Assembly: GCA_963807165.1 (NCBI GenBank)
Contig: CAWDZM010000001.1
Location: forward strand, 32,214 to 96,213
DNA from: an uncultured bacterium
GTDB lineage: Bacteria > Patescibacteriota > Minisyncoccia > UBA6257 > 2-01-FULL-56-20
Direction of reading: 5' to 3'
DNA length: 64,000 bases
Positions within the stretch are counted from its first letter, which is position 1, and every line of letters starts with the position of its first letter. A program made the position numbers and the translations under genes. The notes below the pieces were generated by a model. That model was not told where the DNA came from. It searched no databases and was given only the letters and a program-made list of their open reading frames with translations. Positions 1 through 64,000 of this stretch are shown in pieces.

Positions 1-141
1 ATGGAGCCCGGCAAGTGCGACGACCTCCGATGGTTCCCACTCGACGCCCTGCCCGACAACACCATTCCCTACATCCGCGAGGCGATCCGTTGCTATCGCG
101 AAGGCGTGGGGTACAGCGAGTGGGGGTTTGATATAATATAA
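1..141 (+). CDS. 3'-terminal fragment of a NUDIX-hydrolase-like protein, truncated by the window edge
   Basis: ORF in frame 1 from the window start to TAA at 139-141. The C-terminal LRWFPLDALP motif resembles NUDIX C-termini. Weak. Confidence 0.3.
   Translation: MEPGKCDDLRWFPLDALPDNTIPYIREAIRCYREGVGYSEWGFDII
132..137 (+). promoter_or_regulatory. TATAAT -10 hexamer 6 nt upstream of ATG 144 (leaderless-type promoter)
   Basis: Exact TATAAT with a 6-nt spacer to the start codon. The same geometry recurs at >=12 start codons in the window. Confidence 0.4.
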
Positions 142-143
142 AA

Positions 144-371
144 ATGAATTGGCTAAAGCAAAACTGGTTTAAGATGTCGTTTCTTATCGTCACGATTATA
201 GCCGTTGCTATGTGGGAAATAATTCAGTGGAAATATTATGAGCTTGAGAAATATCAAACTGAGCAATCAGCTATAAATTGGGCATTTACCGAAAATCATG
301 CTTCTAGTTTAGTTGGGACAAGAGAGGGGCAAGCTTTTAAAAACAATTTTTGGAATCTTTTTGATCATTAG
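144..371 (+). CDS. hypothetical small membrane protein, 75 aa with one TM helix
   Basis: ORF track. Hydrophobic stretch FLIVTIIAVAMW. Low-GC island. Confidence 0.35.
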   Translation: MNWLKQNWFKMSFLIVTIIAVAMWEIIQWKYYELEKYQTEQSAINWAFTENHASSLVGTREGQAFKNNFWNLFDH

Positions 372-403
372 CCCATTTCGAATGGAAATAATTTAAAGGT
401 GGG

Positions 404-1471
404 ATGACTGAAATGGACACACCTTATGTTCGTAACGATATAGAAAAATTTAGGCTGGTTGTGGAAGAGCTCGAGGTTTGTCGTGAAATGATAAAGTCGG
501 CATCTCACGTGAAATCTCGCACGGCTCTCATCTTAATGGATAATCTTGCAGAGATTTTGGCTATAAGAATTTATGAAGCAGCTTTTAAAAGGGATAATAC
601 TTTCGCTCTAGTAGAAAGGCCTCGTATAAATTTTGCAGAAATTAGGGATGCAAAAGGTGATTTTTCTAGAAAGATATCTCTCTTAGAAAAATTGGGGGCT
701 ATTTCTAAATATGATGCCAGCGTATTAAGAGTCAGTCATCAATATAGGAATGCGGCTTTTCATAGGGATACTCACAACGTATCTATAATAAGAAGCTTGG
801 CGATGGTTTGTTTTCGGAGTGTGTGCCATCTCTTTGTCGTCAATTATAATATCGGGGTTTCGTATGGCGGGATGGAGTCTTTGAGATGGCTCGTCCCGTA
901 TGCCAAAAATACAACTCGTTTGAATTTTCGGGAGGATTCTCAAATAATTGCGGACAAGCTCTTGAGGGGGATAACAAAGTCAGCAGCAACTCTGCGGAAG
1001 CATTTTGCGAAAGATATCCTTGAGCGCTTGAAGGATATCGGAAGCATAAGAAATGAAATCGGCTATGGTAATCCCGACTTGCTTTTGAATGAATTTTTGA
1101 GGTTGGCAGAATTCGACGAAGAACATCCATTTGCAAAATATGTTGAATATTATGCGTTTACCAGGAGTCTCGCTACGGCACAGCTAGATTCTCTAAAGGT
1201 GCAAGGCCAATTATTTGACCTTAAAGAAAAGGCTGATAAAAAAATGGAAGAGGATTTGAAACTATTCAAAGCGACTGTTTCTACAAAGATACTCGATGAG
1301 GCAGTAAATTTTTTGCGAAGGAGTGAATCTTTAAAATCGGCGGATAAAATCCTTTTTGCTTATCAGCAGCTGGATTTTAAACTCTCAAGATTCGAGTATT
1401 ATCTTTGGAAATTGGAAATAGAGTGGGACGAGCGTGTCCAAATGGAGATAGATTTTGCGAGGGGGAAATAG
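404..1471 (+). CDS. hypothetical alpha-helical protein with a HEPN-like Rx4H motif (YRNAAFH); putative RNase
   Basis: 355-aa ORF. AAAGGTGGG Shine-Dalgarno-like sequence 5 nt upstream. R-N-A-A-F-H matches the HEPN Rx4-6H signature. Low GC. Confidence 0.45.
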   Translation: MTEMDTPYVRNDIEKFRLVVEELEVCREMIKSASHVKSRTALILMDNLAEILAIRIYEAAFKRDNTFALVERPRINFAEIRDAKGDFSRKISLLEKLGAISKYDASVLRVSHQYRNAAFHRDTHNVSIIRSLAMVCFRSVCHLFVVNYNIGVSYGGMESLRWLVPYAKNTTRLNFREDSQIIADKLLRGITKSAATLRKHFAKDILERLKDIGSIRNEIGYGNPDLLLNEFLRLAEFDEEHPFAKYVEYYAFTRSLATAQLDSLKVQGQLFDLKEKADKKMEEDLKLFKATVSTKILDEAVNFLRRSESLKSADKILFAYQQLDFKLSRFEYYLWKLEIEWDERVQMEIDFARGK

Positions 1472-1473
1472 GG

Positions 1474-1479
1474 TATAAT
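1474..1479 (+). promoter_or_regulatory. TATAAT -10 hexamer 6 nt upstream of ATG 1486 (leaderless-type)
   Basis: Exact TATAAT directly after the stop of the upstream gene, 6 nt before the ATG. Confidence 0.4.
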
Positions 1480-1485
1480 AAAAAT

Positions 1486-1980
1486 ATGGATCCAAAGCAC
1501 GTTGTCTTTGTTAAGGATTTAATTAAAGGCAAAATTGCTGAGATTATTTTTGAGCAAATGTTTCGGGAATCGGAGAGGTACACCATCCTTCATTCCGGCT
1601 ATGAGTATACACTTCCCGAGCTTGCTCAATATCAACACCTCGCAGAAGTGAAGGCAGTGATTGAAAATATCAGGAACGCTCCAGATTTTGTTCTTATTTC
1701 ACAAGATAAGAGAGAGGTTTATTTAGTGGAAGTTAAATATCGAACACGTCGTTATCCCGAGGATTTGGCGAGAATCTGCGAGGAAACCTTAAAGACTTGG
1801 AATCCTTGCTGGCTTTTCATAGCTTCTCCTGATGGCTTTTTCTTCGAGCCGTGCAATTCCGTCTTGAATAATGACGGAAGGATAGGGGAATTGGTTAACG
1901 AGAGATTCGTTGACCATGCCATTAGGGATGAGTATCTGGAATTATTAAAAGAATTAGAGGTCGGGAATAACGTGCATTAA
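1486..1980 (+). CDS. PD-(D/E)xK-fold nuclease-like protein, 164 aa
   Basis: APDFVLI...EVYLVEVKYR gives a PD...ExK pattern typical of the restriction-endonuclease/Hjc-like fold. The Met at 1486 is preferred over the overlapping track start at 1405. Confidence 0.45.
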   Translation: MDPKHVVFVKDLIKGKIAEIIFEQMFRESERYTILHSGYEYTLPELAQYQHLAEVKAVIENIRNAPDFVLISQDKREVYLVEVKYRTRRYPEDLARICEETLKTWNPCWLFIASPDGFFFEPCNSVLNNDGRIGELVNERFVDHAIRDEYLELLKELEVGNNVH

Positions 1981-2020
1981 GCACGTCTTATGGTTTTAGT
2001 ACGGCAGTATTTTCAGGCTA

Positions 2021-3700
2021 TTAGGTAGAAGAAGCGGTCGTAGTAGAAGCTTCGCCCCAGGGGAGAAGATAATTTAATAATTCAGGAGAATTTAATAGCG
2101 GGCCAAGAGCGGTATAGTAGGCGTCCGCAGCTGCTTTTACTTTATTTATATCAGTGGTGTTCTGATAGACATTATTGAATAATGCTGTTTGGTAAAGTAT
2201 GTTTAGCATCACAGAATTAGAATCTATGGCTAATGCTTGTTTATATTTCGCGGCGCCTAATAAGTATTCACCCTGAATCGTATATAGCTTTCCCCAGTAC
2301 ATATAGGGGGTTGGGTCGTTTGGATATTTGTTTGCTAGCCATGAGAAAAATGTATTGAAGTTTGTAGTGGTGCTGCTCTCTACAAAATAGCCCAAAGATT
2401 GATCCAGTTTATCTTCATTGTAGGTACTTACATCGAGGACGCCTGTTAATCCCGTGCTTTCAAGAAGTTTGAGTACCTGCTCTTTTGGTAGTGAAGATGC
2501 TTGCGTAAAATATTGAGCCTCAAAAGATTGTAGGAATGACTGATAAGTTATGTCGTTCACATAAAGTCTGTTATCAAACATAGACTTCAAATACTCTTCT
2601 GCTAAAGGATAATTATTTTCCTGAGAATATATTTCTGCCATTTGACCATCAACATAGGCGTTCCAAGTGCCTGCGTCATCATTTATATAAGCTAAGAATT
2701 GTTTCTTTATGTTCGGGTCTCCAATGCCTTGTCCGACATTTTGGAGGTGTTGGTCGAGGAGTGTAAATTCATTTTGTGAATTTTGCATTAAAGCCAGAGC
2801 GACATCGTAGTTTTGCTTCTCGGTGTACGCAGGAACGAAAAATTGTTCTAGCATAGCTTTATCAACTGCCCCAATATAAAAACCCTCATCATGGGGCGAT
2901 AAAACGCCCAATTTAACTAATCTATTAATCCGATTCTGCACATCAAAATAGGCGTATATATTGGAATCAGGGAAAAATAGCGGGAATCTTACAACGGGAT
3001 TTAGATATGTAATAAGGCCAGTCGAATCTGTTTCGACGAGATTGGCCATTCCGAGGCAATTAGAATCTTGAAGGATAAAATTATCTATGGGTTTTTTTTG
3101 TAACCCATAGTATCGGAGAACTGACGGGGGGATAGAAGTCTGTATAAGTGTGAGCGGAGGGATGGATTCTGAAGTGTCGGTGAAATCAATTGTTGGAGGT
3201 TGGCTTAGTACATAGGAGCTTGATTTGAGAGGGGTCGAAAGAAGTGCGTCATAAATTCCTTGATTGATATTTTGGTCTATCTCTGTATTTGATGTAAATG
3301 AGCCAGAAGAAGTTAGCGTTAGTGGTTGAATGAAAGAAACTGTAAATATTTGATTTGGATCGCAACTATTTCCGTGCAAATATGCGATTTGTTGATGGAC
3401 TATATAAGTAGAAACAAGCGCGATCAAAAGAAGAAAAACATAGAATATTTTTTTATTCCTATTTAGTTGTTTATATAAAGCGAGTGCGGTGAGGGCGATG
3501 ATTCCTAAAAAAGTTAAGGTGATAAATATATATCTGTTGAAAATGAGAAAAAGGTAATAATTTATAACAGTAAATCCGGGTGCTAAAAATGAGAAAACAT
3601 TTGTGAAGAGAGCTAATAAAAAAGCCGAAATTAACCCACCAATAACGGTGATGAGAATGCCCTGCCGAAACTCTTTTGTCTTTCGAGGTTTTTTCTCCAT
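2021..3700 (-). CDS. integral membrane protein: N-terminal multi-TM region plus a large extracytoplasmic TPR-like/Tyr-rich domain
   Basis: 559-aa ORF. About 4 hydrophobic helices at the N-terminus. C-terminal repeats resemble TPR. Low GC. Confidence 0.55.
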   Translation of the reverse strand: MEKKPRKTKEFRQGILITVIGGLISAFLLALFTNVFSFLAPGFTVINYYLFLIFNRYIFITLTFLGIIALTALALYKQLNRNKKIFYVFLLLIALVSTYIVHQQIAYLHGNSCDPNQIFTVSFIQPLTLTSSGSFTSNTEIDQNINQGIYDALLSTPLKSSSYVLSQPPTIDFTDTSESIPPLTLIQTSIPPSVLRYYGLQKKPIDNFILQDSNCLGMANLVETDSTGLITYLNPVVRFPLFFPDSNIYAYFDVQNRINRLVKLGVLSPHDEGFYIGAVDKAMLEQFFVPAYTEKQNYDVALALMQNSQNEFTLLDQHLQNVGQGIGDPNIKKQFLAYINDDAGTWNAYVDGQMAEIYSQENNYPLAEEYLKSMFDNRLYVNDITYQSFLQSFEAQYFTQASSLPKEQVLKLLESTGLTGVLDVSTYNEDKLDQSLGYFVESSTTTNFNTFFSWLANKYPNDPTPYMYWGKLYTIQGEYLLGAAKYKQALAIDSNSVMLNILYQTALFNNVYQNTTDINKVKAAADAYYTALGPLLNSPELLNYLLPWGEASTTTASST

Positions 3701-3879
3701 GCCCAGCCACTTAACTTTGACCCCCTAATAAGCTCTATCTTAAAGGACTTTTCATATTCCCGAAAGAGAGGTTTGGCTAGCTCTAATTGGAAATGAGAAA
3801 ATCAAAAGATAATAAATTTACCAAGCTTGGAGATGGAAATACTGAAATTACTCGGTATTTTGCGCTATAATATCCCCAC

Positions 3880-5413
3880 ATGCTCCAATCCACCGCCCTA
3901 GCCCTGCTCAAAACGGGCGAGAACGTATTCCTGACCGGCGCGCCGGGCGCGGGGAAGACGTACGTCCTCAATCAATATATCGATTTCCTGAACCAGTACG
4001 AGGTGGAGGCGGCCGTCACGGCGTACACCGGGATCGCGGCGAGCCACATCAACGGGCGGACGCTCCATTCGTGGGCGGGGCTGACGCGCGGGCCGATGCA
4101 CGAGGACGCGCAGGAGGTGGATCGCGTGCGGGCGAATGAGTATCCTGACCGACCGCATCCGCCGCGCGCGGGTGCTTATTATAGACGAGATCAGCATGCT
4201 GCATCCCGCGCAGTTCGATCGCGTGGATCTGATCTGCCGCACCGCGCGGAATTCGCACGAGCCGTTCGGCGGATTACAGCTCATCTGTTGCGGCGATTTC
4301 TTTCAGATCCCGCCGGTGAACGGCGAGAGTGAAAAGTTTGTGATCGACTCCGTCGCGTGGAAGAACGCGGACATGCGCGTGTGTTATCTGACGGAACAGC
4401 ATCGGCAGGCGGGTGCCGTCGATGGGAGCGGTGTTTCAAGCAGCGGCGAACTCTTAGAGATTCTGGACGCCATCCGCGCGGGCGCCGTGACGCCGGCGGT
4501 CGTTGCCGCGCTCGACGCGCGTATCGGAGCGGCGATCGATGCGCCGATCGGCATCGCGCGACTCTACACCCATCGCGAGAATGTGGATGAGATCAACGCC
4601 GCGGAACTGCGCAAGCTCGCGACACCGGACGTCGTCTACGACGCGTACCAGAGCGGCCCCGCGGCGCTCGTCGAAAAATTAAAAAAAGATAACGACGTGC
4701 CGGACAAATTCGTTTTAAAGATCGGCGCGCGCGTGATGTTTACCAAAAATAATATGGGCGCGGGATACGTGAACGGCACACTCGGCGAAGTGATCGGGTT
4801 TGAGAACGGGGGAGATGGGAACAACGGCGAGTCGGTGGGTAAAAATGCCGCTGGTGCACCAATGCCGCAAACCGCCACCGAAGCGAACCCCGTCATTATG
4901 ACGTTTGATAAAAAGAAAATAACCCCAGGCCGCTTTCAGTGGAAAGTGGAGGAAGGCGGCAAAGTACGCGCGAGCGTTTCCCAGCTGCCGCTCAAACTCG
5001 CGTGGGCGATCACCGTGCACAAGAGCCAGGGGATGACGCTCGACGCCGCCGTGATCGACCTTGGCCGCGCCTTCGACCGCGGCATGGGCTATGTGGCGCT
5101 CTCGCGCGTGCGCGAGCTTAAGAACATCTCCTTGATAGGCTTCAACGCCGTTGCTCTGCAAGTGAGCCCGCGCGTGCAATCGCTCGACGCCGGCTTCCGC
5201 GCCTCCTCGCGGCGCGCAGAGGACGACATTGCCGCGCTCCCCGCCGACGAACTGCGCGCCGCGCAGAGCGAGTTCATCCGCCGCGCGGGCGAGGAGTCGG
5301 GCCCGAAAGGCCATTCTGCGACAGCCGGCCATGAGGCCGGGGCCGGCACTGTCTTTGACGACCTGCGCATTGACTACACCGACATCGACGAAATGCCCGT
5401 GGCGGATTTTTGA
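3880..5413 (+). CDS. PIF1/RecD-like superfamily 1 helicase, split by a +1 frameshift near 4125-4140
   Basis: Walker A GAPGAGKT. Motif II LIIDEISM and GGLQLICCGDFFQIPPV sit in the second frame. C-terminal ITVHKSQG and GYVALSRV motifs. GC-rich. Two track ORFs (3880-4332 and 4136-5413) join into one helicase. Confidence 0.7.
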
Positions 5414-5454
5414 GGCCAGGCCGGCTTTTTAGATAGTTTTAATGCAGCATCTGC

Positions 5455-5460
5455 TACTAT
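5455..5460 (+). promoter_or_regulatory. TACTAT -10-like hexamer 6 nt upstream of ATG 5467
   Basis: Same -10/6-nt/ATG geometry as the other instances. Confidence 0.3.
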
Positions 5461-5466
5461 CGCAGG

Positions 5467-5853
5467 ATGGAGAAAGATTTTTCGAAATGGCACGACTTTA
5501 AAAGTAAACTTCAAAAGATCGACAAAAGATTCTATTTTCAAGAACGGGGTATTTGGCTCTGCTCAGTGGGGTTAAATCTTGGCCACGAAGAGGATGGGAA
5601 ACGAGATCAATTTTTAAGACCAGTTATTGTTTTTAAAAAATTTGATGACGATACTTTTTGGGGCATTCCGCTAACGAGTCAAGTGCACGGAGGCGTTCGC
5701 TACTTCCAATTTTTATTTGGTAATCGTATTGCGGTTGCAATGCTATCTCAGATGCGTCTTTTTGATAGAAAACGCTTTATCCGTAGGATCGGCGAAATGT
5801 CCAACTCAGAATTTGATAGATTAAAATCGCAATTGCGCAACATGATGCAATAA
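5467..5853 (+). CDS. MazF/PemK-family endoribonuclease toxin-like protein
   Basis: Aligns to MazF: RGIWLCSVGLNLGHEEDGKRDQFLRPVIVF...GIPLTSQ versus GDLIWVDFDPTKGSEQAGHRPAVVLSP...CVPCTTQ. 128 aa. Confidence 0.6.
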   Translation: MEKDFSKWHDFKSKLQKIDKRFYFQERGIWLCSVGLNLGHEEDGKRDQFLRPVIVFKKFDDDTFWGIPLTSQVHGGVRYFQFLFGNRIAVAMLSQMRLFDRKRFIRRIGEMSNSEFDRLKSQLRNMMQ

Positions 5854-5858
5854 AAAAC

Positions 5859-5886
5859 GGAACCCCTTCTGAAAAGAAGGGGTTCC
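5859..5886. terminator. perfect 11-bp GC-rich hairpin (GGAACCCCTTC / GAAGGGGTTCC) just after mazF-like gene
   Basis: Inverted repeat seen directly. The A-run lies on the upstream side only, so the plus-strand U-tract is weak. Confidence 0.4.
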
Positions 5887-6096
5887 TCGGAGGCCAAAAG
5901 GCCAAAGAGTCGTTCGGAACCCTCACATTGAGATTCCTCGGAGGCCGAAGCCAAAATGGATCCCATGATCCTGTTATTATTCTACTCAAAGCGATTTACT
6001 CGTCAAATCTTTTTTAATAAATATTTAATGTGCAATAAGGTATGATTACCGTAAGGTCGTCGAACCCTAAATCCTAAAATAAAAAATAATACTATT

Positions 6097-6216
6097 ATGG
6101 CACAAGACGAAGATGTGGATGTAAACGAAGAATTGGAGCACGAGGTTGAGGCAGAGGACATCGAGGCCAACACGGACGACACGCCGACGGATGACAACGG
6201 CGACGCAAAGGAATAG
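6097..6216 (+). CDS. possible 39-aa highly acidic peptide upstream of the YggU-like gene
   Basis: ATG...TAG ORF, MAQDEDVDVNEELEHEVEAEDIEANTDDTPTDDNGDAKE. Below the ORF-track size cutoff. Speculative. Confidence 0.15.
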   Translation: MAQDEDVDVNEELEHEVEAEDIEANTDDTPTDDNGDAKE

Positions 6217-6222
6217 TGCGAG

Positions 6223-6462
6223 ATGAAGATCTTTGTGCGTGCAAAGCCTGGCGTCAAAAAAGAATATATAAAAGAGACGACCGATCTTTTTGAAAAGTCC
6301 GGCGAGCGGCATTTTGTGGTGGCGGTTGCTGCGCGTGCGGTGGACGGAAGGGCGAATCGCGCGATCGAAAAAGCGCTCGCGGAACATTTTAATGTGCCGC
6401 CGTCTCGCGTGCGGATTGTTTCTGGGCAAACGACAAAGGAAAAAATTGTAGAAATCGGATAA
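6223..6462 (+). CDS. YggU/DUF167 (UPF0235) family protein
   Basis: 79 aa. The AARAVDGRANRAIEKALAEHFNVPPSRVRIVSG pattern matches the DUF167 consensus. Confidence 0.65.
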   Translation: MKIFVRAKPGVKKEYIKETTDLFEKSGERHFVVAVAARAVDGRANRAIEKALAEHFNVPPSRVRIVSGQTTKEKIVEIG

Positions 6463-6737
6463 ATAAAAGCGGCGGCACGATGGTTGGTCGTGTCGCCGAT
6501 GTTCTTTATGCGGCCTTGGCCTTCGGTGACGGAGAAGGTCTTTTAGGTAAAAAATTATTTATCAGCGTTGTTTGGAGCCTGAAGGATTCCTCCGGGGCGA
6601 ATAGCGCTTGAGGGCCATCATCGCCACGGTAGAATTGACGATGCTGTTCCGACACGGATAACGGATTTTCTGACGATGTGATTCTCATCGCGTGCCTCCA
6701 ATCCCTTTCTACTTTCAGTATATCACTTGTGGTGTTG

Positions 6738-6743
6738 TATAAT
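6738..6743 (+). promoter_or_regulatory. TATAAT -10 hexamer 7 nt upstream of gpsA ATG 6751 (leaderless-type)
   Basis: Exact hexamer. No Shine-Dalgarno sequence. Confidence 0.4.
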
Positions 6744-6750
6744 AGTAGCT

Positions 6751-7656
6751 ATGGATACTTCAACCCGCGTGGTGATCATCGGCGCCGGAGAACTTGGCAA
6801 GGCAATCGGTGGCTTGATCGTAAAGAAAGGCGCTGGCGTGGATCTTTGGGACGCGAATCCGGCGGTGGTGCCGGGGCAGAAGCCGCTCGCAGAGATCGTC
6901 CCGCTTGCGCACTATGTGTTCTTTTGCGTCCCTTCGTGGGCGATGCGCGATGCGGTGGTCAGCGTGGTGCCGTATCTTTCGCCGCAAGCGGCGGTGTTTT
7001 CCTTTGCAAAGGGGATAGAGAAATATTCCTTCCAGACGATGGCGGAGGTGGTGCCGGCGCTCTTGCCGCCGACCCAGCCGTTTGTGGTGGTGGGCGGACC
7101 GATGCTCGCGGAGGAGATCAACGTCGGCAAGCGCGCGATCGGCGTTTTTGCATCGCCTGACGCCGCCGCGCGCGAATCCGCGCGCGAGCTCTTTACCGGC
7201 GATCGTTTCCATGTGGAAACCTCCGAGGACGCGCCGGGTGTCGCGCTCGCGGGTGTCCTTAAGAATATTTATGCGGTTGCGCTCGGCATTGCGGACGGGT
7301 TAGAGCTCTCCGGCAACGAGAAAGGCTGGCTGACCGGCCGCGCGATCTCCGAGATGCGCGATATCGCCGGAGTGATGGGCGTCGAGAAGGATACGATATT
7401 GGGCGCCGCGGGAGTGGGGGATTTTATCGCAACCGGATACAGCGTGCATTCACGCAATCATCAAACGGGCGTTGAGATCGTGGCGACGGGAAAGTGCGAC
7501 ATCCGTGGCGAGGGACTGACCGCGCTCCCGTTCCTCATTGAACGCTTAGGAAAGGAAAAAGCGGCGACGTTTGCGTTGCTTATGCTGGTGAATACGATTG
7601 GGATCGAGTGCAAACCGGCGCGCGAAGCATTCGAAGCGTTCTTCGCCGCCCGCTAA
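6751..7656 (+). CDS. gpsA: NAD(P)H-dependent glycerol-3-phosphate dehydrogenase
   Basis: N-terminal VVIIGAGELGKA Rossmann motif. GpsA-like core. The Met at 6751 is preferred over the track start at 6727. Confidence 0.8.
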   Translation: MDTSTRVVIIGAGELGKAIGGLIVKKGAGVDLWDANPAVVPGQKPLAEIVPLAHYVFFCVPSWAMRDAVVSVVPYLSPQAAVFSFAKGIEKYSFQTMAEVVPALLPPTQPFVVVGGPMLAEEINVGKRAIGVFASPDAAARESARELFTGDRFHVETSEDAPGVALAGVLKNIYAVALGIADGLELSGNEKGWLTGRAISEMRDIAGVMGVEKDTILGAAGVGDFIATGYSVHSRNHQTGVEIVATGKCDIRGEGLTALPFLIERLGKEKAATFALLMLVNTIGIECKPAREAFEAFFAAR

Positions 7657-8390
7657 ACGCCGCCGCTCTGGTGCCATAAGCTATCAAAAAGTACTTCCAT
7701 CGAGTGATGGATGCTCTCATCCTCCATCACGATGCCAAACGGCATCTTTTTGTTGAGGGAGATGATGGCAACTTTGTTGGCATAGATGAATGTGCAGTTG
7801 TGGATCTCTATTGCGGCGGGCAAGAACTGCGTGACGCGCAGTTCCTCGCCATCTCGTTGCTTGAGCGCCATCGCTTCCTTTGACTTTGGGGTCAATATCC
7901 GCATCCTTAAATAGTGCCGATAGCGCTTTTCGATAAAATCTTCCAAGTATGGCAGGCCGAGGAGTTCAATCCATTCTTCCCACGAGAGCAACGCAGAAAT
8001 ATGTTGCTTCGCATCCAGGATGTCGTTCATGATCTGGTGGATTTCGTCCACGCCCGTGTATGCCCGGATCTTAGGCTGTGCGGCGGGGTCTTTGCGGAGT
8101 GATTGAAGGGCAGGCAGAGCCAGGGTAAGTGCCTCCTCGCGCTCTTTCAAGGCGGCAAGGAGCTTCTCTGGGTTCTCTGCCGACCACATCTTGCGCTTGC
8201 GTTGGATGTAGGCCGACATGAGCCCTTTTTTGTTGAGGGAGGCAATGATAAGGTTGGCGCTTGTGCGGGGGATTCGTGCCTTTTTGGCGATATCCGTGGC
8301 AGAACTTGCCCCTAATTCGAGCGCAGCCAAATATACCGATGCCTCTAAAGGCGAATAACCAAGAGCCTCAATGACGGTTTTGATGCGCAT
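7653..8390 (-). CDS. TrmB-family transcriptional regulator
   Basis: N-terminal HTH: LGYSPLEASVYLAALELGASSATDIAKKARIPRTSANLIIASLNKKGL. Confidence 0.65.
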   Translation of the reverse strand: MRIKTVIEALGYSPLEASVYLAALELGASSATDIAKKARIPRTSANLIIASLNKKGLMSAYIQRKRKMWSAENPEKLLAALKEREEALTLALPALQSLRKDPAAQPKIRAYTGVDEIHQIMNDILDAKQHISALLSWEEWIELLGLPYLEDFIEKRYRHYLRMRILTPKSKEAMALKQRDGEELRVTQFLPAAIEIHNCTFIYANKVAIISLNKKMPFGIVMEDESIHHSMEVLFDSLWHQSGGV

Positions 8391-8579
8391 GGATGATTTT
8401 TATAACAGTATAGCACATTTTGAAAAAATGATGACGTAAATGTCGTCATTTTTTATAAGGTTGTTATCGCAAAAATCCCAGATTCTGTTTATGAAAAAAT
8501 AGTAAAATTTTTTTGGCATAGTTATCCACAGAATTATTTGCTATTCATCCGTTGACTTCAGTAGGACAATGGATAGACC

Positions 8580-10871
8580 ATGACAAACAAAAACCATTTC
8601 GAACAGGTGCGCAAGCGCGACGGTCGAATCGTCGCGTTCGATGAGGGAAGAATAACGAACGCGATCTTCCGCGCCATGCAGGCGCAGGGTGAGGGATCGA
8701 GCGACCATGCAGAGAAGGTTTCCGAGCAGGTGGCCGTCGCGCTTTCCAAAAAATATCCGGCGGGACACATTCCTACCATCGAAGAGATCCAGGACGTGGT
8801 GGAGAGCCAGCTCATCCTTATGGATTTTGCAAAGACCGCGAAGGGTTATATCTTATACCGCAACGATCGTGCCCAATTGCGCGAGAATACCAAGGTAATC
8901 CCCGAATCCGTGCAGAAGCTTGCGGCGGAGAGCAAGGCATTTTTCCATAATCAACTCGCAGAATTCGTTTATTACCGCACGTATGCCAACTGGATCCCGG
9001 AGGAAAACCGCCGCGAGACATGGATCGAGACGGTGGATCGTTATATAGCATTCATGCGCGAGAACATCGGCGAGAAGTTGACCGAGGCGGAATACAAAGA
9101 GGTGCGCCAGGCGATCTTGAGGCAGGAAGCGATGCCTTCCATGCGCTTGCTCCAGTTCGCAGGCAAGGCGGCGCGCGCCACGAACGTCGCCGCGTTCAAC
9201 TGCTCGTTCACCGCGCCGCAGAAGCTCGAGGACTTTGCGGAGATCATGTACATCTCCATGTGCGGCACGGGCGCCGGATTCTCCGTAGAGAGCCAGTACG
9301 TGCAGAAGCTTCCGCAGATCAAGCGCCAGGTGTTGAGTGGAAAGAAAAAAATGAAGAAGCACGTGGTTGATGACAGCAAAGAGGGCTGGTGCAACGCGCT
9401 CACGCTCGGCCTCAAGACGTGGTTCGACGGCAAGGATATTGAGTTCGATCTTTCGGAGCTTCGTCCAGCCGGTGCACGCTTGAAGACGATGGGCGGCAAG
9501 AGCTCCGGCCCGGAGCCGTTGCGCTCGCTCCTTTCGTTCGCGCGCGCGAAGATCTTGGCAAAACAGGGACGTCGCCTTTCAAATATCGATGTGCATGACA
9601 TCTGCTGCAAGATCGGCGAGGTGGTGGTGGCAGGCGGCGTGCGCCGCAGTGCGATGATCTCGCTTTCCGATCTCGACGACAAAGAGATGCAAACGGCAAA
9701 GACGGGCCAGTTCTACTTCACGGACCCTCAACGCTCGATGGCGAACAACTCCGCCGTCTACACGCGCAAGCCAGATGCGGAACAATTTATGGAGGAATGG
9801 CTTGCGTTGGCAAAGAGCCACACGGGCGAGCGCGGTATTTTCAATCGCGGCAGTCTTGCGCTCCAGATCCCAAAGCGCCGCAAGCGCTTGCTCGGTCAGA
9901 AGATATTGAAGATCGGCACGAATCCGTGCGGCGAGATCCTTCTCCAGCCAAAAGAGTTCTGCAATCTTTCGGAGGTGGTAGCGCGGGCGGAGGACACCGA
10001 AGAAACCTTGCTTCGGAAGATGCGCATTGCATCCATCCTTGGCACGTATCAATCAACACTGACGTACTTCCCATACCTTTCTAAGGAATGGAAGCAGAAC
10101 TGCGATACGGAGCGCTTGCTCGGCGTTTCCATCACCGGCCAGTGGGACTGCCCGGCGGTGCGGAACGAAGAAGTGCTCGCACGATTGCGTGATCGCGCCG
10201 TGGAGGTGAATAAAGAGTACGCAAAGCGGTTCGGGGTCGCTGCGTCATCTTCGGTCACGTGTGTAAAGCCGTCGGGCACGGTGTCGCAGACGGTGGACGC
10301 CGCGTCGGGATTGCACGCGCGCCATGCGGCATACTACATTCGCCGCGTGCGCATTTCCTCCAGCGACGCGCTCTTCCATATGATGAAAGACCAGAAGGTG
10401 CCGTACTTCCCGGAGGTCGGGCAGTCGGTATCATCGGCTTCCACATACGTCTTCGAATTTCCGGTGAAAGCACCAGAAGGTGCGGTGTTGAAAGATGATC
10501 TCTCCGCAATCGACCAGCTTGAGTATTGGCGCAAGGTGAAGGTGAACTACACCGAGCACAATCCGTCGGTGACGATTTCGATCGGCGAGAACGAGTGGAT
10601 CGCGGTGGCGAACTGGCTCTACGAGCACTGGGATATGATCGGCGGGTTGTCGTTCCTCCCGCGCGAGAACCATGCCTACCTTCTTGCACCGTATGAAGAG
10701 ATCACCAAGGATCGTTACGAGGAAATGGCGGCGAATATGCCGCAGATCGATTTCTCCCAGATCTTGCTGTACGAAAAAGAGGATTCGACTGACGTAAAGA
10801 AAGAACTTGCCTGCGTGGGTGGCGTATGCGAGGTCGACGATCTTCACGTTGACGCGGCGGTAGTCAAGTAA
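8580..10871 (+). CDS. nrdJ: class II (adenosylcobalamin-dependent) ribonucleotide reductase with an N-terminal ATP-cone
   Basis: ATP-cone: VRKRDGRIVAFDEGRITNAI. Catalytic TNPCGEILL motif. 763 aa. Confidence 0.8.
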   Translation: MTNKNHFEQVRKRDGRIVAFDEGRITNAIFRAMQAQGEGSSDHAEKVSEQVAVALSKKYPAGHIPTIEEIQDVVESQLILMDFAKTAKGYILYRNDRAQLRENTKVIPESVQKLAAESKAFFHNQLAEFVYYRTYANWIPEENRRETWIETVDRYIAFMRENIGEKLTEAEYKEVRQAILRQEAMPSMRLLQFAGKAARATNVAAFNCSFTAPQKLEDFAEIMYISMCGTGAGFSVESQYVQKLPQIKRQVLSGKKKMKKHVVDDSKEGWCNALTLGLKTWFDGKDIEFDLSELRPAGARLKTMGGKSSGPEPLRSLLSFARAKILAKQGRRLSNIDVHDICCKIGEVVVAGGVRRSAMISLSDLDDKEMQTAKTGQFYFTDPQRSMANNSAVYTRKPDAEQFMEEWLALAKSHTGERGIFNRGSLALQIPKRRKRLLGQKILKIGTNPCGEILLQPKEFCNLSEVVARAEDTEETLLRKMRIASILGTYQSTLTYFPYLSKEWKQNCDTERLLGVSITGQWDCPAVRNEEVLARLRDRAVEVNKEYAKRFGVAASSSVTCVKPSGTVSQTVDAASGLHARHAAYYIRRVRISSSDALFHMMKDQKVPYFPEVGQSVSSASTYVFEFPVKAPEGAVLKDDLSAIDQLEYWRKVKVNYTEHNPSVTISIGENEWIAVANWLYEHWDMIGGLSFLPRENHAYLLAPYEEITKDRYEEMAANMPQIDFSQILLYEKEDSTDVKKELACVGGVCEVDDLHVDAAVVK

Positions 10872-10876
10872 TAAAG

Positions 10877-10913
10877 TGGAGGGGATAGGCGATGGCGTCA
10901 CCCCTCCATTTTT
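10877..10913 (+). terminator. intrinsic terminator after nrdJ
   Basis: TGGAGGGG...CCCCTCCA stem followed by a T-run that runs into the pyrD ATG. Confidence 0.5.
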
Positions 10914-12002
10914 ATGTATGAAAAAATTCTAAAACCGGTCTTCTTTCGATTCGATCCGGAGCACGTCCACGATTTTTTTGTGTGGTTTGGTGAATTATTA
11001 GGGAGCAACTCGTTTACCCGATGGATCGTGGCGGTATCATGCGATTACGAACATCCGTCGCTCGCGACGCGCGTGGCGGGAATCAATTTTAAAAATCCGG
11101 TCGGGCTTGGCGCGGGTTTCGATAAAGACATCCGGCTGACGCGGACCATGCCCGCGGTGGGTTTTGGATTTATGGAGGTTGGCGCGATCACGCGGTTTCC
11201 GTATAAAGGAAATGACGGCCTGCGCCTTGCGCGCCTTCCGGACGACTGCTCGCTCATCGTCTATTACGGATTAAAGAACGATGGCGCGGAAGCGATTGAA
11301 AAGCGATTAAAAAAAATGAAGTTCGTGTTCCCGGTGGGGATCAACATCGCAAAGACCAATCGCGCGGATATTAAAGGAGAGAAATCAGTGGAGGATTATG
11401 TGGAGACCTATAAAATGCTCGCGCAGTATTTTGCGTACGTCACCTTGAACATCTCTTGCCCGAATGCGCAGGACGGGTGCACGTTCCAGGATCCGGCGAT
11501 GCTCGACGCGCTCCTTGCCGCAATTGGAAAAGAAAAAAAGGAGCGGCCGGTGTTTCTTAAGGTCTCGGCGCATCTTTCTACGGAAGAGATAGATGCGATT
11601 ATCGCGGTAGTAGAGAAGTACTCTTTCGTGGACGGATTTATCGTGGCGAATCTTGCCAAAGACCGAAGTGTTTTGCATTTGCGATCCTCTAAAGAAGAAT
11701 TGGGCGTGATCCCAGAGGGCGGCATCTCCGGCGCGCCGATCAAAATGCTCACGACGGCCATGATTCGGCATATTTATAAGAGGACGGGCGGGAAATATGT
11801 GATCATAGGGCTCGGTGGCGTGTTCACTGCGGAGGATGCGTATGAAAAGATCAAAGCGGGTGCATCACTCGTCCAGCTTGTGACGGGCATGATCTACGGC
11901 GGCCCGATGGCGATCAAAAAAATCAATCAAGGGTTGGTGAAACTGCTTGCACGGGATGGCTACGCAACGATCGCAGACGCGGTTGGGAAGAGCGCGCGAT
12001 AA
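10914..12002 (+). CDS. pyrD: dihydroorotate dehydrogenase (quinone), class 2
   Basis: N-terminal membrane-association helix. The GLGAGFDK and FMEVGAIT PyrD motifs. Confidence 0.85.
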   Translation: MYEKILKPVFFRFDPEHVHDFFVWFGELLGSNSFTRWIVAVSCDYEHPSLATRVAGINFKNPVGLGAGFDKDIRLTRTMPAVGFGFMEVGAITRFPYKGNDGLRLARLPDDCSLIVYYGLKNDGAEAIEKRLKKMKFVFPVGINIAKTNRADIKGEKSVEDYVETYKMLAQYFAYVTLNISCPNAQDGCTFQDPAMLDALLAAIGKEKKERPVFLKVSAHLSTEEIDAIIAVVEKYSFVDGFIVANLAKDRSVLHLRSSKEELGVIPEGGISGAPIKMLTTAMIRHIYKRTGGKYVIIGLGGVFTAEDAYEKIKAGASLVQLVTGMIYGGPMAIKKINQGLVKLLARDGYATIADAVGKSAR

Positions 12003-12007
12003 TCTGG

Positions 12008-12013
12008 TAATAT
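12008..12013 (+). promoter_or_regulatory. TAATAT -10-like hexamer 6 nt upstream of ATG 12020
   Basis: Same leaderless geometry. Confidence 0.3.
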
Positions 12014-12019
12014 GAGAAT

Positions 12020-13309
12020 ATGAAGATACAGAACTTTGACGAGCTTGCGACGACGGACGCGCGCCGGGCGTTGCTCACAATCGCCGAAGCGGGATACGAA
12101 GCGATCGATACAGAGGCGGTGCTCGCGAAGGCAATGCGGCTCGATGGCGACACGCTCTCGCTTGGCAGAATTATGATCGATCTCACCAGCGCCAGAAAAA
12201 TTATTTTTATTGCGATAGGAAAATGCGCTGCCAGAGCGGGAGTGTATGCCGAGCGTGTGCTGGGTGATCGCATCACGGCGGGCGTGGTGGTGGATATTGA
12301 ACAGTGTCCTGCGCTCACGCACCTACAGACATTCTGCGGTACCCATCCGCTCCCATCGGATGAAAACCTCCATGCCGCTGAAGCGATCGTGGCATCGCTC
12401 CAAGGACTCACCGATCATGACCTCGTGATCTTTGTTATCTCCGGCGGCGGCTCGACGCTCTTATTCTTGCCGGAAGATCCTGCGAGCAAAGAAGAAGTGC
12501 CTATCATGACCGCGCTCATCAATGCGGGTGCGACCATCCAGGATATCAACGTCATCCGCAAGCATCTTTCGCGCGCGCGCGGCGGCAACCTGGCGAAGGA
12601 TGCGTATCCCGCGCGAGTGGTGTCGCTCATTTTCTCCGATGTAGTCGGCGACGATCTTTCATCGATTGCGTCCGGGCCGACGGTGCGTGATCAAACGACG
12701 GTAGAGGAGGCCGCGTACGTTCTTGAAAAGTTTGATATTTTAAAAACCTGCGGGCTTGAGCGGTGCGGGCTCATCGAAACCCCAAAAGAAGAAAAATATT
12801 TTGCAAAGGTCTCGAATTTGCTCGTCGTTTCAAACTCGCATGCGCTCGAGGCGATGGAGGCCGCGGCGGCGCGGCTGGGCTTTGCGACGGACATCCGGAG
12901 TAGCGTTCTTGCGGGCGAGGCGGATGATGTCGGTTGGATGATCGCAGACGCGATCCATGCCGCGCCGCCGCGGACGGCGCTTTTGTGGGCGGGTGAGACG
13001 ACGGTGACGGTGCACGGCACCGGCCGCGGGGGAAGAAATCTGCAACTGTGCCTTTCCGCGCTGCGATTTGTGGCTGATGATGAAGAGATATTGTCGTTTG
13101 CATCCGACGGACGCGATCACGGCGCATTCGCAGGCGCTATCTGTGATACAATAACAAAAAGAGCCGCGGTTGAAACGGGCATCGACCCGGAATTTTTCCG
13201 CGCAAAGAACGATGCATATTCATTTTTTGAAAAAATCGGCAACTATCTCGATACCGGCGATACGGGGTCGAACGTTTCCGACCTGATCATCGCGTTAAAA
13301 GTTGATTAA
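12020..13309 (+). CDS. glycerate 2-kinase, MOFRL family (DUF4147 + MOFRL)
   Basis: GKCAARAG, VISGGGSTL and RKHLSRARGG motifs typical of MOFRL glycerate kinases. Confidence 0.7.
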   Translation: MKIQNFDELATTDARRALLTIAEAGYEAIDTEAVLAKAMRLDGDTLSLGRIMIDLTSARKIIFIAIGKCAARAGVYAERVLGDRITAGVVVDIEQCPALTHLQTFCGTHPLPSDENLHAAEAIVASLQGLTDHDLVIFVISGGGSTLLFLPEDPASKEEVPIMTALINAGATIQDINVIRKHLSRARGGNLAKDAYPARVVSLIFSDVVGDDLSSIASGPTVRDQTTVEEAAYVLEKFDILKTCGLERCGLIETPKEEKYFAKVSNLLVVSNSHALEAMEAAAARLGFATDIRSSVLAGEADDVGWMIADAIHAAPPRTALLWAGETTVTVHGTGRGGRNLQLCLSALRFVADDEEILSFASDGRDHGAFAGAICDTITKRAAVETGIDPEFFRAKNDAYSFFEKIGNYLDTGDTGSNVSDLIIALKVD

Positions 13310-13331
13310 GGCCCAAAACTATTAAAAATTC

Positions 13332-15826
13332 ATGAAAAAATACATATTACAATTCGAAGAGGTTGGCATCAAGGACGTCGGGATGGTTGGGGGGAAGAAT
13401 GCATCGCTCGGTGAGATGATCCGGACGTTGGGATCAAAAGGCGTGCCGGTGCCATCGGGATTCACCGTCACTGCTGACGGCTATTATTACTTTTTGGCGA
13501 GCACCGGCCTCGATAAGTTTATTAAAGAAACGTTAAAAGGGTTGAACACGAAGAATCTCAAGGAGCTTGAGCGTGTAGGCACGTTGATCCGCGAAAAGAT
13601 GGTGGCCACGGAATTCCCGGATGACCTCAACAAGGATATCGTGGATGCCTATCATAACTTTATCGAAAAGCGTTACGGCAAGAACGCGGACGTCGCAGTG
13701 CGTTCTTCCGCCACTGCGGAAGATCTTCCGGGCGCGAGCTTTGCGGGCGAACAGGAGAGCTATCTCGGCATCCGTGGCGCAAAGGAGGTGTGCGTCGCGG
13801 TCCGTGCGACCATGGCATCACTCTTTACCGATCGTGCGATCTCGTATCGCGCGGACCGCGGCTTCGATCACTTGAAGATCGCTTTGAGCGCGGGCGTGCA
13901 GAAGATGGTGCGTTCGGATAAGGCGTGCTCCGGCGTTATGTTCTCGGTGGACACGGAATCCGGTTTCCCAAACATCGTTATCATCAACGGTTCGTGGGGC
14001 CTCGGTGAGATGATCGTGAAGGGCGAGGTCACGCCGGACGAATATATTATCTGGAAGGATGGCTTAAAGAACGGCGTCGCAAAACCGATCATCGAGCGCA
14101 AGCTCGGCGTGAAGTTACGCAAGATGATCTATCACCCGCGCGCGGGAACCGGCGTTGCTGACATTCAACAGACCAAAATTATTGATACGAGTGAAAGCGA
14201 GCGCGACACGTTTGTGCTGACCGATAAAGAAGTGGCACAGCTCGCGACGTGGGGCACTATGATAGAGAAGCACTACACCGACCACTATAAGAAGTGGACG
14301 CCGATGGATATGGAATGGGCAAAGGATGGCGTTACCGGCCAGATCTATATCGTGCAGGCGCGTCCGGAAACGATCCAGGCCGGCCGGGATTTCTCAAAGC
14401 TCACGGAATATATTCCGCTTGAGACAAAGAAGCCTATTCTTACGGGCGCGTCGGTGGGCTCCAAGATCGCGACGGGCAAGGCACACATCATCTTGGAGGC
14501 AAAACACATCGGCGATTTCAAAAAAGGTGAAGTGCTCGTGACGACGATGACCGATCCCGATTGGGAGCCGATCATGAAGATGGCGTCGGCGATCGTAACG
14601 GACAAGGGCGGGCGCACGTCACACGCGGCGATCGTTTCGCGCGAGCTGGGCATTCCGGCAATCGTCGGAACTGAGAAGGCGACGAAGCTTATCAAAACGG
14701 GGGAGCTCATCACGGTGGATACCACCGGCAGTGGCGGAAATATTTATCAAGGTGCGTTGAAGTTCAAAGTAGTGAATCACGACCTCAAAAAGATTCCGAA
14801 GACAAAGACAAAGGTAATGGTGAATGTGGCCGTCGCGGACAGCGCGTTCGAAGTTTCATTCCTGCCGAACGACGGGGTGGGTCTTGCGCGCGAGGAGTTC
14901 ATCATCGCGTCCAAGATGGGATTGCACCCGATGGCGCTGCTCAACTTAAAAGATCAGACGCCGGTGGTGCGTGCCGCGATCGAAAAGAAGATCGCGGGCT
15001 GGAATGATCCGAAGCAATATTATATCGACAACCTTGCGTTCGGCATCGCAAAGATCGGCGCGGCGTTCTATCCGCGCAAAGTGATCGTGCGCTTTTCGGA
15101 TTTCAAAACGAACGAATATCGCACATTGCTCGGCGGCGAGGCGTATGAACCAAAGGAAGAGAATCCGATGATCGGCTGGCGCGGCGCATCGCGATACTAT
15201 GACCCCAAGTTCAAACCGGCATTCATGATGGAAGCCGCCGCGATGAAGATGGTGCGCGAGGAGATGGGGCTTACGAATGTGATCCCGATGGTGCCATTCT
15301 GTCGCACGGTGGAGGAAGGCATCAAGGTGCAGGAAACGATGGCCGAGGCGGGTTTGATCACGAACTACATCGCGCATCGCGGCGGCAGGCTTGTCGCGCA
15401 CGCGAGAAAGTTCAAGCTCGGCGCAAAGGCCGGCACACACCGATCTACGTGATGTGCGAGATCCCGTCGAACGTGTTGCTCGCGGACAAGTTCCTCGATA
15501 TCTTTGACGGTATGTCCATCGGTTCAAACGACCTTACCCAGCTTACACTCGGTTTGGATCGTGATTCCGGTATCGTCACCAAGATCGCGAACGAGAATAA
15601 CGAGGCGGTAAAGATCCTGATCGGCGACATCATCAAGAAGTGCCGCGCGCGGAAAAAGTACATCGGCATCTGCGGTCAGGCGCCGTCGGATTATCCGGAC
15701 TTCGCGCAATTCCTCGTGACCCGCGGCATCGAAAGTATTTCGCTCAATCCGGACACCGTCGTCCCGACCACGATCGCGATTGCAAAAGAGGAAGCGAAGA
15801 TGAAAGGGAAAAAGGTTCCGAAATAA
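13332..15826 (+). CDS. ppsA: phosphoenolpyruvate synthase (pyruvate, water dikinase), split by a frameshift near 15435-15445 in a CACACAC run
   Basis: 706-aa N-terminal ORF ([20 protein letters not shown] phospho-His region) plus 125-aa C-terminal ORF (VMCEIPSN...[12 protein letters not shown]-utilising TIM barrel) in another frame. Confidence 0.8.
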
Positions 15827-15992
15827 GATTAAAAAATCGTTAAATCTTATTTGACATCTGGTTGCGCGAAAGGTATTATAGTTGAGGAGCAAGGTCCGCA
15901 AAACCTGTGGATGAAAACCCTGTTTGGCGCAAAAACGACCACCTAATAAGCGGCCGTTTTTTATTTTTATCGTTACGTGGTAATATCTCGGT

Positions 15993-16574
15993 ATGCCTAA
16001 TAAAAAGCAGTATTTTTTCGTCGGAATTATAACTATAATAGTTATTATCGCTGTGGGAGCCGATTTTTTTTGGCAGTCACGTCGGAATAATCCTCAGACG
16101 AATCCAGTAAGCATATTTAATATTTCAGCTCCTGCGGGATGGAAAAAACTTTCTCCTGCGGTATCTCCGACCGATCAGCCATTAACGTCTCAGACGATAG
16201 ATTTTGAAAAAATATCGACTTCGACAAATAGCAACAGAGTAGAACGGGCAATAGAAGTCAATTTTGAAAATTATGGAATCTCCATAGGGCCTTCGCTGAA
16301 TGGAGCCGGTTTATATGAATCTTTTGTTTCGGCGCAAACGTGGAATGTGGTTAACGGCTATATTATTTTGGGAATAACCCGCCCGAATCAGGTGATGTAT
16401 ATCGTTGTCGCTCCAAATGGAAATTATGATTATACTTATTCATTTTCTCTGACTTCCGCCCAAGCCGATTTGCCGGGGTTAAGCAACGCTCTAGTTGATT
16501 TAGCAGATGTACAAACTTTACAGGCAATGGCTCGGAATTTTACAGAAAGTCTTCCGGGTAGTATGTCCCAGTAA
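15993..16574 (+). CDS. secreted/membrane-anchored hypothetical protein; paralog of the next gene
   Basis: N-terminal TM anchor. Shared motifs with 16633-17253: PAGW, TWNVVNGYIILG versus LWDVVNNKLVLG, and YTYSFSL versus DEYSFQL. Confidence 0.5.
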   Translation: MPNKKQYFFVGIITIIVIIAVGADFFWQSRRNNPQTNPVSIFNISAPAGWKKLSPAVSPTDQPLTSQTIDFEKISTSTNSNRVERAIEVNFENYGISIGPSLNGAGLYESFVSAQTWNVVNGYIILGITRPNQVMYIVVAPNGNYDYTYSFSLTSAQADLPGLSNALVDLADVQTLQAMARNFTESLPGSMSQ

Positions 16575-16632
16575 GTTATTCGCCAGGGCGTGAAGTAGAG
16601 TCGAATTTTTTCTTCTACGTAGGATCAATTTC

Positions 16633-17253
16633 ATGCAAAATAAAAAAATATATTTGTTGATTCTAAGCTTAGCGCTAGTCGGCATTGGGAGCCTTGTCTT
16701 AGGACAGCATCTTTCCCATCAAGCAACGCAAACAGCATCCTTAGTATCGGCGCCTTCCATACCGAGTATTCCTACCCCCGCAGGATGGTATTTATGGGGA
16801 AGGGAGCATTTACCTAATTATCCCAATGCGACAGATACTACAGTCAATTATATGACCTTCGGCGATCAACCTATTAATAATACGGGCAATAATACTTCGA
16901 CATCTATCGTTGTTACCGCCAATGGAATCACTGATGGAAACGGTAACCCGACATCGACCGATATTGGGTGGGCATGGCTCCGCGGCATCTTGGATGCAGG
17001 AGAGAGTCAAACATCGACTCAACTTTGGGATGTCGTGAATAATAAGCTAGTGCTTGGAGAAGTAAGTCTCAACCCCTCGGGAAGATATATGCTTACTTAT
17101 TATCTCATCTATGGCGGCGATGAGTATTCATTCCAGCTTATTCCGTCTCCGTTTCTCCCTTCGTCGACCCAATACAATCAAGCGAACATCATCAATAGTC
17201 CTGACGCTCAGGTATTACGTGAAGTAGTAAAAGAGGTTGCTGGGCAGATATAA
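16633..17253 (+). CDS. secreted/membrane-anchored hypothetical protein; paralog of the previous gene
   Basis: Signal anchor. Ser/Thr/Asn-rich. Motifs shared with 15993-16574. Confidence 0.5.
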   Translation: MQNKKIYLLILSLALVGIGSLVLGQHLSHQATQTASLVSAPSIPSIPTPAGWYLWGREHLPNYPNATDTTVNYMTFGDQPINNTGNNTSTSIVVTANGITDGNGNPTSTDIGWAWLRGILDAGESQTSTQLWDVVNNKLVLGEVSLNPSGRYMLTYYLIYGGDEYSFQLIPSPFLPSSTQYNQANIINSPDAQVLREVVKEVAGQI

Positions 17254-17280
17254 GCAACTCAAAAGTATCCTTTTTTGTTG

Positions 17281-17286
17281 TATAAT
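17281..17286 (+). promoter_or_regulatory. TATAAT -10 hexamer 6 nt upstream of ATG 17293
   Basis: Exact hexamer. Supports the 17293 start over the track start at 17275. Confidence 0.4.
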
Positions 17287-17292
17287 ACCCAT

Positions 17293-18285
17293 ATGGCACA
17301 CAAAGTAACATTCTTTAATTGCAGTAAATGGGGCGAAGAAGGGAGGTCGTATTTAGAGGCAAGTGCGAAGCTCAAGGCGGCGGGCGTGGCGGTGGAGTTC
17401 GTGGACGATATATTAAGCAAAGATAAAATTCCGCAAGGCGCGGCGGCGGCCTTTGACATCGCAGGCATTTTTATGGATTCGCCGGTGGACGCGGCAGTGA
17501 TAGCGGCGTTGCCGGAGCTCACGTTTATCACAACAGGTTCCACGGGCTTTGATCATATCGATCTCGCCGCCGCCGCCGCGCGCGGGATTCCGGTGTCGTC
17601 CGTTCCGGCATATGGCGAGAACACCGTCGCCGAGTTTGCGTTCGCGCTCATCCTCGCGCTCTCGCGCAAGATCATCAAAGCGAACGCGCGAGTGCGCATC
17701 GAGGGAAAATTTACCACCGACGGCCTCTGTGGTTTTGACCTCGCCGGCAAGACGATCGGCGTCGTTGGCACCGGCCGCATCGGCAAGCACGCGATTCGCA
17801 TGGCAAAAGGATTTGGTATGAATATCGTTGCGTACGATGTGTATCATGACGACGCCTTCGCAAAGGAAATGAATTTTACGTATCTGTCGCTTGAAGATCT
17901 TTTAAAACAGAGCGACGTCATCACGATCCACGCGCCATATCTTCCCACTACTCATCATCTGATCAATGTAGATAATGTTCATCTGATTAAACGCGGCGCG
18001 ATCCTGATCAATACGGCTCGCGGCGCGATCGTAGAAACGAAGGCGCTCGTTGAAGCGCTCAAAGATGGCACACTTGCGGGTGCAGGTATCGACGTACTCG
18101 AAGAAGAGGTGGCGATGAAGGCGGGGGATATGTCGCTCGACGCGGATCTTATCCAGTTGCCGAACGTGATCGTCACGCCGCATAACGCGTTCAATACTCA
18201 CGAAGCATTTCTTCGTATCCTCGATACCACAATCGATAACATCGTCGCGTTCATGAACGGCACGCCGACGAATTTGGTCAAATGA
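17293..18285 (+). CDS. D-isomer-specific 2-hydroxyacid dehydrogenase (D-lactate/phosphoglycerate dehydrogenase-like)
   Basis: GVVGTGRIGKHA NAD-binding motif. Catalytic domain typical of the family. Confidence 0.75.
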   Translation: MAHKVTFFNCSKWGEEGRSYLEASAKLKAAGVAVEFVDDILSKDKIPQGAAAAFDIAGIFMDSPVDAAVIAALPELTFITTGSTGFDHIDLAAAAARGIPVSSVPAYGENTVAEFAFALILALSRKIIKANARVRIEGKFTTDGLCGFDLAGKTIGVVGTGRIGKHAIRMAKGFGMNIVAYDVYHDDAFAKEMNFTYLSLEDLLKQSDVITIHAPYLPTTHHLINVDNVHLIKRGAILINTARGAIVETKALVEALKDGTLAGAGIDVLEEEVAMKAGDMSLDADLIQLPNVIVTPHNAFNTHEAFLRILDTTIDNIVAFMNGTPTNLVK

Positions 18286-19463
18286 AAATAAGTTCGCTGA
18301 GTGCGCGGCAGATCCTCGATTCCCGCGGACAGTGGACGATAGAAGCTTCGCTCACATTGCAGAACGGCATTCGCGCGACGGCGAGCGTGCCGCAGGGCAA
18401 GAGCACGGGCGCCACGGAGGCGCACGCGTTGCCTGCCGCGCAAGCGGTGAAGAATATCAATACCACAATTGCCACGCGCATCATCCATAAAGATTTTTTG
18501 GATCAGGCGGCGGTGGATGAATTTCTGGTGCGCCTTGATGGCACGCCGACGAAGTCGCGCCTCGGGGCGAACGCCATCCTTGGTATTTCGATCGCATTCC
18601 TCCGCGCCACCGCGCGCACAAAAAAACTTCCGCTCTGGAAGCATATTCGCGACGTCTACGGCATTTGGGTTGACCCGACCGCGACCGCCCTGCACCCGCG
18701 GCTTTTTATGAATGTGGTGAATGGCGGCCTGCACGCGGGTAATAATCTGCACTTTCAGGAATATTTAATAATCCCGAAGGCACGGACGTTTCGCGAGTCA
18801 ATTGATATCGGCACAGCGATCTATCATGCGCTTGGTGCGGCGCTCGTTAAGGCCAAGGGCCGCGGCGCGGCAAATCTTGGTGATGAAGGCGGTTTTGCGC
18901 CGAACTTTAAGAATGACCTCGAGCCGTTCCATCTGCTCCGCGCCGCCGCGAAGAAATTAAAACTAGATAAAAAAATCGATTTCGGTATTGATGCCGCCGC
19001 GACGGACATCAAAGGACTTTCGCGTCAACAGCTCAATAATACGTATAAGAAGTTAATCAAAGAATATTCGCCACTCTATATAGAGGATCCGTTCCCCGAG
19101 AACGATTTCAAAAATTTTGCGGCGTTCACAGCGATGAATAAAAAACTGTGGATCGCAGGCGATGACCTCACCACCACAAATACCGATCGCGTGGAAATTG
19201 CGCAAGCGAAGAAAAGTGTGAATGCGATCATTATCAAGCCGAATCAGATCGGCACCGTCACGGAAACCCTCAACGCCGTGCGCTTGGCACGGGCATTCAA
19301 GTGGGCGGTCGTCGTATCGCATCGCAGCGGCGAGACGAACGATGATTTCATTGCAGACCTTGCCTACGGCGTAGCCGCCGACGGTTTTAAGCTCGGAGCT
19401 CCTGCCCGCGGCGAGCGTATTGCAAAATATAATCGGTTGATGGAGATAGAAAACGGGAAATAG
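18282..19463 (+). CDS. eno: enolase (phosphopyruvate hydratase)
   Basis: ILDSRG N-terminus. SHRSGETND and KYNRLMEIE C-terminal motifs. Confidence 0.9.
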   Translation: MKISSLSARQILDSRGQWTIEASLTLQNGIRATASVPQGKSTGATEAHALPAAQAVKNINTTIATRIIHKDFLDQAAVDEFLVRLDGTPTKSRLGANAILGISIAFLRATARTKKLPLWKHIRDVYGIWVDPTATALHPRLFMNVVNGGLHAGNNLHFQEYLIIPKARTFRESIDIGTAIYHALGAALVKAKGRGAANLGDEGGFAPNFKNDLEPFHLLRAAAKKLKLDKKIDFGIDAAATDIKGLSRQQLNNTYKKLIKEYSPLYIEDPFPENDFKNFAAFTAMNKKLWIAGDDLTTTNTDRVEIAQAKKSVNAIIIKPNQIGTVTETLNAVRLARAFKWAVVVSHRSGETNDDFIADLAYGVAADGFKLGAPARGERIAKYNRLMEIENGK

Positions 19464-19554
19464 TGGGAAAAAATAAAAACATAGTGCCGCTCCCACCACG
19501 CAAAAAAGTATACCTATCGCGGATTAAATTCATCTAAAATGGGATTTTACTGCA

Positions 19555-20007
19555 CTATGCCTGCTTCTTCGCGGGCGCGTGGAAGTGGATGAACGTGTCC
19601 AAGCCAAGATATGCGCCGGCGTTTGAGAAGATGATGATAAGCAGGCAAATCACAATGATCACTTCATCGTTGATAAATTGTGTGACGCTTGGCGCCGCAT
19701 AGCTGATGGTGGGAAGATAACTTAGGAGAACGAGGATGATTCCGGCGATGGATGACAAGCGGGTAAGGAGTCCAAGGATTAAGCAGATGCCGATGATAAG
19801 GAATGCCCACTGTGCGACGGGGTGAATCCAATCACCGGGGATCGGTCGCGCAGCGAGCCATGTGTAGAGGTCGCCGAACGAGTGCGTGCGGATCTGCGTG
19901 CCGAGCTCGGAGTTAAAAAGTACGCTGAAGCCGATATAGAAAAAGTTGAGTCCGAGTGCGATGCGGAGCAAAAGGATGATGACGCGGAGCGAATGAGGAA
20001 GTTTCAT
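19555..20007 (-). CDS. DoxX-family membrane protein
   Basis: 150 aa. Four predicted TM helices. DoxX-like pattern. Confidence 0.55.
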   Translation of the reverse strand: MKLPHSLRVIILLLRIALGLNFFYIGFSVLFNSELGTQIRTHSFGDLYTWLAARPIPGDWIHPVAQWAFLIIGICLILGLLTRLSSIAGIILVLLSYLPTISYAAPSVTQFINDEVIIVICLLIIIFSNAGAYLGLDTFIHFHAPAKKQA

Positions 20008-20038
20008 CTGAATGCTATAATGATATCATACTATAAAA

Positions 20039-20607
20039 TGGAGAACGATCAGAAGCATTCGCTGGGGCATCGGGCATATCTTCTTTTTCTTTCCAAGAGG
20101 ATCAAGCTTGTCATCTTTTTTTTCGCGCTCACCGTGGCGGCGTGGTACAGCGAGCGGTGGGCGCCGGCATCATATGCCCCGTTCGTGGATTATGGGGTGA
20201 GCCTGCTCGCACTCTTCAGCGTATTGTATCTCTTGGCAATCATGCTCTGGACCTATATGGAGTATCATTTCTATACCTATATGTTCACCGATGAGGCGTT
20301 CGTTATGACCTCCGGATACGTCATTCGCAATGAACTCGCGGCGCTGTATCACCAGATTCAGAATGTGAGCATCCAGCGTGGGCCGCTGGACCGCCTGGCG
20401 GGCGTGAGTCAGATTGTCATCGTCATGACGGGCTCGGAGCGCGATCCCGCTCATAACAAGATCACCCTGCCAGCGGTGGGGAAGACAAAAGCGAGGATCG
20501 TACAAAAAGAGTTGCTTGTTCGCGCGCGCAAGCACGTGGCAAATGATAGTAGTCCCGACGTTACTGCGGGAAATCGAATCGGATCAACTTCTGATTTTGA
20601 TCAATAA
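20039..20607 (+). CDS. bacterial PH-domain (bPH_2, YdbS/YdbT-like) membrane protein
   Basis: Two TM helices followed by a GYVIRNE...IQNVSIQRGPLDR bPH_2-like domain. The Met at 20039 is preferred over the track start at 19822, which overlaps doxX. Confidence 0.55.
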
Positions 20608-21916
20608 TATAGAGCGCATTTTCTTGTGGATCGTATGAGGCATCCGTGCCTGCGGAAACGGTCGTGAGATTTTTTAAGTCAGCATCGGCAAAATCGAGGA
20701 AGGCGACGCGGTGGGGATATTGCACGAAAAGATGTGTTTCGTCCTTGTACCAGATGAGTCCCTGCACGTCCGCGATTTGAGGAAGATCAAACCGATAATA
20801 ATCTTGCGTGGTGAATGAGAATATTTCGAGGCTGTTATATTCGAGCGCGGCAAGTGCGGAGCCGTCGGTAGTGGGATAGAATTGCTTTACATCATTTGCG
20901 AGCGTGGAGAGCGTTTCATTCGGTACGTTATAGAGTGCGAGCGTATTATCACTTTCTAAAATACCGAGTACATTATTTTTAACCCACGCGAGCTGTTTGA
21001 TCTGGCCGTTCACGATGAGGGAACTATCGATCATGTCACCGGAAAATTTATCATAGACCATGATCTGCGAAGTGCCCAGCGTCCCCGAAGTATTCCCCGG
21101 AGCATAGCGCGCCCATGCCATGATGGACGGCGAGATCGCGATGGGGGATTCGACCGTCTCGCCCATCGGGGCGGTTTCGATAACCGTCGCATCGTGCGTG
21201 CCGCTGTCGAGGTCTATAATTTTTGTCGGGGTTTGGGCAATGACGCCGGTGTCGTCATATGGATCGATAAAGACGTTCGTCGTTGAGGTGGACTTGATTC
21301 CCGATTGCGTGAGGAGCGTAGAGAGATTTGTGCTCGTGGCGGCCGCAAAGTCATAGAGTGAATATTTTGTCGCGCCGGTTTTTGTGCTGACTGTGCGGAT
21401 GATCGCGCTCTTAAGGTCGGTGCTATGGCTCGCCACCACGCCGTACCCGATGATCTTTCCCAGCCACTCAATCGTGTTGCTTGCGTCCGTCGTGACGGCA
21501 ACGCCGCCGACCTCAAAGAAATTACTTATAATACCGCTCGTTGCAACGTCCGTCGCGGTTTTGGGCACAAGCACGGCGTACTTCATCTCGGTGACGAGCG
21601 ACGGCGCGACGACGGCATTTTCCGTCCATGCATCATAACCTGCCGACGCGAGTGTGAGGGAATAGGTCTTGGGGAAAAGCCCGGAAATGAACGTGCCGCG
21701 GCTCAGGAACGCGGATTGGTTCTGGATGGGCGCGCCATTAAGGGTGATCTGTGCGGCGTCGGGAAATGAGTGCACGTAAATGCCACCGGCCTTCTCGGCG
21801 TCGAGCGTGGAAAGGTTGATGCGCCAGCCCTCGGCATAGAGCACCACGCCGGCGCCAATGACCACAAATAAAAGGATAAACACATAGAATATGCGCTTTC
21901 GGGTCTGGAGTTTCAT
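20561..21916 (-). CDS. PEGA-domain-containing secreted protein
   Basis: Signal anchor. The YSLTLASAGYDAWTENAVV PEGA-like motif. Confidence 0.55.
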   Translation of the reverse strand: MKLQTRKRIFYVFILLFVVIGAGVVLYAEGWRINLSTLDAEKAGGIYVHSFPDAAQITLNGAPIQNQSAFLSRGTFISGLFPKTYSLTLASAGYDAWTENAVVAPSLVTEMKYAVLVPKTATDVATSGIISNFFEVGGVAVTTDASNTIEWLGKIIGYGVVASHSTDLKSAIIRTVSTKTGATKYSLYDFAAATSTNLSTLLTQSGIKSTSTTNVFIDPYDDTGVIAQTPTKIIDLDSGTHDATVIETAPMGETVESPIAISPSIMAWARYAPGNTSGTLGTSQIMVYDKFSGDMIDSSLIVNGQIKQLAWVKNNVLGILESDNTLALYNVPNETLSTLANDVKQFYPTTDGSALAALEYNSLEIFSFTTQDYYRFDLPQIADVQGLIWYKDETHLFVQYPHRVAFLDFADADLKNLTTVSAGTDASYDPQENALYIIDQNQKLIRFDFPQ

Positions 21917-22087
21917 AGCAGAATGATTCTAATCCACATTGACCGCTTTTTCCAGCGCGGTGGTATAATGGATATAGATCCCGCGCAGATTTCGGATCAA
22001 ACATTATTAAAAGGGAGAGCGATTATCTCTGCCGCCTGTGGGCCGCAGTTGAGCTCACCCACCTGGCTGTTGCGCCAGAAATCTGAC

Positions 22088-22166
22088 GGGATTTAGAAAA
22101 ACACCCTCTTTTTTCACCTAGTGATAAGAATCAACGGTGAAAAAAGAGGGTGTTTTTCTAAATCCC
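22088..22166. terminator. 31-bp perfect inverted repeat (AT-rich stem, ~17-nt loop) downstream of the PCD gene
   Basis: Arms GGGATTTAGAAAAACACCCTCTTTTTTCACC / GGTGAAAAAAGAGGGTGTTTTTCTAAATCCC are exact reverse complements. Acts as a bidirectional terminator-like hairpin. Confidence 0.5.
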
Positions 22167-22180
22167 AGGTGATAGATAGA

Positions 22181-22522
22181 TTATATTTTTATCTCGTCAA
22201 TCTTTGCCGCGAGGATGAAATCGTTTTCGGAGAGGCCGCCCATCGCGTGCGTAGTGAGCTCAAAGCGCACTTTGTTATAGAAGATATAGATGTCGGGGTG
22301 ATGGCCTTCGGCTTGCGCGATGTCGGCGACGGCGTTCACAAATTTCATAGCCTCGACAAAATCTTTAAATGTGAATTCGCGCGTTATGTTCTTTTCATCA
22401 TCGGATATTTTCCAATCGGGAACCTGGGCGGAATATTTTTGCACGTACTCATGGTCGAGCGGCGGCATGCCGCCTTCGCAGGGGACGCAGTGACCTTGGG
22501 AAAGTTTATTATTGATGATCAT
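22181..22522 (-). CDS. phhB: pterin-4a-carbinolamine dehydratase (PCD/DCoH)
   Basis: HHPD...TH...GLS motifs: EGHHPDIYIFYNKVRFELTTHAMGGLSENDF. Confidence 0.75.
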   Translation of the reverse strand: MIINNKLSQGHCVPCEGGMPPLDHEYVQKYSAQVPDWKISDDEKNITREFTFKDFVEAMKFVNAVADIAQAEGHHPDIYIFYNKVRFELTTHAMGGLSENDFILAAKIDEIKI

Positions 22523-22540
22523 CTTTTTATTCTAAACTAA

Positions 22541-23476
22541 TTAGAAACTTGCGGGATTGATATGGAACAGTGTGCCGACGATGAGGCCCAGGATGAAGGT
22601 GGCGAGCGCGGTGCCAAGCATCAGCCCGACGGTTTCAGCGAACTCGCGCCAGAACGTACGGTCAAAGACGACCGCGCCGTAGAATGTGAAGCCCGCAACG
22701 AGCAGGATGCCGACCGTGGTGGAAGTGATGAATGCAGGCACCATCACACGAATGAGGAAGTAGGGGAGCGCGAGTAGGATGACCGAGCAGAAGTACGACG
22801 CCCAGGTGAGGAATCCGGAAAGGATCGCGGACTTCTCGGTGTCCTGCTTGGCTTGCAGATACGACGCCGAGCCCATCGAGATCGCCGCGGAAAATCCGAC
22901 GATGATGCCAGCGACGCCCGCGATGAGTGTGGAGCCGGTGACGCCAAGAAATCCTGCGTGGACACCCGTGATCTCCACGATCGCGTCGGCCAGGCCGAGC
23001 ACGATGAAACCCATGTACGCCACGCGTTTTTCTTTGAGCTGGCCGATCAGCGCCTTCTCATGCGACTTCTCATCCTCGATAATCTGCATAAATCGCTCAT
23101 GATGCGAAGCGGGAATAGAGGGAAGGATATTTTGATATTTTTGTACCGCATCGTTTTCGTGCGTCTCGAGGAACTTCGTGATGAACGTTACGCCGAACAC
23201 GATGCGCAAAAATGGCACGCCCCAGACGGTGTACCATCGCGCGCGAATCGCGCCCGCTTCCGCGGGCGGCAGGAGCGATTTCCAGAACTCGTAGTGCGTC
23301 AGTTCCTGTGTTGAAAGCCGCTCGAGCGCCGCGCGGTTCTCCGGATTCTTCTCCATCGTCGCGAGCGTGTGGTAGACGATATGCTCGGTGAGTTCGTTTG
23401 ATGCATTGAATATAAAGGTTTCTTGCATTACATCCATTATACATCTTTGATTTGACAGATGCGGCATATTTTCCAA
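22541..23476 (-). CDS. VIT1/CCC1-family iron/manganese transporter with an N-terminal ferritin-like (erythrin) domain; MbfA-like
   Basis: N-terminal four-helix ferritin-like region with E..H pairs. C-terminal 5-TM VIT1 domain. Confidence 0.7.
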   Translation of the reverse strand: MENMPHLSNQRCIMDVMQETFIFNASNELTEHIVYHTLATMEKNPENRAALERLSTQELTHYEFWKSLLPPAEAGAIRARWYTVWGVPFLRIVFGVTFITKFLETHENDAVQKYQNILPSIPASHHERFMQIIEDEKSHEKALIGQLKEKRVAYMGFIVLGLADAIVEITGVHAGFLGVTGSTLIAGVAGIIVGFSAAISMGSASYLQAKQDTEKSAILSGFLTWASYFCSVILLALPYFLIRVMVPAFITSTTVGILLVAGFTFYGAVVFDRTFWREFAETVGLMLGTALATFILGLIVGTLFHINPASF

Positions 23477-23509
23477 TACTGTAGATAGTGTTGGAAGGAA
23501 GGGGATCTT

Positions 23510-23950
23510 ATGCCACCTACTGCCGTTGTAGAGGTTGATGAGCGTAAGTGCTTAACGGAACGAATCGAAGTACTCAAGTCGTGTGCAAAAGAGTACCTCC
23601 CGGGCTTTTCTTTTTCCATTGAAAGTATTGCTCGGCTTACCATGGTTGATCTCAGCTTCGAGCGTGCCGATATCGCAGGGATGGAAAAGGTTAGTGATTT
23701 TGTAGAAGCCTATCAACAAGTGGTGAATCGATACGAAGAAGACCTGCGAATATTCCTTGGATACGGGTCGTTGCGTCTTCAAAGGGCCCTCGATATACTT
23801 AATGCCTATCCCGAATTACGGGAAAAGTGCGAGCCGATCAAAGAAAAAATCGGCGAGATGGAAAAGATGATCACCCCTTTCGATTATAGTATTGTCGCCG
23901 TCGCAAGGCTGTATGCAGAAATAGTGAATCTGATGAAGGCGTTGTTATAG
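23510..23950 (+). CDS. hypothetical protein
   Basis: 146-aa ORF. No recognisable motif. Confidence 0.35.
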   Translation: MPPTAVVEVDERKCLTERIEVLKSCAKEYLPGFSFSIESIARLTMVDLSFERADIAGMEKVSDFVEAYQQVVNRYEEDLRIFLGYGSLRLQRALDILNAYPELREKCEPIKEKIGEMEKMITPFDYSIVAVARLYAEIVNLMKALL

Positions 23951-24020
23951 TGCGCGGATGGCGCTCGCGCTTGGGAGATAGTCTTTAGACCATCTCCTTT
24001 TTTTATCTTAAATTCTCGAA

Positions 24021-24094
24021 TGGTCGGGCCGGCGGGAATCGAACCCGCTCTAAACGCACCCCATGCGCTCGTACTACCGGTATACTACGGCCCG
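24021..24094 (-). tRNA. tRNA-Pro (anticodon GGG), CCA encoded
   Basis: Manual cloverleaf: acceptor CGGGCCG/CGGCCCG, anticodon stem AGCGC/GCGTT, loop ATGGGGT, T-arm GCGGG-TTCGATT-CCCGC. Confidence 0.8.
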
Positions 24095-24251
24095 CTATAA
24101 TTCGTGATAATGATAGCTTTTCTCTTAAAAAAGAACAACGCTCAGGTGTAATTTGATGCTATATTAGCCAGCACTAGACAAATTCAGTTATTTCTGATAC
24201 AATTTTTTCAGCTTCGGTTTTAACAAAAAACATCATTTTGGAGAGATAAGC

Positions 24252-24971
24252 GTGAAACAATTCATTTTTTGCATCGTCAGCGCACATGAGCTGGCGATGC
24301 CAGGTCAGAGCGGGACGCCATCCTTTAGTATCAAGATACATCCTAATCTTCAGGCGAATGCGATAGTCATCAACTATCCCGGGTATAACGGAGGTATTGA
24401 TGGATATAGCAAGAAATACGAAAAACTTGCACGTCTCATCAAAGAGAGAAATATTGGGGCAGTCATTCAGATGAGCAACGGAGAACGCGCCGGATTTCCT
24501 TACGAAGTCTCGGTACTCGCCGAGCTCAGGGCGACGATTGATTATGCACTTACTCATGCGACCGATATCTGTTCTATGGCGAACCCGGACATCTACCTCG
24601 TCGGATTTTCTGCTGGTGGCGGAGCGGTTGCTTCGGTCGCTGCAGATTATTCCGCCGTGAAGAAGATTCTCTTGGTAGCTCCTTCGGGCGATGCCGGGGA
24701 ACAAAATATCAGAAATGGCCTGAGTTCTTTCCGCGGAGAGATTTATGTCACTGTTGGAGAACGGGATGAGGTTGTTGGCACACGAGCCGGTGAGATTTTT
24801 ATCCAACTGGCAACTGGCGCAGAAAGGAAAAAGCTTGTCGTCGTTCCGAATTGTGATCATCAGTTCCGAGGCAAAAAGAATGGCATGATTCTGAGCAAGG
24901 CTCCTCTTTGGGCTTTCTGCGGCGATGAAACCTACCCATCTTCGGACGGAGGGATTGTCCTCTATGAATGA
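24252..24971 (+). CDS. alpha/beta hydrolase (dienelactone-hydrolase-like)
   Basis: GFSAGG nucleophile elbow. Asp/His later in the sequence. Confidence 0.6.
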   Translation: MKQFIFCIVSAHELAMPGQSGTPSFSIKIHPNLQANAIVINYPGYNGGIDGYSKKYEKLARLIKERNIGAVIQMSNGERAGFPYEVSVLAELRATIDYALTHATDICSMANPDIYLVGFSAGGGAVASVAADYSAVKKILLVAPSGDAGEQNIRNGLSSFRGEIYVTVGERDEVVGTRAGEIFIQLATGAERKKLVVVPNCDHQFRGKKNGMILSKAPLWAFCGDETYPSSDGGIVLYE

Positions 24972-24996
24972 TGTTTTGTAGTCCTACATACGGCGG

Positions 24997-25437
24997 TTGC
25001 TTTTATCAGCGACCGCCGTTTTACTTAAAAAAATGAAGATGGTATATATATATATGAATATGGAAAAGATAAACTCAACATTCGAATCAGAGCCAGATTC
25101 AATCGATATCGAAGATCCTGAAACGGCGCGGGAATTTATTCGTCAACGCATGGAAAAAGATGGAGATTTGCCGACCGTAACAGTTCCGATGGAATATGCC
25201 GAAGAAGCACGCAAGGGAATTGTGCCTCATACCACATGGATATATGACGCGCTCATTGCTGGTACACTAGGAAAGAAGCCTTATATGCCAGACAATTCTC
25301 CTCGAGCTTTATTTCGTATTAAGGCAAAACCCGAAGATGTGATGCCGCGATTCACTGGCCCTGATAAGCATTTTCACGGGGTGGTGGTATTCAAAAAACC
25401 TATCGCTCCAGACTTACTCGAAGAAGTGTACGCATAA
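24997..25437 (+). CDS. hypothetical protein (start uncertain, possibly 25034 or 25054)
   Basis: ORF track. Low GC. Confidence 0.35.
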   Translation: MLLSATAVLLKKMKMVYIYMNMEKINSTFESEPDSIDIEDPETAREFIRQRMEKDGDLPTVTVPMEYAEEARKGIVPHTTWIYDALIAGTLGKKPYMPDNSPRALFRIKAKPEDVMPRFTGPDKHFHGVVVFKKPIAPDLLEEVYA

Positions 25438-25467
25438 AAAAATCGCTCCTCAAGAGCGATTTTTTTA
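25436..25467. terminator. bidirectional intrinsic terminator between convergent genes
   Basis: ATCGCTC-CTCAA-GAGCGAT hairpin flanked by an A-run and a T-run. Confidence 0.55.
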
Positions 25468-25476
25468 TGAACGTTA

Positions 25477-25701
25477 TTATTTTGCCGCCGCTGCAACCGC
25501 CGTCTTGCGTACCACTTTGTGCGGGGCTTTGTGTAATGTCCTTAGGCAGCCGGTGCAAATAAGCTGACGCTTGCCGTCAATCGTTGCGTACTGCAAATTC
25601 GGGTACTTTCGGGTCCAGTTCGTAGGATTATAATGACCGCGGAGCAATATCCGGTTTCCGCCCATCTGTGAAGTTTTCTCGCATTTGGCGCATTTCCTCA
25701 T
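25477..25701 (-). CDS. rpmB: 50S ribosomal protein L28 (bL28), zinc-ribbon form
   Basis: MRKCAKCEKTSQMGGN...GHYNPTNWTRKYPNLQ...CTGC. Confidence 0.8.
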   Translation of the reverse strand: MRKCAKCEKTSQMGGNRILLRGHYNPTNWTRKYPNLQYATIDGKRQLICTGCLRTLHKAPHKVVRKTAVAAAAK

Positions 25702-25787
25702 GTCTTTGGTTTGAGTTTATTGAAAGTATTATAGAGGAAAAGGGGATTTTACGCAAGTTAATAGGCCGGTACAGGAATTCCAAGCCG

Positions 25788-26309
25788 CTAATCTACTCGC
25801 ACCTTCAGCTTATGGATCTTCTTCTTATTCGCTTTCGGCAGGGTTACCGTCAGAATACCATTCTTGAACTTGACCTCCGCGCCTTCCGGATCAATCTCTT
25901 GCGGCAATATAATAGAGCGGCCGAACTTGCCCCAGTAGCATTCCTGGTAGAGATAGTCCTCATCGCGCACGGTCTTCTCGCGCTTGCGCGATCCACGGAT
26001 GGCGATCGAGTCGATGGTGACGTTCACATCAATGTCTTCCGGATCAACGCCCGCGATAGCGGATTCGACGACGATATCATTCGCCGTTTGATAGACATCA
26101 ACCGTAAGCTGACCTTCCGGTTCGCCATCAGCCCAGAGATCTTCCTTTTCTTTTGTGCGGATCATTTTTGGGCGCGCAGTGGAAGCGGGTGCGGAGGCAA
26201 CCGCGCCGGTGTTCGCCCGCACAAGTTCCACGCCATATTCGCCATCGGCCTCCGTCTTTGCGCCGGCCAGATCCTCAAAAAACTTTTCGTCTTCGCTGTT
26301 TATGATCAT
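25788..26309 (-). CDS. Hsp20/alpha-crystallin family small heat-shock protein
   Basis: Alpha-crystallin domain: PKANKKKIHKLKV / GILTVTLPK. Confidence 0.8.
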   Translation of the reverse strand: MIINSEDEKFFEDLAGAKTEADGEYGVELVRANTGAVASAPASTARPKMIRTKEKEDLWADGEPEGQLTVDVYQTANDIVVESAIAGVDPEDIDVNVTIDSIAIRGSRKREKTVRDEDYLYQECYWGKFGRSIILPQEIDPEGAEVKFKNGILTVTLPKANKKKIHKLKVRVD

Positions 26310-26317
26310 AAAATTAT

Positions 26318-27026
26318 TTATACGATGAGATTGATAGGTTTTGCCTTGAGCCGTTCGAAATCGTTCAGTACGAAGAATCCGATTATTAACAAGAATACCA
26401 CGGAGTAGGCGGCACCTCCATAGGTAAGTATAAGATAGTTAAAGGTGGCGTGCAAAATCGTGGCGACCACGAGGCCGAGAGCGAGGAAGCGTTTGGACTT
26501 TACCCTCCACGATGCCGACGGCCCAGTAATAGCCAACGATGCCCGCCGTGAGCGTGTGCAGAAGCGTGGCGCCGACGAAACGTAGGGACACGGTCTCGAG
26601 CACGGTGGGGAGGAGTGCTGCCGACGATGAAATACCGGATATCGCGCCGATGTTTTCCAATGTTGCGAAGCCGAGCGCAGCGATGATCATATAGATCATC
26701 GCATCTGCCGGTTCGTTAAATTCCGGTGCGCGATCAACGGCAAAGTGCGCAGCAGCAAACTTCATAACCTCCTCGATTGCTGCGAGGCCGAGGAGTGGTA
26801 AAAGTGCCGCGATGGGTGAAAGATTCTGGATGAGGGTACTGCCGATCGTCCAGCTCGTAAACAGCTGTTCGATCCCGACGGTAAAAAATCCAAATGCCAT
26901 GCCCACGATGAAGGTGAATGCGATGAGCCGCTTCGGTTCCGCATGCGTCGCTTCGCCCAAATAAAAAGCGAGCCATGCAAAGCCGGGGAGCAGGCCGACG
27001 ACGAGCGAGATGACGAGCATCATCAT
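26318..27026 (-). CDS. PrsW-family intramembrane metalloprotease, split by a frameshift near 26480-26540
   Basis: EEVMKF (EExxK) and FATLEN motifs in the upstream ORF (26439-27026). HATFNY motif in the downstream ORF (26318-26536), in a different frame. Confidence 0.6.
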
Positions 27027-27035
27027 GACTCTATT

Positions 27036-29219
27036 CTACCACTTCTCCACCATCAGCATTTTTCCTGGACGGAAAATCTGCCAGATTTCCTCGGTGATGA
27101 ATGGCATGAACGGATGCAACATTTTGAGCGACTCCAAAAGCAGATGTTCGAGCAGCGCGTATGATTGAGCCTTCTCTGCGTCGGTGCCATCGGCAAGCTT
27201 CTTTTTTTCCTGCTCTATGATCTCGTCAGCCAGACGGTGCCACGTGTAGTGATAAAGTTTTTCGCCGGCGAGGTGAAATTCGAAGTCTTCGATGTGATTG
27301 GTAACCTCCGTCTTGAACGCGCCCAGCTCTTTTATTTCCTCGCGCGCGGCGAGGGTGGCCGCTGCATTTGCGCGCGTGGCGTCATCGAACGTTCCTGGCT
27401 TGTTCATCTGCACGAACCGCGCGATGTTCCACAGCTTGGTGGAGAAGTTGCGGTAGCCGCGCACGCGATCCTCGGAGAGTTTGATGTCGTTGCCTGCGGA
27501 GGCGCCAATTACGAGCGAGAGGCGGGTGGCATCCGCGCCGTATTTGTCCGCCATAGTGAGTGGGTCGATGATGTTGCCGAGCGATTTGGACATCTTGCGT
27601 CCCTTATCGTCGCGCACGAGGCCGTGCAGATAGACGCGCTTGAATGGAGTATTATCCATAAGCACTTCGGACATCAATATCATGCGTGCCACCCAGAAGA
27701 ATAAGATGTCGTAGCCCGTCTCAAGCACTGCATTAGGGAAATAATCTCGGAGGTCGGCAGTTTTTTTCGGCCAGCCGAGCGTACTGAACGGCCAAAGCCC
27801 GGAGGAGAACCACGTGTCGAGCGTATCGGGATCCTGAACCCAGTCAGGATCGTTAATATTCTCGACAGACACCTTGCAATCATATCCTGCAGGGTCATTT
27901 AATTTTAAAGTTGCGTGATACCACACCGGCACCTGATGCCCGAACCAAATCTGGCGCGAGATGCACCAGTCGCGCAGGTTGTCTATCCAGTTGAAATAAA
28001 TTTTCTCAAAGCGTTCCGGCAGGATTTTTACTCCGCCAGCCGTGACTGCTTCTTTCATCAGCTCCTTCAAAGTTTTTCCCGCATCGCCGAACGGCTTGTT
28101 GACCGCGATGAACCACTGTAATTTTGGCAACGGTTCGATGATCCCGCCGGTGCGCTCGGCGGTCGCTACATTTTGTGAAATCTCTTCTTCTTTCTCGATC
28201 AACCCGCGCGCGCGTAATGCTTCTGCAACGAGTTCGCGCGCTTCGGCAGTTTTCTTTCCGTGCACCAGCTCGTTCTCCACGGTCATCTTTCCATATTCAT
28301 CGATGACCTGTACGAAGGGGAGTGAGTGTCGCTGTGCGATCTCCCAGTCGATCATGCTGTGTGCGGGCGTGACGCCGAGTGCGCCAGTGCCAAAATCTTT
28401 TTCCACGGATTCATCTGCAACGACGGTGATGGTGATCGGCGTACCACAAAAATCCACGTCGAATTTTTGCCCGACAAACTTTTTGTATCGCTCATCCGAA
28501 GGATGCACCGCGACGGCGGTGTCGCCAAACTTCGTTTCAAGGCGGGTCGTGGAAATGGCGATGGGAAATACCGAGCCGTCAGAAATTTTTCCATAGCGGA
28601 ACGTGTACAGCTTTGCCTTGCGTTCCTCGTAGACGATCTCGTCGTCGGAGATGGTGGTCTGACCCTTTACGTCCCAGTTGACCACGCGATGGCCGCGATA
28701 GATCAATCCGAGGTCATACATTTTTTTGAATGCGGTGCGGACAGCGATCTCGCGCTTGTCGTCGAGAGTGTACGCTTCGCGACTCCAGTCGAGCGACGCA
28801 CCCATGCGCTTTACCTGATTAACGATCGTGTCGTGGCTTTCCTGCGCGAACGCGCGAACGCGCTTTAAAAATTCCTCACGGCCAAGATCGTGGCGATTTT
28901 TTCCTTCGGTCTTTACGATATCTTTTTCCACTTTTGATTGCGTGGCGATTGCGGCGTGGTCAGTACCGGGAATCCATAGCGTACGCTTACCGTTCATGCG
29001 CGCGAAGCGCACCATAATGTCTTCGATCACGAGCATCGCTGCGTGGCCCATGTGCAACGTCCCCGTCACGTTCGGCGGCGGGAGCACGATGGAGAATGGC
29101 TCGGCGTCCGGCGCGGTCACACCCTTTTCTATGCAAACGTCCGGGTTGAAATATCCGGAATCCTCCCACTGCTTATAGATTTTCGATTCGACCTCGGCGG
29201 GATTGTAACGCGGTTCCAT
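27036..29219 (-). CDS. valS: valine--tRNA ligase (short form, 727 aa)
   Basis: PPPNVTGTLHMGHA (HIGH) and KMSKSLGNIIDP (KMSKS) motifs. Editing domain present. Confidence 0.9.
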   Translation of the reverse strand: MEPRYNPAEVESKIYKQWEDSGYFNPDVCIEKGVTAPDAEPFSIVLPPPNVTGTLHMGHAAMLVIEDIMVRFARMNGKRTLWIPGTDHAAIATQSKVEKDIVKTEGKNRHDLGREEFLKRVRAFAQESHDTIVNQVKRMGASLDWSREAYTLDDKREIAVRTAFKKMYDLGLIYRGHRVVNWDVKGQTTISDDEIVYEERKAKLYTFRYGKISDGSVFPIAISTTRLETKFGDTAVAVHPSDERYKKFVGQKFDVDFCGTPITITVVADESVEKDFGTGALGVTPAHSMIDWEIAQRHSLPFVQVIDEYGKMTVENELVHGKKTAEARELVAEALRARGLIEKEEEISQNVATAERTGGIIEPLPKLQWFIAVNKPFGDAGKTLKELMKEAVTAGGVKILPERFEKIYFNWIDNLRDWCISRQIWFGHQVPVWYHATLKLNDPAGYDCKVSVENINDPDWVQDPDTLDTWFSSGLWPFSTLGWPKKTADLRDYFPNAVLETGYDILFFWVARMILMSEVLMDNTPFKRVYLHGLVRDDKGRKMSKSLGNIIDPLTMADKYGADATRLSLVIGASAGNDIKLSEDRVRGYRNFSTKLWNIARFVQMNKPGTFDDATRANAAATLAAREEIKELGAFKTEVTNHIEDFEFHLAGEKLYHYTWHRLADEIIEQEKKKLADGTDAEKAQSYALLEHLLLESLKMLHPFMPFITEEIWQIFRPGKMLMVEKW

Positions 29220-29273
29220 AATATCTCGATTGTAGCCGATTCGCGCCGTTTTTTCTAGGCACTACCTTATATA

Positions 29274-29307
29274 AATAAAAAAATCTCGCGCTGGGGGAGG
29301 CGCGAGA
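29274..29307 (-). terminator. intrinsic terminator for the XRE-like regulator gene
   Basis: TCTCGCGC...GCGCGAGA stem with a T-run on the minus strand. Confidence 0.45.
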
Positions 29308-29316
29308 GAGCGGAGA

Positions 29317-29811
29317 TTACAGTTGTCGGAAAGAACGCAGAAGATGATCGAGGCCTGATATAGGCCTGCATTCTTCTTCAAAGAGTTGGAGGCTTTTCTC
29401 GAGGAACTTTCGCCTCCTCGGGCTGAGCGCGCGATAGTACAAGAGTAGTTCCTCTAGAAAAGCATCTTCAGGAAATGGATAGGTGGGATATCGCTCGCGA
29501 TCGAACATATACCAAACGAACCACTGAGGATTGAGGCCTAGCCCTCTCCCAATATCCGAACATCTTTTTGGTTTTGGCATCGAGCGTCCGCGTTCGACTT
29601 TTGCGACATAGGTGCGAGGGGCTCCACCCATATTTATCGCTAAGTGTTTTTGGCTGAGACGTCGTTCTTTCCGGAGTTCATAAACGATAGCTCCGAACAA
29701 TACGGGATTGTTTGATAGGCTCGGTTGTTGAACGTTCAACTCTACCATGGTCATGGTCGCCATAGACATCTCCGGAAAAATCGATTTATACTCCAACGTA
29801 CTTCTTCCCAC
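29317..29811 (-). CDS. XRE/Cro-like HTH-domain protein
   Basis: ELRKERRLSQKHLAINMGGAPRTYVAKVERG helix-turn-helix. Confidence 0.5.
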   Translation of the reverse strand: MGRSTLEYKSIFPEMSMATMTMVELNVQQPSLSNNPVLFGAIVYELRKERRLSQKHLAINMGGAPRTYVAKVERGRSMPKPKRCSDIGRGLGLNPQWFVWYMFDRERYPTYPFPEDAFLEELLLYYRALSPRRRKFLEKSLQLFEEECRPISGLDHLLRSFRQL

Positions 29812-29895
29812 AATATAGAGTATAATGATAAAAAGTAAAGGTCGTTCTTAGTGTGTCAATCAAAAAAGATATTGTAAATTAATTCATTAAATAAA

Positions 29896-30216
29896 ATGGA
29901 CGAAATGAAAAATAGTTCGGAGATGCAGAAGGGCAAGACAACATGCGCGTGCGGTGCGGGATGTAATTGCGGGTGTGGGCACAGTTCCGTACATCGCGTG
30001 ATCTGGTGGGTGGCGGGGATCATCATTCTTATCTTTGTGTTTGCGCTTGGCGTGAAGGCGGGCGAATTCCGCGATGAGCTCCATGCCGCATTTGGTAATT
30101 CTTACTATCATAACCATTCGATGATGCAGGATCAGGGCGAATACGGTGGCGGTGGCGCAATGCCGATGTCGCAATCGATGCCGGCAGAAGGTACCACGAC
30201 TACGAGCGGGCAGTAG
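29896..30216 (+). CDS. small Cys-rich (CACGAGCNCGCGH) plus Met/His-rich single-TM protein; putative metal-binding
   Basis: N-terminal CxCxxxCxCxCxH cluster. TM helix. C-terminal HNHSMMQDQ...MPMSQSMP Met-rich region. Confidence 0.5.
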   Translation: MDEMKNSSEMQKGKTTCACGAGCNCGCGHSSVHRVIWWVAGIIILIFVFALGVKAGEFRDELHAAFGNSYYHNHSMMQDQGEYGGGGAMPMSQSMPAEGTTTTSGQ

Positions 30217-30221
30217 AGGTA

Positions 30222-30263
30222 AAAACAAAAGCCCCACCTTTTAAAAGGTGGGGCTTTTGTTTT
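30222..30263 (+). terminator. intrinsic terminator (AAAACAAAAGCCCCACC-TTTTAAAA-GGTGGGGCTTTTGTTTT)
   Basis: 17-bp arms plus T-run. Shares the GCCCCACC/GGTGGGGC arms with the hairpin at 35549-35670. Confidence 0.7.
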
Positions 30264-30291
30264 TGTATACTTTTAAAGTACACTACAGAAA

Positions 30292-31473
30292 ATGATTGAG
30301 TTTACCGTATTAAAAAAATCTAAAAAGTCCGCGGCGCGGCTTGGGATATTGAAGACGCCGCATGGCGAGGTGATGACGCCGGCGATCGTGCCGGTGGCAA
30401 CGCTCGCCACTATCAAAGCCTTGCGCTCTGACGAGGTTCTCGCCACCGGCACGCAGATGCTCATCTCGAACACGTATCATCTCCACCTTCAGCCGGGAGA
30501 AAAAATAGTGAAGGCGGCGGGCGGCATCAATACGTTTATGAACTGGAACCGTCCGACAATGACCGATTCTGGCGGGTTCCAGGTTTTCAGTCTCGGCTTC
30601 GGGCGCGATCTCGGCATCGGCAAGCAGTCCATCAGCAATTTCGGCAGCAAACTGGAAAAGGCGATTGAGAAGGGGAACCAACCGAAGACCGTCAAGATGA
30701 CGGAGGACGGCGTGGAGTTCCGTTCGCCGCTCACGGGTGAGGCGATGTTCCTGGGGCCGGAGGAATCCATGGCGATCCAGAACAAGCTGGGCGCGGACAT
30801 CATGTTCGCGTTCGACGAATGCCCGCCGCCGGGAATCACGCACGAATACATGAAGCATTCGCTCGCGCGCACCAACCGCTGGGCAGAGCGGTCACTCGTG
30901 GCGCATAAGACCGGTCAGGCGCTCTATGGCATTGTGCAGGGAGCGATGTTCGAAGACCTGCGTAAGGCAAGCGCGCGGGCAATTACTCTGATGGACGGTT
31001 TTGCGGGTTATGGCATCGGCGGCGACATCGGCGAGTCCAAAGCGATGTCGCGCAAAATTTTGAGCTGGGTGGTGCCACTTCTCGATCAGAGCAAGCCGCG
31101 ACATCTGCTTGGCATGGGACACATGGAAGACATCGAGCTCATCATGCAGGGCGGCGTGGATACGTTCGACATCACGGTGCCGACGCACTACGCGCGTCGC
31201 GGCATCGCGTTCGTCAGTAAAAAGAGCGGCATGCGCGGCGGCGCGCACGAAGGGCGCGTCGATTTTAATAAGGCGGCGTTGCTCAATGATAAAACCCCGA
31301 TCGATCCATCGTGCGAATGCCTGGTGTGTCAGAACTATCGGCGCAACTACATTGCGCACCTCGTGCGCGCGAACGAGATCGCAGGCGCGGCATTGCTCAC
31401 ATTCCACAATCTATTTTTCTTCAACGCGTATGTGGCGAAAGTACGGGAGAAAATTGCGAAGGGGATATTATAG
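30292..31473 (+). CDS. tgt: queuine tRNA-ribosyltransferase
   Basis: DSGGFQ motif. Zn site CxCxxC...H (CECLVCQNYRRNYIAHL). Confidence 0.9.
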   Translation: MIEFTVLKKSKKSAARLGILKTPHGEVMTPAIVPVATLATIKALRSDEVLATGTQMLISNTYHLHLQPGEKIVKAAGGINTFMNWNRPTMTDSGGFQVFSLGFGRDLGIGKQSISNFGSKLEKAIEKGNQPKTVKMTEDGVEFRSPLTGEAMFLGPEESMAIQNKLGADIMFAFDECPPPGITHEYMKHSLARTNRWAERSLVAHKTGQALYGIVQGAMFEDLRKASARAITLMDGFAGYGIGGDIGESKAMSRKILSWVVPLLDQSKPRHLLGMGHMEDIELIMQGGVDTFDITVPTHYARRGIAFVSKKSGMRGGAHEGRVDFNKAALLNDKTPIDPSCECLVCQNYRRNYIAHLVRANEIAGAALLTFHNLFFFNAYVAKVREKIAKGIL

Positions 31474-31475
31474 AA

Positions 31476-32234
31476 ATGAAGATACAGGCTATAAAAACCG
31501 ACGTCATTCATCCGCCGAAAGATGATCTTTTCCCCGCAATCGTCAAGGCAATTCCTTCCTTAAAAGAGAAGAGTGTCATCGTTATAACCTCGAAAGTCAT
31601 AAGTATTTGGCAGGGAAGATGTGTCTCGATGGATCGTTATGCCAAAAAAGATGAGTTGGTCATGCGCGAAGCGGATCTTTATCTGCCTCGGGAGATGACC
31701 CCCGGTGCGTGGTGCATGCATACTATAAAAAACAATATATTTATTCCGTCGGCGGGCGTCGATGAAAGCAACGCGGATGGATATTATATTTTATGGCCGA
31801 AGGATCCGGCACGCGTAGCAAAGAAATTATGGATGTGGCTGCGTAAAAAATACGCAGTGAAGGATCTTGGCGTGATTGTGAGCGACTCGCACACCATTCC
31901 TTTGCGGCGTGGCGTCATGGGAATTTCACTCGCTCATTATGGATTTGAGCCGTTAAAAGATTATCGTGACACACCGGATATTTTTGGGCGCACGCTTAAG
32001 ATGACGCAGACCAATATTCCAGATGGCCTCGCCGCAGCTGCGGTCGTGTTGATGGGTGAAGGCGACGAATGCACGCCGCTCGCAATTATCAGCGACGTCC
32101 CATGGATAACATTTGTAGAACACCCGCGTCGCTCGAAGAAACCATTTTCTTCATTCGAGATACGCACTCACGAAGATTTATACTACCCGTTATTATCGGG
32201 AGTGAAGTGGAAGAAAGGGAAAAATGGAAAATAA
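31476..32234 (+). CDS. CofE/FbiB-like gamma-glutamyl ligase family protein (F420-0:gamma-glutamyl ligase-like)
   Basis: ITSKVISIWQGR, SAGVDESN and VIVSDSHT motifs. The Met at 31476 is preferred over the track start at 31311, which overlaps tgt. Confidence 0.6.
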   Translation: MKIQAIKTDVIHPPKDDLFPAIVKAIPSLKEKSVIVITSKVISIWQGRCVSMDRYAKKDELVMREADLYLPREMTPGAWCMHTIKNNIFIPSAGVDESNADGYYILWPKDPARVAKKLWMWLRKKYAVKDLGVIVSDSHTIPLRRGVMGISLAHYGFEPLKDYRDTPDIFGRTLKMTQTNIPDGLAAAAVVLMGEGDECTPLAIISDVPWITFVEHPRRSKKPFSSFEIRTHEDLYYPLLSGVKWKKGKNGK

Positions 32235-32271
32235 TTTTTCCAAAACCTCTTGACGCAAGTCCACATATAAT

Positions 32272-32615
32272 GGATTTTACATTTTGTAATATCCAGTGCG
32301 TGGGGGCGTACTACTTAGTAGGCCGCGCAAGATCGCGCGCAAAACAAAGGTCGCACCTATATAAATTCAAACACATCGTACGCTTATGCTTGTTAAAGCC
32401 ACAAGGAAGGGGGCATACACCCATCGTAGCTTACTCAAGGACCTGTCCGAGATAAAAGAGGTCCTGAAGGTCGAAACACAACTCATTAAAGAGCTCATCA
32501 GGATGGCAATCGCAAGACAAACCGCCGGTTTTGAATTTGGCTTCTAGAAAGGAACGCACATGCTACCAAGATGAAAGTCCGCTCTCCGACAAAAGGGGAG
32601 CGGACTTTTTGTTTT
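32272..32615 (+). ncRNA. candidate ~340-nt structured non-coding transcript of unknown class
   Basis: Gene-free gap. Closing 11-bp GC hairpin plus T-run at 32577-32615. GC-rich self-complementary internal segments. Confidence 0.3.
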
Positions 32616-32665
32616 CGAATATATTAAATAAAGATTATAATGAAGGCATATAATAATCACTCCCA

Positions 32666-33439
32666 ATGTCCTCCTATTATAACCCCCAGCGCTCGCGCAA
32701 TCTGTTCGATCCAAAGTCGCATGAGCCGTTCACGGTCAGCCGGAGCGGCATCGATCTTTTTGTGCAGTGCCCACGCTGTTTCTATATCGACAAGCGGCTC
32801 GGCACCGGACGTCCGCCGGGATTTCCGTTCAGCCTGAACAGTGCCGTGGACGCGCTGCTCAAAAAGGAATTTGACACCCATCGTGCCGCGGCCACGGCAC
32901 ATCCGCTCATGAAGGAGTACAACATCGACGCGGTGCCGTACGCACACAAAGAGCTTGATGCGTGGCGCGACTCGCTCCGTCGCGGGATTCAATTCTTGCA
33001 CGAGCCGACGAACTTGCTCATCCGCGGCGGCGTGGACGATGTGTGGGTGGCGCCGACGGGGGAGTTGTACATTGTGGATTACAAAGCGACGTCAAAGACG
33101 GAAGAGGTTTCGCTCGACGCCGAGTGGCAGGACGGCTACAAGCGGCAGATGGAAGTGTATCAATGGCTTTTCCGCAAGAACGGTTTTGTGGTCTCGCCGA
33201 TCGGATACTTTGTCTATTGCAATGGCGACGCGGACGCCGCCGCATTCGACGCGCGATTGGAATTCGATATTAAAGTGATCCCATACGTGGGCAATACCGA
33301 TTGGGTGGAACCAACGATCGTGAATATGAAAAAATGTTTGATGGATGAAAAAATTCCAACAGCCAGCGTGGAGTGCGATTACTGTGCGTATGTTAATACG
33401 CGAGCGCAGCACGAAAAAAATCGGAGAGTCAAGCCGTAG
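32666..33439 (+). CDS. Cas4/RecB-like PD-(D/E)xK nuclease with an Fe-S Cys cluster (standalone)
   Basis: GGVDDVWV...LYIVDYKATSK (D...D.K). N-terminal CPRC. C-terminal CDYCAY cysteines. Confidence 0.55.
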   Translation: MSSYYNPQRSRNLFDPKSHEPFTVSRSGIDLFVQCPRCFYIDKRLGTGRPPGFPFSLNSAVDALLKKEFDTHRAAATAHPLMKEYNIDAVPYAHKELDAWRDSLRRGIQFLHEPTNLLIRGGVDDVWVAPTGELYIVDYKATSKTEEVSLDAEWQDGYKRQMEVYQWLFRKNGFVVSPIGYFVYCNGDADAAAFDARLEFDIKVIPYVGNTDWVEPTIVNMKKCLMDEKIPTASVECDYCAYVNTRAQHEKNRRVKP

Positions 33440-33457
33440 CTTGCTCTCCGTATTGCG

Positions 33458-34077
33458 TTAGACACCTCTCCGGCTTTTGCAGGATGGATAGCCCCAATGA
33501 TGTAGATCAGCATCATCATTCCATGCGAAGAGTGAGGGCGCGCCGTCGCTGAAGATAGACACGCTCGGCCTGCTCCCTGAGCCATAACGTGAACCGCCAA
33601 GAAGTTTGTTGCAGTTCAGGCTCGTGAGGATATGGGAAAAGGTGATGCAGTGGATGATCCCTTCGTAAACAGTGATCGGCGATCGATTCAATTCGCAGAT
33701 TTTCGATTCGCTGATGCGAGGTTCCATGCCCAGATATTCCCTACCGTCGTTGATACTACACAAGAGGTAGGTTTCCTTTGGGGTGGTAACCACATCCGTG
33801 AGAAGCATTGGGTCGAGCCGGTTCTTCCCTTTCTTGCCATTCACCTCTATCAATTCCATGAGGTGATCGAGATCGAATCCATGGCCATGGCGGGGAGGAA
33901 TGATGCTAAAGAGGCCATCGGGGATATCCTTCCGGAAAGGATCGGCATCCTGATAGCGAATAAGCCCTGCGACGAAGAGTGTCTCCACTTCTTCATCGAA
34001 GAGTTCCTTTTTGTCCGACCGTATTTGAAGTGCCCGATATTGCTTCGCGCTGATATGTTCTGTCATGGGCATTGCGA
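33458..34077 (-). CDS. hypothetical protein (track ORF trimmed to the internal Met; start uncertain)
   Basis: The track ORF 33458-34330 would overlap the xseA start. A RHGHGFDLDH motif of unknown family. Confidence 0.3.
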
Positions 34078-34152
34078 TGCCCTCCTTCTGTATTGTTTTA
34101 TATACCATCGCGTCGGGGGCGTCAATCGGAATCGTAGTGTATGATAGAGAGA

Positions 34153-35405
34153 TGATGAGTGAAGAAAAAGTTTTTAGCATTGCGGAATATATCGAGGTTC
34201 TTAATATATTTTTTAAGTCGCAGTCGGCGCGGATCATCGGCGAGATCAGCGAGCTCAAGCGCGCGGCGAGCGGGCACGTGTACTTCAGCATCAAAGATAA
34301 AGAGAATCCCGGCTCGCTTGACGCGATCATGTGGGCGCGGAATTATCAGCTGTGTGGCATCGCGCTCGAAGTGGGAATGGAAGTGATCTTAAATGGCCAT
34401 CCTAACGTGTATCCGAATAATGGCCGGCTTTCGTTCGTCGCGGACACGGTGGAGCTGGTGGGTGAAGGCGCGTTAAAGAAAGCGTACGATGATCTGCGCA
34501 AAAAGCTGGAAGCGGAGGGCGTGTTTGCCGCCGCGCGCAAGCGCACGCTGCCGGATTATATTCAACGCATCGGCGTCATCACTTCTATGAAGGGTGCAGT
34601 CATCCATGACTTCGAAAATAATTTGGGGAAGTTCGGGTTCAAAGTAAACGTGATCGATTCGCGCGTGGAGGGTGCGCAAGCGGCGGCGCCATTACTCGCC
34701 GCGATCCGTGCGATGCGCGAGATGGTGGAGGACGAAGGCTCGCGCGGCATGGGCATCGAGGCGCTCGTGATCATTCGCGGCGGCGGCTCGCTCGAGTCCC
34801 TGCAGGCGTTCAACAACGAGGCGCTCGTGCGCGAGGTCATCAATTTTCCAGTGCCGGTGATCGCGGGTATCGGCCACGATCAGGATGTGCCACTCATGGC
34901 GCTCGCCGCGGACTATATGACGTCCACGCCGACCGCCGCTGCGCACCTGCTCAGCCGGTCGTGGGAGGAGGCATACGCAAAGGTGCGCGCGTTCAGCGGG
35001 TTACTCAACCGCTTTCCATTGGAATTACAGCGCGTAGAAAACGATTTGAAAAATACATGGGAGCGATTTTGTATTACCTTTGGGCGGTCATTGGAACACG
35101 CCCACCAGACGCTCGCGCTCGGCGCGCAGGCGATCAAACACAACGATCCCGCGCGCCAGCTTGCGCTGGGCTATTCCATCGCGAGAAGGAATGGTAAAGT
35201 AGTACGGAGCATGGCAGGGCTTTCGCCCGGCGACGAGATGTCGCTCGCCGTGAGCGACGGAGAGATCAATACTATTATAAAAACTATCAACCACAACCAT
35301 AGCGATCATCATGGCGAAGACCACAAAGCAATCAGCGGCGGGACAAAAACCCCACGACCTAAAAAAATATCTGGAGGACATCAAGCAGATCTCGGATTGG
35401 TTTGA
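34153..35405 (+). CDS. xseA: exodeoxyribonuclease VII large subunit
   Basis: OB-fold N-terminus, catalytic core and coiled-coil C-terminus. His-rich tail overlaps xseB by ~95 nt in another frame. Start assigned to Met 34153. Confidence 0.75.
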
Positions 35406-35544
35406 GGATCAGGAAGAGATCGATCTTGAAGAGGCGTTAGTGAAGATCCGCGAAGCGGGGGAGTTGATCAAGTTGAGCAAAGATCGTTTAACGGAAGTGG
35501 AGAACGAATTCAAGGAAATAAAGACAAAGATAGAAGCGGAATAA
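35311..35544 (+). CDS. xseB: exodeoxyribonuclease VII small subunit
   Basis: 77 aa with LEEALVKIREAGELIKLSKDRLTEVE coiled-coil, typical of XseB. Confidence 0.8.
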   Translation: MAKTTKQSAAGQKPHDLKKYLEDIKQISDWFEDQEEIDLEEALVKIREAGELIKLSKDRLTEVENEFKEIKTKIEAE

Positions 35545-35548
35545 AAAA

Positions 35549-35670
35549 AGCCCCACCTCTTAAAAGGGCGTCTCGGAGCCGCGAAGGCGGCGAGAGCCGA
35601 GGCGGCCGGTCAGCAGCCGCGACTCTTAGGAGTCCCGCGGGAGAACGCCGTACCTTTTAAGAGGTGGGGC
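35549..35670. repeat. GC-rich ~86-nt structured element (35567-35652) in the loop of an 18-bp AT-rich terminator hairpin; copy 1 of a 3-member family
   Basis: Arms GCCCCACCTCTTAAAAGG / CCTTTTAAGAGGTGGGGC are exact reverse complements. The insert is ~90% identical (reverse complement) to 54388-54470. Confidence 0.6.
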
Positions 35671-35681
35671 TTTTGTTATTA

Positions 35682-36263
35682 CTACTTTGTATCTTTATCG
35701 CGCGCTACCTTCAACGCATCTGCCCACCAGATGAGCTGGTCGAGCATCATATCGGCGTTTGCGTCGAATGACTCCGTTTTCAATATTCCTTTTTCATCCA
35801 GCATGCTCCATGGGTTGACCATGTGCACCGCGGTGCGGATGGAGACCATCTGCTGTTCGGCGACGACGGGGCGCAACTGATCGACGGCGCGTGCAGCACC
35901 GACCGTGCCGTATCCCACGAACGCCACCGGCTTCTTGTGCCACTCCTTTCCGACATAATCGAATGCGTTCTTGAGTACCGCAGGGTATCCATGATTATAT
36001 TCCGCTACGGTAAAGATGAAGCCATCAGCTTCGCCGATCTTTGCGGTCCATTGCGCTGAGATCGGATACGGGTATGCGCCTTCTTTCATCGCCGCCATCA
36101 TCGGCGACATCGCTTCATTAAAGAGGGGGAGCGGGTAATCGCGCAGATCCAATAACTCCACATCCAATCCTTTTGTTTTTGCCTTTTCAACAATCCACTT
36201 TGCCGGCTGTTCGCCGAACCGATTCTGCCGCGTCGTCCCGAGAATAACTTTTATTTTTAACAT
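35682..36263 (-). CDS. NADPH-dependent FMN reductase family flavoprotein
   Basis: KIKVILGTTRQNRFGE N-terminus. Flavodoxin-like fold signature. Confidence 0.7.
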   Translation of the reverse strand: MLKIKVILGTTRQNRFGEQPAKWIVEKAKTKGLDVELLDLRDYPLPLFNEAMSPMMAAMKEGAYPYPISAQWTAKIGEADGFIFTVAEYNHGYPAVLKNAFDYVGKEWHKKPVAFVGYGTVGAARAVDQLRPVVAEQQMVSIRTAVHMVNPWSMLDEKGILKTESFDANADMMLDQLIWWADALKVARDKDTK

Positions 36264-36287
36264 TGTTTTTGATTATTATTTAATTTA

Positions 36288-36590
36288 TTATTTTTTCTTC
36301 GACTTTGATTTCTGTTTTTGCATATCATTCACCAGACTGTGGAGGAGTTTGAGCGTATATTCCGTATTCACCGCATAGAACACTTCCTTACCGCTTCGCT
36401 CGTCGATCACGAGGTCGCACGTCTTGAGCGTTTTCAGATGTTGCGATACCGCGGGCTGGGAAAGTTTAACGATGCGCGTCAGCTCATTCACCGTCTTTCG
36501 CCCCTTGAGGAGCGCCTCGATGATCCGGTATCGCGCGGCGTTGCCAACGCCTTTGCCGAACTTATTTATTTCCCTGCAGAGATCAGACAT
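36288..36590 (-). CDS. ArsR/SmtB-family transcriptional regulator
   Basis: Winged HTH: RYRIIEALLKGRKTVNELTRIVKLSQPAVSQHLKTLK. Confidence 0.8.
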   Translation of the reverse strand: MSDLCREINKFGKGVGNAARYRIIEALLKGRKTVNELTRIVKLSQPAVSQHLKTLKTCDLVIDERSGKEVFYAVNTEYTLKLLHSLVNDMQKQKSKSKKK

Positions 36591-36656
36591 ATTTAGATAT
36601 TAGCATATGCTTATATGTCGTCAAGGGGTGCATAGGGACGCCCTTTTGAAGGCTTT

Positions 36657-37136
36657 GTGAAAAAAGATATAATAGCCGTTATGGATAGCAAAAAGGTCAT
36701 CATCAAAAAAACGCCGAGGCACGGCAGGGGAGTTTTCGCCGCCAGAAAGATAAAAAAAGATGAGGTTATTGCGGCGTTTGATGGCGCGATCTACGATGCT
36801 GGCCACGAGGACTGGAGCGATGATCTTTATAATCATGCCATCCAATATGGGGAGCAACAATGGCGGGATTCAAAGGGGATCGCGCGGCTGGTCAATCACT
36901 CATGCGATCCGAATTGCGGCATCCGCGACCTGTTCAAGGTGGTGGCGATGCGGGATATCGCGCCTGGCGAGGAGGTCACATGGGACTACGGCATGACTGA
37001 AAATTATACGTGGCGAATGAAATGTACGTGCGGGTCGTCGCTTTGTCGGAAGACGATCGGAGCATATCGCACGATGCCGCCCGCCATCAGGAGGAAGTAT
37101 AAGGGATATATTTCAGGGTGGCTGCTCGAGAAATAA
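36657..37136 (+). CDS. SET-domain protein (putative protein-lysine methyltransferase)
   Basis: NHSCDPNC motif, GEEVTWDYG and post-SET CTCGSSLC cysteines. GTG start. Confidence 0.75.
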   Translation: MKKDIIAVMDSKKVIIKKTPRHGRGVFAARKIKKDEVIAAFDGAIYDAGHEDWSDDLYNHAIQYGEQQWRDSKGIARLVNHSCDPNCGIRDLFKVVAMRDIAPGEEVTWDYGMTENYTWRMKCTCGSSLCRKTIGAYRTMPPAIRRKYKGYISGWLLEK

Positions 37137-37147
37137 GCGTCACGTGA

Positions 37148-37153
37148 TATAAT
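37148..37153 (+). promoter_or_regulatory. TATAAT -10 hexamer 6 nt upstream of ATG 37160
   Basis: Exact hexamer. Leaderless geometry. Confidence 0.4.
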
Positions 37154-37159
37154 AGTGGT

Positions 37160-37429
37160 ATGCCCGAACCAACAAAAAATTGCACTCACCGCGACCAGAT
37201 CCGCGATGTCCATCCGAAGGACATTACGGTGTGTGAGGATTGCATCAAGATCGGCGACGTATGGGTGAGCCTGCGTGAGTGCCTCACGTGCGGTCATGTG
37301 GGATGTTGTGACAGTTCCAAGAATAAGCACGCTACGAAACATTTCCATGAAACGGGACATCCGATTATGAAGTCGGTCACGCCGGGCGAAGAGTTTACGT
37401 GGTGCTATGTGGACGAAATCTATTTATAA
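37160..37429 (+). CDS. UBP-type zinc-finger (zf-UBP) domain protein
   Basis: CEDCIKIGDVWVSLRECLTCGHVGCCDSSKNKHATKHFHETGHP matches the zf-UBP Cys/His pattern. Confidence 0.65.
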   Translation: MPEPTKNCTHRDQIRDVHPKDITVCEDCIKIGDVWVSLRECLTCGHVGCCDSSKNKHATKHFHETGHPIMKSVTPGEEFTWCYVDEIYL

Positions 37430-37449
37430 AATTTTAATACAATAAAAGC

Positions 37450-37671
37450 ATGAAAAAAATATTAAATATTTTGGCGGTTGTGTTCGGCATCGTGTTCGTG
37501 GCGCTCGCAATCTACTATTGGATAACGCCTGCAAACATGTTGCCCGCGTTTTTACCGGGCTATGACGTTGCGATGGCGACGCCGCACATCAAGCACGGCA
37601 TCGCATCGCTCGTGGTTGGCCTCGCACTGTTGGTTTACGCGTGGTTCGCAAGCGCAAAGAAAGTTTCCTAG
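37450..37671 (+). CDS. small two-TM membrane protein
   Basis: 73 aa. TACAAT hexamer 6 nt upstream of the ATG. Confidence 0.4.
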   Translation: MKKILNILAVVFGIVFVALAIYYWITPANMLPAFLPGYDVAMATPHIKHGIASLVVGLALLVYAWFASAKKVS

Positions 37672-37673
37672 GG

Positions 37674-38018
37674 ATGGCAATCGAAGTTCCAAAAGAAGTC
37701 CCCGAGAACGGATTTTACTATCACTACAAGCACGACCCCGACGGGCCGCTGACCAGTTACGCATACGAAGTGGTCGGCGTCGGTCACCATACGGAGGACT
37801 ATGCCACGGTGGAAGATATGCATATGGTAATATACCGTCCACTCTATGAAGATGCGGCGGTGTATAAAGCGGGTAAGCTTTTCGATCTGCGCCCGCTCGG
37901 CATGTTTATGGAATACATCACGAAAGAGGGGAAGACATTCCCGCGGTTCAAAAAGGTCAGCGATGAGGCGGTGATAAAAGAGTTGGAGGCGGCGCGGGCG
38001 AGGATGTACGGGAGTTAG
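37674..38018 (+). CDS. DUF1653-family protein
   Basis: YYHYKHDP...YRPLYED...FPRF pattern. Confidence 0.5.
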   Translation: MAIEVPKEVPENGFYYHYKHDPDGPLTSYAYEVVGVGHHTEDYATVEDMHMVIYRPLYEDAAVYKAGKLFDLRPLGMFMEYITKEGKTFPRFKKVSDEAVIKELEAARARMYGS

Positions 38019-38051
38019 CCGTGGGATGTTATAATAAAGCCAATATCACTT

Positions 38052-39404
38052 ATGAAAAATAATATTCCTAAGGCGGTAAAGAACATCGATCATATTGGCG
38101 ACCTCTGGCTTCCGTTAAAAATAAAATATGATCGGATGCCCGGTCTTTCTGTGGGTATTGTTTATCAAGGGAAATTACTTTATGGAAAGGGTTTTGGATT
38201 CGCCGATATTGGGAAAAAGCAGCGTGCTACCGAGAAAACGCTTTATCACATTGCGTCCAATTCGAAAATGTTCACTGCGGTTTCGATTATGCAGCTTGTC
38301 GAGCTGGGGAAACTTCGTCTTGATGACAAGGTGGCTACGCATATTGACTGGTTTAAGGCAAAAAATAAAAATGCCGATGCGGCTAGTATAACGATAAGGC
38401 AATTACTCTCCCACGCCGCTGGGATATTTCGCGATGGCGATACGGCGCATTGGGAAACGGGTAAGTTTCCCAAAAATTTACAATCATCATTTTCGGAAAA
38501 ATCCCTACGGTTGGAAAATCTTGCTTCGTTTAAATACGCGAATTACGGATACGGCCTCTTGGGGGAAATCATAAAAAGAGTAAGCGGATTGTCATACGAA
38601 CAATATGTGCAAGTCAATATTTTGAGGCCGCTTGGAATGAATGATACTTATCCGGACTACGAAGATGGTCTTGCTCGCGTAGCAACAGGATACGGAAGAA
38701 ACATTCCCGATGAGCAACGGCAAATATTTCCCCATTATAAAACGCATGCCTACTCCAGCGCAACCGGATTCGTTTCAAATGTGCTTGATCTTGGTAAATT
38801 CATTCACGCACTTTCGCTTGAGAGTAAAAACAAAATACTGACGCGTGAATCTAAAAAAGAAATGATACATCCCCACGAAAAGACGGGGGAGGGTGATGAA
38901 TATGGATTGGGGGTCGAGATTGCATATATAAAGAATAGAAAAATTGTCGGTCACGGTGGCGGTTTCAATGGATTTATTACTAAAGTTATGTGGGATGCGC
39001 AGGGCGATTTGGGGGTAATAGTCTTGTCGAATTCACTTGATAGTTCTGCGGGGAATATTGCTCGTGGCCTTTTTGAGACGATATATGATTTCCTGGATAG
39101 ACAGGTCGAATATATGGGGAATAAAAAAGTCAATTTTAAATCGTTGGAAGGTATCTATCGCAGTGTGTGGGGCGACGATGTGGTGGTGAGAATGGGAAAT
39201 ACATTGATTGCTTTCAATCCTAAAACTGATTCTCCACTCCGGTGGAGTACGTCTTTTATTCCTGAAAAAGTCCCCAATCAATTTTTAATGAAAAGCAAAA
39301 ATATGTTCAGTAATGGCAATGAAATTGCGAAATTCGGCAGATTTAAAAACGGGCGGGCGCAGGAGGCTTTTTTTGGAGCAACACCATCACGCCGCGTTAG
39401 CTAA
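38052..39404 (+). CDS. serine hydrolase of the beta-lactamase/PBP transpeptidase-fold family
   Basis: SxxK motif ASNSKMFTA and the YANYG region. Low GC. Confidence 0.65.
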   Translation: MKNNIPKAVKNIDHIGDLWLPLKIKYDRMPGLSVGIVYQGKLLYGKGFGFADIGKKQRATEKTLYHIASNSKMFTAVSIMQLVELGKLRLDDKVATHIDWFKAKNKNADAASITIRQLLSHAAGIFRDGDTAHWETGKFPKNLQSSFSEKSLRLENLASFKYANYGYGLLGEIIKRVSGLSYEQYVQVNILRPLGMNDTYPDYEDGLARVATGYGRNIPDEQRQIFPHYKTHAYSSATGFVSNVLDLGKFIHALSLESKNKILTRESKKEMIHPHEKTGEGDEYGLGVEIAYIKNRKIVGHGGGFNGFITKVMWDAQGDLGVIVLSNSLDSSAGNIARGLFETIYDFLDRQVEYMGNKKVNFKSLEGIYRSVWGDDVVVRMGNTLIAFNPKTDSPLRWSTSFIPEKVPNQFLMKSKNMFSNGNEIAKFGRFKNGRAQEAFFGATPSRRVS

Positions 39405-39413
39405 TTAACGGTA

Positions 39414-40313
39414 TTAGCGCAGTATGATCAAGCTCACGATCCCAATCGCAATGCAATACACCGCGAATGGCGTCAGCGTGTTTGTTTTAAAATAGCGCGT
39501 AAGGAACTTGACGGCGAACCATGCAGCGAACGCGGCGGCGATGGCGCCCGCGAGCGAGACCTCGATGAGCGCACTCCCACCCGAGCTGAGCAGCGGCGGG
39601 ATCTCGACGAGCGCCGCCGCGCCGATGATCGGCGTGGCGAGAAGGAACGAGTAGCGCAGGGAATCCTCGTGCGAGAGCCCCACCATCAGGCCGCCCGCGA
39701 GCGTGGAGCCGGTGCGCGAGAATCCTGGGATGAGCGCGAGTACTTGTAGAATGCCGACTTTAAACGATTGCCAAAATGAAAGCTGATGTGCGATACGCGT
39801 ATCGTTATTTCGTAAACTTTCCGTGGGCATGGCGGAGGTCGTGGCAGTGGCGTTCGTCGCGCCGCGACGCGCCGCTCGCTTGCGCAACCATTCCGCGAGC
39901 AGGAGTAACAATCCATTCAATGTTAAAAATATCGCCGCGGAAATCGGCGAGAGCAACGTGCCGGTGATCTGGTCTTTCAATAATAATCCGATGATGCCCG
40001 CGGGGATCGTGCTCACGACGAGCAACCAGCCGAGTTTTGCATCCGGATCCGCATCGCTTATCTCGCGCGCGGCGAGCGAGCGGAAGATGCCGCGCACAAT
40101 CCGCACCCAATCCTTGAAGTAGATCACAAATAACACGATCGCGGTGGCGAGGTGTGTGGCAACCAAAAATTCCAAAAATGCTTCAGAATTTTGATCGATG
40201 TTCCATCCGAGGAGTCCCGGGATGAGCACGCTGTGTCCGAGGCTCGAGACGGGGAATAGTTCTGTGATGCCTTGTGTGAGGCCGAGGACGATCGCTTGAA
40301 AAAAAGTGAGCAT
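39414..40313 (-). CDS. uppP: undecaprenyl-diphosphatase
   Basis: LGLTQGITELFPVSSLGHSV N-terminal motif. 8 TM helices. Confidence 0.85.
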   Translation of the reverse strand: MLTFFQAIVLGLTQGITELFPVSSLGHSVLIPGLLGWNIDQNSEAFLEFLVATHLATAIVLFVIYFKDWVRIVRGIFRSLAAREISDADPDAKLGWLLVVSTIPAGIIGLLLKDQITGTLLSPISAAIFLTLNGLLLLLAEWLRKRAARRGATNATATTSAMPTESLRNNDTRIAHQLSFWQSFKVGILQVLALIPGFSRTGSTLAGGLMVGLSHEDSLRYSFLLATPIIGAAALVEIPPLLSSGGSALIEVSLAGAIAAAFAAWFAVKFLTRYFKTNTLTPFAVYCIAIGIVSLIILR

Positions 40314-40316
40314 GGG

Positions 40317-41379
40317 TTAAATCTCCATATCGCCGCGCGCTTCGATCTTGTAGCGCTTTTTGCGGAGGTAGGCCATGTAGCCCGCGACGCCGATCATCGC
40401 GCCGTTATCCAGGTTATATTTGAAGTCCGGCACAAAGAATGCGCACCCGATCTTTTTTGCTTCCCGCGCGAGTCGCGCGCGCAACGCTTTATTCGCTGCC
40501 ACACCGCCGGAGAGCATCACCGACCGTGCGCCGAATTCTTGTGCGGCGCGGATCGTTTTCTTGACGAGCACATCGAGCGCGGCTTCCTGGAACGACGCGG
40601 CGACGTCGGCCTTGGCGGCATCCGCGCTTTTGCCGTTCATTACGTCCGCATGGTCGCGCATATAATAGAGCACGGATGTTTTTAAACCAGAAAAGCTAAA
40701 GTCGTAGTTTTTCTCGTGCAGCATCGGACGGGGGAATGCGATCGCGACGCGGATTGCCCGCGCGGGCGAGGCGTTCGACCTCGGGGCCGCCGGGATATTG
40801 TAGTCCGAGCAGGCGCGCAACCTTGTCGAACGCCTCGCCCGCGGCGTCATCGCGCGTTTCGCCGAGCCGTTTCCATTTTGAGAATGAATCGAGCTTGAGT
40901 AAAATAGTGTGGCCGCCGCTCACGATGAGCGCAACCGCAGGGAAAATATTTTTTGCGCTGGAGTTCTTTGTGTGCGACCGGCCCCCGGTCTTTGGTGGTG
41001 ATAAAAGAAAACTATAGAGGTGCCCTTCCAGATGATTTGCGCCGACGAGCGGCACGCGATATTCCTTTGCGAGCGACTGCGCGAACGTGATGCCCGTCCA
41101 GAGCGCTGGCTCCAATCCTGGCCCGACCGTCACCGTGATCAGATCGAACTTGAGTCGTGGATATTTCGCCTGCAGCTGCCCAAAAAGTATCGGCAGATTT
41201 TTTAAATGCTCGCGCTTGGCGAGATTGGGAACCACGCCACCGAACGGGCGGTGGATCGGGATCTGCGTGGTAACAAGGTTTTCAATAACGCGCACGCGCG
41301 GCGCACGCGCCGTGCCCGCGGCCTCAAGGAGGGCAACACCCGTCTCATCGCACGATGTTTCGATGGCAAGAATTTTCAT
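40317..41379 (-). CDS. tsaD: tRNA N6-adenosine threonylcarbamoyltransferase TsaD (Kae1/Gcp), split by a frameshift near 40790-40810
   Basis: MKILAIETSCDETGVAL N-terminus in ORF 40696-41379. C-terminal half (FSGLKT..., SGGVAANKALR) in ORF 40317-40850, in another frame. Confidence 0.75.
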
Positions 41380-41692
41380 GGAGTGGAATAACGATGGAAT
41401 GCTTTATCATTGTACAATCTACCACGATTAATGGATAGAAAAAAGGACCGGCGTCGCCGGTCCTTGGATAATGATTGTGAGGATGATAGCTACCCCGCTC
41501 GTTTGGAAAAGATCGAACCAATTGCCCGGAAAAAGCGCAAGATAGTTCTTTTGATGGGGACAACGATCTCCAGTTGTTCGTTCAAATCGTCGAAGAGTAT
41601 GTGATTTCGATGGTGTGCCAAAGCAATTTCTCTTTTCCACAGATGCTCTCACTGTTATAGCACGTTCACATTAAAAAAAGATAAATAAAAAA

Positions 41693-41721
41693 TGGGCAGT
41701 TCGCTGTGTGCGAACTGCCCA
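41693..41721 (-). terminator. intrinsic terminator GGGCAGTTCGC-TGTGT-GCGAACTGCCC plus T-run; repeat copy 1
   Basis: Perfect 11-bp stem. Near-identical copy at 42925-42952. Confidence 0.55.
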
Positions 41722-41738
41722 TGAGAGCCTGTCAGTAC

Positions 41739-42236
41739 TTATTGTTGGTGATGATCTTTGATGATCCAGGAGACGTCGAGCTGTTGCCTGCCAGCGGTGA
41801 GCATGAAGTCACCATCAATGCTTTTGACGTTCGCCCGGCGATTCTTGCCCAGCGGATCACCGGGGAAGTGATAGACGATCCGGTCGCCTATCTTGAGGTC
41901 GGTGGTCCACTCGATCCCACCGCCAAGTTCGATCCGTTGCGTGCGCAGTGTCGATCCCAGATATTTCTCGATCCAATACTCCCGCACCGGATAGTTTTGT
42001 GATGCTGTGTTTGTCTCCGCGATGGCAGCCTCTTCTGAGGTCCACGCGTCACATCCCTTTTTCCCGGTCTGTGGATCGTCCCACACTACGCGAAAATTCT
42101 TGCCGACGGTCGTTGTGGGTGAAGGTTGATTCGAGCAGTTGCTTTGAGCAACCGCGACGGAAGAAACCATGAGCATCGTCGCGAAAGCGACTACGGAGAA
42201 GGTGACACCTTTCATATTAAACTCCTTTACCTCCAC
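41739..42236 (-). CDS. secreted hypothetical protein
   Basis: Signal peptide MKGVTFSVVAFATMLMVSSVAVAQS. Confidence 0.4.
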   Translation of the reverse strand: MEVKEFNMKGVTFSVVAFATMLMVSSVAVAQSNCSNQPSPTTTVGKNFRVVWDDPQTGKKGCDAWTSEEAAIAETNTASQNYPVREYWIEKYLGSTLRTQRIELGGGIEWTTDLKIGDRIVYHFPGDPLGKNRRANVKSIDGDFMLTAGRQQLDVSWIIKDHHQQ

Positions 42237-42367
42237 AGGAGGCAGATTTCAGCTGTCCCTATTATATCCCATATTAATATTTATGTCAAAGTATCGCCGG
42301 CGGCACAAAAAGAAATAAAAAAGGCCACGTCTTGCGAAGTGGCCAGTGCGGTAGAACGATCAAGAGA

Positions 42368-42859
42368 TCAACCGACGGAGCAAACCGAGTTTTCCAGGTC
42401 GGGGAAAAAATGATTTACCTCTTTGGTTGGATAAGCTGCGTGAGCAGACTCGATCTGGTATCCCGCATCCTCCATATATCTTTTTATTTCCGTCGCCCGC
42501 GCGCGGCACTCTTCAAGAGAGGCTAAGCCCGTAATAAGAGGGCAGACCTCTCTGCTCTTTTTATTTCCCTGGTGGATCACTATGGAAAGATTCCAACACG
42601 GATCTTCCGCGCCGGATCTAAAAAGATCTTTGACCTCGTCATCCGCTCTTTTGCAAGCAGAACAAAGAACGGGGTCGCTGATACTTAAGGGCGCGTGGCC
42701 TTTTTTTGCCTTGTAGCCATAGCTTTCAAAGCCACTGCATTGATGCTCGACCGGTCTGATGGATCGCCGAACGGTGCGGACAAACATTGCTACGACGGCA
42801 GCGACGATACAAAGAGCTATCACCCACATTACCCACGTCGGTATTTCTGCTGATGTCAT
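42368..42859 (-). CDS. membrane-anchored Cys-containing hypothetical protein; paralog of 42977-43477
   Basis: N-terminal TM. Shared GF(E/S)(S/T)Y.Y.A..GHA.L....L..C..C.RA and GL.SL(E/D)ECR.RA..IK motifs. Confidence 0.5.
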   Translation of the reverse strand: MTSAEIPTWVMWVIALCIVAAVVAMFVRTVRRSIRPVEHQCSGFESYGYKAKKGHAPLSISDPVLCSACKRADDEVKDLFRSGAEDPCWNLSIVIHQGNKKSREVCPLITGLASLEECRARATEIKRYMEDAGYQIESAHAAYPTKEVNHFFPDLENSVCSVG

Positions 42860-42924
42860 ATGAAACCTCCTTCGATTCCGGAGGAATGATAATATAAAAA
42901 ATTGTAAGCGTCAACGATAAAAAA

Positions 42925-42952
42925 TGGGCAGTCGCGGTGTGCGAACTGCCCA
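42925..42952 (-). terminator. intrinsic terminator; repeat copy 2 of the GGGCAGT(T)CGC hairpin
   Basis: GGGCAGTCGC-GGTGT-GCGAACTGCCC plus T-run on the minus strand. Confidence 0.5.
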
Positions 42953-42976
42953 AATATTTCTCATCCACGTTCAGAT

Positions 42977-43477
42977 TTATCGATAGTGTTCTGATAAATC
43001 AGAAAAAGGAAGATATCTATCGTCCGGGCTTATAGCCGTGGCGAACCAGAGCTTGCTTCCCTGAAGATGCATACAGATTTTGATCTTCTCTGCGCGTCTG
43101 CGGCATTCATCCAAAGATTTTAGCCCTGAAATTTTAGGACCAAGATCCCTACTCATCTTTGTTCCTGTATGGCCTCCGTAAGTGAGGGTCCAGCCAGGAT
43201 TATGCCCGCCATCCGCGAATAGCGCCGTATGTCTGGCTTTCGCTCTTTGGCAGCCGATGCAAAGGCTGAGGCTCACTCCGTCTAAAGATGCATGCCCTCG
43301 GTCGGCGTGGTAGTCGTAGGTGGAAAATCCATAACACATTCCGGGATGCAGCATCCCGGTGGGGATAGTTGATTCGCGTGATTCGCGACGTTTCCAGACG
43401 AATAATCCTAGCAGGATACCAAGGACCGACAAAGCCATCATCCACATCATATGAAACCTCCTTATCAGATTCTGCAA
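42977..43477 (-). CDS. membrane-anchored Cys-containing hypothetical protein; paralog of 42368-42859
   Basis: See 42368-42859. Confidence 0.5.
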   Translation of the reverse strand: MQNLIRRFHMMWMMALSVLGILLGLFVWKRRESRESTIPTGMLHPGMCYGFSTYDYHADRGHASLDGVSLSLCIGCQRAKARHTALFADGGHNPGWTLTYGGHTGTKMSRDLGPKISGLKSLDECRRRAEKIKICMHLQGSKLWFATAISPDDRYLPFSDLSEHYR

Positions 43478-43512
43478 TAAGTTGTAGTATAAAAATCAAC
43501 TATTGTCAATTG

Positions 43513-43584
43513 TAGCTCCAGCGGGAATCGAACCCGCATTTGCGCCGTGAAAGGGCGCCGTCCTAACCATTAGACGATGAAGCC
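43513..43584 (-). tRNA. tRNA-Glu (anticodon TTC)
   Basis: Cloverleaf: acceptor GGCTTCA/TGGAGCT, anticodon stem GCGCC/GGCGC, loop CTTTCAC, T-arm GCGGG-TTCGATT-CCCGC. Confidence 0.75.
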
Positions 43585-43714
43585 ATACCCGCGCGACGGG
43601 CGCAGAAACTGCGCAAACCTGCCGGCTGATGATGCTATACTATAATAAAGTGCGAATTTTTGAAAGCGTAAGAATTTTGATTCTTTCCCGATAAGTGCTA
43701 CTTTTAACAACGTT

Positions 43715-45226
43715 ATGAAACGCTTCTTTGAGATGCTGCCAGGGATATTGGCGTGGCTCACCCTCATTTTTATGGTGCTTTTTTCGTGGCTCCTGCCGGT
43801 GTGGGTATCTATTTTTATTATCCTGTTCGATATCTATTGGGTGCTGAAGACGGTGTATCTCTCGTTGCACCTCCGCGCGACGTTCGTCGAAATGCGTCGC
43901 GTGATGAAGATCGATTGGCTGGCGAAGATCCGCGAAGAGATGCCGGCGGCGGCTGATGGCGCCCCCGTGACCCACCCAGCGCTCGACGAAATTTATCACC
44001 TCGTCATTTTGCCGATGTACGACGAGCCGTTCGAGGTGGTGCGCGAAAGTTTTGCGTCGCTCACGCGCGTCAATTACGATGCGAAAAAATTATTGGTGGT
44101 GCTCGCGCTGGAGAACAAGGCAGGGGATGCGGCGTGCGCGACAGGCGTAAAGCTTCAACACGAATTTGGCGCAGCGTTTGGGAAATTTTTAGTGACGCAT
44201 CATCCGGCGGGATTGCCAGATGAGATTCCGGGCAAGGGTTCAAACGAGGTCTGGGCGGGACAACAGGCGATGCGCGAGATCATAAACATCCCGCCGGAAC
44301 ATATATTGGTGTCCGTGTTCGACAGCGATACGCAGGTCTTCCCGGAATATTTCAGCCGGCTCACGTATGTTTTCCTAAAGGCAGAGAACCGCACGCATGC
44401 GATCTATCAACCGATCCCACTCTTCACGAATAACGTCTACGAAGCGCCGATGCTTGCGCGCGTCGTCGCGTTCAGCACGACGTTCTGGCAGATGATGCAG
44501 CAGTCGCGCCCGGAGCGACTGACATCGTTCTCATCACAATCCATTCCGCTCAGCACCCTGCTCGACATCGGGTGGTGGGATAAGACGATCGTGTCGGAGG
44601 ACTCGCGCATTTTCTGGCAGGGATATTTAAAATATCACAGCGACTTCCGCGTGGAGCCGCTCTTCTATCCCGTCTCGATGGACGTGAACGTTGCGCCCAC
44701 GTTCTGGGGTACGATGATTAATATTTATAAACAGCAGCGGCGCTGGGGCTGGGGCGTTGAAAATATTCCGTACATGTTGGAGGGATTCCGGCATGATCCG
44801 CAGATCCCGGAAAGCAAAAAAAGATATTGGACGTTCAACGCGATCGAAGGATTTCATTCATGGGCCACGAACTCGCTGATCATTTTTGCATTGGGTTGGT
44901 TGCCGCTCGCGCTCGGCGGTCGTCACTTCGGCCACTCCGTGCTCTCGTACAACCTGCCCCACATCACGCGATTCATCGTCTCGCTCTCGATGGTTGGTGT
45001 CGCAAGCTCCGCAATCCTCAGTATATTTCTTTTACCCAAGCCACCCGGCGGACTGAAGGCAAAAGATTATTTAATATTTGTTTTGCAGTGGGTGCTGATG
45101 CCGTTCACGCTGATCATTTTTGGCGCATTCCCCGGGCTGGAGGCACAGACGCGGCTGATGCTCGGCGGGCGGTGGCGACTTGGCTTTTGGGTGACGCCGA
45201 AGGGGCGCTATCAAAAAGTCAATTGA
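43715..45226 (+). CDS. family 2 glycosyltransferase (cellulose/chitin-synthase-like), integral membrane
   Basis: D,D,D and QQRRW (QxxRW) motifs. N- and C-terminal TM helices. Confidence 0.75.
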   Translation: MKRFFEMLPGILAWLTLIFMVLFSWLLPVWVSIFIILFDIYWVLKTVYLSLHLRATFVEMRRVMKIDWLAKIREEMPAAADGAPVTHPALDEIYHLVILPMYDEPFEVVRESFASLTRVNYDAKKLLVVLALENKAGDAACATGVKLQHEFGAAFGKFLVTHHPAGLPDEIPGKGSNEVWAGQQAMREIINIPPEHILVSVFDSDTQVFPEYFSRLTYVFLKAENRTHAIYQPIPLFTNNVYEAPMLARVVAFSTTFWQMMQQSRPERLTSFSSQSIPLSTLLDIGWWDKTIVSEDSRIFWQGYLKYHSDFRVEPLFYPVSMDVNVAPTFWGTMINIYKQQRRWGWGVENIPYMLEGFRHDPQIPESKKRYWTFNAIEGFHSWATNSLIIFALGWLPLALGGRHFGHSVLSYNLPHITRFIVSLSMVGVASSAILSIFLLPKPPGGLKAKDYLIFVLQWVLMPFTLIIFGAFPGLEAQTRLMLGGRWRLGFWVTPKGRYQKVN

Positions 45227-45303
45227 TCATGTTCCACTGTTAATCTGGCAAACAGAGCTCACTCAGCAGACAGTAGAGCCCTTCTTTATGGATGTAATAT
45301 AAT

Positions 45304-45346
45304 ATCAGTATTTTAAAATCACAAATTGTGATTTTAAAATACTGAT
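45304..45346. repeat. 43-bp near-perfect palindrome ATCAGTATTTTAAAATCACAA-A-TTGTGATTTTAAAATACTGAT; copy A
   Basis: Exact reverse-complement arms seen directly. Lies between convergent glycosyltransferase and recG. Confidence 0.6.
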
Positions 45347-45414
45347 CTATCGCTGTTTCTTTACGTTACGCCTTTAGTGAGCGCAGAGCGTAGTGCTCGT
45401 ATCTCGCATCTCTA

Positions 45415-47681
45415 CTATTCCTGATGCACTCGCGCCCTGAACTCCTCCACCTTCTTTCGTAGCGCCAGATTCTTTTTGAACTGCGGATCCGCGGTGACGG
45501 CTTGGATCGCCGCTTCGCGCGAGTGTTTGACGAGCTCCGGATCGCGGAGCGCTTCCATCGCGACGTCGGGGAGTCCGGTTTGCACGTTGCCGAAGAATTG
45601 TCCGGGGCCGCGGAGGGCGAGATCTTTTTCTGCGAGCTCGAAACCGTTCTTGGCTTCGAGGATCGCTTTGAGGCGCGCGTTCGCGGCGGCGGCTTGCGAG
45701 TCAGCCATCAAAAAACAATATGACTGATATTCGCCGCGCCCGACACGGCCACGGAATTGGTAGAGCTGTGCGAGGCCGAAACGGTCTGCGCCTTCGATCA
45801 TCATAATGCTCGCGTTCGGCACGTCCACGCCGACTTCGACGACGGATGTGGCGACGAGGAGGTCGAACTCGCGATCTTTGAACTTACGCATTACTTCTTC
45901 TTTTTCCTTCGGCTTCATTTGGCCGTGGAGCATCGCGATGCGAAGGTCGGGAAAAATCTTTTGCGAAAGTTTTTCATATTCTTCTTTAACAGACTTAAGC
46001 TCGAGTTTTTTGACGAATGCCATCTTGCCGCCCGGCACTTTTGTTGACTCCTCTTCCTCCGGCACGTCAATACGCGGACAGATGACAAACGCCTGGCGGC
46101 CTTCCTTTATTTGCTCACGAATAAAATTATACGTGGCGGTGCGCTTGAGTGGCGCAACAATTTCCGTCTTGATCTCCTTGCGTCCGACGGGCAGCTCGGT
46201 GATGAGTGATAGGTCGAGATCGCCGAACACGGAGAGCATCAGTGTACGCGGGATCGGCGTGGCGGACATGCTGAGGAAGTGGGGGATCGGCGCGGAGCCG
46301 TTGCCATTCACGCCGCCTTTCCGGGCGTTCGCGTTCAGTTCCGCCCGCTGGCGCACGCCGAACCGGTGTTGCTCGTCTATTATTACGAGCCCGAGCGACG
46401 CGAACGCGATCGTTTTTTGGATGAGCGCGTGCGTGCCGAAGATGATTGAGATTTCCCCGTCAGCGACTTTCTTTGAAAACTCCAGCTTGGAAATTTTCGA
46501 TTCCAATGCTTTGCCGTAAAAAACGTGCGCGCTACTGCCGGTGATGAGCCCGATGACGGACTGCTCATCACCAAGCGCAAGCGTCGCGAACAACTTCTTC
46601 ATCGTTTCGAAATGCTGCCGTGCCAGAATTTCCGTCGGTGCCATGAACGCGGTTTGCAGTTTGTTCTCCGCGGCGATGAGTGCCGCGATCGCGGCCACCA
46701 CCGTTTTCCCCGAGCCGACGTCTCCCTGTAGGAGCCGGTTCATCGGCCGCGGCTTGTCGATATCTTTGATAATTTCCCAGAGCGATTGTTTCTGCGAATG
46801 CGTGAGCTCGAAGGGCAATCGAGCGAGCATCGCTTTCACGCGTTCGATGTCGGCAGTGATCGACCGGCGCGCGCTCGGTGGCAAGCTTCATCTTTTGTTG
46901 CATGTTCAAAATTTGGAGCAAAAACAATTCCTCAAACGAGAACCGAGCGCGCGCCGCGGCGGCATCCTCGATCCGGCGGGGGAAATGCATGGAGTGGATC
47001 GCCTCATTCAATTCCGGAAAATGAAATTCCGTTAAAATTTCGGCGGGGATCCATTCTTTCATCACCGGTTTTTTGCGGAACAGCGCTTGCGTGACGAACC
47101 GGATCCCGCGCGAGGTGAGTCCGCGGGTCTCGGGATACACCGGCACGAGCCGCGCGGTGTGGTTCATCTCCTGCACGCCATTCTCGCCGTCCGCGCTCCG
47201 CAGGCGGATCACTTCGTAAACCGGATTGCTAAAATATATTTCGCCTTCTTCGTTGACCGACGCCTTCCCGGCAAAGTTCGCCGCGCGCCCGGTCTTTAAA
47301 ACATTTGCCACATATGGTTGGTTGAACCACACCGCGCGGATGGATCCCGATTCGTCCGCGATCGTCGCTTCGACGATGCTCATCGCGCGGCGCCAACTGC
47401 GCTTGGTCTGCACTTCTTCCACGATGCCCTGGATCGTGGCTTGCTGTCCGGGCTCAAGCTCGGCGATGGAATAAATTTTAGCTGAAGTCTTCGTAGCGAG
47501 TGGGGAAGTGCCACAACAGATCGCGCACGGTCTTGATGCCCATCTTTTCAAGACGGCGCAGAGCGGGGACGCGGGCTCCCACAACTTCAAAAAGTGGAGT
47601 GTCCGAGGCTATCTGAAGCATTTGATTGTGCATAGTATACCATATCCAATCCAAGAGTGCAGTTTTTATAGCACTTGACAA
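45415..47681 (-). CDS. recG: ATP-dependent DNA helicase RecG, split into three frames (shifts near 47480-47500 and 46860-46900)
   Basis: N-terminus HFPTRYED (ORF 47478-47681). Wedge domain (46568-47590). Helicase motifs GDVGSGKT and DEQHRFG (45415-46884). Confidence 0.8.
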
Positions 47682-48077
47682 ATTTAAAGCATAGATGTAC
47701 TATGGATAACAGTAATAAATTCCCAAGGAGAATGCCTCTGAAGAATCCCTTTGAAGTGATATTCTTTAGCCTCTTGACTTGACCTGCCGGCGGCGACCGC
47801 ACGGATGCGGACGCCCAGTGCCGAGCGATGCTCGGCGAGAAAAGATAGCGGCACGCCTGCCGCGATTCACCAGCCCGGACCACTCCCAGGAGGAATCCAT
47901 GCATTGTGATTACGGCTAACAGCGGTACCACAATTCAAAATCAGTCACCTTTTGCGGCGCACTAAACGGCGCGCGACTCTCCCGAGTCCGCGCCGTTCCT
48001 ATTTCTATAATTAAAAAAATCGACGCGCCTCGTATGGGTGGTGCGCCGATGGGGTGGTGATAAATGTTAGAGCTGGA

Positions 48078-48368
48078 TCAAGCACGATGGAGCATTCTGC
48101 TCCGGATCGATTTCATCTCGTTGAAGCATGCCTGTGATATCTCGAAGAGATCAGAGGAATTGATTTTTCCCAACAAGAGAAAGTTGGTGAGGGTATCGGC
48201 TGCGTTGAGGAGCTCGCTGTCGGATGAGGTGGCGATCTTTTGGTGAAGTCGCGTCCTCCCATCCTCCGCGCTGATTTCGAAACATGGTTCTCCGAGGTAA
48301 CTCATCAGTAGATGTGGATGCGCGTCGGGGATGATTTCTCGAATTTGTGTTTCAACCATCTGGGGCAT
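48078..48368 (-). CDS. hypothetical protein
   Basis: 96-aa ORF. An overlapping plus-strand ORF makes strand uncertain. Confidence 0.25.
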   Translation of the reverse strand: MPQMVETQIREIIPDAHPHLLMSYLGEPCFEISAEDGRTRLHQKIATSSDSELLNAADTLTNFLLLGKINSSDLFEISQACFNEMKSIRSRMLHRA

Positions 48369-48491
48369 GAAAAATCTCCTTTTACTACTCTAAAAGATAA
48401 AACAAAGTTGGATCTATGGCAAGTGTTGAAAATAAAAAAACAGCGCACCCGTGTGGAAATGCGCTGATGGGAATAGATGCTGGGGAGAGGC

Positions 48492-48932
48492 TCATCGTGC
48501 AATGGGGATTTTTGCGAGATACCCTTCGATCATTTTGGGATAAACATCCTGCGCGAGTATCTCCACTACCGCAGCGATGATAGCGAGCCGCTCTTCTTTG
48601 AAAAGTTTTCTAAAGCGATACTCCGTGAGCTTCATAAACCGCATCACGCCCGCGGCCTCTGGAATTTCGCCGCGGTCGGCGAGTGAGCGTAGGATGGTTA
48701 GATTTCCGTCGTTCAATAGTTGGACGTTGAGGTGGTCGAGAAGAACCGCCTTGAACCTCGACGGCTCATTTTCCGATTGATCAGCAGCAACGTCAATTTC
48801 GGTGGCGATGATACTGATGATCTTATCGAGATTGTGCTTCTGGGTAATAACTGCCGGATGTTCCATAAAAGAACCTCCTAAAGATGGGAATGCTACCACT
48901 AAGAAGTTATCAGACCGATACTCTGTTTGCAA
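48492..48932 (-). CDS. hypothetical protein (likely start at internal Met near 48866)
   Basis: ORF track. Low GC. Confidence 0.3.
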   Translation of the reverse strand: MQTEYRSDNFLVVAFPSLGGSFMEHPAVITQKHNLDKIISIIATEIDVAADQSENEPSRFKAVLLDHLNVQLLNDGNLTILRSLADRGEIPEAAGVMRFMKLTEYRFRKLFKEERLAIIAAVVEILAQDVYPKMIEGYLAKIPIAR

Positions 48933-48951
48933 GCGATGCGTTTTTATCTTG

Positions 48952-49024
48952 TGCCCCCACGAGGATTCGAACCTCGGACCATCTCCTTAAGAGGGAGTTG
49001 CTCTACCAACTGAGCTATAGGGGC
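48952..49024 (-). tRNA. tRNA-Lys (anticodon CTT)
   Basis: Acceptor GCCCCTA/TGGGGGC, D-arm GCTC-AGTTGGTA-GAGC, loop CTCTTAA, T-arm CGAGG-TTCGAAT-CCTCG. Confidence 0.85.
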
Positions 49025-49153
49025 AATATCAAAGTTATTCTATTAAGGATATGCAAAAAATGCAATCGGGAAGCTAGCTTGTTTTGATATTGCCGGCACG
49101 ATGGGTTTTCATGTCGCTTGCGCTGTTTCTCTAATACCATAGGGTTTCGCTAT

Positions 49154-49184
49154 ATTCTGAAATCACAAATTGTGATTTCAGAAT
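49154..49184. repeat. 31-bp palindrome ATTCTGAAATCACAA-A-TTGTGATTTCAGAAT; copy B
   Basis: Shares the core AAATCACAAATTGTGATTT with copy A. Outer arms covary. Confidence 0.6.
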
Positions 49185-49418
49185 GCTGGATTTGGCTGAT
49201 TAAATTGAAATTCACCTCAACTGTTTCTAACCTCATAGGGCTGGGCGGAAGTTGCAATTTGCGCGACGTCAATGTTGTCGACGTCTCTTGCGAGCAGCAA
49301 GTTCTCGTGTTGCACCATACATTCGTGCCGCAAAACCACCGCCGATTTGAAAGGGGATATTGTGGTCTTGTAGGATATTTATAATCCAGCAGAATGCCGC
49401 TTCAGTATCTTTCATGGG

Positions 49419-49490
49419 TGCCCCCGCCAGGAGTTGAACCCAGACTTCATGGTTCGAAGCCATGCGTGATATCCGTTTCACTACGAGGGC
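49419..49490 (-). tRNA. tRNA-Arg (anticodon TCG)
   Basis: Acceptor GCCCTCG/CGGGGGC, D-arm GTGA-AACGGATA-TCAC, anticodon stem CATGG/CCATG, loop CTTCGAA. T-stem has two wobble pairs. Confidence 0.7.
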
Positions 49491-49526
49491 AAATGTTCTC
49501 TACGCTCTAATGCTACAATTATCTGT

Positions 49527-50210
49527 ATGACCATTGCAATCATCGTGTTCGAGTTCATCGTTTTGCTTTTTTCCGCCGTCTTGCACGAAGTGGCGCACGG
49601 CTACGAGGCGGAGCGGCTAGGGGACGACACCGCGCGGCAGGCGGGACGGCTGACGTTGAATCCGCTAGCGCACTTGGATCCATTCATGTCGTTCATTATG
49701 CCGCTCATTTTATTCTTCACGACAGGATTCTTTTTTGCGGGCGCAAAGCCGGTGCCGTACAATCCGAACAATTTCAAAGATCCGCGCACGGGTGCGGTAA
49801 AGACCGCGCTTGCCGGCCCTGCCACGAATCTTCTGCTCGCGCTCGTGTTCGGAATCCTTAGCTTGCTCGTGCCGCTCGCGGGCTCGGTCAAGGACGCGCT
49901 CTTCGGCGCAATCGCGAATGGCAGTACGCCCGTCTTTACGACGCCGCTTGCCGGAATCTATTTCTTCTTTCTGATCATCGTCTATATTAACGTCCTGCTC
50001 GGCATCTTTAACCTCGTGCCGATCCCGCCGCTCGATGGTTCGAAACTGCTCTTTCTTGTTCTGCCACCGACGCCCGGCACGTATAAGTTTATGTACTTTA
50101 TGGAGCGGTGGGGGCTGATCCTCGTACTGATTTTTGTGTTCTTCGGATTCTCACTGATATTCCCCGTTATCACGTTTTTCTTCTCGCTCTTTACGGGCCG
50201 ATTTTTCTAA
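49527..50210 (+). CDS. site-2 protease family (peptidase M50) membrane metalloprotease
   Basis: HEVAHG (HExxH) in the first TM region and the LNPLAHLDPF motif. TACAAT hexamer 7 nt upstream of the ATG. Confidence 0.7.
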   Translation: MTIAIIVFEFIVLLFSAVLHEVAHGYEAERLGDDTARQAGRLTLNPLAHLDPFMSFIMPLILFFTTGFFFAGAKPVPYNPNNFKDPRTGAVKTALAGPATNLLLALVFGILSLLVPLAGSVKDALFGAIANGSTPVFTTPLAGIYFFFLIIVYINVLLGIFNLVPIPPLDGSKLLFLVLPPTPGTYKFMYFMERWGLILVLIFVFFGFSLIFPVITFFFSLFTGRFF

Positions 50211-50227
50211 ATTGCTATAATAAAAAC

Positions 50228-50818
50228 ATGAGGAAAGGATTTACGCTCATAGAGTTATTGGTGGTCATTGCCATCATCGCCATTTTGGCCGTCGTCGTGA
50301 TCCTGACGTTAAATCCTGCAGAGCTGTTGCGCCAGTCGCGCGATTCACAGCGCATCTCGGATATTTCCACATTAAAGAACGCGATCGGATATTATATGAC
50401 GGACACCACAAGCCCCAATCTCGCTTCGTCATCGTTTGGATACGGTGCCTGCTATCTCTCGACGCTCTCCGGCAAAGGCACCGTGAGCTCAAGCTGTGGG
50501 GTTTTTGTGAGCACATATTCCACAGACGTGAGTACGACGAATGCGCTTTATCGTTTGAACAATTCCCAGGGATGGTTGCCGGTCAATTTCTCGCAGATCA
50601 CCTTTGGATCGCCGATCAGTTCGCTTCCGGTGGATCCCACCAACAACGCAAGTTATTATTATGCCTACGCGGCAACTACGACCGGCGGCAATCTCTATGA
50701 GATCGACGCATTCATCGAAAGCAAAAAATTCAACACCAGCGGCACGAATGATGTAGTGTCCACCGACGGTGGCGATAATACGAGTACGCTCGAAGGAGGC
50801 AGCAGGCTGACCCTTTGA
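50228..50818 (+). CDS. type IV pilin/pseudopilin with prepilin-type N-terminal cleavage/methylation domain
   Basis: KGFTLIELLVVIAIIAILA class III signal. TATAAT hexamer 6 nt upstream. Confidence 0.75.
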   Translation: MRKGFTLIELLVVIAIIAILAVVVILTLNPAELLRQSRDSQRISDISTLKNAIGYYMTDTTSPNLASSSFGYGACYLSTLSGKGTVSSSCGVFVSTYSTDVSTTNALYRLNNSQGWLPVNFSQITFGSPISSLPVDPTNNASYYYAYAATTTGGNLYEIDAFIESKKFNTSGTNDVVSTDGGDNTSTLEGGSRLTL

Positions 50819-50860
50819 TGTTAAGAGTTTTTTACGCTATAACTAGAAGCGTCGCAGAAA

Positions 50861-50931
50861 GGGCCTTTAGCTTAGTGGTAGAGCAATCGGTTTGCATCCG
50901 ATAGATAGGGGTTCGATTCCCCTAAGGTCCA
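50861..50931 (+). tRNA. tRNA-Ala (anticodon TGC)
   Basis: Acceptor GGGCCTT/AAGGTCC with the G3:U70 alanine identity pair. Loop TTTGCAT. T-arm AGGGG-TTCGATT-CCCCT. Confidence 0.85.
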
Positions 50932-50998
50932 CAGGATATCTTGCAGCTATTTATTTGACATAAAACCATACGTCGCTTACAATTCTCTGGTATTCGTT

Positions 50999-51415
50999 AT
51001 GCCTACTATCCGTCAACTCATCAAAAAGGGTCGCAAGCCGCTTGCCACGAAGAGCAAAGCGCCGGCTTTGGCGTACTATTTTAATTCGATCCATAACCGG
51101 CCGGTGGATTCCACGTCGCCGTTCAAGCGCGGTGTATGCGTGAAGGTGTTTACCCAGACGCCGAAGAAACCGAACTCCGCTATCCGTAAGGTCGCGCGCG
51201 TGCGCCTGACGAACGGCATGGAGGTCACGGCATATATTCCGGGCGAAGGGCACACCTTGCAGGAGCACTCGATCGTCATGTTGCGCGGCGGCCGCGTAAA
51301 AGATCTTCCGGGCGTTCGCTATCACATCGTTCGCGGCGTGCTCGATACCGTTGGCGTCGCCAACCGCAAGCAGCAGCGCTCAAAGTACGGCGCAAAGCGT
51401 GCGAAAGCAAAATAA
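50999..51415 (+). CDS. rpsL: 30S ribosomal protein S12
   Basis: MPTIRQLI...[19 protein letters not shown] canonical uS12. Confidence 0.9.
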
Positions 51416-51451
51416 AGCGCCGCAAATTTTATCAACATTTAATCTTCTCCC

Positions 51452-51921
51452 ATGCGTAAAAAGCGAGTATATAAAAAGTTTCATCAGCCCGGACGTCGTA
51501 CACGGCCGTGTTGAGCTTGGGCCGCTTTATTAATTACGTCATGAAGGATGGAAAGAAATCCACCGCCGAGAAGTTGGTCTATGCCGCATTCGATAAGATA
51601 AAGGAGGTCACGAAAGAGGAGCCGATGGTGGTGTTTGACCGCGCAATGGAGAACACGATGCCGTTGCTCGAAGTCGCTTCCAAGCGCGTTGGCGGTGCGA
51701 ACTATCAGGTGCCGCGCGAGGTTCGCCCCGAGCGCCGCTTCGTGCTCGCGCTCCGCTGGATCATCGGCGCCGCTCGCGCAAAGAAGGGCAAAGGCATGGC
51801 CGACAAGTTGGCCGACGAGATCATCGCCGCGTCCAAGAACGAAGGCAACGCGATCAAGAAGAAGCTCGACATGCATAGGATGGCCGAGGCGAACAGAGCT
51901 TTCGCACACTTCGCACGGTAA
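51452..51921 (+). CDS. rpsG: 30S ribosomal protein S7, with two frameshifts in the first ~60 nt (near the A5 run at 51474-51478 and near 51505)
   Basis: MRKKRVYKK in frame A, ISPDVVHG in frame [22 protein letters not shown] onward in frame C (track 51508-51921). The rest is canonical uS7. Confidence 0.75.
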
Positions 51922-51925
51922 AGCC

Positions 51926-52252
51926 ATGGGACGCACCGGCAGGAGGATTTTAATCAGCCTCGCTTTAGGACTCGGATTGCTCCTAGTGGTCGTGTTCGTT
52001 TCTATTCAAGAAATATGGGCCTTTTATCCCTGTAATGCTTATTCAACCGTGTGTATTGCGGGATTGCAGAGCGTCGGATGGCCGCTTCATATTGAACTCT
52101 TATATTTCTCAACGCTTCCGAGTTTTTTCGGCGGTGCGATATGGATATTAGCGGCAGACCTTATATGCTATTCGGTAATATTTTTCTTAATAATCACAGG
52201 GATCAATCATCTCTTTAGTCGAAAACAAATTAACCCAGCTCAAACTCACTAA
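51926..52252 (+). CDS. small hydrophobic membrane protein inserted between rpsG and fusA
   Basis: 108-aa ORF with 3 predicted TM helices in the rpsG-fusA gap. Lower GC. Confidence 0.35.
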
Positions 52253-52254
52253 AC

Positions 52255-54358
<2,104 letters not shown>

Positions 54359-54369
54359 GGGGAAGAAGA

Positions 54370-54488
54370 GATAACAAAAAGACCCATATACTTCGGGGAC
54401 GGCGTTCCAGCCTGCTGGCTGGCCGCCTTGGCTCTCAGCGCCTTCGCGCTTCCGAGACACCCCTCAGCACATGGGTCTTTTTGTTATC
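54370..54488. repeat. GC-rich 83-nt element (54388-54470) in the loop of an 18-bp AT-rich hairpin right after the fusA stop; copy 2, inverted relative to copy 1
   Basis: Arms GATAACAAAAAGACCCAT / ATGGGTCTTTTTGTTATC are exact reverse complements. Insert matches reverse complement of 35567-35652. Confidence 0.6.
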
Positions 54489-54511
54489 TTCAGATATTTG
54501 GGGAATAATTT

Positions 54512-54584
54512 GCCCTCGTGGTCCAATGGATAGGGCGTCTCGCTTCTAGCGAGTACGATGCGGGTTCAACTCCTGCCGAGGGCG
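54512..54584 (+). tRNA. tRNA-Arg (anticodon TCT)
   Basis: Acceptor GCCCTCG/CGAGGGC, D-arm GTCC-AATGGATA-GGGC, loop CTTCTAG, T-arm GCGGG-TTCAACT-CCTGC. Confidence 0.8.
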
Positions 54585-54611
54585 CGGATTCTGAAAGTGA
54601 GTATAAAATAT

Positions 54612-54640
54612 AAAGACGTCTATAAAAAATAGACGTCTTT
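54612..54640. terminator. bidirectional terminator AAAGACGTCTA-TAAAAAA-TAGACGTCTTT
   Basis: Perfect 11-bp inverted repeat between the tRNA-Arg (+) and GIY-YIG gene (-) 3' ends. Confidence 0.5.
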
Positions 54641-54656
54641 ATTATGTCCACCCTAC

Positions 54657-54944
54657 CTATCCGACTTTCTGGTTGCAAGAAGGCCGAAGCTCAAGAATTA
54701 ATTCTTTTTCTCGATTCGATGGATCTCCCGATATAACTTCGCCAACCCAATGCGTGGGTATCTCCCGAGTTATATACTGGTTATCTCCATTCAAGTGAGC
54801 CAGTAGTCGCGTGCGGATATCTCCCTTACCAACATAGACCCACCTTCCTTGCTTAAAGAGACCGTACACGCCATTTTGATTTAGGTTTAGCGCTTCAATA
54901 TCTTGACGGCTAAAAGCTCGTGGCGTTTGTTGAATAAATGACAT
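54657..54944 (-). CDS. standalone GIY-YIG nuclease-domain protein (YhbQ/UPF0213-like)
   Basis: GVYGLFKQGRWVYVGKGDIRTRLLAHL gives GIY...YIG plus the conserved Arg. Glu in REKELI. Low GC. Confidence 0.65.
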   Translation of the reverse strand: MSFIQQTPRAFSRQDIEALNLNQNGVYGLFKQGRWVYVGKGDIRTRLLAHLNGDNQYITREIPTHWVGEVISGDPSNREKELILELRPSCNQKVG

Positions 54945-55203
54945 ATATCTTTTTATGGTGAATATGATCGACCTTTTGTTATTCGTAGGTGTTACAATAA
55001 TTGATCTAATATTAGCCCCTTATTATTGTATGTCAAGCTTGTCAAGTGTTCAATAATGTTTATACTAAAAGATGAAGATTTGGCGCTAGTATGAAAGAAG
55101 TCTATTTTAATAAGGACTATAAGCATTTGGCGGAATATTAAAAAATGATAAAAACTAAATAGACAGACATATATTTCCCCCGTAAGATTACTATAAATAA
55201 AAA

Positions 55204-55986
55204 ATGCCAAGTTTCAACGATCTAAAATTGGAGGATTGGAAAAATTCAGAAATCTGGACCGATAGTCTCTGGATTATTTCTGAAAGAGATAAAAGCGGGA
55301 AACACGATGGGTTTTACCACGGGAATTTTGTCCCTCAAATTCCTCGTCAATTAATTTCTCGCTATACAAAGGAAAATGAAGTTGTATTTGATCCATTTGT
55401 AGGAAGTGGTACAACCGCTTACGAAGCCGAAGAGCTGGGTAGACATTTTATCGGGGTAGATATCCAATCCAAGTTGATTAAATATATTAGAGAGAAAGTT
55501 GATGACAAGAAGTTTTTTTCAGAATTGATTGTTGGTGATAGTTCAGATGAAAACATTATCTCTACGATTTCTGATATTTTAAAAAAGAAGAAGAAAAGAA
55601 GTATTCACTTTGCGATATTGCATCCACCGTATGCCAATATCATTAAATTTAGCAATAACAAAGCAGATTTATCCAACGCAAAATCATTAAAGGATTTTCT
55701 CGATAGATTTTCTCTAGTTGTTAAGAATACGGTTTCTTTATTAGAAAAAAATCGATATTTAGCGGTCGTTATTGGGGATAAATATCAACAAGGGCAGTGG
55801 GTTCCGCTCGGTTTTTACTGCTTAAATGAGGTGCAGAAGCAAGGATTAACTTTAAAGAGTATAATTATAAAGAATATGGAAGGGAATAGGGGGAAGCAAA
55901 ATAAGGAGGGCATCTGGCGCTATCGAGCGCTATCGAGCGATTACTATATTTTTAAGCACGAATATATTTTTATATTTAAGAATTAA
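55204..55986 (+). CDS. N6-adenine/N4-cytosine DNA methyltransferase with permuted motif order (FxGxG before DPPY-like)
   Basis: Motif I FDPFVGSGTTAYEAEELGRHFIGVDI at residues ~70-95. Motif IV ILHPPY at ~136. Low GC. Confidence 0.7.
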   Translation: MPSFNDLKLEDWKNSEIWTDSLWIISERDKSGKHDGFYHGNFVPQIPRQLISRYTKENEVVFDPFVGSGTTAYEAEELGRHFIGVDIQSKLIKYIREKVDDKKFFSELIVGDSSDENIISTISDILKKKKKRSIHFAILHPPYANIIKFSNNKADLSNAKSLKDFLDRFSLVVKNTVSLLEKNRYLAVVIGDKYQQGQWVPLGFYCLNEVQKQGLTLKSIIIKNMEGNRGKQNKEGIWRYRALSSDYYIFKHEYIFIFKN

Positions 55987-55990
55987 AGTC

Positions 55991-56896
55991 GTGAGCGATA
56001 TCAAGGATCAATTGTCGGTGGTACTAGCGAAAAAGATTTTTGGAAATTCCAAGGTTGCGTTGGAATATTTAAAGCGACTGAATACTATCAAGGAAATTAA
56101 TGGCATCACAAGTAGAACTCTTACGCGCGGAGTTCGTGTGGGGTTGGAGGTGCTGGGTATCAATGCAGATAAAGATATCTGGCAAATAGTTGTTGAAAGC
56201 TGGGACTATGAATCTAGCAAAAAGATTATTCGAGGTATATTTAAGGAGGGAAATAAGTATAGGGTGGGAGTGGAAGCGGATGTGGCGATGGGAATTCTTA
56301 TTAAAGAGTGGGAAGCGTTGAGTTTGGGTAAAATCGAATGGCCATTCTCTCAGGGGGATTTTGATGGCTTTGTTCAGGGAATTAATAATTCTAGTAATGA
56401 ACTTGGGGTAATTAAGGATGAAAAAGTAAAAGCGGCGGCGGTGAAATATCGAAGAATTAAAGAAATTAATACTGTCAGAAACGATTTTATAGAGACTTTG
56501 ATTTTTGAAAAAAATGAAAATATTATTCCGACTCTAAGCCATCGAAGGGGAGTCGACTTCTTTATCGACGGAGTTCCTTTTGACCAAAAAGTTGCAAAAA
56601 GTCCAACAAATCAATTTAAAGTAAAATTCGGTGATGATTGGAAAAATGAGGCAATAAAAAATCCAGCATTAGTTGCTGAATATTTATATAAATATCAAGA
56701 CGAGGGTCGTTTCGGTGCTGATCCGCGCTTGCTTGTCGTTTATTTAGATGAAGATATTTCCATACAAAAAATTAGAGAAATTTTAGGGAAGATTGACCTT
56801 AGTGATCCTATGGAAATTCAATTTGAATTTAGCCACGAAGTCGGAGGGGCCAAAAACTATAAAACAAAATGTTTTGTAATACTGCTTCATAATTAA
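55991..56896 (+). CDS. putative type II restriction endonuclease (PD-(D/E)xK-like) between two methyltransferase genes
   Basis: Position within the R-M cassette. Candidate catalytic stretch RRGVDFFIDGVPFDQKVAK (D...D.K). GTG start. Confidence 0.35.
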   Translation: MSDIKDQLSVVLAKKIFGNSKVALEYLKRLNTIKEINGITSRTLTRGVRVGLEVLGINADKDIWQIVVESWDYESSKKIIRGIFKEGNKYRVGVEADVAMGILIKEWEALSLGKIEWPFSQGDFDGFVQGINNSSNELGVIKDEKVKAAAVKYRRIKEINTVRNDFIETLIFEKNENIIPTLSHRRGVDFFIDGVPFDQKVAKSPTNQFKVKFGDDWKNEAIKNPALVAEYLYKYQDEGRFGADPRLLVVYLDEDISIQKIREILGKIDLSDPMEIQFEFSHEVGGAKNYKTKCFVILLHN

Positions 56897-56906
56897 CACA
56901 CAATAT

Positions 56907-57974
56907 ATGAACTATATCGGGAGTAAATTATCTCTACTAAATTTTTTAGAAACATCCATCGATTCTGTTACCAAGGGAGAGCAGAAGACATTTTTAGATC
57001 TTTTTGCTGGCACCGGTGCGGTTGGTCTCCATTTTAAAAAGAAGGGGTACAAAGTCTATGCTAACGATTTGCAATATTATAGCTTTGTTTTAAATCGCCA
57101 TTATATAGGTAATCATAAGGAAATGGAGTTTGAGGGATTAGCAAATATAATCCCAGGAATAACGAGTGCTAAAAAGAGCGATAAAAAAAATCTTGTGTGT
57201 GAGTATTTGGGTTCGATAAAAGGAACAAAAGGATTTATTTATAAGAACTATTGTCCGGGAGGCACGGTCAATAGTTCGGTCCAGAGATTATATTTTTCAG
57301 ATGAAAATGGAATGAAATGCGATTCAATCAGGCAGAAAATTGAACAATGGAAAAAGAAATTACAGATTACAGATAATGAATATTACTTTCTTCTCGCTTC
57401 ATTATTAGAATCGATCGATAAACATGCTAATACCGCATCGGTCTACGGTGCTTTTTTAAAAAAAATAAAGAAGTCGGCTCTTAGGCCAGTCGTTTTAAAG
57501 CCAGCGAATTTATTTATTAATGACCATGAACATAAAGTGTTTAATGAAAATATAAATACTTTGGTAAAAAAAGTAAGCGGAGATATTTTATATCTTGATC
57601 CGCCATATAACCAGAGACAATATGCGACCAATTATCATATACTTGAAACTATCGCAAGATACGATAATCCTAAAATTCACGGTAAGACAGGATTGAGAGA
57701 TTATAAATCTCAAAAGTCTTTATACTCTTCGCGTCCCCAGGTTAAAAAAGCTTTTAGAGAACTTATATCAAACGCAAAAGTTAAATATATCTTTTTGAGC
57801 TATAACAACGAAGGGTTAATGACTATGCAAGATATAAAAGAGATTATGGGCACGAGAGGGGAATATGGTTTCTTTGCTCAGAAATATGGGCGTTTTAAAG
57901 CCGATAAAGATTCAAACCGGGGATACAAAGATAATAAAACAACTGAATATCTCCACTATGTTGTTTGTAAATAA
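56907..57974 (+). CDS. Dam-like (alpha-class) N6-adenine DNA methyltransferase
   Basis: MNYIGSKLSLL...FLDLFAGTGAVG N-terminus (motif X/I) and ILYLDPPYN motif IV, the D12-class architecture. Confidence 0.8.
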   Translation: MNYIGSKLSLLNFLETSIDSVTKGEQKTFLDLFAGTGAVGLHFKKKGYKVYANDLQYYSFVLNRHYIGNHKEMEFEGLANIIPGITSAKKSDKKNLVCEYLGSIKGTKGFIYKNYCPGGTVNSSVQRLYFSDENGMKCDSIRQKIEQWKKKLQITDNEYYFLLASLLESIDKHANTASVYGAFLKKIKKSALRPVVLKPANLFINDHEHKVFNENINTLVKKVSGDILYLDPPYNQRQYATNYHILETIARYDNPKIHGKTGLRDYKSQKSLYSSRPQVKKAFRELISNAKVKYIFLSYNNEGLMTMQDIKEIMGTRGEYGFFAQKYGRFKADKDSNRGYKDNKTTEYLHYVVCK

Positions 57975-58196
57975 AAAGAGTATCCTGGATCTGACTTTTT
58001 CCGCGCACTTGATGTTGTAGGCGCTAGTAATATAATTTATTCGTTCCTTGAAAGCTGACGGGGATTGGCTTGGGCCCTTCTTTTATTCTTGGACTAAATC
58101 TCCTTTATCCCCCCTCGGTAGTCGCTTCTGGCGATTGCCGCGGGGGCTGGTATAAAGGTTGAACAGTCCCGAGTAATAAACTAATCCTAAGCGACC

Positions 58197-58373
58197 ATGG
58201 CTAAACCTATTGTTGTAAAGACGGGTGGTAAGGTTCCGGTTTCGGGGCAGTACCGTCCGTCAGGCGGGAAAACGGAGGGCACCTTCACAAAAGGTGAACG
58301 CGTTCCGCCGAACAACGTTGGCGTGCGTCAATCTTGGACTTTGGTCGACAAGACCAAACACAAGGGCGACTAA
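58197..58373 (+). CDS. possible 58-aa small protein (GC-rich, Gly/Lys-rich)
   Basis: ATG...TAA ORF, MAKPIVVKTGGKVPVSGQYRPSGGKTEGTFTKGERVPPNNVGVRQSWTLVDKTKHKGD. Below the track size cutoff. Confidence 0.2.
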   Translation: MAKPIVVKTGGKVPVSGQYRPSGGKTEGTFTKGERVPPNNVGVRQSWTLVDKTKHKGD

Positions 58374-58645
58374 TCGCTAGCGTACCTCCTCGTCAGCTTT
58401 TAGGGAATATTTTATTTTTTCCACAGTCGTCTGTGCTACACTGATTCTACAACCGAATAGCCCATCAAGAGAGTGGAGATGCTAAGGGATCTGGCCCGAT
58501 GCTCCGCCCGCAACCGATCGACGATTCGACACGGTGCGAAATCCAACCCTTCACGGGGAAGATGCTTCTTTATCTCAACTGCCGTGTAGGCGGTTGTTTT
58601 TTTGCTCTTTTGCCGGCTGGAGATTAAAACCTTATTAAAAGAGTT

Positions 58646-58674
58646 TTGACTTTGGTGCTGGGCGGGCGGACAAT
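58646..58674 (+). promoter_or_regulatory. sigma70-like promoter TTGACT-17 nt-GACAAT, 6 nt upstream of ATG 58681
   Basis: -35 at 58646-58651 and -10 at 58669-58674. Leaderless geometry. Confidence 0.4.
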
Positions 58675-58680
58675 GATGCT

Positions 58681-59538
58681 ATGGCAAAGAAAAAAGCGAA
58701 GCAGAATACTCATCCAACGATCTTTGAAGAGAAAGAGGTTCGAAGGGTGTGGCGTAACGAAAAGTGGTATTTCTCTGTTTCTGACGTGGTGCAGGCGCTG
58801 ACCGATTCGAATGATGTGCGGCAGTATATAAAAAAGATGAGAACGCGTGATGCGGAGCTGTCTCGCAACTGGGGTACAATTTGTACCCTGGTTCAAATAA
58901 CCTCAAAAGATGGTAAAAAGCACGAGGAAAATATGTCGGATATTGAAGGCATCTTCCGTATCATTCAATCTATCCCTTCCCCGAAGGCCGAGCCATTTAA
59001 GCGTTGGCTTGCCAAAGTTGGCAAAGAAAGAATCGAGGAAATAGCGGATCCTGAGTTGGCGGTGACGCGGGCTAAAGAGATCTACGACAAAAAGGGATAT
59101 CCCAAAGATTGGGTTGATAAGCGCATGCGTGGCATTGCCGTTCGGAATACGCTTACCGACGAATGGAAATCGCGGGGAGCGTCGATGCGTTTTGAGTTTG
59201 CGATTTTAACCGACGAGATTTACAAGGCGGCGTTCGATAAAACCGCGAAAGAATACATGAAGCATAAGGGCTTGGATAAAAAAGCGGGTGATAATTTGCG
59301 CGACCATATGGGCGACATCGAATTGATCCTGACGATGCTTGGAGAAGCTACGACAACCAAGCTCAGCACGGAAAAGGATTCGCATGGATTGGAAGCGTTA
59401 AAGAAAGATGCACGCGTCGGGGGAAGCGTTGCCGGCAGGACTCGAAAAGATATCGAACAGCAAACGGGCAAAAAGGTAATTTCAAACGAAAATTTTAAGA
59501 ATAAGAAGCTTCTGAAAGGTAAAAAAATTCGCAAATAA
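58681..59538 (+). CDS. Bro-N-domain protein (phage antirepressor/DinD-like)
   Basis: YFSVSDVVQALT...IPSPKAEPFKRWLAKVGKERIEE matches the Bro-N consensus. The C-terminus resembles DinD. Confidence 0.65.
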   Translation: MAKKKAKQNTHPTIFEEKEVRRVWRNEKWYFSVSDVVQALTDSNDVRQYIKKMRTRDAELSRNWGTICTLVQITSKDGKKHEENMSDIEGIFRIIQSIPSPKAEPFKRWLAKVGKERIEEIADPELAVTRAKEIYDKKGYPKDWVDKRMRGIAVRNTLTDEWKSRGASMRFEFAILTDEIYKAAFDKTAKEYMKHKGLDKKAGDNLRDHMGDIELILTMLGEATTTKLSTEKDSHGLEALKKDARVGGSVAGRTRKDIEQQTGKKVISNENFKNKKLLKGKKIRK

Positions 59539-59658
59539 TACTACGCATAAACTTCCCAAGAAGGTCTGTATCGTTTTTGAAGATACAATCGTTACCGCGT
59601 ACGAGATCAGCTATGTAAAGGAAACGAAATATCCAGATCTTAAACGAGTAAGATAACT

Positions 59659-60075
59659 ATGATGACAACCAATTTAAACAAAAAGAAAATACTGGATTTT
59701 ATCGCAAATTTCTCGGAAATTGCGAAGAAAAATCAATGGGTTTCCCATTACGATGCGGATAGCGATTCGTTGGCCATCCGGACACCGAAACTTTCCGAGG
59801 ACGCGCGCAAGCGTTATCTTAACGACGAATTTGCGTTTTATCTTGATAATCAGAGCGAGGTGGAGGGCATCTTCATTGAATATTTCGTGAGCAACTTTGT
59901 GGCGCATCACAAAGATTTTAAGGATGTGGCAAAAGATATCAAAGGACAGGAGTGGAAGGAGGGGGACGGCGTGATGACGCTCAATAAGACGGAAATGAAA
60001 AAGCTTATTCCGGAACTTCAAGAGGCGATCATCGAATCGATTATCCCGAATCGAAATTTACAGGAAGCGGTGTAG
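59659..60075 (+). CDS. hypothetical protein with an N-terminal DUF2283-like region
   Basis: The VSHYDADSDSLAIRT...VEGIFIEYF pattern. Weak. Confidence 0.3.
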   Translation: MMTTNLNKKKILDFIANFSEIAKKNQWVSHYDADSDSLAIRTPKLSEDARKRYLNDEFAFYLDNQSEVEGIFIEYFVSNFVAHHKDFKDVAKDIKGQEWKEGDGVMTLNKTEMKKLIPELQEAIIESIIPNRNLQEAV

Positions 60076-60093
60076 CGAACTTAAAACCCTCCT

Positions 60094-60291
60094 ATGAAAT
60101 TGATTAATCCCTTCGCGTTCCTTAAAAAGGACGAGATAAAAGAGCCCCGTAAGAAGGAAGGCTCATTTTCTGATTTTTTCCTCAATGCTTCAGAGGCGGA
60201 TAAAAAAGAGGTTATTACAAGAGCTGCAAAACAGGCGAACGAAGAACAGCGACGGACATTTTTGGAATCGAGCGTATCGGCAAAGCGCTAA
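60094..60291 (+). CDS. hypothetical 65-aa protein
   Basis: ORF track only. Confidence 0.25.
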   Translation: MKLINPFAFLKKDEIKEPRKKEGSFSDFFLNASEADKKEVITRAAKQANEEQRRTFLESSVSAKR

Positions 60292-60311
60292 ATAAAAAAA
60301 CACTACGCTTT

Positions 60312-60875
60312 TTGTCCCACCTCACCCCTCCCTCATCCTCCCCGATCCCATACTCATTGCGCAGGAGCAGGCGGGCGCGGAGAATGCGGCTTGCGGTGCA
60401 TCGGGATGGGTCGGTGACGCTCACGACGCCCGCGTGGATGGCGGCGAGCGAGGGGGAGCGATTTGTGTTGCGGCATGCGGAGTGGTTGCTGTCCAAGATC
60501 GCGGCCTTTCGGCGTACGCCATTGCCTCCCGAACATTCCTATGGACGCGCGGAGTATCTGCGGCATCGGGAGTCGGCGCGTGCGCTCGTTGATTCCCGGC
60601 TTGCGGTGTTTGCTCCCGTGCTTGGGGTTTCGTATGGCCGGGTTTCCATTCGCGCACAGCGGTCGCTCTGGGGGAGTTGTTCGCGCCAGGGGAACCTGAA
60701 CTTCAATTATAAAATTTTGTTTTTGCCTGCTCACTTGCAGGACTATGTGATCGTCCATGAGCTTGCGCATGTGCGCGAGCTCAGCCACTCCGCGCGCTTT
60801 TGGGCGGTGGTGGCCAGCGTGCTGCCGGATCATATCGCCCGCCGCCGGGAGCTGCGTGCAATGCGATTGCTGTGA
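60312..60875 (+). CDS. YgjP/DUF45-family (SprT-like, M48-related) zinc metallopeptidase
   Basis: C-terminal HELAHVRELSHSARFW motif. Confidence 0.65.
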   Translation: MSHLTPPSSSPIPYSLRRSRRARRMRLAVHRDGSVTLTTPAWMAASEGERFVLRHAEWLLSKIAAFRRTPLPPEHSYGRAEYLRHRESARALVDSRLAVFAPVLGVSYGRVSIRAQRSLWGSCSRQGNLNFNYKILFLPAHLQDYVIVHELAHVRELSHSARFWAVVASVLPDHIARRRELRAMRLL

Positions 60876-60943
60876 AAAATCGTTGACATCACGCGCGGCC
60901 TCTTGATAGTCTTTATACAGTGGTCGAATGACTGGAGGATGGT

Positions 60944-61414
60944 ATGGATTTGATCCCGTTTACTATCACAAAAAATTCGGTTGTCCTTCTGAGAAGCGAT
61001 CGTGGGGTGGTGCCTATACTGCTCATCAAGGCCGGAGGCATCAATCTTCCCATTGGCTTCAATGTCTATGAGGCGCAACGGATTGTTACGCTCGTGCTGG
61101 GAGGCGAACCAAGTTGGTGTTCGCCCGACGATCTCGCAAGGAATGTGCTCGTCGTCCTAGGTTCCCCACTAACGAAGATTGTGATCGTGGGGATATCCGA
61201 CGAGTGTAATTTTCTCGCCAGGATTTTCTTTAAAAAGGGCGAAGAGGAGTTTTCTTTGCCCGCCCATCTGAGCGATGCGATTGTCCTCGGCCTGAGCTTC
61301 AAAGTCCCCATGTTCGTCGGGGAAAAAGTGCTTATCGAGGGGACTTCAAACGAGGGGACTGAGGGGTTGCTTTCGGCGATCCAAGAGTTCGCTCCACATA
61401 CCTTGGAAATTTAG
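60944..61414 (+). CDS. bifunctional nuclease (BFN/DUF151) family protein
   Basis: The LPIGFNVYEAQRIV...PSWCSPDDL...SDAIVLGLSFKVPMFV pattern. Confidence 0.65.
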   Translation: MDLIPFTITKNSVVLLRSDRGVVPILLIKAGGINLPIGFNVYEAQRIVTLVLGGEPSWCSPDDLARNVLVVLGSPLTKIVIVGISDECNFLARIFFKKGEEEFSLPAHLSDAIVLGLSFKVPMFVGEKVLIEGTSNEGTEGLLSAIQEFAPHTLEI

Positions 61415-61532
61415 TTCACTATCACTCATTATATGTGGCGCGTGCAGTATCCATCCCTGTCCCGCGCTATTTTTTTATAAAAAAATCGCAACCCTGTGAG
61501 GCTGCGATGCGTGCCAGTGGCCGCGGTTATTG

Positions 61533-61889
61533 CTAAGGCTTGATCACGACCTTGTAAGGTCGAATGGTGACGTAGATGATCTTTTCTTTTTGGAATGGTT
61601 CGCAGTCTTCCAGGGCTGTCAGTTTCCCTTCGCTTGGTCCGACGTCGATAATGATCTTTCTGTCCGGAAAAGATTTTTTTAGATCTCTCGTCAGTTCCGC
61701 CGCTATCTTCTTTTCTACCTTACCGGCCCCTTCTTGATTCTCCTCGGTGAGGTGCGTACCTATTGATACCTCAACGCGTTTGTAGATCCCTGCCCGCACT
61801 CCCGTGATATGCGGCGATCCATCGCAGTGCTCGTCGACTATTTCCTGGAATCTTGCTCGGATCTCCTCCTGCGTCCTTTTCTTATTCAT
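61533..61889 (-). CDS. hypothetical protein
   Basis: 118-aa ORF. No confident family. Confidence 0.35.
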   Translation of the reverse strand: MNKKRTQEEIRARFQEIVDEHCDGSPHITGVRAGIYKRVEVSIGTHLTEENQEGAGKVEKKIAAELTRDLKKSFPDRKIIIDVGPSEGKLTALEDCEPFQKEKIIYVTIRPYKVVIKP

Positions 61890-62005
61890 ACTACCTCCCG
61901 GGTGGAAATATAGCGCTGCCGCCAGAAAAAGTAAACCGGGTCTATTTACAAAATTATATTTGAATGGTATAATTCCATCCAGTTACATCTCTTAAGGAGG
62001 AGCGT

Positions 62006-62326
62006 ATGTTGTTTCTATTTCCAGTAGCTCATTGGAAGTTTTCGGATTGCGGGGATTGCGCGATCATCATAACTTCGAGTGGACACGGATCTCTTGCGAT
62101 TTATTCAAAACAAGAAGGCCATTTCCTCATCAACGCTCTGGAAGAACATGAGGCGGTTCTGCAAGATGAGGCGATCATGCTTCGTCAGGAACTGGACCAA
62201 TCAGCGCTTCCGGATAAGATGCCTCTCACGCGGCTTTTACCGTTTTCGCGTGATGCACTCGACGAGCAGCAACAGCAGGTGGGTGAGTGCGAAGAGGCTC
62301 CACAGCGCAGGGAATGGTTATGCTAA
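62006..62326 (+). CDS. hypothetical protein
   Basis: AGGAGG Shine-Dalgarno 8 nt upstream. 106 aa. Confidence 0.4.
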   Translation: MLFLFPVAHWKFSDCGDCAIIITSSGHGSLAIYSKQEGHFLINALEEHEAVLQDEAIMLRQELDQSALPDKMPLTRLLPFSRDALDEQQQQVGECEEAPQRREWLC

Positions 62327-62344
62327 GCGGTATTTTCTGAAGCA

Positions 62345-62380
62345 GCGGCCGTCGATACTATCGATGGCCGCTTTTCTTTT
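62345..62380 (+). terminator. intrinsic terminator (13-bp stem GCGGCCGTCGATA...TATCGATGGCCGC plus T-run)
   Basis: Seen directly. Followed by a TTGACA-17 nt-TACAAT promoter (62400-62428) for tuf. Confidence 0.6.
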
Positions 62381-62567
62381 TCATTATATTATCCGGGATT
62401 TGACAGAGGATCAGGTTTCCCCTACAATTGCTTGGTAAATCCCTGAAGGAATAAAGGAAAGTCACTTAGGTCGATTGGCTATAGATTTTCACAGCTCTCG
62501 AGGCTGTTTTTCTTCGAAAGGGGGATTGCGCGCGCAGTAAAACAAACATTAATATTTTTTAAACACT

Positions 62568-63767
62568 ATGGCAGAAAAAGAAAAGTTCGACCGGTCCAAG
62601 CCGCACCTTAACGTAGGTACGATTGGCCACGTCGATCATGGCAAGACCACGTTGACCGCAGCGATCACCCACGTGCTCTTTATGAAGGGCTGGATCAAAA
62701 AAGAAGAGAATGTTTCACAGATCGACAATGCTCCGGAAGAGAAGGCGCGTGGTATCACCATTGCGTTGCATCACTCGGAGTACAACTCGGAGAAGCGCCA
62801 CTACGCGCACGTTGATGCTCCGGGTCACGCCGATTACATCAAGAACATGATCACCGGTGCCGCCCAGATGGACGGTGCAGTGCTCGTCGTTGCAGCGACC
62901 GACGGCCCGATGCCGCAGACCCGCGAGCACATTTTGCTCGCCCGTCAGGTAGGCGTGCCTTCGATCATCGTGTTCCTCAACAAGTGCGACATGGTGGATG
63001 ATCCGGAATTGATCGACCTCGTGGAGTCCGAAGTTCGTGAGCTCCTCACGAAGAACGGCTTCCCAGGCGACACTGCTCCGGTGATCCGCGGTTCGGCGCT
63101 CAAGGCGTTGAACTCGACCGATGCTGATTCCGCAGATGCCAAGCCGATCCTTGACCTCGTCAAGGCGATGGACGACTTCTTCCCGGATCCGGTTCGTGAA
63201 CTCGACAAGCCGTTCCTTATGCCTGTTGAAGATATCTTCTCGATCGAAGGTCGCGGTACGGTCGTCACGGGACGCATCGAGCGCGGCATCATCAAGGTGA
63301 ACGATGAAATCGAAGTCGTCGGCCTTAAGCCGACCGCAAAGACCGTCGTCACCGGTATCGAAATGTTCAACAAGAGCTTGGATCAGGGCCAGGCAGGCGA
63401 TAACGCAGGTTTGCTTCTCCGCGGTCTCAAGAAAGAGGACGTAGAGCGCGGACAGGTGTTGGCCAAGCCGGGCACGGTGACCCCGCACTCGGAGTTCGAG
63501 GGCGAGATCTACGTGCTCTCGAAAGAAGAGGGTGGCCGTCACTCTCCGTTCTTCAAGGGCTACAAGCCGCAATTCTATATCCGTACCACGGACGTGACCG
63601 GAGAGGTTACGCTTCCGGAAGGAATGGAAATGGTCATGCCGGGTGATACCGTCAAGATCACCGTCAAGCTCATCACCCCGGTCGCTTTGGAAGACAAGAT
63701 GCGTTTCGCCATCCGCGAGGGCGGCAAGACCGTCGGCGCCGGCGTCGTGACGAAGATCATCAAGTAG
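62568..63767 (+). CDS. tuf: elongation factor Tu
   Basis: [18 protein letters not shown] and NKCD motifs. 399 aa. Confidence 0.95.
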
Positions 63768-63872
63768 CAATATAAAACCGCCTTACGGGGACGGGTCGCG
63801 TTCTACTGAACGCGCTCTAACGCTCGGCACCTACGTGCCTCCGCGATTCCCCTTAAAGGCGGTTTTATATTG
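63768..63872. repeat. GC-rich 71-nt element (63785-63855) in the loop of a 17-bp AT-rich hairpin right after the tuf stop; copy 3, same orientation as copy 2
   Basis: Arms CAATATAAAACCGCCTT / AAGGCGGTTTTATATTG. Insert starts CGGGGACGGGTCGCGTTC and ends TCCGCGATTCCCCT, similar to the ends of copy 2. Confidence 0.5.
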
Positions 63873-63972
63873 CTTATATTTTTAATGTTCAGTCACGACG
63901 CCGGCGTCTCTGGAGATATGAGGAGGGATCAGACTAAGGTCGCATTTCAGAAGAATATAGAATCTTGTTACA

Positions 63973-64000
63973 TTCTAAAATCGCAATCTGTGATTTTAGA
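63973..64000. repeat. palindrome TTCTAAAATCGCAATCTGTGATTTTAGA; copy C, possibly cut by the window end
   Basis: Same AAATC(A/G)CAA..TGTGATTT core as copies A and B. Confidence 0.45.

Follow-up and report, generated by a model that had tools for sequence, protein, structure and literature searches.

Folded GC-rich inserts at the apices of 3′-end hairpins in Paceibacterota: copies of an apparently undescribed repeat family

Three AT-rich hairpins located after xseB, fusA and tuf in the window, i.e., the whole stretch of 64,000 nucleotides analysed here, carry a GC-rich insert in place of a short loop. This arrangement raises the question of what the inserts are: mobile DNA, a functional part of the transcripts that end there, or ordinary loops that look alike. 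CPR/Patescibacteria account for a very large, mostly uncultured share of bacterial diversity and have tiny genomes, and we know of almost no non-coding elements described for them. The three hairpins with their GC-rich inserts, initially noticed in a sequence-only reading, were confirmed at their positions by reading of the sites, by folding and by a covariance model. The features of the window are the following.

35540-35682: hairpin 1; core 35569-35651, 83 nt; element sense minus
35653-35682, minus strand: 5′ arm of hairpin 1 (element sense); inverted repeat 35540-35567/35653-35680, 28 nt, 96% complementary
35569-35651, minus strand: core copy 1; covariance-model match 35559-35661, 80.9 bits
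35540-35567, minus strand: 3′ arm of hairpin 1 (element sense), with a minus-strand T-tract
54369-54489: hairpin 2; core 54399-54459, 61 nt; element sense plus
54369-54398, plus strand: 5′ arm of hairpin 2; inverted repeat 54369-54398/54460-54489, 30 nt, 87% complementary
54399-54459, plus strand: core copy 2, canonical 61 nt; covariance-model match 54389-54469, 98.5 bits
54460-54489, plus strand: 3′ arm of hairpin 2, with a T-tract (GGGTCTTTTTGTTATCT)
63766-63874: hairpin 3; core 63791-63848, 58 nt; element sense plus
63766-63790, plus strand: 5′ arm of hairpin 3; inverted repeat 63766-63784/63856-63874, 19 nt, 100% complementary
63791-63848, plus strand: core copy 3, divergent 58-nt subtype; covariance-model match 63781-63858, 67.5 bits
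63849-63874, plus strand: 3′ arm of hairpin 3, CCCC...AGGCGGTTTTATATTGCT, with a T-tract
30221-30264, no strand assigned: coreless perfect palindromic terminator with loop TTTTAAAA; arms similar to those of site 1

Hairpin 1 lies where two convergent genes meet and runs in sense to the FMN-reductase gene on the minus strand (35682-36263, Pfam FMN_red), whose stop adjoins it: the 5′ arm begins at the TAG stop (35682-35684), and the 3′ arm holds, on the plus strand, the xseB stop TAA (35542-35544). Given these stop codons and the T-tract between convergent genes, hairpin 1 is predicted to be a bidirectional terminator. Homologues of this FMN reductase bear the name Paceibacterota, in keeping with a CPR bacterium of that group. 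The 5′ arm of hairpin 2 comprises the true fusA stop TAA (54372-54374), an A-tract and the inner P1 bases GGGG. The window fusA contains at least two apparent frameshifts, the assemblies being MAGs that derive in part from long reads, and the called ORF stops too early because of a frameshift; the C-terminus reads EQIIEGKKR*, in agreement with relatives. A tRNA-Arg(TCT) starts at 54512, 23 nt downstream of hairpin 2. The 5′ arm of hairpin 3 begins within the tuf stop TAG (63765-63767) and also includes inner P1 bases GGGG. The arms, first read as 17-18 bp, are longer, namely 28, 30 (87% complementary) and 19 nt plus inner pairs. All three hairpins are very stable on both strands (z = -8 to -10), none of 200 shuffles being equally stable. 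When the covariance model built from relatives was run over the 64-kb window with filters off, it returned these three sites only (98.5, 80.9 and 67.5 bits), the best background match reaching 11.9 bits (E = 0.47).

The core folds by itself into a compact three-way junction whose helix P1 runs on into the outer arms. In the orientation of site 2, all three inserts display this closing P1, a P2 hairpin and a P3 hairpin that an internal loop interrupts. Core length is exactly 61 nt, or 83 nt in one subfamily, and the consensus of the core reads (G/U)AC-GGCG-U(U)-[P2, 6-7 bp, loop UGCU]-(C)-CGCC-U-[YG]-G-[CKC]-UC- in the 5′ part and [5 bp]-CUUC-[5 bp]-UCC-[GMG]-A-[CR] in the 3′ part, where the Y:R pair covaries as U-A, C-G or A-U. 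Copy 2 is written ACGGCG-UU-[CCAGCC UGCU GGCUGG]-C-CGCC-U-UG-G-CUC-UC-[AGCGC CUUC GCGCU]-UCC-GAG-A-CA and differs from copies of other species by 2 or 3 positions. Copy 1 consists of the 61-nt module plus a 22-nt additional hairpin (TCTCCCGCGGGACTCCTAAGAG) on the 5′ side of P2, a variant that also occurs at loci L009, L015, L047, L050 and L054, i.e., in at least three other genomes. Copy 3 has junctions UAA and AUU and a CUAC loop in P3; its subtype is also present at the orthologous tuf 3′ site in L158-L164 and L166, with compensatory changes in P2. The identity between copies 1 and 2, initially put at about 90%, was measured at 82% (50/61 when the 22-nt insertion of site 1 is left aside, 40/48 over the 3′ part). 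The compensatory difference between them, GCCGC/GCGGC versus AGCGC/GCGCT, was found as described.

The conserved secondary structure proposed from that difference is borne out by a 62-sequence alignment, in which standard pairs fill 94.3% of the cells against 75% in shuffles and double-sided changes affect 25 of the 28 pairs. The observed measures were reached by none of 500 shuffles, and pairing falls to 33-53% in a control where partners are slid. The UC/UCC internal loop of P3 is unpaired and invariant in all 61 of 61 copies, while the CUUC loop of P3, the UGCU loop of P2 and the junction bases are nearly invariant. P2 accepts an extra hairpin (the 83-nt variant) and is fully lost in L038 and L061; since P2 is variable, expandable and losable, P3 is the constant part. 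Most cores are surrounded by a semi-conserved inner inverted repeat of ~10 bp, typically TTTGAAAGG...CCTTTCAAA, which varies, is tied to the orientation of the core in most copies and equals helix P1; these inner arms travel together with the core. The initial statement that the inserts lack terminal inverted repeats and target-site duplications consequently holds for the duplications and needs amending for the inverted repeats. On inspection, the junction and the P3 loop do not match the consensus of a K-turn or a hammerhead-like motif.

The building of a covariance model and the search of related genomes, as proposed along with the sequence-only reading, brought together 65 copies from ~20 Paceibacterota/Minisyncoccia assemblies, the window and its relatives included. 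A structure-aware scan of the first related loci gave 3 further copies with compensatory differences. Scanning 185,579 species genomes with the pattern GGCKCTCNNNNNCTTCNNNNNTCCGMGAC, which is strict and hence biased to the canonical subtype, returned 68 loci, of which ~46 are true copies hosted by Paceibacterota, Parcubacteria, Minisyncoccia or small "uncultured bacterium" MAGs. The other ~20 matches, in high-GC genomes, are attributed to chance, as they lack stem complementarity and their number is about that expected by chance. One assembly with a true copy carries the label Saccharibacteria. A covariance model (R1) built from 48 copies yielded 62 matches at E < 1e-3 in the ~470 kb of window and related loci, together with 3 additional copies at the tuf site of close relatives; many of these loci are orthologous, so that copy counts are not independent. 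The model also detected distant members in other Paceibacterota lineages (L087, L089, L119), some of them AT-richer. From the densities in the window and the loci, ~20-35 copies per 0.7-0.9-Mb genome are estimated by extrapolation. The core pattern had no match in the viral contigs searched.

At the gathering threshold, a scan of the whole window against Rfam 15 returned 6 tRNAs only. Scans of each site at E ≤ 10 gave only generic long-hairpin matches, such as mir-5984 (30 bits versus a gathering threshold of 95) and DUF3800-IV (28 versus 60.7); the families that fail to match at the sites include hammerhead, twister, twister-sister, pistol, hatchet, HDV-like and riboswitch models. No description of the element was found in the full-text literature on CPR structured RNAs, repeats, terminators and REPIN/RAYT systems. 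The comparison with Rfam, ribozyme models included, and this literature search thus agree with the initial impression that no described repeat class applies. Altogether, the GC-rich inserts at the three window sites are copies of one dispersed repeat family, apparently undescribed, for which we propose the signature ACGG...P2(UGCU loop)...CKC-UC-5 bp-CUUC-5 bp-UCC-GMG-AC within a long palindrome, a signature that the window sites fit.

The location of the copies with respect to genes was analysed with neighbouring genes called by our own crude codon-usage model and tRNAs called by ARAGORN, which replaced longest-ORF calling and its spurious overlaps. A same-strand gene or tRNA ends at most 30 nt upstream of the modelled region in 33 of the 62 scored copies. 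The palindrome starts at or within the stop codon of the gene, or at the 3′ end of the tRNA, and the positions occupied include the 3′ ends of fusA, tuf, rpsF and ten tRNAs. The 3′ arm frequently pairs with the terminal bases of the tRNA or CDS, e.g., GCGCACCA of tRNA-Ile in L025. A derivation of the arm motif GGGCAC from tRNA 3′ ends is doubtful: the motif belongs to a real tRNA in L013 only, and no tRNA adjoins it elsewhere. All tRNA-adjacent copies, which involve nine different anticodons, are in sense (10 to 0, p = 0.002), and copies with co-directional neighbours are in sense by 23 to 11 (p = 0.06). The occurrence of copies in both orientations had been taken to argue for a DNA-level element; this argument does not stand, as site 1 proves to be sense to the FMN-reductase gene and the tRNA copies all lie in sense.

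At all three window sites, a stable hairpin followed by a T-tract lies directly downstream of a gene, as in intrinsic terminators, a property of the outer hairpin and not of the core. A T-tract is present in or after the 3′ arm in 23 of the 25 copies that abut a protein-coding gene versus 12 of 31 in other contexts (p = 6e-5). Because the palindromes that follow protein-coding genes have both A- and T-tracts, they are predicted to act as bidirectional intrinsic terminators of these genes. If the outer hairpin is the terminator of the gene, the module is in turn predicted to be transcribed, usually in sense, as the tip of the hairpin. Many copies after tRNAs or in divergent regions are devoid of T-tracts. 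There are ~8 copies between divergent genes and ~11 antisense to both neighbours; for the ~20 copies in divergent or antisense contexts that have no T-tract, a terminator role is unlikely.

Comparison of orthologous sites revealed cassette-like gain, loss, replacement, inversion and truncation. Polymorphism between filled and empty sites, which the sequence-only reading had suggested looking for in relatives, is clear at the fusA 3′ end: the element is present in the window, L033, L053, L065, L078 (divergent core) and L082 (expanded P3), and absent from L077 (the closest relative, 92% amino acid identity) and L079-L081. In the rpsF-ssb region, compared between four genomes, a first site is filled in L052 only, within a stretch of ~335 nt of additional DNA; all four carry an element at a second site, where the core of L018 is turned round between orthologous arms and that of L027 is half-deleted; and a third is filled in L027, L070 having neither arm. 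The empty allele lacks the whole hairpin, arms and core, in the comparison of L027 with L070 and in that for site A of L052, and the entire 125-nt hairpin of the L034 site is missing from the window and L007. At the site upstream of the TGT gene, plain terminators with differing stems are found in the window (30221-30264), L002 and L007, and only L006 has a core; but for the core, the hairpins that house it are ordinary terminators of the lineage. These sites qualify the initial view that the core was inserted into pre-existing terminator loops: the TGT-upstream site is as this view has it, but several empty alleles lack the whole hairpin and the inner arms move with the core. In the same way, the window terminator at 30222-30263, proposed as the empty form of site 1, does have arms in common with site 1 (86-89% over 28-39 nt) but is the orthologue of the filled L006 site and not the empty allele of site 1.

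The tuf 3′ end was compared among relatives with 95-96% identical EF-Tu; an exact look-up of the window EF-Tu itself found no recorded entry. Three core subtypes occupy it, i.e., the site-3 subtype (window, L158-L164, L166), the canonical one (L157) and the 83-nt one (L015), and in L165 and L167 it holds another hairpin with 32-nt arms and a 21-nt loop. The 3′ remnant of a window-like element persists downstream in L167, which indicates that part of one hairpin cassette gave way to another. Among these relatives the outer A- and T-tracts have been kept, while the inner stem and apex vary. Cores without a single difference are found at unrelated loci of different species-level MAGs (L033 = L016 = L062; L076 = L070; L039 = L025), whereas orthologous copies of the core do differ. 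Between the window and L158, P3 and the junctions at the tuf site are identical and the fourfold-degenerate sites of tuf are 76% identical. This turnover and the sharing of cores are the marks of a non-autonomous, cassette-like repeat.

The stems and arms also bear the imprint of a DNA-level process. RNA-selected helices usually accept G·U much better than A·C. In ungapped scoring, the outer arms contain 886 Watson-Crick pairs, 4 G·U and 7 A·C, and the non-canonical cells of the core helices are 16 G·U and 22 A·C. As an indicator of strand, these counts show no asymmetry and are uninformative. The near-perfect Watson-Crick pairing and the lack of a G·U excess imply that the palindromes either are young or have their perfection maintained at the DNA level. 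Equally perfect are coreless hairpins of this genome (22088-22166, 30221-30264, 25433-25469), and the perfection of the arms is therefore a trait of the hairpins of this lineage rather than of the core. The evidence on DNA versus RNA level thus points both ways. A second apex module, CGTAGGAACG, was also observed.

The search for a mobilising partner covered the flanks and neighbourhoods of the copies. The flanks outside the arms share no direct repeat. At site 1, the flanking repeats match with 0 mismatches as inverted repeats versus 2 as direct repeats, and a target-site duplication of the palindromic loop (CCTTTTAAAAGG) was rejected there since the flanks match inverted and not direct. No transposase lies beside the copies in the loci read, and no autonomous partner was seen; the DNA between paired copies (L052, L073) contains rpsF, ssb, a tRNA and spurious ORFs, and no transposase. 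Likewise, no Y1/HUH gene was seen in the ~64 kb window, itself part of a 726-kb contig, or the annotated related loci, which are pieces of 8-20 kb. GC skew is monotonic across the window, with site 1 and sites 2/3 on opposite strands of one replichore, so that the orientation of the element does not follow replication.

We take the element to be one of two things, a small mobile element or an RNA module of 3′ ends, and a new one in either case. The reading that we favour, to which we give about as much belief as doubt, is that the three inserts belong to a dispersed, non-autonomous repeat family of Paceibacterota (CPR) that resides, cassette-like, in the apices of terminator hairpins. The cassette would spread by a copy or replacement process acting on DNA, for which we infer two candidates: an enzyme acting in trans, or recombination anchored in the adjoining conserved gene. 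The latter would account for the hot spots after tuf, fusA, rpsF and tRNAs and for the mosaic of L167, but would not account for identical cores at unrelated loci. The differences in outer arms from copy to copy are not accounted for by any standard transposition mechanism. The cassette may persist because its compact fold would still allow the terminator to close, and it could even make AT-rich terminators stronger or lend stability to 3′ ends; a recognition surface for the copying or binding machinery would then be provided by the invariant loops. That said, the strong sense bias and the conservation of every unpaired nucleotide as far as the distant L087, L089 and L119 are no less consistent with a host RNA function than with selfish spread.

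The main rival, which we hold to be somewhat unlikely yet serious, is accordingly a 3′-end RNA motif of mRNAs and tRNA precursors that serves the host and is not primarily mobile. A conserved CPR protein would bind to such a motif, or the motif would act as a signal for processing or stability; its arms could form an RNase III-type processing stalk, or RNase Z could free the hairpin from tRNA trailers as a stable small RNA. It would be found in many copies since many transcripts need it, and gene conversion would maintain the similarity between copies. The bias towards the sense of abutting genes and tRNAs (10 to 0 for the latter) is what such a motif would show, as are the location after highly expressed translation genes (fusA, tuf, rpsF) and ten different tRNAs and the invariance of unpaired nucleotides over distant lineages. 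The tuf site speaks the same way, with P3 and junctions identical between orthologues in which 24% of the fourfold tuf sites differ, and with compensatory P2 changes in place. However, neither strand has G·U in excess of A·C, an unusual state for helices selected as RNA, and the element is dispensable at every site examined, the closest relatives being without it. The flipped core at an orthologous site (L018), the ~8 copies between divergent genes, the ~11 antisense to both neighbours and the identical cores at unrelated loci of different species also argue against a primarily host-serving motif.

It can be proposed more specifically, as an idea that is unlikely but has a real chance of being right, that the 61-nt junction is a new CPR-specific class of functional RNA, a self-contained and exchangeable 3′-end module of terminator and tRNA-trailer hairpins whose invariant, pyrimidine-rich P3 loops recruit a conserved protein that serves termination, processing or protection, or are catalytic. 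If this proposal is true, mobile terminator cassettes with interchangeable apex modules would be general in these reduced genomes.

A single-stranded-DNA element of the REP/RAYT or IS200/IS605 kind appears distinctly improbable. Here, the folded core would serve a hairpin-recognising HUH/Y1 transposase as substrate. Encoded once elsewhere in the genome, the enzyme would transfer the element, by cut-and-paste or by copying, into single strands exposed at the apices of hairpins or at transcribed 3′ ends, strand-specific insertion producing the orientation bias. A conserved structure made of Watson-Crick pairs only, symmetric between strands, would be in line with this, and so would the absence of target-site duplications and of long conserved terminal inverted repeats, which IS200/IS605-derived elements also lack, and the subfamilies common to several genomes (the 83-nt variant). 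There is also a precedent for insertion at such places, as the insertion sequence IS1397 targets REP loops. Nevertheless, the ~64 kb window and annotated related loci contain no Y1/HUH gene, orientation does not follow replication (opposite strands of one replichore), the REP signature (5′ GTAG, simple hairpin of 20-40 nt) is missing, and REPINs conserve the arms and vary the loop, which is the reverse of the element. A reading as a small ribozyme that cleaves itself, or as some other RNA within the 3′ hairpins that is catalytic or binds a ligand, is very improbable. It would be compatible with a compact three-way junction that has ~20 invariant unpaired nucleotides and freely covarying stems, and with the multi-copy, cassette-like occurrence that several small ribozymes share. 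Yet no Rfam ribozyme or riboswitch matches even at E ≤ 10, copies without P2 persist, G·U is not tolerated, and cleavage within a terminator loop would serve no obvious need. Neither the single-stranded-DNA nor the ribozyme reading has direct support. Finally, the notion that these are ordinary terminators with large loops, alike by chance or GC-rich composition, can practically be dismissed: the arms are indeed typical of the terminators of this genome, but covariance-model scores of 67-107 bits, where the best background match reaches 12 bits, 62 matches within a set of 65 copies, strong covariation, and the ~20 pattern matches of high-GC genomes that lack stem complementarity refute it.

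Whichever reading prevails, an element of 60 nt that is kept in an extrapolated ~20-35 copies, conserved at every unpaired base, represents a considerable expense for genomes of this size. If the element is mobile, a repeat conserved at the apex of a hairpin and not at its ends points to an unknown mechanism of mobilisation or recombination. As an RNA, the element would label the 3′ ends of tuf, fusA, rpsF and many tRNAs and would offer a testable route into CPR termination and RNA processing. In practice, covariance model R1 is a marker for a Paceibacterota subclade, and annotators should be aware that a long perfect palindrome with a large loop, when met in these genomes, is no assembly artefact.

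Among known systems, REP/REPIN and the MITEs that form hairpins (ERIC, Correia), if placed in terminators, come closest to the way the element works, although it departs from them in features that define them. Like REP/REPIN, it is short, structured, GC-rich, extragenic and present in many copies, mostly at gene 3′ ends where it is predicted to be transcribed with the upstream gene; it is likewise non-autonomous and persistent in its lineage, and the whole unit is a long hairpin of ~100-130 nt. In contrast, the arms of a REPIN (the REPs) are conserved while the loop varies, whereas here the apex is conserved and the arms are site-specific. A REP is a 20-40-nt imperfect palindrome with a conserved 5′ GT(A/G)G, whereas the core is a 61-nt three-way junction whose 5′ side has no GTAG in the alignment. 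REP/REPIN systems possess a single-copy RAYT (Y1 transposase) gene in the same genome, often with REPs on its flanks, while none is found among the annotated neighbours (64 kb and related loci of 8-20 kb), and no paper linking REPINs or RAYTs to CPR was found in the full-text literature. ERIC/IRU, Neisseria Correia/NEMIS, RUP and BOX are, like the element, intergenic repeats of ~100-150 nt that fold into long hairpins and have variants with internal insertions; they are co-transcribed with their neighbours, as is predicted for the element. Hairpin-forming bacterial MITEs can act on termination or mRNA stability. They have conserved terminal inverted repeats, whereas the element has only the semi-conserved inner repeat of ~10 bp; Correia elements show a TA target duplication and an IS-like origin, whereas no target-site duplication accompanies the element; and ERIC, Correia, RUP and BOX share no sequence similarity with it, its conserved part being the central junction.

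More distant parallels are instructive as well. Yeast mitochondrial GC clusters and Rickettsia palindromic elements are short GC-rich mobile hairpins in the AT-rich intergenic DNA of small genomes, for which no mobilising enzyme is known. The likeness is by analogy only, sequence and host being unrelated, and the in-frame insertions into genes that Rickettsia palindromic elements also make were not seen for the element. Integron attC sites, defined by R''/L''...L'/R' boxes with a GTTRRRY core site, differ in that the ends of the element show no GTTRRRY in the alignment, and in that attC sites lie in arrays of cassettes of one orientation next to intI, whereas the element follows housekeeping genes and tRNAs. 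Intrinsic terminators resemble the outer hairpin of the three window sites and of the 23 of 25 gene-abutting copies, in which a GC-containing stem lies between A- and T-tracts and starts at the stop codon; the usual loop is 3-8 nt long, whereas that of the element is a conserved folded module of 58-83 nt. A structured RNA within a terminator stem has a counterpart in the HMP-PP/thiS riboswitch, which PMC6478431 describes as a small structured RNA nested within such a stem. That riboswitch is a 5′-UTR regulator of one gene family, whereas the element is found at the 3′ ends of unrelated genes and tRNAs. On balance, the element is rated as belonging with the small structured intergenic repeats, among which it forms a family that is itself new.

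Perfect palindromes appear to be the usual terminator style in this genome, and several long hairpins in the window lack the core, the GC-rich three-way-junction module that occupies the apex of other terminator hairpins:

22088-22166, coreless palindromic hairpin, 31-nt arms, 100% complementary
25433-25469, coreless palindromic hairpin, 16-nt arms, 100% complementary
54610-54642, coreless palindromic hairpin, 14-nt arms, 100% complementary

Two terminator-like hairpins (AAAAATGGGCAGTTCGC...GCGAACTGCCCA) at 41688-41721 and 42919-42952, with 1.2 kb between them, are 79% similar, and this sequence resemblance suggests that duplication also affects plain terminator hairpins. There is also a nearly loopless AT-rich palindrome, TATTTTAAAATCACAA-TTGTGATTTTAAAATA, with 21-nt arms and a 1-nt gap, which together with its two related copies is found at the following positions and could be a protein operator or a further repeat family:

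45304-45346, AT-rich palindrome
49154-49184, AT-rich palindrome
about 63970-64000, AT-rich palindrome

In related loci from other genomes, a second apex module is recognized by the loop motif CGTAGGAACG, common to hairpins of L165 and L167 (2701-2790 in each) and of L052 (5330-5440), whose arms are perfect and measure 32 nt or 16 nt. In L165 and L167, it is this hairpin, instead of the core, that the tuf 3′ site holds. Downstream of the FMN-reductase gene of another relative (L006, 8506-8586), a hairpin with perfect 31-nt arms carries a 19-nt loop, ACGAGTCCGCTCGGCATTT, that includes the small hairpin CGAG-UCCG-CUCG and may represent a further apex module or a remnant. Within the window, a separate GC-rich hairpin at 47955-48060, AACGGCGCGCGACTCTCCCGAGTCCGCGCCGTT, lies inside a larger stem (GGCGCAC...GTGCGCC) and has GCGGACTC-N4-GAGTCGCG in common with the 22-nt insertion by which the element's 83-nt variant is defined.

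The fusA gene (region 52255-54374) is split into two ORFs:

52255-53121, first fusA ORF
53105-54358, second fusA ORF

The second ORF stops at the TGA at 54356-54358, and the conserved C-terminus, EQIIEGKKR*, runs on in a different frame up to the TAA at 54372-54374, implying at least two frameshifts, which are more likely assembly indels than signs of a pseudogene. Between fusA and tuf, immediately 3′ of tRNA-Arg(TCT), begins a low-GC island (55204-59538; 35-42% GC). Two of its genes encode DNA methyltransferases, one of the N6_N4_Mtase and one of the D12 class; together with a 301-aa ORF they probably make up a restriction-modification system, after which comes a gene for a Bro-N domain protein.

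In another Paceibacterota contig, L083, fusA is followed immediately by tandemly repeated units of roughly 95 nt (CCGAAGTCTCTCTTCGTTTTCGAAGTGAGACTTC...) at 4757-5000. Elsewhere among the relatives, copies of the three-way-junction element occur in pairs, inverted in L024 (694-931) and direct in L046 (2620-2945), with spacings of 80-165 nt across the two loci, an arrangement reminiscent of BIME or REPIN clusters.

Follow-up and report, generated by a model that had tools for sequence, protein, structure and literature searches.

The closest described counterparts of the repeats analysed here are the REP/BIME elements of E. coli and Pseudomonas, which are imperfect to perfect intergenic palindromes of 30–45 nt that often lie after gene 3' ends, have covarying stems and are accompanied by a trans-acting protein gene (i.e. 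RAYT). In E. coli, mRNA upstream of a REP hairpin is stabilised by it. MITEs and other solo relics of mobile genes provide a second precedent, in which only the cis-looking part of an element survives. ORF6N (PF10543) belongs to the Bro/KilA-N network, the members of which are small DNA-binding proteins associated with phages and mobile elements; it occurs very commonly in phages, on plasmids and in chromosomes, and no assigned function is known for it. Three palindromes (i.e. copies A, B and C) were examined in the window, which is the whole 64-kb stretch of DNA under analysis and comes from a small, Paceibacteria-like CPR/Patescibacteria genome of ~52% GC. The explanation favoured here, with a probability of roughly 0.55, is that all three are what survives, as a core, of ORF6N genes that have decayed, and would represent hairpin- or cruciform-type sites tied to the ORF6N protein.

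Three palindromes and their gene neighbourhoods

Copy A (45304–45346) is a perfect 21+1+21 palindrome with the core AAATCACAAATTGTGATTT, and copy B (49154–49184) shares this core and has perfect 15-nt arms around a single central base (15+1+15). Copy C (63973–64000) runs off the end of the window, such that the first 7 bases of its right arm are visible; its core (i.e. AAATCGCAATCTGTGATTT) contains three substitutions relative to that of A and B, and on the plus strand it includes a single G.U and a single A.C opposition. The outer arms, TTTTAAAA (A), TTCTGAAA (B) and TTCTAAAA (C), differ in sequence with complementarity being kept. The preliminary description of this DNA had placed palindromes at these three positions and had grouped them into a related repeat family, and both points were borne out: within the 64-kb window the 19-mer core with up to three mismatches was found only at A, B and C, as compared to 0.01 matches expected (100 shuffles). 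A looser scan of the window with five mismatches allowed gave no further credible copy. When the copies were aligned to one another, visible similarity ended ~16 nt from the centre; no longer repeat unit common to A, B and C was found in the DNA alignment, and blastn-short searches with the flanks of the window copies returned no matches. The half-site alone was not enriched outside the palindromes of the window, indicating a palindrome family and not an uptake-sequence-like word, and a USS/DUS-like uptake sequence was rejected on this ground. Folding predictions gave −23 to −24 kcal/mol for either strand of copy A (z about −9) and −18 to −20 kcal/mol for copy B, the predicted RNA hairpins of the palindromes being very stable overall (−18 to −24 kcal/mol, z of −6 to −10).

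Copy A lies inside the 188-bp spacer between two convergent genes, a GT2 glycosyltransferase gene on its left (43715–45226, plus strand) and recG on its right (45415–47590, minus strand). Copy B is flanked by genes for tRNA-Lys (48951–49024, minus strand) and tRNA-Arg (49415–49491, minus strand). Copy C is located 210 nt past tuf (62568–63767, plus strand), with a long tuf hairpin and its T-run in between. These contexts had been correctly described from the letters alone. A comparison of gene ends with promoters had also been suggested: at ~12 independent loci, solo copies had convergent or co-directional neighbours and lay downstream of a gene, with none between divergent genes, which upheld the gene-end placement and not a promoter placement.

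Intrinsic terminators share with these palindromes a stable hairpin downstream of genes, and for copy A a position between convergent genes. The earlier proposal of (bidirectional) terminators was nonetheless not supported. Stems in the window are AT-rich (e.g. 4 G-C among 20 pairs counted in copy A), and no U-tract directly follows them, copy A having the tails CTATCGCT.. and ATTATATT.. and copy B the tail AGAATGCT... A scan with a terminator consensus listed, among the window copies, the minus strand of A only and with a weak tail, whereas canonical terminators with a GC-rich stem and T-run occur elsewhere in the same genome (30221–30264; 62344–62372, followed by TTTCTTTTTC). Additionally, the core of the palindromes is conserved across paralogous copies and phyla, unlike that of a terminator.

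A further proposal was a CRP-type operator. The copies have dyad symmetry, TGTGA/TCACA pentamers that recall CRP half-sites and an odd-centred 9-1-9 architecture like the boxes of Fur, Zur and PerR, so that A, B and C could be imagined as a three-site regulon of an unrelated dimeric factor, whether CRP/FNR-like, of the Fur-family 7-1-7 type or a local ArsR, TrmB or XRE regulator. A CRP-type operator is excluded, as TCACA-AAT-TGTGA has swapped half-sites and a 3-bp gap in comparison to TGTGA-N6-TCACA. The sequence is unlike that of Fur, Zur or PerR boxes, symmetry extends for 15–29 bp per arm, and the symmetric differences between copies reach past any plausible contact region. Location is equally unfavourable to the CRP/FNR reading: the genes on either side of copy A converge, which leaves no promoter for it to regulate, C follows tuf and its hairpin, and none of the ~12 loci is divergent. 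A promoter reading was also tried and rejected, as inside A there were only weak AT-rich matches to the consensus. An unrelated dimeric regulator is scarcely credible, all the more as the exact sequence is accounted for by the ORF6N origin described below.

A palindrome within ORF6N-domain genes

A search with the core pattern AAATCACAANTTGTGATTT in 185,579 genomes (one genome per species) identified at least 120 loci, ranging from Acidobacteriota to Lachnospiraceae and Saccharibacteria and from 26 to 68% GC. Among the matches listed, 71 of 121 sites placed the palindrome in frame in a long ORF with ORF6N hallmarks, which reads ..FMFQLT.EE..NLKSQ[IF]VISSWGG..PYAFTEQG.. around it, and example loci were assigned to PF10543 with E values of about 1e-33. 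ORF6N is also the gene that accompanies the repeats at other loci. The sequence cttgAAATCACAAnTTGTGATTTcaagttggggcgg translates to N-L-K-S-Q-[I/F]-V-I-S-S-W-G-G, the 19-nt core being the DNA for L-K-S-Q-[I/F]-V-I-S within ORF6N-domain genes of many phyla. A stretch of 31 nt (i.e. AACTTGAAATCACAA-N-TTGTGATTTCAAGTT) is a perfect palindrome, the reverse complement of which gives this peptide again except that I and F trade places. In intact ORF6N genes, the ~31 nt for N-L-K-S-Q-[I/F]-V-[I/T]-S-S correspond to a 13–15-bp stem with the apex CAA-N-TTG. The cores of A and B (19–27 nt) are identical to those of intact ORF6N genes, and TCTGAAATCACAAATTGTGATTTCAGA in one intact gene (L159) is the same as in window B.

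Departures from the pattern mostly preserved the symmetry. Of the 14 variants in these loci that differed from it by two mismatches, 8 were symmetric as compared to about 2% expected, examples being AAGTCACAAnTTGTGACTT (KSQFVTS), ATATCACAAnTTGTGATAT and AGATCACAAnTTGTGATCT. ORF6N genes were also sampled independently of the motif, from viral contigs by protein patterns outside the palindrome (i.e. [RH]FPx[DWE]..F[QK] and P[YRS][AV][FL]T[ED][QY]G) and as 'bystander' ORF6N genes in fetched loci that lacked the search pattern. Arm pairing in this sample was 8–15 of 15 positions with a mean of 12.5, as against 6.4 under a null in which synonymous codons were resampled at the GC content of each locus, and p was below 0.03 in 22 of 23 genes. 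Across 93 unique genes, arm positions 1–13 were paired in at least 87% and positions 14–15 in 60–66%, with pairing at background beyond position 15; only the CAA-N-TTG apex was invariant. Both arms were altered together in genes with divergent peptides (RFQFGSL, RCQFGTL, IFQIGIS, RLQNGAS and RFQFETA). Pairing is retained by the DNA for SLRFQFGSLKR (tctttaagattccaa-t-ttggaagcttaaaaa), FVRCQFGTLKR (tttgtaaggtgccaa-t-ttggcaccttaaaga), HLRFQFETANN (catttgcggtttcaa-t-ttgaaaccgcaaata) and ALRSQIAILKR (gctttaagatcgcaa-a-ttgcgatcttaaaga).

From these sequence comparisons, the palindrome is an integral and universally conserved part of the ORF6N domain and not an insertion, and it is clearly under selection at the nucleotide level, far past the demands of the amino acids. 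When an intact ORF6N protein of 137 aa (P0131) was modelled with AlphaFold (mean pLDDT of 80), the residues encoded by the palindrome (70–79) fell in the least confident block of the domain (pLDDT of 63), which fits a permissive loop that could tolerate such a constraint. On the sense strand the coding copies had 14 G.U and 35 A.C oppositions in a sample biased by the search pattern. Rfam 15, searched with the window and 16 ORF6N or solo loci, returned tRNAs and one unrelated PGK motif only. The literature searches gave nothing relevant for the motif string (an irrelevant CRISPRfinder table) or for KilA-N with palindrome, and named the ORF6N domain only in passing. Neither Rfam 15 nor the literature searched appears to describe a conserved base-paired element within the ORF6N coding sequence.

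Gene relics and solo copies

The window contains no intact ORF6N gene or ORF. Sequences flanking the palindromes were compared with intact ORF6N genes from CPR-like contigs (L149, L159, L164 and L208), which read ..FQLNAAEFSALKSQFVISKYNNTRRSLPYAFSEQGVVILS..; these reference genes and the syntenic contigs were recovered by scanning metagenomes with a pattern designed around the copies of the window. Flanks were aligned to three of the genes (L149, L164 and L208) with the core and 6 nt per side left out and with 300 shuffles as the control. Two flanks scored above 300 of 300 shuffles, the right one of A (plus strand) and the 5' one of B (minus strand), and the left flank of A gave a p of about 0.03. 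In the opposite orientations, neither the A nor the B flanks beat the shuffles. It was only against intact ORF6N genes that the flanks gave a signal. The DNA flanks of copy C were not significant in the same test (p of 0.54).

An ORF6N HMM applied with stops masked gave 11.5–15 bits for the plus frame of A as compared to 2.6–5.4 bits for the minus frame, 6.3–9.2 bits for the minus frame of B and 8.4 bits for C on the plus strand (domain E of 0.042, HMM positions 46–68). In a six-frame scan of the whole window, also with stops masked, the top three matches were A (plus, 11.5 bits), C (plus, 8.4 bits) and B (minus, 6.3 bits). When the palindrome itself was masked by X, no significant flank score was obtained, the best being the plus frame of A at an E of 0.057.

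By flank alignment and HMM, the relic around A covers the whole GT-recG spacer (45227–45414, plus strand). Its translation is ..KSQIVILKY*SIAVSLRYAFSERRA*, spaced just as KSQFVISKYNNTRRSLPYAFSEQGV is in intact genes, and has SLRYAFSE where intact genes have SLPYAFSE. The same two methods support the relic around B (49146–49265, minus strand; SAKSSILKSQFVISEYSET). A probable relic around C (63927–63995, plus strand), for which FQKNIESCYILKSQSVIL may be compared with FQLNAAEFSALKSQFVIS, was recognised by the HMM at a marginal level. In-frame stops are present on both sides of each palindrome, and every relic has retained the central palindrome and lost both gene ends. As flanks beyond the palindrome still resemble intact ORF6N genes, A and B are, at the level of sequence, relics of such genes, and C is probably one on its marginal HMM score. 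The host gene upstream of each relic (i.e. the glycosyltransferase gene for A, tRNA-Arg for B and tuf for C) shares its orientation.

Solo copies were also found in relatives. One contig (L155) has a solo copy in the GT/recG spacer orthologous to that of A, with two compensated arm pairs and flanks that are ~55–60% identical. Three others (L144, L151 and L199) have a common solo copy between a PD-(D/E)XK nuclease gene and xseA, with compensated pair differences in the arms (TTTG..CAAA versus TCTA..TAGA); the matching slot of the window contains a DUF5701 gene and no palindrome. A further common copy lies between convergent genes in L125/L174 and L218 (group G3), with a canonical terminator ~50 nt off. 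In closer relatives (L121–L124), the glycosyltransferase gene and recG abut, and no copies were present in 21 kb, A and B being absent. The absence of A and B from these relatives and of the nuclease/xseA copy from the window indicates that individual solo copies are dispensable. Copy numbers were three in the 64-kb window and at least two pattern matches on a 460-kb contig of a relative.

The three window copies and 14 solo copies from relatives (i.e. 17 in total) could be aligned without gaps, with a 19-nt core reported as invariant, although the C core differs from that of A and B at the three positions noted above. Arm columns 15/35 contained nine A-U, eight G-C and no unpaired combinations, and columns 13/37 contained eleven U-A, five C-G and one U-G. 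Overall, 89.5% of cells were paired and none of 500 shuffles reached the observed covariation score, and the covariation of the outer arms asserted in the preliminary description therefore stands. As the search pattern left its Y/R choices independent, the pairing in solo copies is not a pattern artefact. Symmetric differences between copies of one genome or array point to intrastrand pairing and not to a plain double-stranded operator, which is unlikely on the sequences compared. Accordingly, one half of the earlier suggestion of an operator for a dimeric protein fares poorly, whilst the other half, that a protein binds, is possible with the ORF6N protein as a candidate binder. Recognition that depends on sequence is suggested by the apex and the adjoining part of the stem, which do not vary.

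One alternative is that the copies are functionless, the palindrome being the slowest-decaying part of a dead ORF6N gene and its symmetry and extension arising from template-switch correction. Template switching during replication at quasi-palindromes is an established mutational mechanism that gives symmetric changes, and the symmetric arm changes could have arisen in this way without selection. Presence and absence vary among close relatives, and no consistent neighbour-gene function was evident for any copy. Solo arms are often longer than those in genes (19–21 nt, with 21 in A and 29 in L147, versus 13–15), a lengthening seen only after loss of the coding constraint, as expected of mutational symmetrising. 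However, arm-to-arm conversion would leave divergence between species unslowed, yet the core was reported invariant in the 17 solo copies and the palindrome was more conserved than its flanks in most comparisons of ortholog groups (74–90% versus 53–84% identity, ranges that overlap); the difference was clear in group G1 (90% versus 53% and 60%) and not in G2c or G3. Template switching also cannot explain why the central palindrome was kept in every relic when both gene ends were lost, and the palindrome of intact genes is evidently selected. A wholly functionless origin is judged to be distinctly unlikely.

Palindromes of the same design also occur outside the coding sequence. Near ORF6N genes of other phyla, their density was 0.43/kb within 400 bp on the upstream side of the domain as compared to 0.01/kb elsewhere, a contrast inflated by the choice of loci for the motif; protein-selected viral loci had no upstream palindromes. 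Some loci contain arrays, with ~10 palindromes in 400 bp (L065), four at 55-bp spacing (L119), four tandem 100-bp units (L097) or a further array in L016, each member being symmetric yet unlike its neighbours. Such spacing (~45–110 bp) is too dense for relics of whole genes and would be consistent with a REP- or MITE-like mobile palindrome of ~30–45 nt, spreading by itself as a single-stranded DNA hairpin through a transposase-like enzyme, its presence in ORF6N genes being secondary. Intergenic location, covarying stems and presence/absence polymorphism likewise recall REP/BIME, and ~25 nt flanking window B are near-identical to the flank of a solo copy at a different, non-orthologous locus (L217). 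That solo copy occupies the rpsG/fusA slot, in which an intact, co-directional ORF6N gene is found in other CPR lineages (L009, Saccharibacteria, and L176), and the shared flanks are ORF6N coding sequence and not transposon ends. No transposase was found beside the arrays examined, no GTAG-type head or target-site duplication was visible at A, B or C, and the palindrome is integral to the ORF6N domain. A self-spreading palindrome is accordingly considered very improbable.

The paired form may be a DNA hairpin or cruciform or an RNA hairpin, and counts of G.U versus A.C are mixed between upstream and coding copies. Upstream copies had 30 G.U and 15 A.C on the sense strand, and copy C keeps its G.U pair on the tuf sense strand; stem variation consists mostly of transitions. 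These features, the co-orientation of relics with upstream genes, the very stable predicted hairpins and the position of all solo copies downstream of a gene would agree with an element acting in RNA, i.e. a transcribed 3' hairpin of 15–21 bp that would protect the 3' end, be processed in the manner of RNase III sites or terminate transcription weakly with no need of a U-tract. The stems are not followed by a U-tract, canonical GC-rich terminators exist and some adjoin copies, and the intergenic position is equally explained by an origin through gene insertion. Moreover, an ordinary stabiliser hairpin would have no need of a 19-nt core kept unchanged both between paralogous copies and between phyla. 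An element acting in RNA is thus viewed as unlikely, though it ranks with functionless decay as a main alternative.

A candidate ORF6N partner and comparison with known systems

A trans-acting partner of the palindromes is probably present in the genome of the window. A search with a CPR ORF6N protein as query found the 137-aa protein P0131, which is intact, contains ..ALKSQIVILKH.. and matches PF10543 with an E of 2e-24. It is recorded on a 726,381-bp contig with the same sources as the 726,381-bp contig of P0001, a protein 100% identical to the window glycosyltransferase; close homologues of this glycosyltransferase number in the hundreds, those with names being 'Candidatus Paceibacterota', 'Minisyncoccia' and 'Liptonbacteria'. 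On the basis of these matching contig records, the genome of the window very probably still encodes an intact ORF6N gene with an A-type palindrome. In a relative, one contig (Ga0335072_10000010) has L159, which is intact, as well as the solo copy L155. The ORF6N proteins had no match among solved structures or in NCBIfam; a Foldseek comparison with the PDB gave only a weak match to a Ski/Dachshund winged-helix-like domain, and annotated phage and plasmid collections yielded few matches, labelled just 'ORF6N domain-containing protein'.

The sequence of events would begin with insertion of ORF6N genes into intergenic spacers in the orientation of the upstream host gene. The reading frame would then decay whilst the palindrome persists and often lengthens, reaching 21 nt per arm in A and 29 in a relative. 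What is left would be a cis element able to form a hairpin or cruciform, its apex being sequence-specific, of which the putative reader is the ORF6N protein very probably encoded elsewhere in the same genome, and solo copies would be orphan, non-autonomous sites of this protein. The structure adopted in vivo, binding by the ORF6N protein and any effect on neighbouring genes are inferred from these patterns. A broader proposal is put forward tentatively, with the odds against it as a whole: that ORF6N genes of bacteria and phages carry a selected 13–15-bp coding hairpin dictating the local peptide in a permissive loop, that this hairpin and its upstream copies may be the cis site of the gene's own product, that gene and hairpin may constitute a self-referential regulatory or mobile unit and that the orphans may be its non-autonomous derivatives.

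Short conserved palindromes in CPR and other genomes may thus be readable as ORF6N relics and not as terminators or operators. The base-paired element in the ORF6N gene, the upstream arrays and the orphans together offer a testable handle on ORF6N recognition, and the coding palindrome is an unusually clear case of nucleic-acid structure constraining protein sequence across phyla. If element and protein prove to be a self-recognising unit, they would represent a new class of protein/hairpin element.

Two more distant systems bear a partial likeness. Baculovirus hr palindromes by bro genes, mentioned as a lead only, form arrays of ~30-bp imperfect palindromes in the company of Bro/KilA-N genes, but belong to a eukaryotic virus, have another sequence, are bound by IE-1 and lie outside the bro coding sequence. 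Rickettsia palindromic elements resemble the ORF6N palindrome in being palindromic elements within a translated ORF; they are, however, insertions in unrelated genes, whereas the ORF6N palindrome belongs to a single domain, in which it is ancestral and universal.

The likeness to REP/BIME and RAYT is closer, as the window family shares the features outlined at the outset as well as local arrays and presence or absence among strains. In contrast to REP, a GTAG-like head was absent from A, B, C and the 14 solo copies from relatives, the associated gene encodes ORF6N and not an HUH/Y1 transposase, the palindrome lies within the ORF6N coding sequence and solo copies carry gene-derived flanks. MITEs and solo relics of mobile genes are similar in that the cis-looking part alone survives, that the genome probably has intact copies as well and that occupancy is polymorphic. 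Unlike MITEs, the part kept is an internal coding palindrome and not terminal inverted repeats, and there is no transposase and there are no target-site duplications. In their behaviour, the solo copies come closest to REP elements or to non-autonomous derivatives of the MITE type, but they lack the REP hallmarks that were tested and appear to have arisen from a different origin.

Apparent insertions in intergenic spacers and a low-GC island

In the window, a gene for a 202-aa DUF5701 protein (33458-34066, minus strand) occupies the spacer that separates the PD-(D/E)XK nuclease gene from xseA. The occupant in the related loci L144, L151 and L199 is instead a solo palindrome (i.e. an ORF6N-type palindrome with no intact ORF6N gene around it). 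Different occupants were also observed between the tRNA-Lys and tRNA-Arg genes, where the window has palindrome copy B (49154-49184) whereas locus L121 has an unassigned ORF of 159-171 aa. These two spacers look like hot spots for insertion. Within the str operon of two other CPR lineages, an intact, co-directional ORF6N gene is inserted between rpsG and fusA (L009, 6719-7271; L176, 8656-9202). The same slot holds a solo palindrome alone in locus L217 (at ~11651), and in the window it is a 318-bp spacer with a small hydrophobic ORF.

A region of 35-42% GC (54512-59538) immediately follows tRNA-Arg(tct) in the window and encodes an N6/N4 DNA methylase (55204-55986), an unassigned ORF of 301 aa (55991-56896), a Dam-like D12 methylase (56907-57974) and a Bro-N domain protein (58681-59538, plus strand). 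Only ~850 bp separate this tRNA in L217 from the gene that borders the far end of the island in the window. This region has the appearance of an inserted restriction-modification element.

The Bro-N protein and the fold of ORF6N

The Bro-N protein of the island is, like ORF6N, a member of the 'Bro network'. Homologues with 44-53% identity were found 1-2 kb from ORF6N palindromes in three unrelated loci that had been fetched solely for their palindrome (L120, 5005-5799; L244, 1324-2100; L224, 1045-1185). An AlphaFold model was generated for P0131, an intact 137-aa ORF6N protein which is encoded outside the window and very probably by the same genome. The top structural matches of this model were Dachshund-homology (Ski/DACH) winged-helix-like DNA-binding domains, with a TM of ~0.55 on the target, a probability of 0.8-0.9 and an E of ~0.2-0.5, a weak hint from the predicted structure that the ORF6N fold may be related to the Dachshund-homology domain.

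Palindrome arrays and the longest copy

Multiple palindromes were observed in several of the comparison loci. Approximately 10 differing ORF6N-type palindromes of 25-31 bp each are packed into 400 bp of a Hanamia sp. locus (L065, 3660-4080), upstream of an ORF6N gene (4070-4660). As judged by reading the sequences, this array and gene are flanked by two ORFs that resemble the N-terminal (2636-3673) and C-terminal (4663-7383) portions of methionine synthase. Two rumen 'Bacterium' isolates of ~52% GC contain tandem units of ~100 bp, each with ccgtgAAGTCACAAnTTGTGACTTcacgg (L097, 1-340; L016, 2155-2565); in L016, two of these palindromes lie ahead of an ORF6N gene, which has a third within it. 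The longest among the copies seen was an extended solo copy in L147 (353-411), which forms a perfect 29+1+29 palindrome (CATGTCTGATGTACATTTTAAAATCACAA-T-...).

The recG reading frame and terminator-like hairpins

In the window, recG (45415-47590, minus strand) is divided between two reading frames that overlap (45415-46884 and 46568-47590). The gene is one ORF of 717-757 aa in relatives, and both parts share one frame in L155. The split reflects either a frameshift (i.e. a pseudogene) or a sequencing error.

The stop codon of tuf is followed directly by an imperfect hairpin of ~100 nt (caatataaaaccgcc...ggcggttttatattg, 63770-63870), which has a T-rich run at its end and is notably larger than is usual for a terminator. 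A perfect palindrome of 44 nt (AAAAACAAAAGCCCCACCTTTTAAAAGGTGGGGCTTTTGTTTTT, 30221-30264) has a GC-rich stem with A and T runs on its flanks, and shows the form that a canonical bidirectional terminator takes in this genome, with which the AT-rich palindrome copies A-C contrast in appearance.

Follow-up and report, generated by a model that had tools for sequence, protein, structure and literature searches.

A GC-rich three-way-junction element at the apex of hairpins downstream of fusA and other genes in Paceibacteria

Described repeats closest to the element

The REP, BIME and REPIN repeats are short, GC-rich and palindromic, occur in dozens or more copies per genome, and are extragenic, lying mostly just downstream of coding regions (PMC3733652). 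They are transcribed as 3' hairpins for which roles in termination, mRNA stabilisation and supercoiling have been proposed, and they evolve in concert within a genome (PMC3733652). Inverted pairs of the Neisseria DUS and Haemophilus USS also place a conserved sequence in Rho-independent terminator hairpins (PMC1852404). The element described here, first seen directly after the EF-G gene fusA (nt 54370–54488 of the window, i.e. of the whole 64,000-nt stretch of DNA that was analysed), belongs to an apparently undescribed family in the ultrasmall Paceibacteria of the Candidate Phyla Radiation (CPR), and the library literature searched on CPR terminators, structured RNAs and REP or MITE elements contained no description of it. 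To our knowledge, CPR bacteria are almost entirely uncultured and nothing has been established on how their transcription ends or their 3' ends are processed. As the most expressed CPR genes have this conserved and readily recognisable structure at their 3' ends, the family could serve annotators as a direct marker for the ends of transcription units, and it supplies a defined RNA or DNA element that is testable in the few available co-cultures, such as that of Minisyncoccus.

The likeness to REP, BIME and REPIN lies in the type of repeat, its siting and its concerted evolution within genomes, and also in a hairpin (P2, see below) that starts with CGTC or TGTC, like the CGTC tag. The differences are considerable. 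REPs are single 20–40-nt palindromes or inverted doublets, whereas the Paceibacteria element is a three-way junction of two unlike hairpins, with long locus-specific arms and a strict sense orientation to the upstream gene. Its P2 stems are 6–7 bp long and GC-rich, without leading A-T pairs or a CCA tail, and no RAYT was seen near it in the sampled fragments. The CGTC, TGTC or CGTT before P2 is partly paired in P2a, and stems, loops and tail all differ from those of a REP palindrome with its tag. The CGTC-tagged REPs are the nearest described class, but the tagged palindrome that defines them is absent here.

Elements of the ERIC (IRU) and Correia types can act as terminators or as RNase III or RNase E processing sites. 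Like the Paceibacteria element, ERIC and the Correia elements of Neisseria measure about 100–150 bp, form long RNA hairpins in transcribed intergenic regions and are present or absent at orthologous sites. Their long stem, however, is built from their own conserved terminal inverted repeats and is accompanied by a TA target duplication, while here the long stem differs per locus and only the innermost 2–9 bp (inner P1) move with the core. Nor does the element look like a MITE in the strict sense, as its boundaries vary, the junctions of gain or loss show no direct duplication, and no autonomous partner was seen. The mycobacterial TRIT are intrinsic terminators of conserved sequence, and they share with DUS, USS and the present family a conserved sequence embedded in terminator hairpins downstream of genes. 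In those systems the hairpins are simple stems from an inverted pair of one short motif, whereas here the stem sequences differ and covary, and conservation resides in a branched cap with particular loops; moreover, the strict polarity of the element is not expected for uptake signals.

The ends of IS200/IS605 elements and the PATEs resemble the element in having two unlike, imperfect subterminal hairpins with bulges, without long terminal inverted repeats and without target duplication, and in strand-specific insertion. Two such hairpins are present here, with a left flank that varies (TTTC, TTAC, TGAAA and others). Unlike IS200/IS605, the element has no conserved target tetranucleotide and no TnpA/TnpB partner was found; its orientation tracks transcription rather than GC skew. 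A tblastn search with IS200 and IS608 TnpA sequences as queries, which is a weak test, gave no match in about 0.95 Mb of locus fragments plus the window. An integron attC site was also considered and rejected, as the right arm GTTATCT does not fit GTTRRRY and the hosts are tRNA, rRNA and housekeeping genes rather than cassettes. A Pfam scan of ten flanking ORFs detected no integrase domain.

The fusA copy and its surroundings

The element at nt 54370–54488 consists of a perfect 18-bp inverted repeat, GATAACAAAAAGACCCAT (left arm, nt 54370–54387) and ATGGGTCTTTTTGTTATC (right arm, nt 54471–54488), around an 83-nt GC-rich interior, in agreement with the preliminary description, and an inverted-repeat scan extends the arms to 30 nt at 87% complementarity. 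The same description had the arms begin 12 nt after a fusA TGA, which has to be corrected: that TGA (nt 54356–54358) ends a frameshifted frame, and the true stop codon (TAA, nt 54372–54374) lies inside the left arm, together with an A-tract. fusA (nt 52255–54374, + strand) is the upstream sense gene and is broken in the assembly into three frames (nt 52255–53121, nt 53105–54358 and a third), with apparent 1-nt indels near nt 53105–53121 and near nt 54322. The frame ending at the TAA encodes the conserved EF-G C-terminus, and fusA orthologues at four other loci (L003, L030, L131 and L133) have the same gene end. Since the fusA and L22 genes of a related long-read MAG (L001) are similarly fragmented, the breaks are probably assembly indels rather than signs of a pseudogene.

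All parts of the fusA copy are read here on the + strand. Inwards of the left arm, an imperfect inner arm (ATACTTC) and the 5' strand of inner P1 (GGGG, nt 54395–54398) occupy nt 54388–54398, and the GGGG pairs with CCCC at nt 54460–54463. The junction AC (nt 54399–54400) and hairpin P2 follow (together nt 54399–54427); in P2, the lower stem P2a (GGCG, nt 54401–54404, with CGCC, nt 54424–54427) is separated by a TT bulge from P2b (CCAGCC, nt 54407–54412, and GGCTGG, nt 54417–54422, closed by the loop TGCT, nt 54413–54416). Junction J2 (TTGG, nt 54428–54431) leads to hairpin P3 (nt 54432–54456), where P3a (CTC, nt 54432–54434, with GAG, nt 54454–54456) and P3b (AGCGC, nt 54437–54441, loop CTTC, nt 54442–54445, and GCGCT, nt 54446–54450) lie on either side of an internal loop TC/TCC. 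The returning strand (nt 54457–54470) comprises the junction ACA, the CCCC of inner P1 and an imperfect inner arm TCAGCAC. The right arm carries a T-rich tract (nt 54478–54489), as expected of an intrinsic terminator. The predicted RNA fold of the region has an energy of -64.5 kcal/mol, compared with -35.9 ± 3.8 for shuffled sequences (z = -7.5), and none of 200 shuffles equalled it. The covariance model of the family (see below) matches nt 54383–54472 with 86.9 bits (E = 3.6e-27).

The fusA site is, as first proposed, a copy of a dispersed GC-rich element at the apex of an AT-rich hairpin. Its + strand aligns with the - strand of a copy near xseB (nt 35540–35680) at 78% over 77 nt, which bears out the earlier alignment of the insert's reverse complement, and the P3 stem is compensated between the two, AGCGC-CTTC-GCGCT (nt 54437–54450) at fusA standing against GCCGC-CTTC-GCGGC at xseB; the same pairs covary across the 112 distinct members among the matches listed. 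The xseB copy (- strand) lies between the convergent genes xseB (+) and an FMN-reductase gene on the minus strand (nt 35682–36263), for which it is in sense orientation, and two model runs matched its core on the - strand with 47.7 bits (nt 35556–35661) and 57.5 bits (nt 35556–35667). In its P2 region it has an extra 22-nt hairpin, TCTCCCRCGGGACTCCTAAGAGTCGC (approximately nt 35587–35608), that recurs at four other loci (L009, L086, L100 and L105) and defines a subfamily of cores. A third copy (nt 63766–63874, + strand; arms nt 63766–63784 and 63856–63874, core nt 63775–63861, 73.7 bits) directly follows the tuf stop codon. The last coding nucleotides of tuf, CGCCGGCGTCGTGAC (nt 63737–63751), are perfectly complementary to nt 63892–63906, beyond this element, and the same is seen at loci L002 and L003.

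The stem GACCCAT/ATGGGTC of the fusA copy is followed by TTTTTGTTATCTT, giving a GC-containing hairpin with a U-rich tract, and a GC stem with a T-run occurs in all three window copies; ordinary simple terminators are also used in the window. A simple terminator scanner passed over the fusA copy because its apical loop is about 83 nt long and branched. Placement at the 3' end of the unit, in sense and with the fusA stop within the arms, is that of an intrinsic terminator. The preliminary description had named the outer stem and T-run as the fusA terminator. The T-run does lie in the right arm, and the proposed role, which we infer from the family context (3' of genes, sense orientation, T-tract), is a plausible one. 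The tRNA-Arg(tct) gene (nt 54512–54585, + strand) begins 23 nt downstream of the right arm. The sole promoter-like match in this interval (TTGTTA, 17-nt spacer, AATAAT; nt 54481–54509) overlaps the right arm and ends 2 nt before the tRNA gene, too close to yield the full tRNA. Transcription from it would begin within tRNA-Arg, so that a complete stop after fusA is not certain, and the hairpin could be a processing site in transcripts reading through into the tRNA. The gene order fusA–element–tRNA-Arg is conserved in a metagenome orthologue (L131).

Between tRNA-Arg and tuf lies a low-GC island (nt 54600–62000; 33–36% GC at 55–58 kb), which harbors two DNA methyltransferases (nt 55204–55986 and 56907–57974), a Bro-N protein, a YgjP-like peptidase and a protein with a bifunctional-nuclease domain. 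The segment is probably a restriction-modification or mobile island whose insertion separated fusA from tuf, which normally form a pair. The window also contains a number of long, perfect intergenic palindromes that have no GC-rich core (nt 22088–22166, 25433–25469, 30221–30264, 45304–45346 and 54610–54642), with lengths of up to 44 bp or arms of 31 nt.

Census and structure of the family

EF-Tu of the window has no exact protein match on record. It is 96% identical to proteins of the Patescibacteria class Paceibacteria ('Minisyncoccia'), and at the loci around the corresponding tuf genes, tuf and fusA are each followed directly by the same GC-rich core, within arms that differ in sequence but are complementary. 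Far from being limited to the two copies initially reported, the element is a large family conserved across Paceibacteria. A degenerate P3 pattern scanned across GTDB genomes retrieved at least 112 stretches and, among the matches listed, most by far come from Paceibacteria MAGs, several of them per genome; the same pattern had no match in 2.9 million viral contigs. A covariance model (R1) was built from an alignment of 95 unique cores. Run with filters off, it recovers three copies in the window and no more, the next score down being 12 bits, and it gave at least 115 matches in 100 sources, the loci coming from about 40 Paceibacteria MAGs. Pattern matches outside the CPR (Myxococcota, Thermoleophilia, Prolixibacteraceae and others) were treated as chance because they lack the 5' motif and the arms, and lie in GC-rich coding sequence or in unrelated repeats. 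Of five such loci, R1 did not match L020, L042 and L070, and its weak matches to L055 (31.8 bits) and L022 (23 bits) were left out of later counts. Rfam 15 models returned only tRNAs from the window at the gathering threshold, and nothing relevant over nt 54340–54510 at E <= 10.

The core is a GC-rich three-way junction of about 70–90 nt, made up of inner P1, a junction AC, P2, a junction of about 4 nt, P3, and a junction that starts with A. P2 is a two-part hairpin with a T or TT bulge and a U-R-C-U loop, at least 90% conserved among the matches listed. P3 begins with C-[U/G]-C and continues through an internal loop UC/UCC into a 5-bp stem capped by a CUUC or CUAC loop. Across the 112 distinct sequences among the matches listed, 96% of cells in the helices are paired, compared with 72% in shuffles, and controls in which the helices were slid have 30–59% paired. 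Double changes occur in 20 of the 22 pairs, and the covariation score of 0.571 (0.168 for shuffles) was reached by none of 500 shuffles. By helix, inner P1 has 88% of cells paired and all four of its pairs covary, while the two P2 helices are 95–98% paired with double changes in 10/10 pairs. The search pattern did not impose complementarity on P3, and the middle pair of P3a, whose 5' base lies outside that pattern, is U-A in 65 and G-C in 28 sequences. A known ribozyme was rejected on account of the approximately nine unpaired junction nucleotides, the lack of a hammerhead core and the lack of an Rfam match. Inspection likewise spoke against a kink-turn in P3, where the UCC bulge is flanked by Watson-Crick pairs (C-G, and U-A or G-C) and not by tandem G-A.

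Loops, bulges and junctions also contain conserved bases outside the search pattern. This is a point in favor of an alternative that we consider unlikely, namely a dedicated cis-acting RNA signal, in which a protein or nuclease of Paceibacteria would recognise the conserved three-way junction within the 3' trailer. It could serve processing by RNase III or another enzyme and the 3'-end maturation of tRNA, rRNA and abundant mRNAs, or be released as a stable small RNA; the similarity of copies would then stem from selection and gene conversion and not from mobility. Against such a signal stands the manner of the covariation, which is nearly all Watson-Crick, one-sided changes and G-U being near zero (e.g. 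C-G 54, U-A 45, G-U 0 at one pair). G-U makes up about 1% of core cells and is no commoner than A-C mismatches; G-T (128) and A-C (155) are equally common among arm mismatches, leaving no strand asymmetry; and in 82 of the 106 elements among the matches listed the antisense strand has a fold that is equally good or better. No Rfam family matches, either. The near-absence of G-U is unusual for an element selected solely as RNA, yet it may not count against an RNA role, because perfect palindromes without a core are common in the window. Watson-Crick-only pairing may therefore be a general trait of palindromes in this lineage, for example through templated correction.

Gene context, polarity and turnover

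The upstream sense genes include those for tRNAs, 23S rRNA, EF-Tu, EF-G, SecY, L7/L12, S1, GroEL, GreA and LepA, as well as ATP synthase gamma, SSB, DnaB, GyrB, the small subunit of RNR, Hsp20 and others. Of 110 unique elements listed, 54 have only a strong upstream sense gene, 7 only a convergent downstream gene and 6 both, while 43 have neither by strict criteria. The orientation agrees with GC skew in 73/110 cases (66%), with 10 sense-only cases on the negative-skew strand, and an orientation set by replication was rejected on this ground; the 54 to 7 imbalance and the poor fit to GC skew indicate that orientation follows transcription. Among the matches listed, the 55 nt 3' of the core include a T-rich tract in 64/106 elements on the sense strand and 43/106 on the antisense strand, against a background of 19%, and about 40% of copies have no clear T-tract. 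Elements that follow the 3' end of 23S rRNA sit between 23S and 5S. One such locus (L032) has two opposed copies, at nt 687–774 (+) and nt 848–937 (-); the second, which is antisense to both rRNAs and absent from L108, L039 and L078, is an exception to the sense rule.

This strict sense polarity, and the sites between 23S and 5S and directly after tRNAs, where processing is needed, would suit the RNA signal introduced above. So would the arms, as their median length of about 27 bp (by a gapless search, which misses copies with internal loops; 34 bp in gapped alignment) would supply double-stranded RNA, and arms of about 27 bp are long enough for an RNase III substrate. If the core does bind a factor, it points to a lineage-specific termination or processing factor. 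The same context bears on a DNA-level site, which would be cruciform-prone or bind protein (gyrase or a nucleoid protein, cf. the BIMEs of E. coli), and which would handle supercoiling or transcription-replication conflicts at the ends of heavily transcribed units, with the RNA hairpin as a by-product. REP and BIME elements are gyrase and IHF sites downstream of operons. Placement where the most transcribed genes end, and Watson-Crick-only pairing on both strands, would be expected of such a site. However, a double-stranded site requires no strict gene orientation and no arms that touch or overlap the stop codon, T-tracts are more enriched on the sense strand, and no known protein is a candidate; we therefore regard it as very unlikely. 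Where the elements lie, their polarity, their T-tracts and the kinds of gene they serve all argue rather for a 3'-end or terminator hairpin that belongs to highly transcribed units.

Among 46 elements that follow a CDS, 31 have a left arm reaching at least 3 nt into the upstream gene; among 17 that follow a tRNA gene, the inverted repeat of 13 extends into the tRNA, by about 22 nt. The downstream flank thus contains, in degenerate form, the reverse complement of the 3' end of the gene itself, and the complementary flanks beyond the arms are inverted partial copies of the upstream tRNA. Convergent tRNA genes were rejected as the source of the extra complementarity, since ARAGORN and Rfam identified none and the T-stem would not pair. 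These flanks recall a further possibility, somewhat unlikely in our view, of a lineage-specific and as yet undescribed system, either a mobile DNA module that integrates at hairpin tips or a dedicated termination or 3'-processing signal that is recognised by a protein and found in Paceibacteria alone, combined with a process that perfects and extends palindromes. In its mobile form, the module would be specific for the dyad tip of the terminator hairpins that end highly transcribed genes, and its integration would be tied to the direction in which they are transcribed. The palindrome process would replace the sequence of the downstream flank by the reverse complement of the 3' end of the gene upstream, so that the flank would mirror about 22 nt of tRNAs or the stop-codon regions of coding genes.

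The element is kept after tuf and fusA in relatives with 89–96% EF-Tu identity (lowest in L118, 89%), whereas at 86–87% rpsJ directly follows tuf, with no element between them. At orthologous CorA, Hsp20, GreA, 5S and 23S sites, the whole hairpin is present or absent. The 3' end of the window's Hsp20 gene (nt 25751–25814), for instance, has just a 27-nt spacer where the orthologous site of L051 has a full capped hairpin. At the S1 gene, a simple terminator has only its outer stem in common with the capped orthologue. Among the fusA orthologues of the window, L030, L131 and L133, the outermost arm (GATAACAAAA/TTTTGTTATC) is kept while inner arms and cores differ. A metagenome scan for empty fusA sites at strain level gave two relevant orthologues, both of which carry the element. 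For the RNA signal, this record cuts both ways, since long retention at tuf and fusA favors it and dispensability at many orthologous sites does not.

Arms are locus-specific, being common to orthologous or duplicated loci only, and the idea that arms travel with the core was dropped because arms are common to orthologues only. Within single MAGs, by contrast, the cores of different loci can be 94–100% identical inside unrelated arms: those of L114 (atpG) and L053 (dnaB) are 100% identical, and the other such pairs (L109/L023, L060/L113 and L003/L012) fall at 99%, 97% and 94%. Identity within such pairs begins at about TT(T)GAAAGG or TTCGGGG and extends to CCTTTCAA or CCCCTCA (in one pair only from GGAC to CACC), with limits that vary, 2–9 nt before the AC junction. 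Over all cores, the median identity is 0.71 within and 0.66 between MAGs. As an evolutionary case, the core of the repeat is homogenised, and the enclosing stem evolves freely yet stays perfectly complementary.

Identical cores in unrelated arms would be natural for the relic of a selfish, non-autonomous ssDNA transposon, PATE- or REP-like and moved by a Y1/HUH enzyme, whose binding sites would be the end hairpins P2 and P3. It would insert at the single-stranded tips of terminator hairpins exposed on the non-template strand of genes with high transcription, with any terminator effect incidental. The imperfect hairpins with conserved bulges, the Watson-Crick-only covariation expected for DNA hairpins, the bias to highly transcribed genes and the polarity relative to transcription are all consistent with this, as is the CGTC or TGTC at the start of P2, comparable to the CGTC-type REP tag (PMC3733652). 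So is the core-less, perfectly palindromic 44-bp terminator at nt 30221–30264, which looks like an empty site because its arms are almost the same as in the xseB copy; in a comparison of the two, the xseB core sits at the exact dyad centre. We nevertheless judge such a relic improbable. At empty orthologous sites the arms are usually missing too, and the earlier picture of a GC-rich insert in a pre-existing arm pair is accordingly one of two readings, the other being that arms and core come and go en bloc. No transposase was found in the sampled fragments, nor were fixed element termini, a conserved target tetranucleotide or a target-site duplication, long retention at tuf and fusA suggests usefulness, and a within-genome median of 0.71 indicates no recent burst. 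Should the core be mobile, it would exemplify a kind of element directed at hairpin tips.

The reading that we favor, tentatively and with appreciable doubt, is that a REP/MITE-like branched module caps the intrinsic terminators of highly transcribed genes and is copied or homogenised in DNA. The hairpin at the 3' end of fusA would then consist of a locus-specific lower stem and the conserved module at its apex. The lower stem, with its 18-bp arms over the TAA, A-tract on the left and T-tract on the right, would be the working part of a Rho-independent and potentially bidirectional terminator. In the transcript, the pre-folded cap would bring both arms together, yielding a very stable terminator and 3'-end hairpin on genes under heavy transcription. 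Were the role of the cap thermodynamic alone, the strict sense polarity would be left without an explanation, as would the conservation of loops and junctions. Cores that are identical within unrelated arms, hairpins that come and go at orthologous sites and pairing confined to Watson-Crick suggest copying or conversion of the module in DNA, between terminators of one genome; the route may be gene conversion, or insertion into palindromic terminators at their dyad centre. Palindromes in these genomes would be kept perfectly Watson-Crick.

Two other structured sequences were met in the sampled loci. In a Liptonbacteria MAG (L119), a different branched hairpin follows rpsJ (nt 1633–1754; a weak R1 match, 28.5 bits), with reverse-transcriptase (RVT_1) and RNase H genes downstream of it (nt 2340–4563) and no Rfam intron match. 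In another Patescibacteria MAG (L028), the 23S rRNA gene is fragmented by insertions and carries a group I intron (nt 1077–1285; Rfam, 82.5 bits).

Follow-up and report, generated by a model that had tools for sequence, protein, structure and literature searches.

Canonical intrinsic terminators have stems of 5-12 bp and loops of 3-8 nt. Hairpins and palindromes also figure in several kinds of mobile DNA, including the PATEs derived from IS200/IS605 elements and the insertion sequences IS1397 and ISKpn1, which target palindrome loops (in the case of IS1397, the loops of extragenic palindromes). The attC sites of integrons, which are associated with gene cassettes and an integrase, are imperfect palindromes that carry R'' and R' sites (RYYYAAC ... 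GTTRRRY) at their ends. The REP, BIME and REPIN elements of the Proteobacteria are dispersed extragenic repeats that lie at the 3' ends of genes, form hairpins in transcripts and evolve in concert, and they have been proposed to terminate transcription or stabilise mRNA while also being mobile (PMC3733652; PMC3184786). The conserved unit of a REP is a palindrome of 20-40 nt with a GTAG or CGTC head, and it is moved by a RAYT transposase (PMC3733652; PMC3184786). Bacterial MITEs such as Correia, RUP, ERIC and Nezha have their own terminal inverted repeats and direct target duplications (PMC2229807), and the GC clusters of yeast mitochondria are simple palindromes with target-site preferences that behave as mobile DNA (PMC4478555).

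The structure described here is a long hairpin at the end of the tuf gene in a 64-kb window (the whole stretch of DNA that was analysed), and it is a member of a dispersed family of GC-rich cassettes of about 72 nt in a Paceibacteria (CPR) clade. The EF-Tu encoded in the window is 96% identical to the EF-Tu of Paceibacterota/Minisyncoccia known from metagenome-assembled genomes, and the host is therefore a CPR bacterium. The CPR bacteria, or Patescibacteria, have tiny genomes with little non-coding DNA, and to our knowledge almost nothing is known about how their transcripts are ended and stabilised.

The hairpin at the end of tuf

The locus consists of the coding sequence, two nested pairs of arms and a structured core:

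62568-63767, + strand: tuf (EF-Tu) coding sequence with Pfam GTP_EFTU, D2 and D3 domains; its TAG at 63765-63767 lies within the hairpin
63737-63751, + strand: outer 5' arm CGCCGGCGTCGTGAC, inside the tuf coding sequence; a 15-nt perfect complement of 63892-63906, paired in the minimum-energy fold
63766-63784, + strand: inner 5' arm AGCAATATAAAACCGCCTT, A-rich and then GC-rich, starting in the tuf stop codon
63785-63855, + strand: core, a 71-nt GC-rich three-way junction (covariance model at 85.9 bits, folding, and covariation in 82 distinct homologues)
63787-63791 with 63848-63852, + strand: P1 of the core
63793-63795 and 63797-63803 with 63808-63817, + strand: P2 of the core, loop UACU
63821-63823 with 63843-63845, and 63826-63830 with 63835-63839, + strand: P3 of the core, loop CUAC
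63856-63874, + strand: inner 3' arm AAGGCGGTTTTATATTGCT, with a U-rich tract from 63863 to 63883
63892-63906, + strand: outer 3' arm GTCACGACGCCGGCG, reverse-complementary to the tuf codons that encode GAGVVT

The inner arms form 19 perfect pairs (63766-63784 with 63856-63874) and enclose 71 nt (63785-63855); the calculated chance expectation for an arm pair of this kind is about 1e-4 per 64 kb. Two of the 19 pairs fall in the stop codon, and without these bases the 5' arm is CAATATAAAACCGCCTT (63768-63784), with its complement AAGGCGGTTTTATATTG at 63856-63872. The 17-bp arms of the original prediction are thus correct, except that it had placed a 1-nt gap between them and the TAG, while the arm in fact starts at 63768, directly after the stop codon. 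The 71-nt GC-rich insert that it had described between the arms was recovered at the same length, and the label is accurate as to composition; the insert is more than filler, however, being a three-way junction with covariation support.

The inner arms have, as judged from their sequence, the anatomy of an intrinsic terminator, in which a GC stem (CCGCC.../...GGCGG) is followed by a U-run (UUUUAUAUUGCUUAUAUUUUU). A simple terminator scan did not call this hairpin, because the 71-nt structured core takes the place of the loop. The region from 63760 to 63885 folds at -61.8 kcal/mol (z -9.2), a value that was matched by none of 200 shuffled sequences, and the outer 15-nt pairing extends the full palindrome to 170 nt with a folding energy of -102 kcal/mol (z -11.7). 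Folded alone, the core reaches -32.9 kcal/mol, and its minimum-energy structure accounts for 63% of the ensemble. Taken as a whole, the structure is built like an oversized intrinsic terminator or 3'-end stem-loop in which a pre-folded GC clamp stands in for the loop.

Two further features lie downstream of the hairpin. The segment from 63907 to 63960 (GTCTCTGGAGATATGAGGAGGGATCAGAC...) is conserved in the related loci L003 and L207, and may be an rpsJ leader or promoter region. The palindrome that had been predicted next (copy C) is indeed present at 63978-63996, 106 nt away. It is one of three occurrences in the window (45316-45334, 49160-49178 and 63978-63996, against 0.01 expected) of a 19-nt palindrome, AAATCACAA-N-TTGTGATTT, which is conserved as well in the tuf-rpsJ interval of L207 and which looks like the putative operator of a dimeric regulator.

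A dispersed family of cassettes

A first covariance model was built from seven copies of the cassette and run over the whole window with filters off. It returned exactly three hits, the next best match scoring only 10 bits:

54369-54489, + strand: fusA sister copy; arms 54369-54398 and 54460-54489, core 54392-54466; 92.5 bits
63784-63855, + strand: tuf copy, span of the covariance-model hit; 85.9 bits
35540-35680, - strand: FMN-reductase sister copy; core 35562-35658, with an extra hairpin in P2; 66.5 bits
35682-36263, - strand: FMN-reductase gene, the upstream gene of the third copy

The ends said to be common to the tuf and fusA copies are captured by this model, at 85.9 and 92.5 bits respectively, and the middle that had been called diverged between them turns out to consist of compensatory changes in two stems. 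The third copy, earlier noted at 35549-35670, lies between the convergent genes xseB (+) and FMN reductase (-), and its orientation is opposite to that of the tuf and fusA copies, such that it is sense to FMN reductase and not to xseB. The extra hairpin inside its P2 (35562-35658, - strand), of about 25-30 nt, has counterparts in two metagenome copies (L103, 188-284; L091, 428-530), arguing that the core tolerates nested insertions.

A degenerate 24-nt pattern, derived from the 3' half of the core, was used to screen metagenome contigs, and at least 120 matching stretches were found in peat, bog, soil and groundwater samples. Among the first 80 loci checked, 77 were true members; the covariance model gave 88 + 39 hits in the metagenome loci, and the family comprises at least about 129 distinct copies in contigs from peat, soil and groundwater. 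The original prediction of a repeated GC-rich element with hairpin arms right after tuf is thereby borne out, with more than 120 homologues elsewhere. Sequence conservation in the 3' half of the core is overstated by this procedure, since that half was fixed by the search pattern in most homologues; the S-S and R-Y positions of the pattern were free to mismatch, yet they almost never do. Judging by how densely copies occur in the window and related contigs, we estimate their number at tens per genome.

A richer covariance model (R2) detected a distant copy, at 39 bits, after tuf in the Yonathbacteria genome L024, which model R1 had missed, and another in L028. Run over 644 kb of non-CPR bacterial DNA, R2 gave no hits; these negative controls came from a tuf-based GTDB scan in which the matches listed were mostly relatives of no more than 83% identity and non-CPR bacteria. 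The 24-nt pattern had no hit in viral contigs, and the 170-nt tuf region matched no phage or plasmid record. A scan of the whole window against Rfam 15 at gathering thresholds returned six tRNAs only and no family for the element, and a scan of 63700-64000 up to E = 10 gave generic hairpin hits to microRNA models, well below thresholds. Searches of the literature found no description of this element.

Structure and covariation of the core

According to the covariance model, the core consensus is a compact three-way junction in which P1 closes the element. P1 is GGGG/CCCC or an A/U variant and leads into an ACGG junction. The long stem of P2 includes a conserved U·G pair, varies freely in its upper part and is capped by a C-UGCU-G loop. 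P3 combines an R·A mismatch, in which the A is invariant and R is a purine, with two stems (CNC/GNG and one of 5 bp), a UC/UCC internal loop and a CUUC loop. Only P1, at 4-7 bp, is common to the copies as an inverted repeat.

The pairing was evaluated with a 21-pair model over 82 distinct sequences, in which 96.6% of the cells were standard pairs and 18 of the 21 pairs showed changes on both sides. None of 500 shuffled controls matched this result, and shifting the partner columns dropped the pairing to 36-66%. Two pairs added to P3 covary through four pair types (GC 24, AU 18, CG 10, UA 8), and in the resulting 23-pair model 94.8% of the cells are paired and both-side changes are found in 20 of the 23 pairs.

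The unpaired bases are also strongly conserved, namely the ACGG junction, the C-UGCU-G and CUUC loops, the CUCCG-GA bases and the invariant A opposite R, and are retained from one subfamily to the next as well as in the distant copies of L024 and L028. Conservation of this kind suggests that the cassette may have an additional protein partner. Core pairing is more complete on the sense strand than on the antisense strand (96.6% versus 91.1%), and two conserved wobbles (U·G in 64 of 82 sequences and G·U in 35 of 82) pair on the sense strand only. Elsewhere in the core, G·U (11) is no more frequent than A·C (15). Free energy proved uninformative as a test of strand, because the predicted antisense RNA is the more stable one (-38.8 versus -35.6 kcal/mol).

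Several known motifs were considered for the core and rejected. A K-turn in P3 lacks the required GA before the C-stem, and an anti-Shine-Dalgarno mimic is disfavoured because CCUCC is not conserved. The known ribozymes (hammerhead, twister, pistol, hatchet and HDV-like) gave no Rfam match, and the archaeal bulge-helix-bulge intron motif and tRNA-like folds were likewise set aside.

Arms, orientation and gene context

Nearly every copy has inverted-repeat arms on either side of the core. Their aligned length has a median of 29 positions and reaches 66 at most; in about 40% of copies the arms are shorter than 25 bp. Arm sequences are unrelated between loci, that is, they are locus-specific, and their mismatches carry no bias of the RNA type (A·C 114 versus G·T 69). 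The arms start at the stop codon, or overlap the stop and the last codons, and they usually include an A-tract and a U-tract. A TTTT run occurs within 50 nt on the 3' side of the core in 56 of 94 copies, compared to 19 of 94 on the 5' side, and a clear U-tract is absent in about 40% of copies.

Orientation was scored by long open reading frames ending next to the core, since calling by the longest open reading frame was misled by antisense frames in GC-rich genes (the L001 tuf gene was miscalled in this way). When open reading frames of at least 150 codons ending within 60 nt of the core were considered for 129 distinct elements, 51 elements had such frames in the sense direction only and 7 in the antisense direction only (p = 2e-9), and frames of at least 300 codons gave 41 sense and 2 antisense; these counts include orthologous loci from related genomes and are not fully independent. 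The median distance from stop codon to core is 20 nt (10th to 90th percentiles, 16-34 nt), most distances being 14-26 nt; the copies that are antisense, or not near any stop codon, make up about 10%.

Convergent gene pairs (L088 and L107) each have a separate sense copy for either gene, a few hundred bases apart (within 400 nt), which argues that orientation follows the gene and not the replication strand. The GC skew of the window keeps one sign throughout, and cassette copies lie on both strands. The upstream genes are housekeeping genes, including dnaB, atpG, PBP, RNase J, ssb, dnaN, secY, ligA, groEL, corA, ychF, rpsR, fusA and tuf. The downstream genes are functionally unrelated to the upstream ones, an arrangement that fits transcription-unit boundaries.

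Exchange, gain and loss of cassettes

The history of the element can be followed at the tuf locus of related genomes. It is found after the tuf stop codon in L001, L002, L003, L210 and L211, where EF-Tu is 89-96% identical, and more distantly in L024. The sequences of the tuf arms and internal stems differ in L001, L002, L210 and L211, with the pairing kept. In L207-L209 (EF-Tu 92% identical), tuf is followed by a 32-bp perfect palindrome with a 21-nt loop, which keeps only the GACGG start of the core. The L207 palindrome spans 2701-2790, and a complete core copy lies about 250 nt further downstream at 2948-3020. In L215 and L217 (EF-Tu 86-88% identical), rpsJ begins 9-72 nt after tuf without a hairpin, arguing that the hairpin and core were gained within the clade.

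Cores that are 97-99% identical occur with unrelated arms at non-orthologous loci (atpG, corA, a 533-codon ORF and a 700-codon ORF), whereas the median identity of cores at orthologous loci is only 75%. The arms at dnaB are near-identical in L157, L149 and L143, but the core is of type A in L157 and of type B in the other two. At the atpG locus, the 25 nt of arm compared between L135 and L165 are identical and both variable core stems differ. Furthermore, the tuf core of the window matches the fusA core of L001, and the fusA core of the window matches the tuf core of L001. The boundaries of type-A cores are sharp and constant (TTCGGGG...CCCCTCA), and several subfamilies are found together on one contig (L124). 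The presence of the same core types at unrelated genes and of different types at orthologues demonstrates, at the level of sequence comparison, that cassettes are exchanged among loci.

In two comparisons of filled and empty sites, the unit of insertion or deletion was the whole hairpin including its arms, with no direct duplication, so that in these alignments hairpins are seen to be gained or lost as units. The idea that a core is inserted into the loop of an existing terminator is weakened by the same comparisons, in which arms and core come and go together. A target-site duplication, suggested by a look-alike palindrome at 30221-30264, was dropped as an explanation because the repeats are perfect when inverted and mismatched when direct.

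The outer arm of the tuf hairpin gives some indication of how arms may arise. Its 5' half decays without compensating changes in L002 and L207, and a segment homologous to the outer 3' arm is found downstream of tuf in L002, L003 and L207. The decay without compensation indicates that the outer arm is probably the relic of an inverted duplication. Since the arms include reverse complements of conserved coding ends, we infer that at least part of each arm may have been made by inverted duplication of existing upstream sequence. Hairpins that lack a core are also found at gene ends in the window (22088-22166, 30221-30264, 25433-25469 and 54610-54642), and these too are perfect palindromes of unusual length (arms, 14-31 bp); the making of palindromes therefore seems to be general to this lineage. 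The arms at 30221-30264 closely resemble those of copy 1 (AAAAGCCCCACCT.TTAAAAGG).

RNA end or mobile DNA

The explanation that we consider best, and to which we would give about an even chance, is that the element is a structured cassette which is dispersed, exchanges copies between loci and caps 3' hairpins of a terminator-like kind, with a role at RNA 3' ends that we infer to be termination or stabilisation. In this model, the cassette would be transcribed as the end of the mRNA and would fold first, keeping the A/U-rich arms in register while the long stem zips up. The stem would then either terminate transcription at the U-tract or block 3' exonucleases, and could re-form after each terminating ribosome melts its base. 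The arms would be generated from local sequence, by inverted duplication via template switching or fold-back synthesis. The strong orientation bias, the sense-only wobbles, the terminator anatomy, the deep conservation of the loops and the persistence of the element behind tuf all speak for a role at the RNA level. The lack of a G·U excess in the arms or the rest of the core, and the finding that the antisense strand folds at least as well, are neutral or speak against it. An RNA ending at the U-tract would have no use for pairing that reaches beyond it into the coding sequence, which points to a process at the DNA level. Near-identical cores at different loci are also a signature of selfish repeats, for which a host function is not needed.

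A purely selfish, non-autonomous mobile DNA comparable to a MITE or PATE is a rival explanation, though a somewhat unlikely one. Here a transposase encoded elsewhere, such as one of the HUH/Y1 type, would recognise the P2 and P3 hairpins as single-stranded DNA, or the element would be spread by gene conversion; the tips of gene-end hairpins would simply be safe sites, and any effect on RNA would be incidental. Such a parasite would account for the 97-99% identical cores at unrelated loci, the swapping of core types at orthologues, the presence or absence of whole hairpins between relatives and the coexistence of several subfamilies on the L124 contig. It would also be consistent with the sharp, constant boundaries of type-A copies, with the absence of RNA-type bias in the arm mismatches, and with the apparently degenerate derivative after tuf in L207-L209, in which GACGG alone survives and has been made palindromic. 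However, the copies share no terminal inverted repeats and show no evident target-site duplication, no transposase was found among the ten low-GC window ORFs scanned, and no split or autonomous copy turned up among the 80 loci checked. Orientation tracks the gene even in convergent pairs, unlike that of single-stranded DNA transposons of the lagging strand, which keep to one DNA strand. Selfish spread also fits poorly with retention of the element after tuf out to the Yonathbacteria and with conservation of loop and junction bases across deep divergence. Alternatively, the RNA itself would be functional, either because a perfect stem of at least 20 bp acts as an RNase III-type site that releases a stable small RNA of about 100 nt, or because the three-way junction docks a lineage-specific RNA-binding protein and so provides a common signal on many housekeeping mRNAs. 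The strongly conserved unpaired bases, which include those of the distant L024 and L028 copies, and the strong preference for the sense orientation argue in this direction. The median aligned arm, at 29 positions, is long enough for a double-strand-specific nuclease, RNase III needing a stem of about this length. On the other side, there is no match to an Rfam family, the arms of about 40% of copies fall short of 25 bp, the search pattern makes the 3' half look more conserved than it is, and the rapid swapping of core types speaks against a finely tuned specific ligand, such that we regard this possibility as improbable.

A very stable structure that begins at the stop codon might instead stall or slow terminating ribosomes and thereby tune protein output. 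Modulation of this kind was reportedly described in 2015 by Liang, Rudd and Deutscher for REP elements of E. coli that lie no more than about 15 nt from a stop codon. In most copies of the cassette the stop codon falls within the hairpin or at its foot, the stop-to-core distance is tight (14-26 nt) and the arms often overlap the last codons. The same spacing nevertheless follows from compact genomes in which terminators abut stop codons, the host genes include tuf, fusA, groEL and atp genes that need high output, and about 10% of copies are antisense or far from any stop, which together make a modulator of translation very improbable. A reading that combines mobility with function is quite unlikely but can be stated explicitly: the cassette would be a new kind of mobile unit that spreads specifically to gene 3' ends in the direction of transcription and builds its arms from the adjacent coding end by fold-back copying, possibly via the self-primed 3' end of a terminated transcript, and would also give many housekeeping mRNAs of an ultra-small genome a common 3' cap recognised by a protein.

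Strong covariation together with strict orientation implies either a lineage-specific machinery of gene expression or an unusually well-adapted genomic parasite, and the cassette offers a tractable case for the origin and tolerance of long perfect palindromes. The covariance model could join annotation libraries, so that the 3' ends of genes and the orientation of transcripts are marked in these uncultured genomes.

Other features of the window

In the window, fusA falls into two frames (52255-53121 and 53105-54358) owing to a single additional G in CTTGGATGCC near 53105-53110. The L001 fusA is also fragmented, and that of L211 is intact at 703 aa; the split reflects either a true frameshift or an indel introduced by sequencing. 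A low-GC island at 54512-57971 (GC about 0.35, GC3 0.31-0.35) lies directly 3' of tRNA-Arg(tct) and encodes two DNA methyltransferases (N6_N4_Mtase and D12 class) along with an unknown 301-aa ORF. The island is probably a restriction-modification system that was acquired and became integrated at the tRNA gene. A MazF/PemK-like toxin ORF (5467-5850) and an ORF with a Bro-N domain (58681-59535) are both located in low-GC3 patches, and further low-GC3 ORFs with no Pfam match are found at 404-3700 and 15993-17250.

Comparison with known systems

Integron attC sites were rejected as a parallel for the tuf hairpin, because its arm ends carry neither RYYYAAC nor GTTRRRY and the host genes of the family are housekeeping genes such as tuf, fusA and dnaB. 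The elements of the PATE and IS1397 type are similar to the cassette in their subterminal hairpins, their lack of target duplication and their affinity for single-stranded or hairpin DNA. The cassette differs from them in that it appears to be oriented by the gene and not by the replication strand, in that the whole hairpin is gained or lost, and in that no transposase was found nearby among the ten low-GC ORFs scanned. Like the cassette, bacterial MITEs are small, non-autonomous intergenic repeats that can fold as RNA and may affect termination or stability (PMC2229807), but the inverted repeats of the cassette differ at each locus, and its flanks are inverted rather than direct, with no direct duplication. 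The GC clusters of yeast mitochondria are also short, GC-rich, structured and mobile-like repeats, found in the AT-rich non-coding DNA of a reduced genome; they are organellar, however, are not located at hairpin tips and have no known link to gene orientation (PMC4478555).

By analogy, the cassette would work most like the REP/BIME elements and the intrinsic terminators. Like intrinsic terminators, it has a GC stem with an A-tract 5' of it and a U-tract directly after it, and it lies right after stop codons in the sense orientation, but its loop is a 71-nt structured module and its stems, at 15-60 bp, often reach into the coding sequence. With the REP, BIME and REPIN elements it has in common a dispersed, multi-copy and extragenic distribution at gene 3' ends, the formation of hairpins, concerted evolution, and a proposed role in termination or stabilisation combined with mobility. 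In contrast to a REP, the unit of the cassette is a 72-nt three-way junction at the loop that starts with TTCGGGG or TTCGGGT; it has no GTAG or CGTC tag, its arms are locus-specific, and a non-systematic look turned up no RAYT. The combination of a conserved apex with apparently locally made arms reverses the architecture of REPs and MITEs, and is novel within the extragenic-repeat kind.
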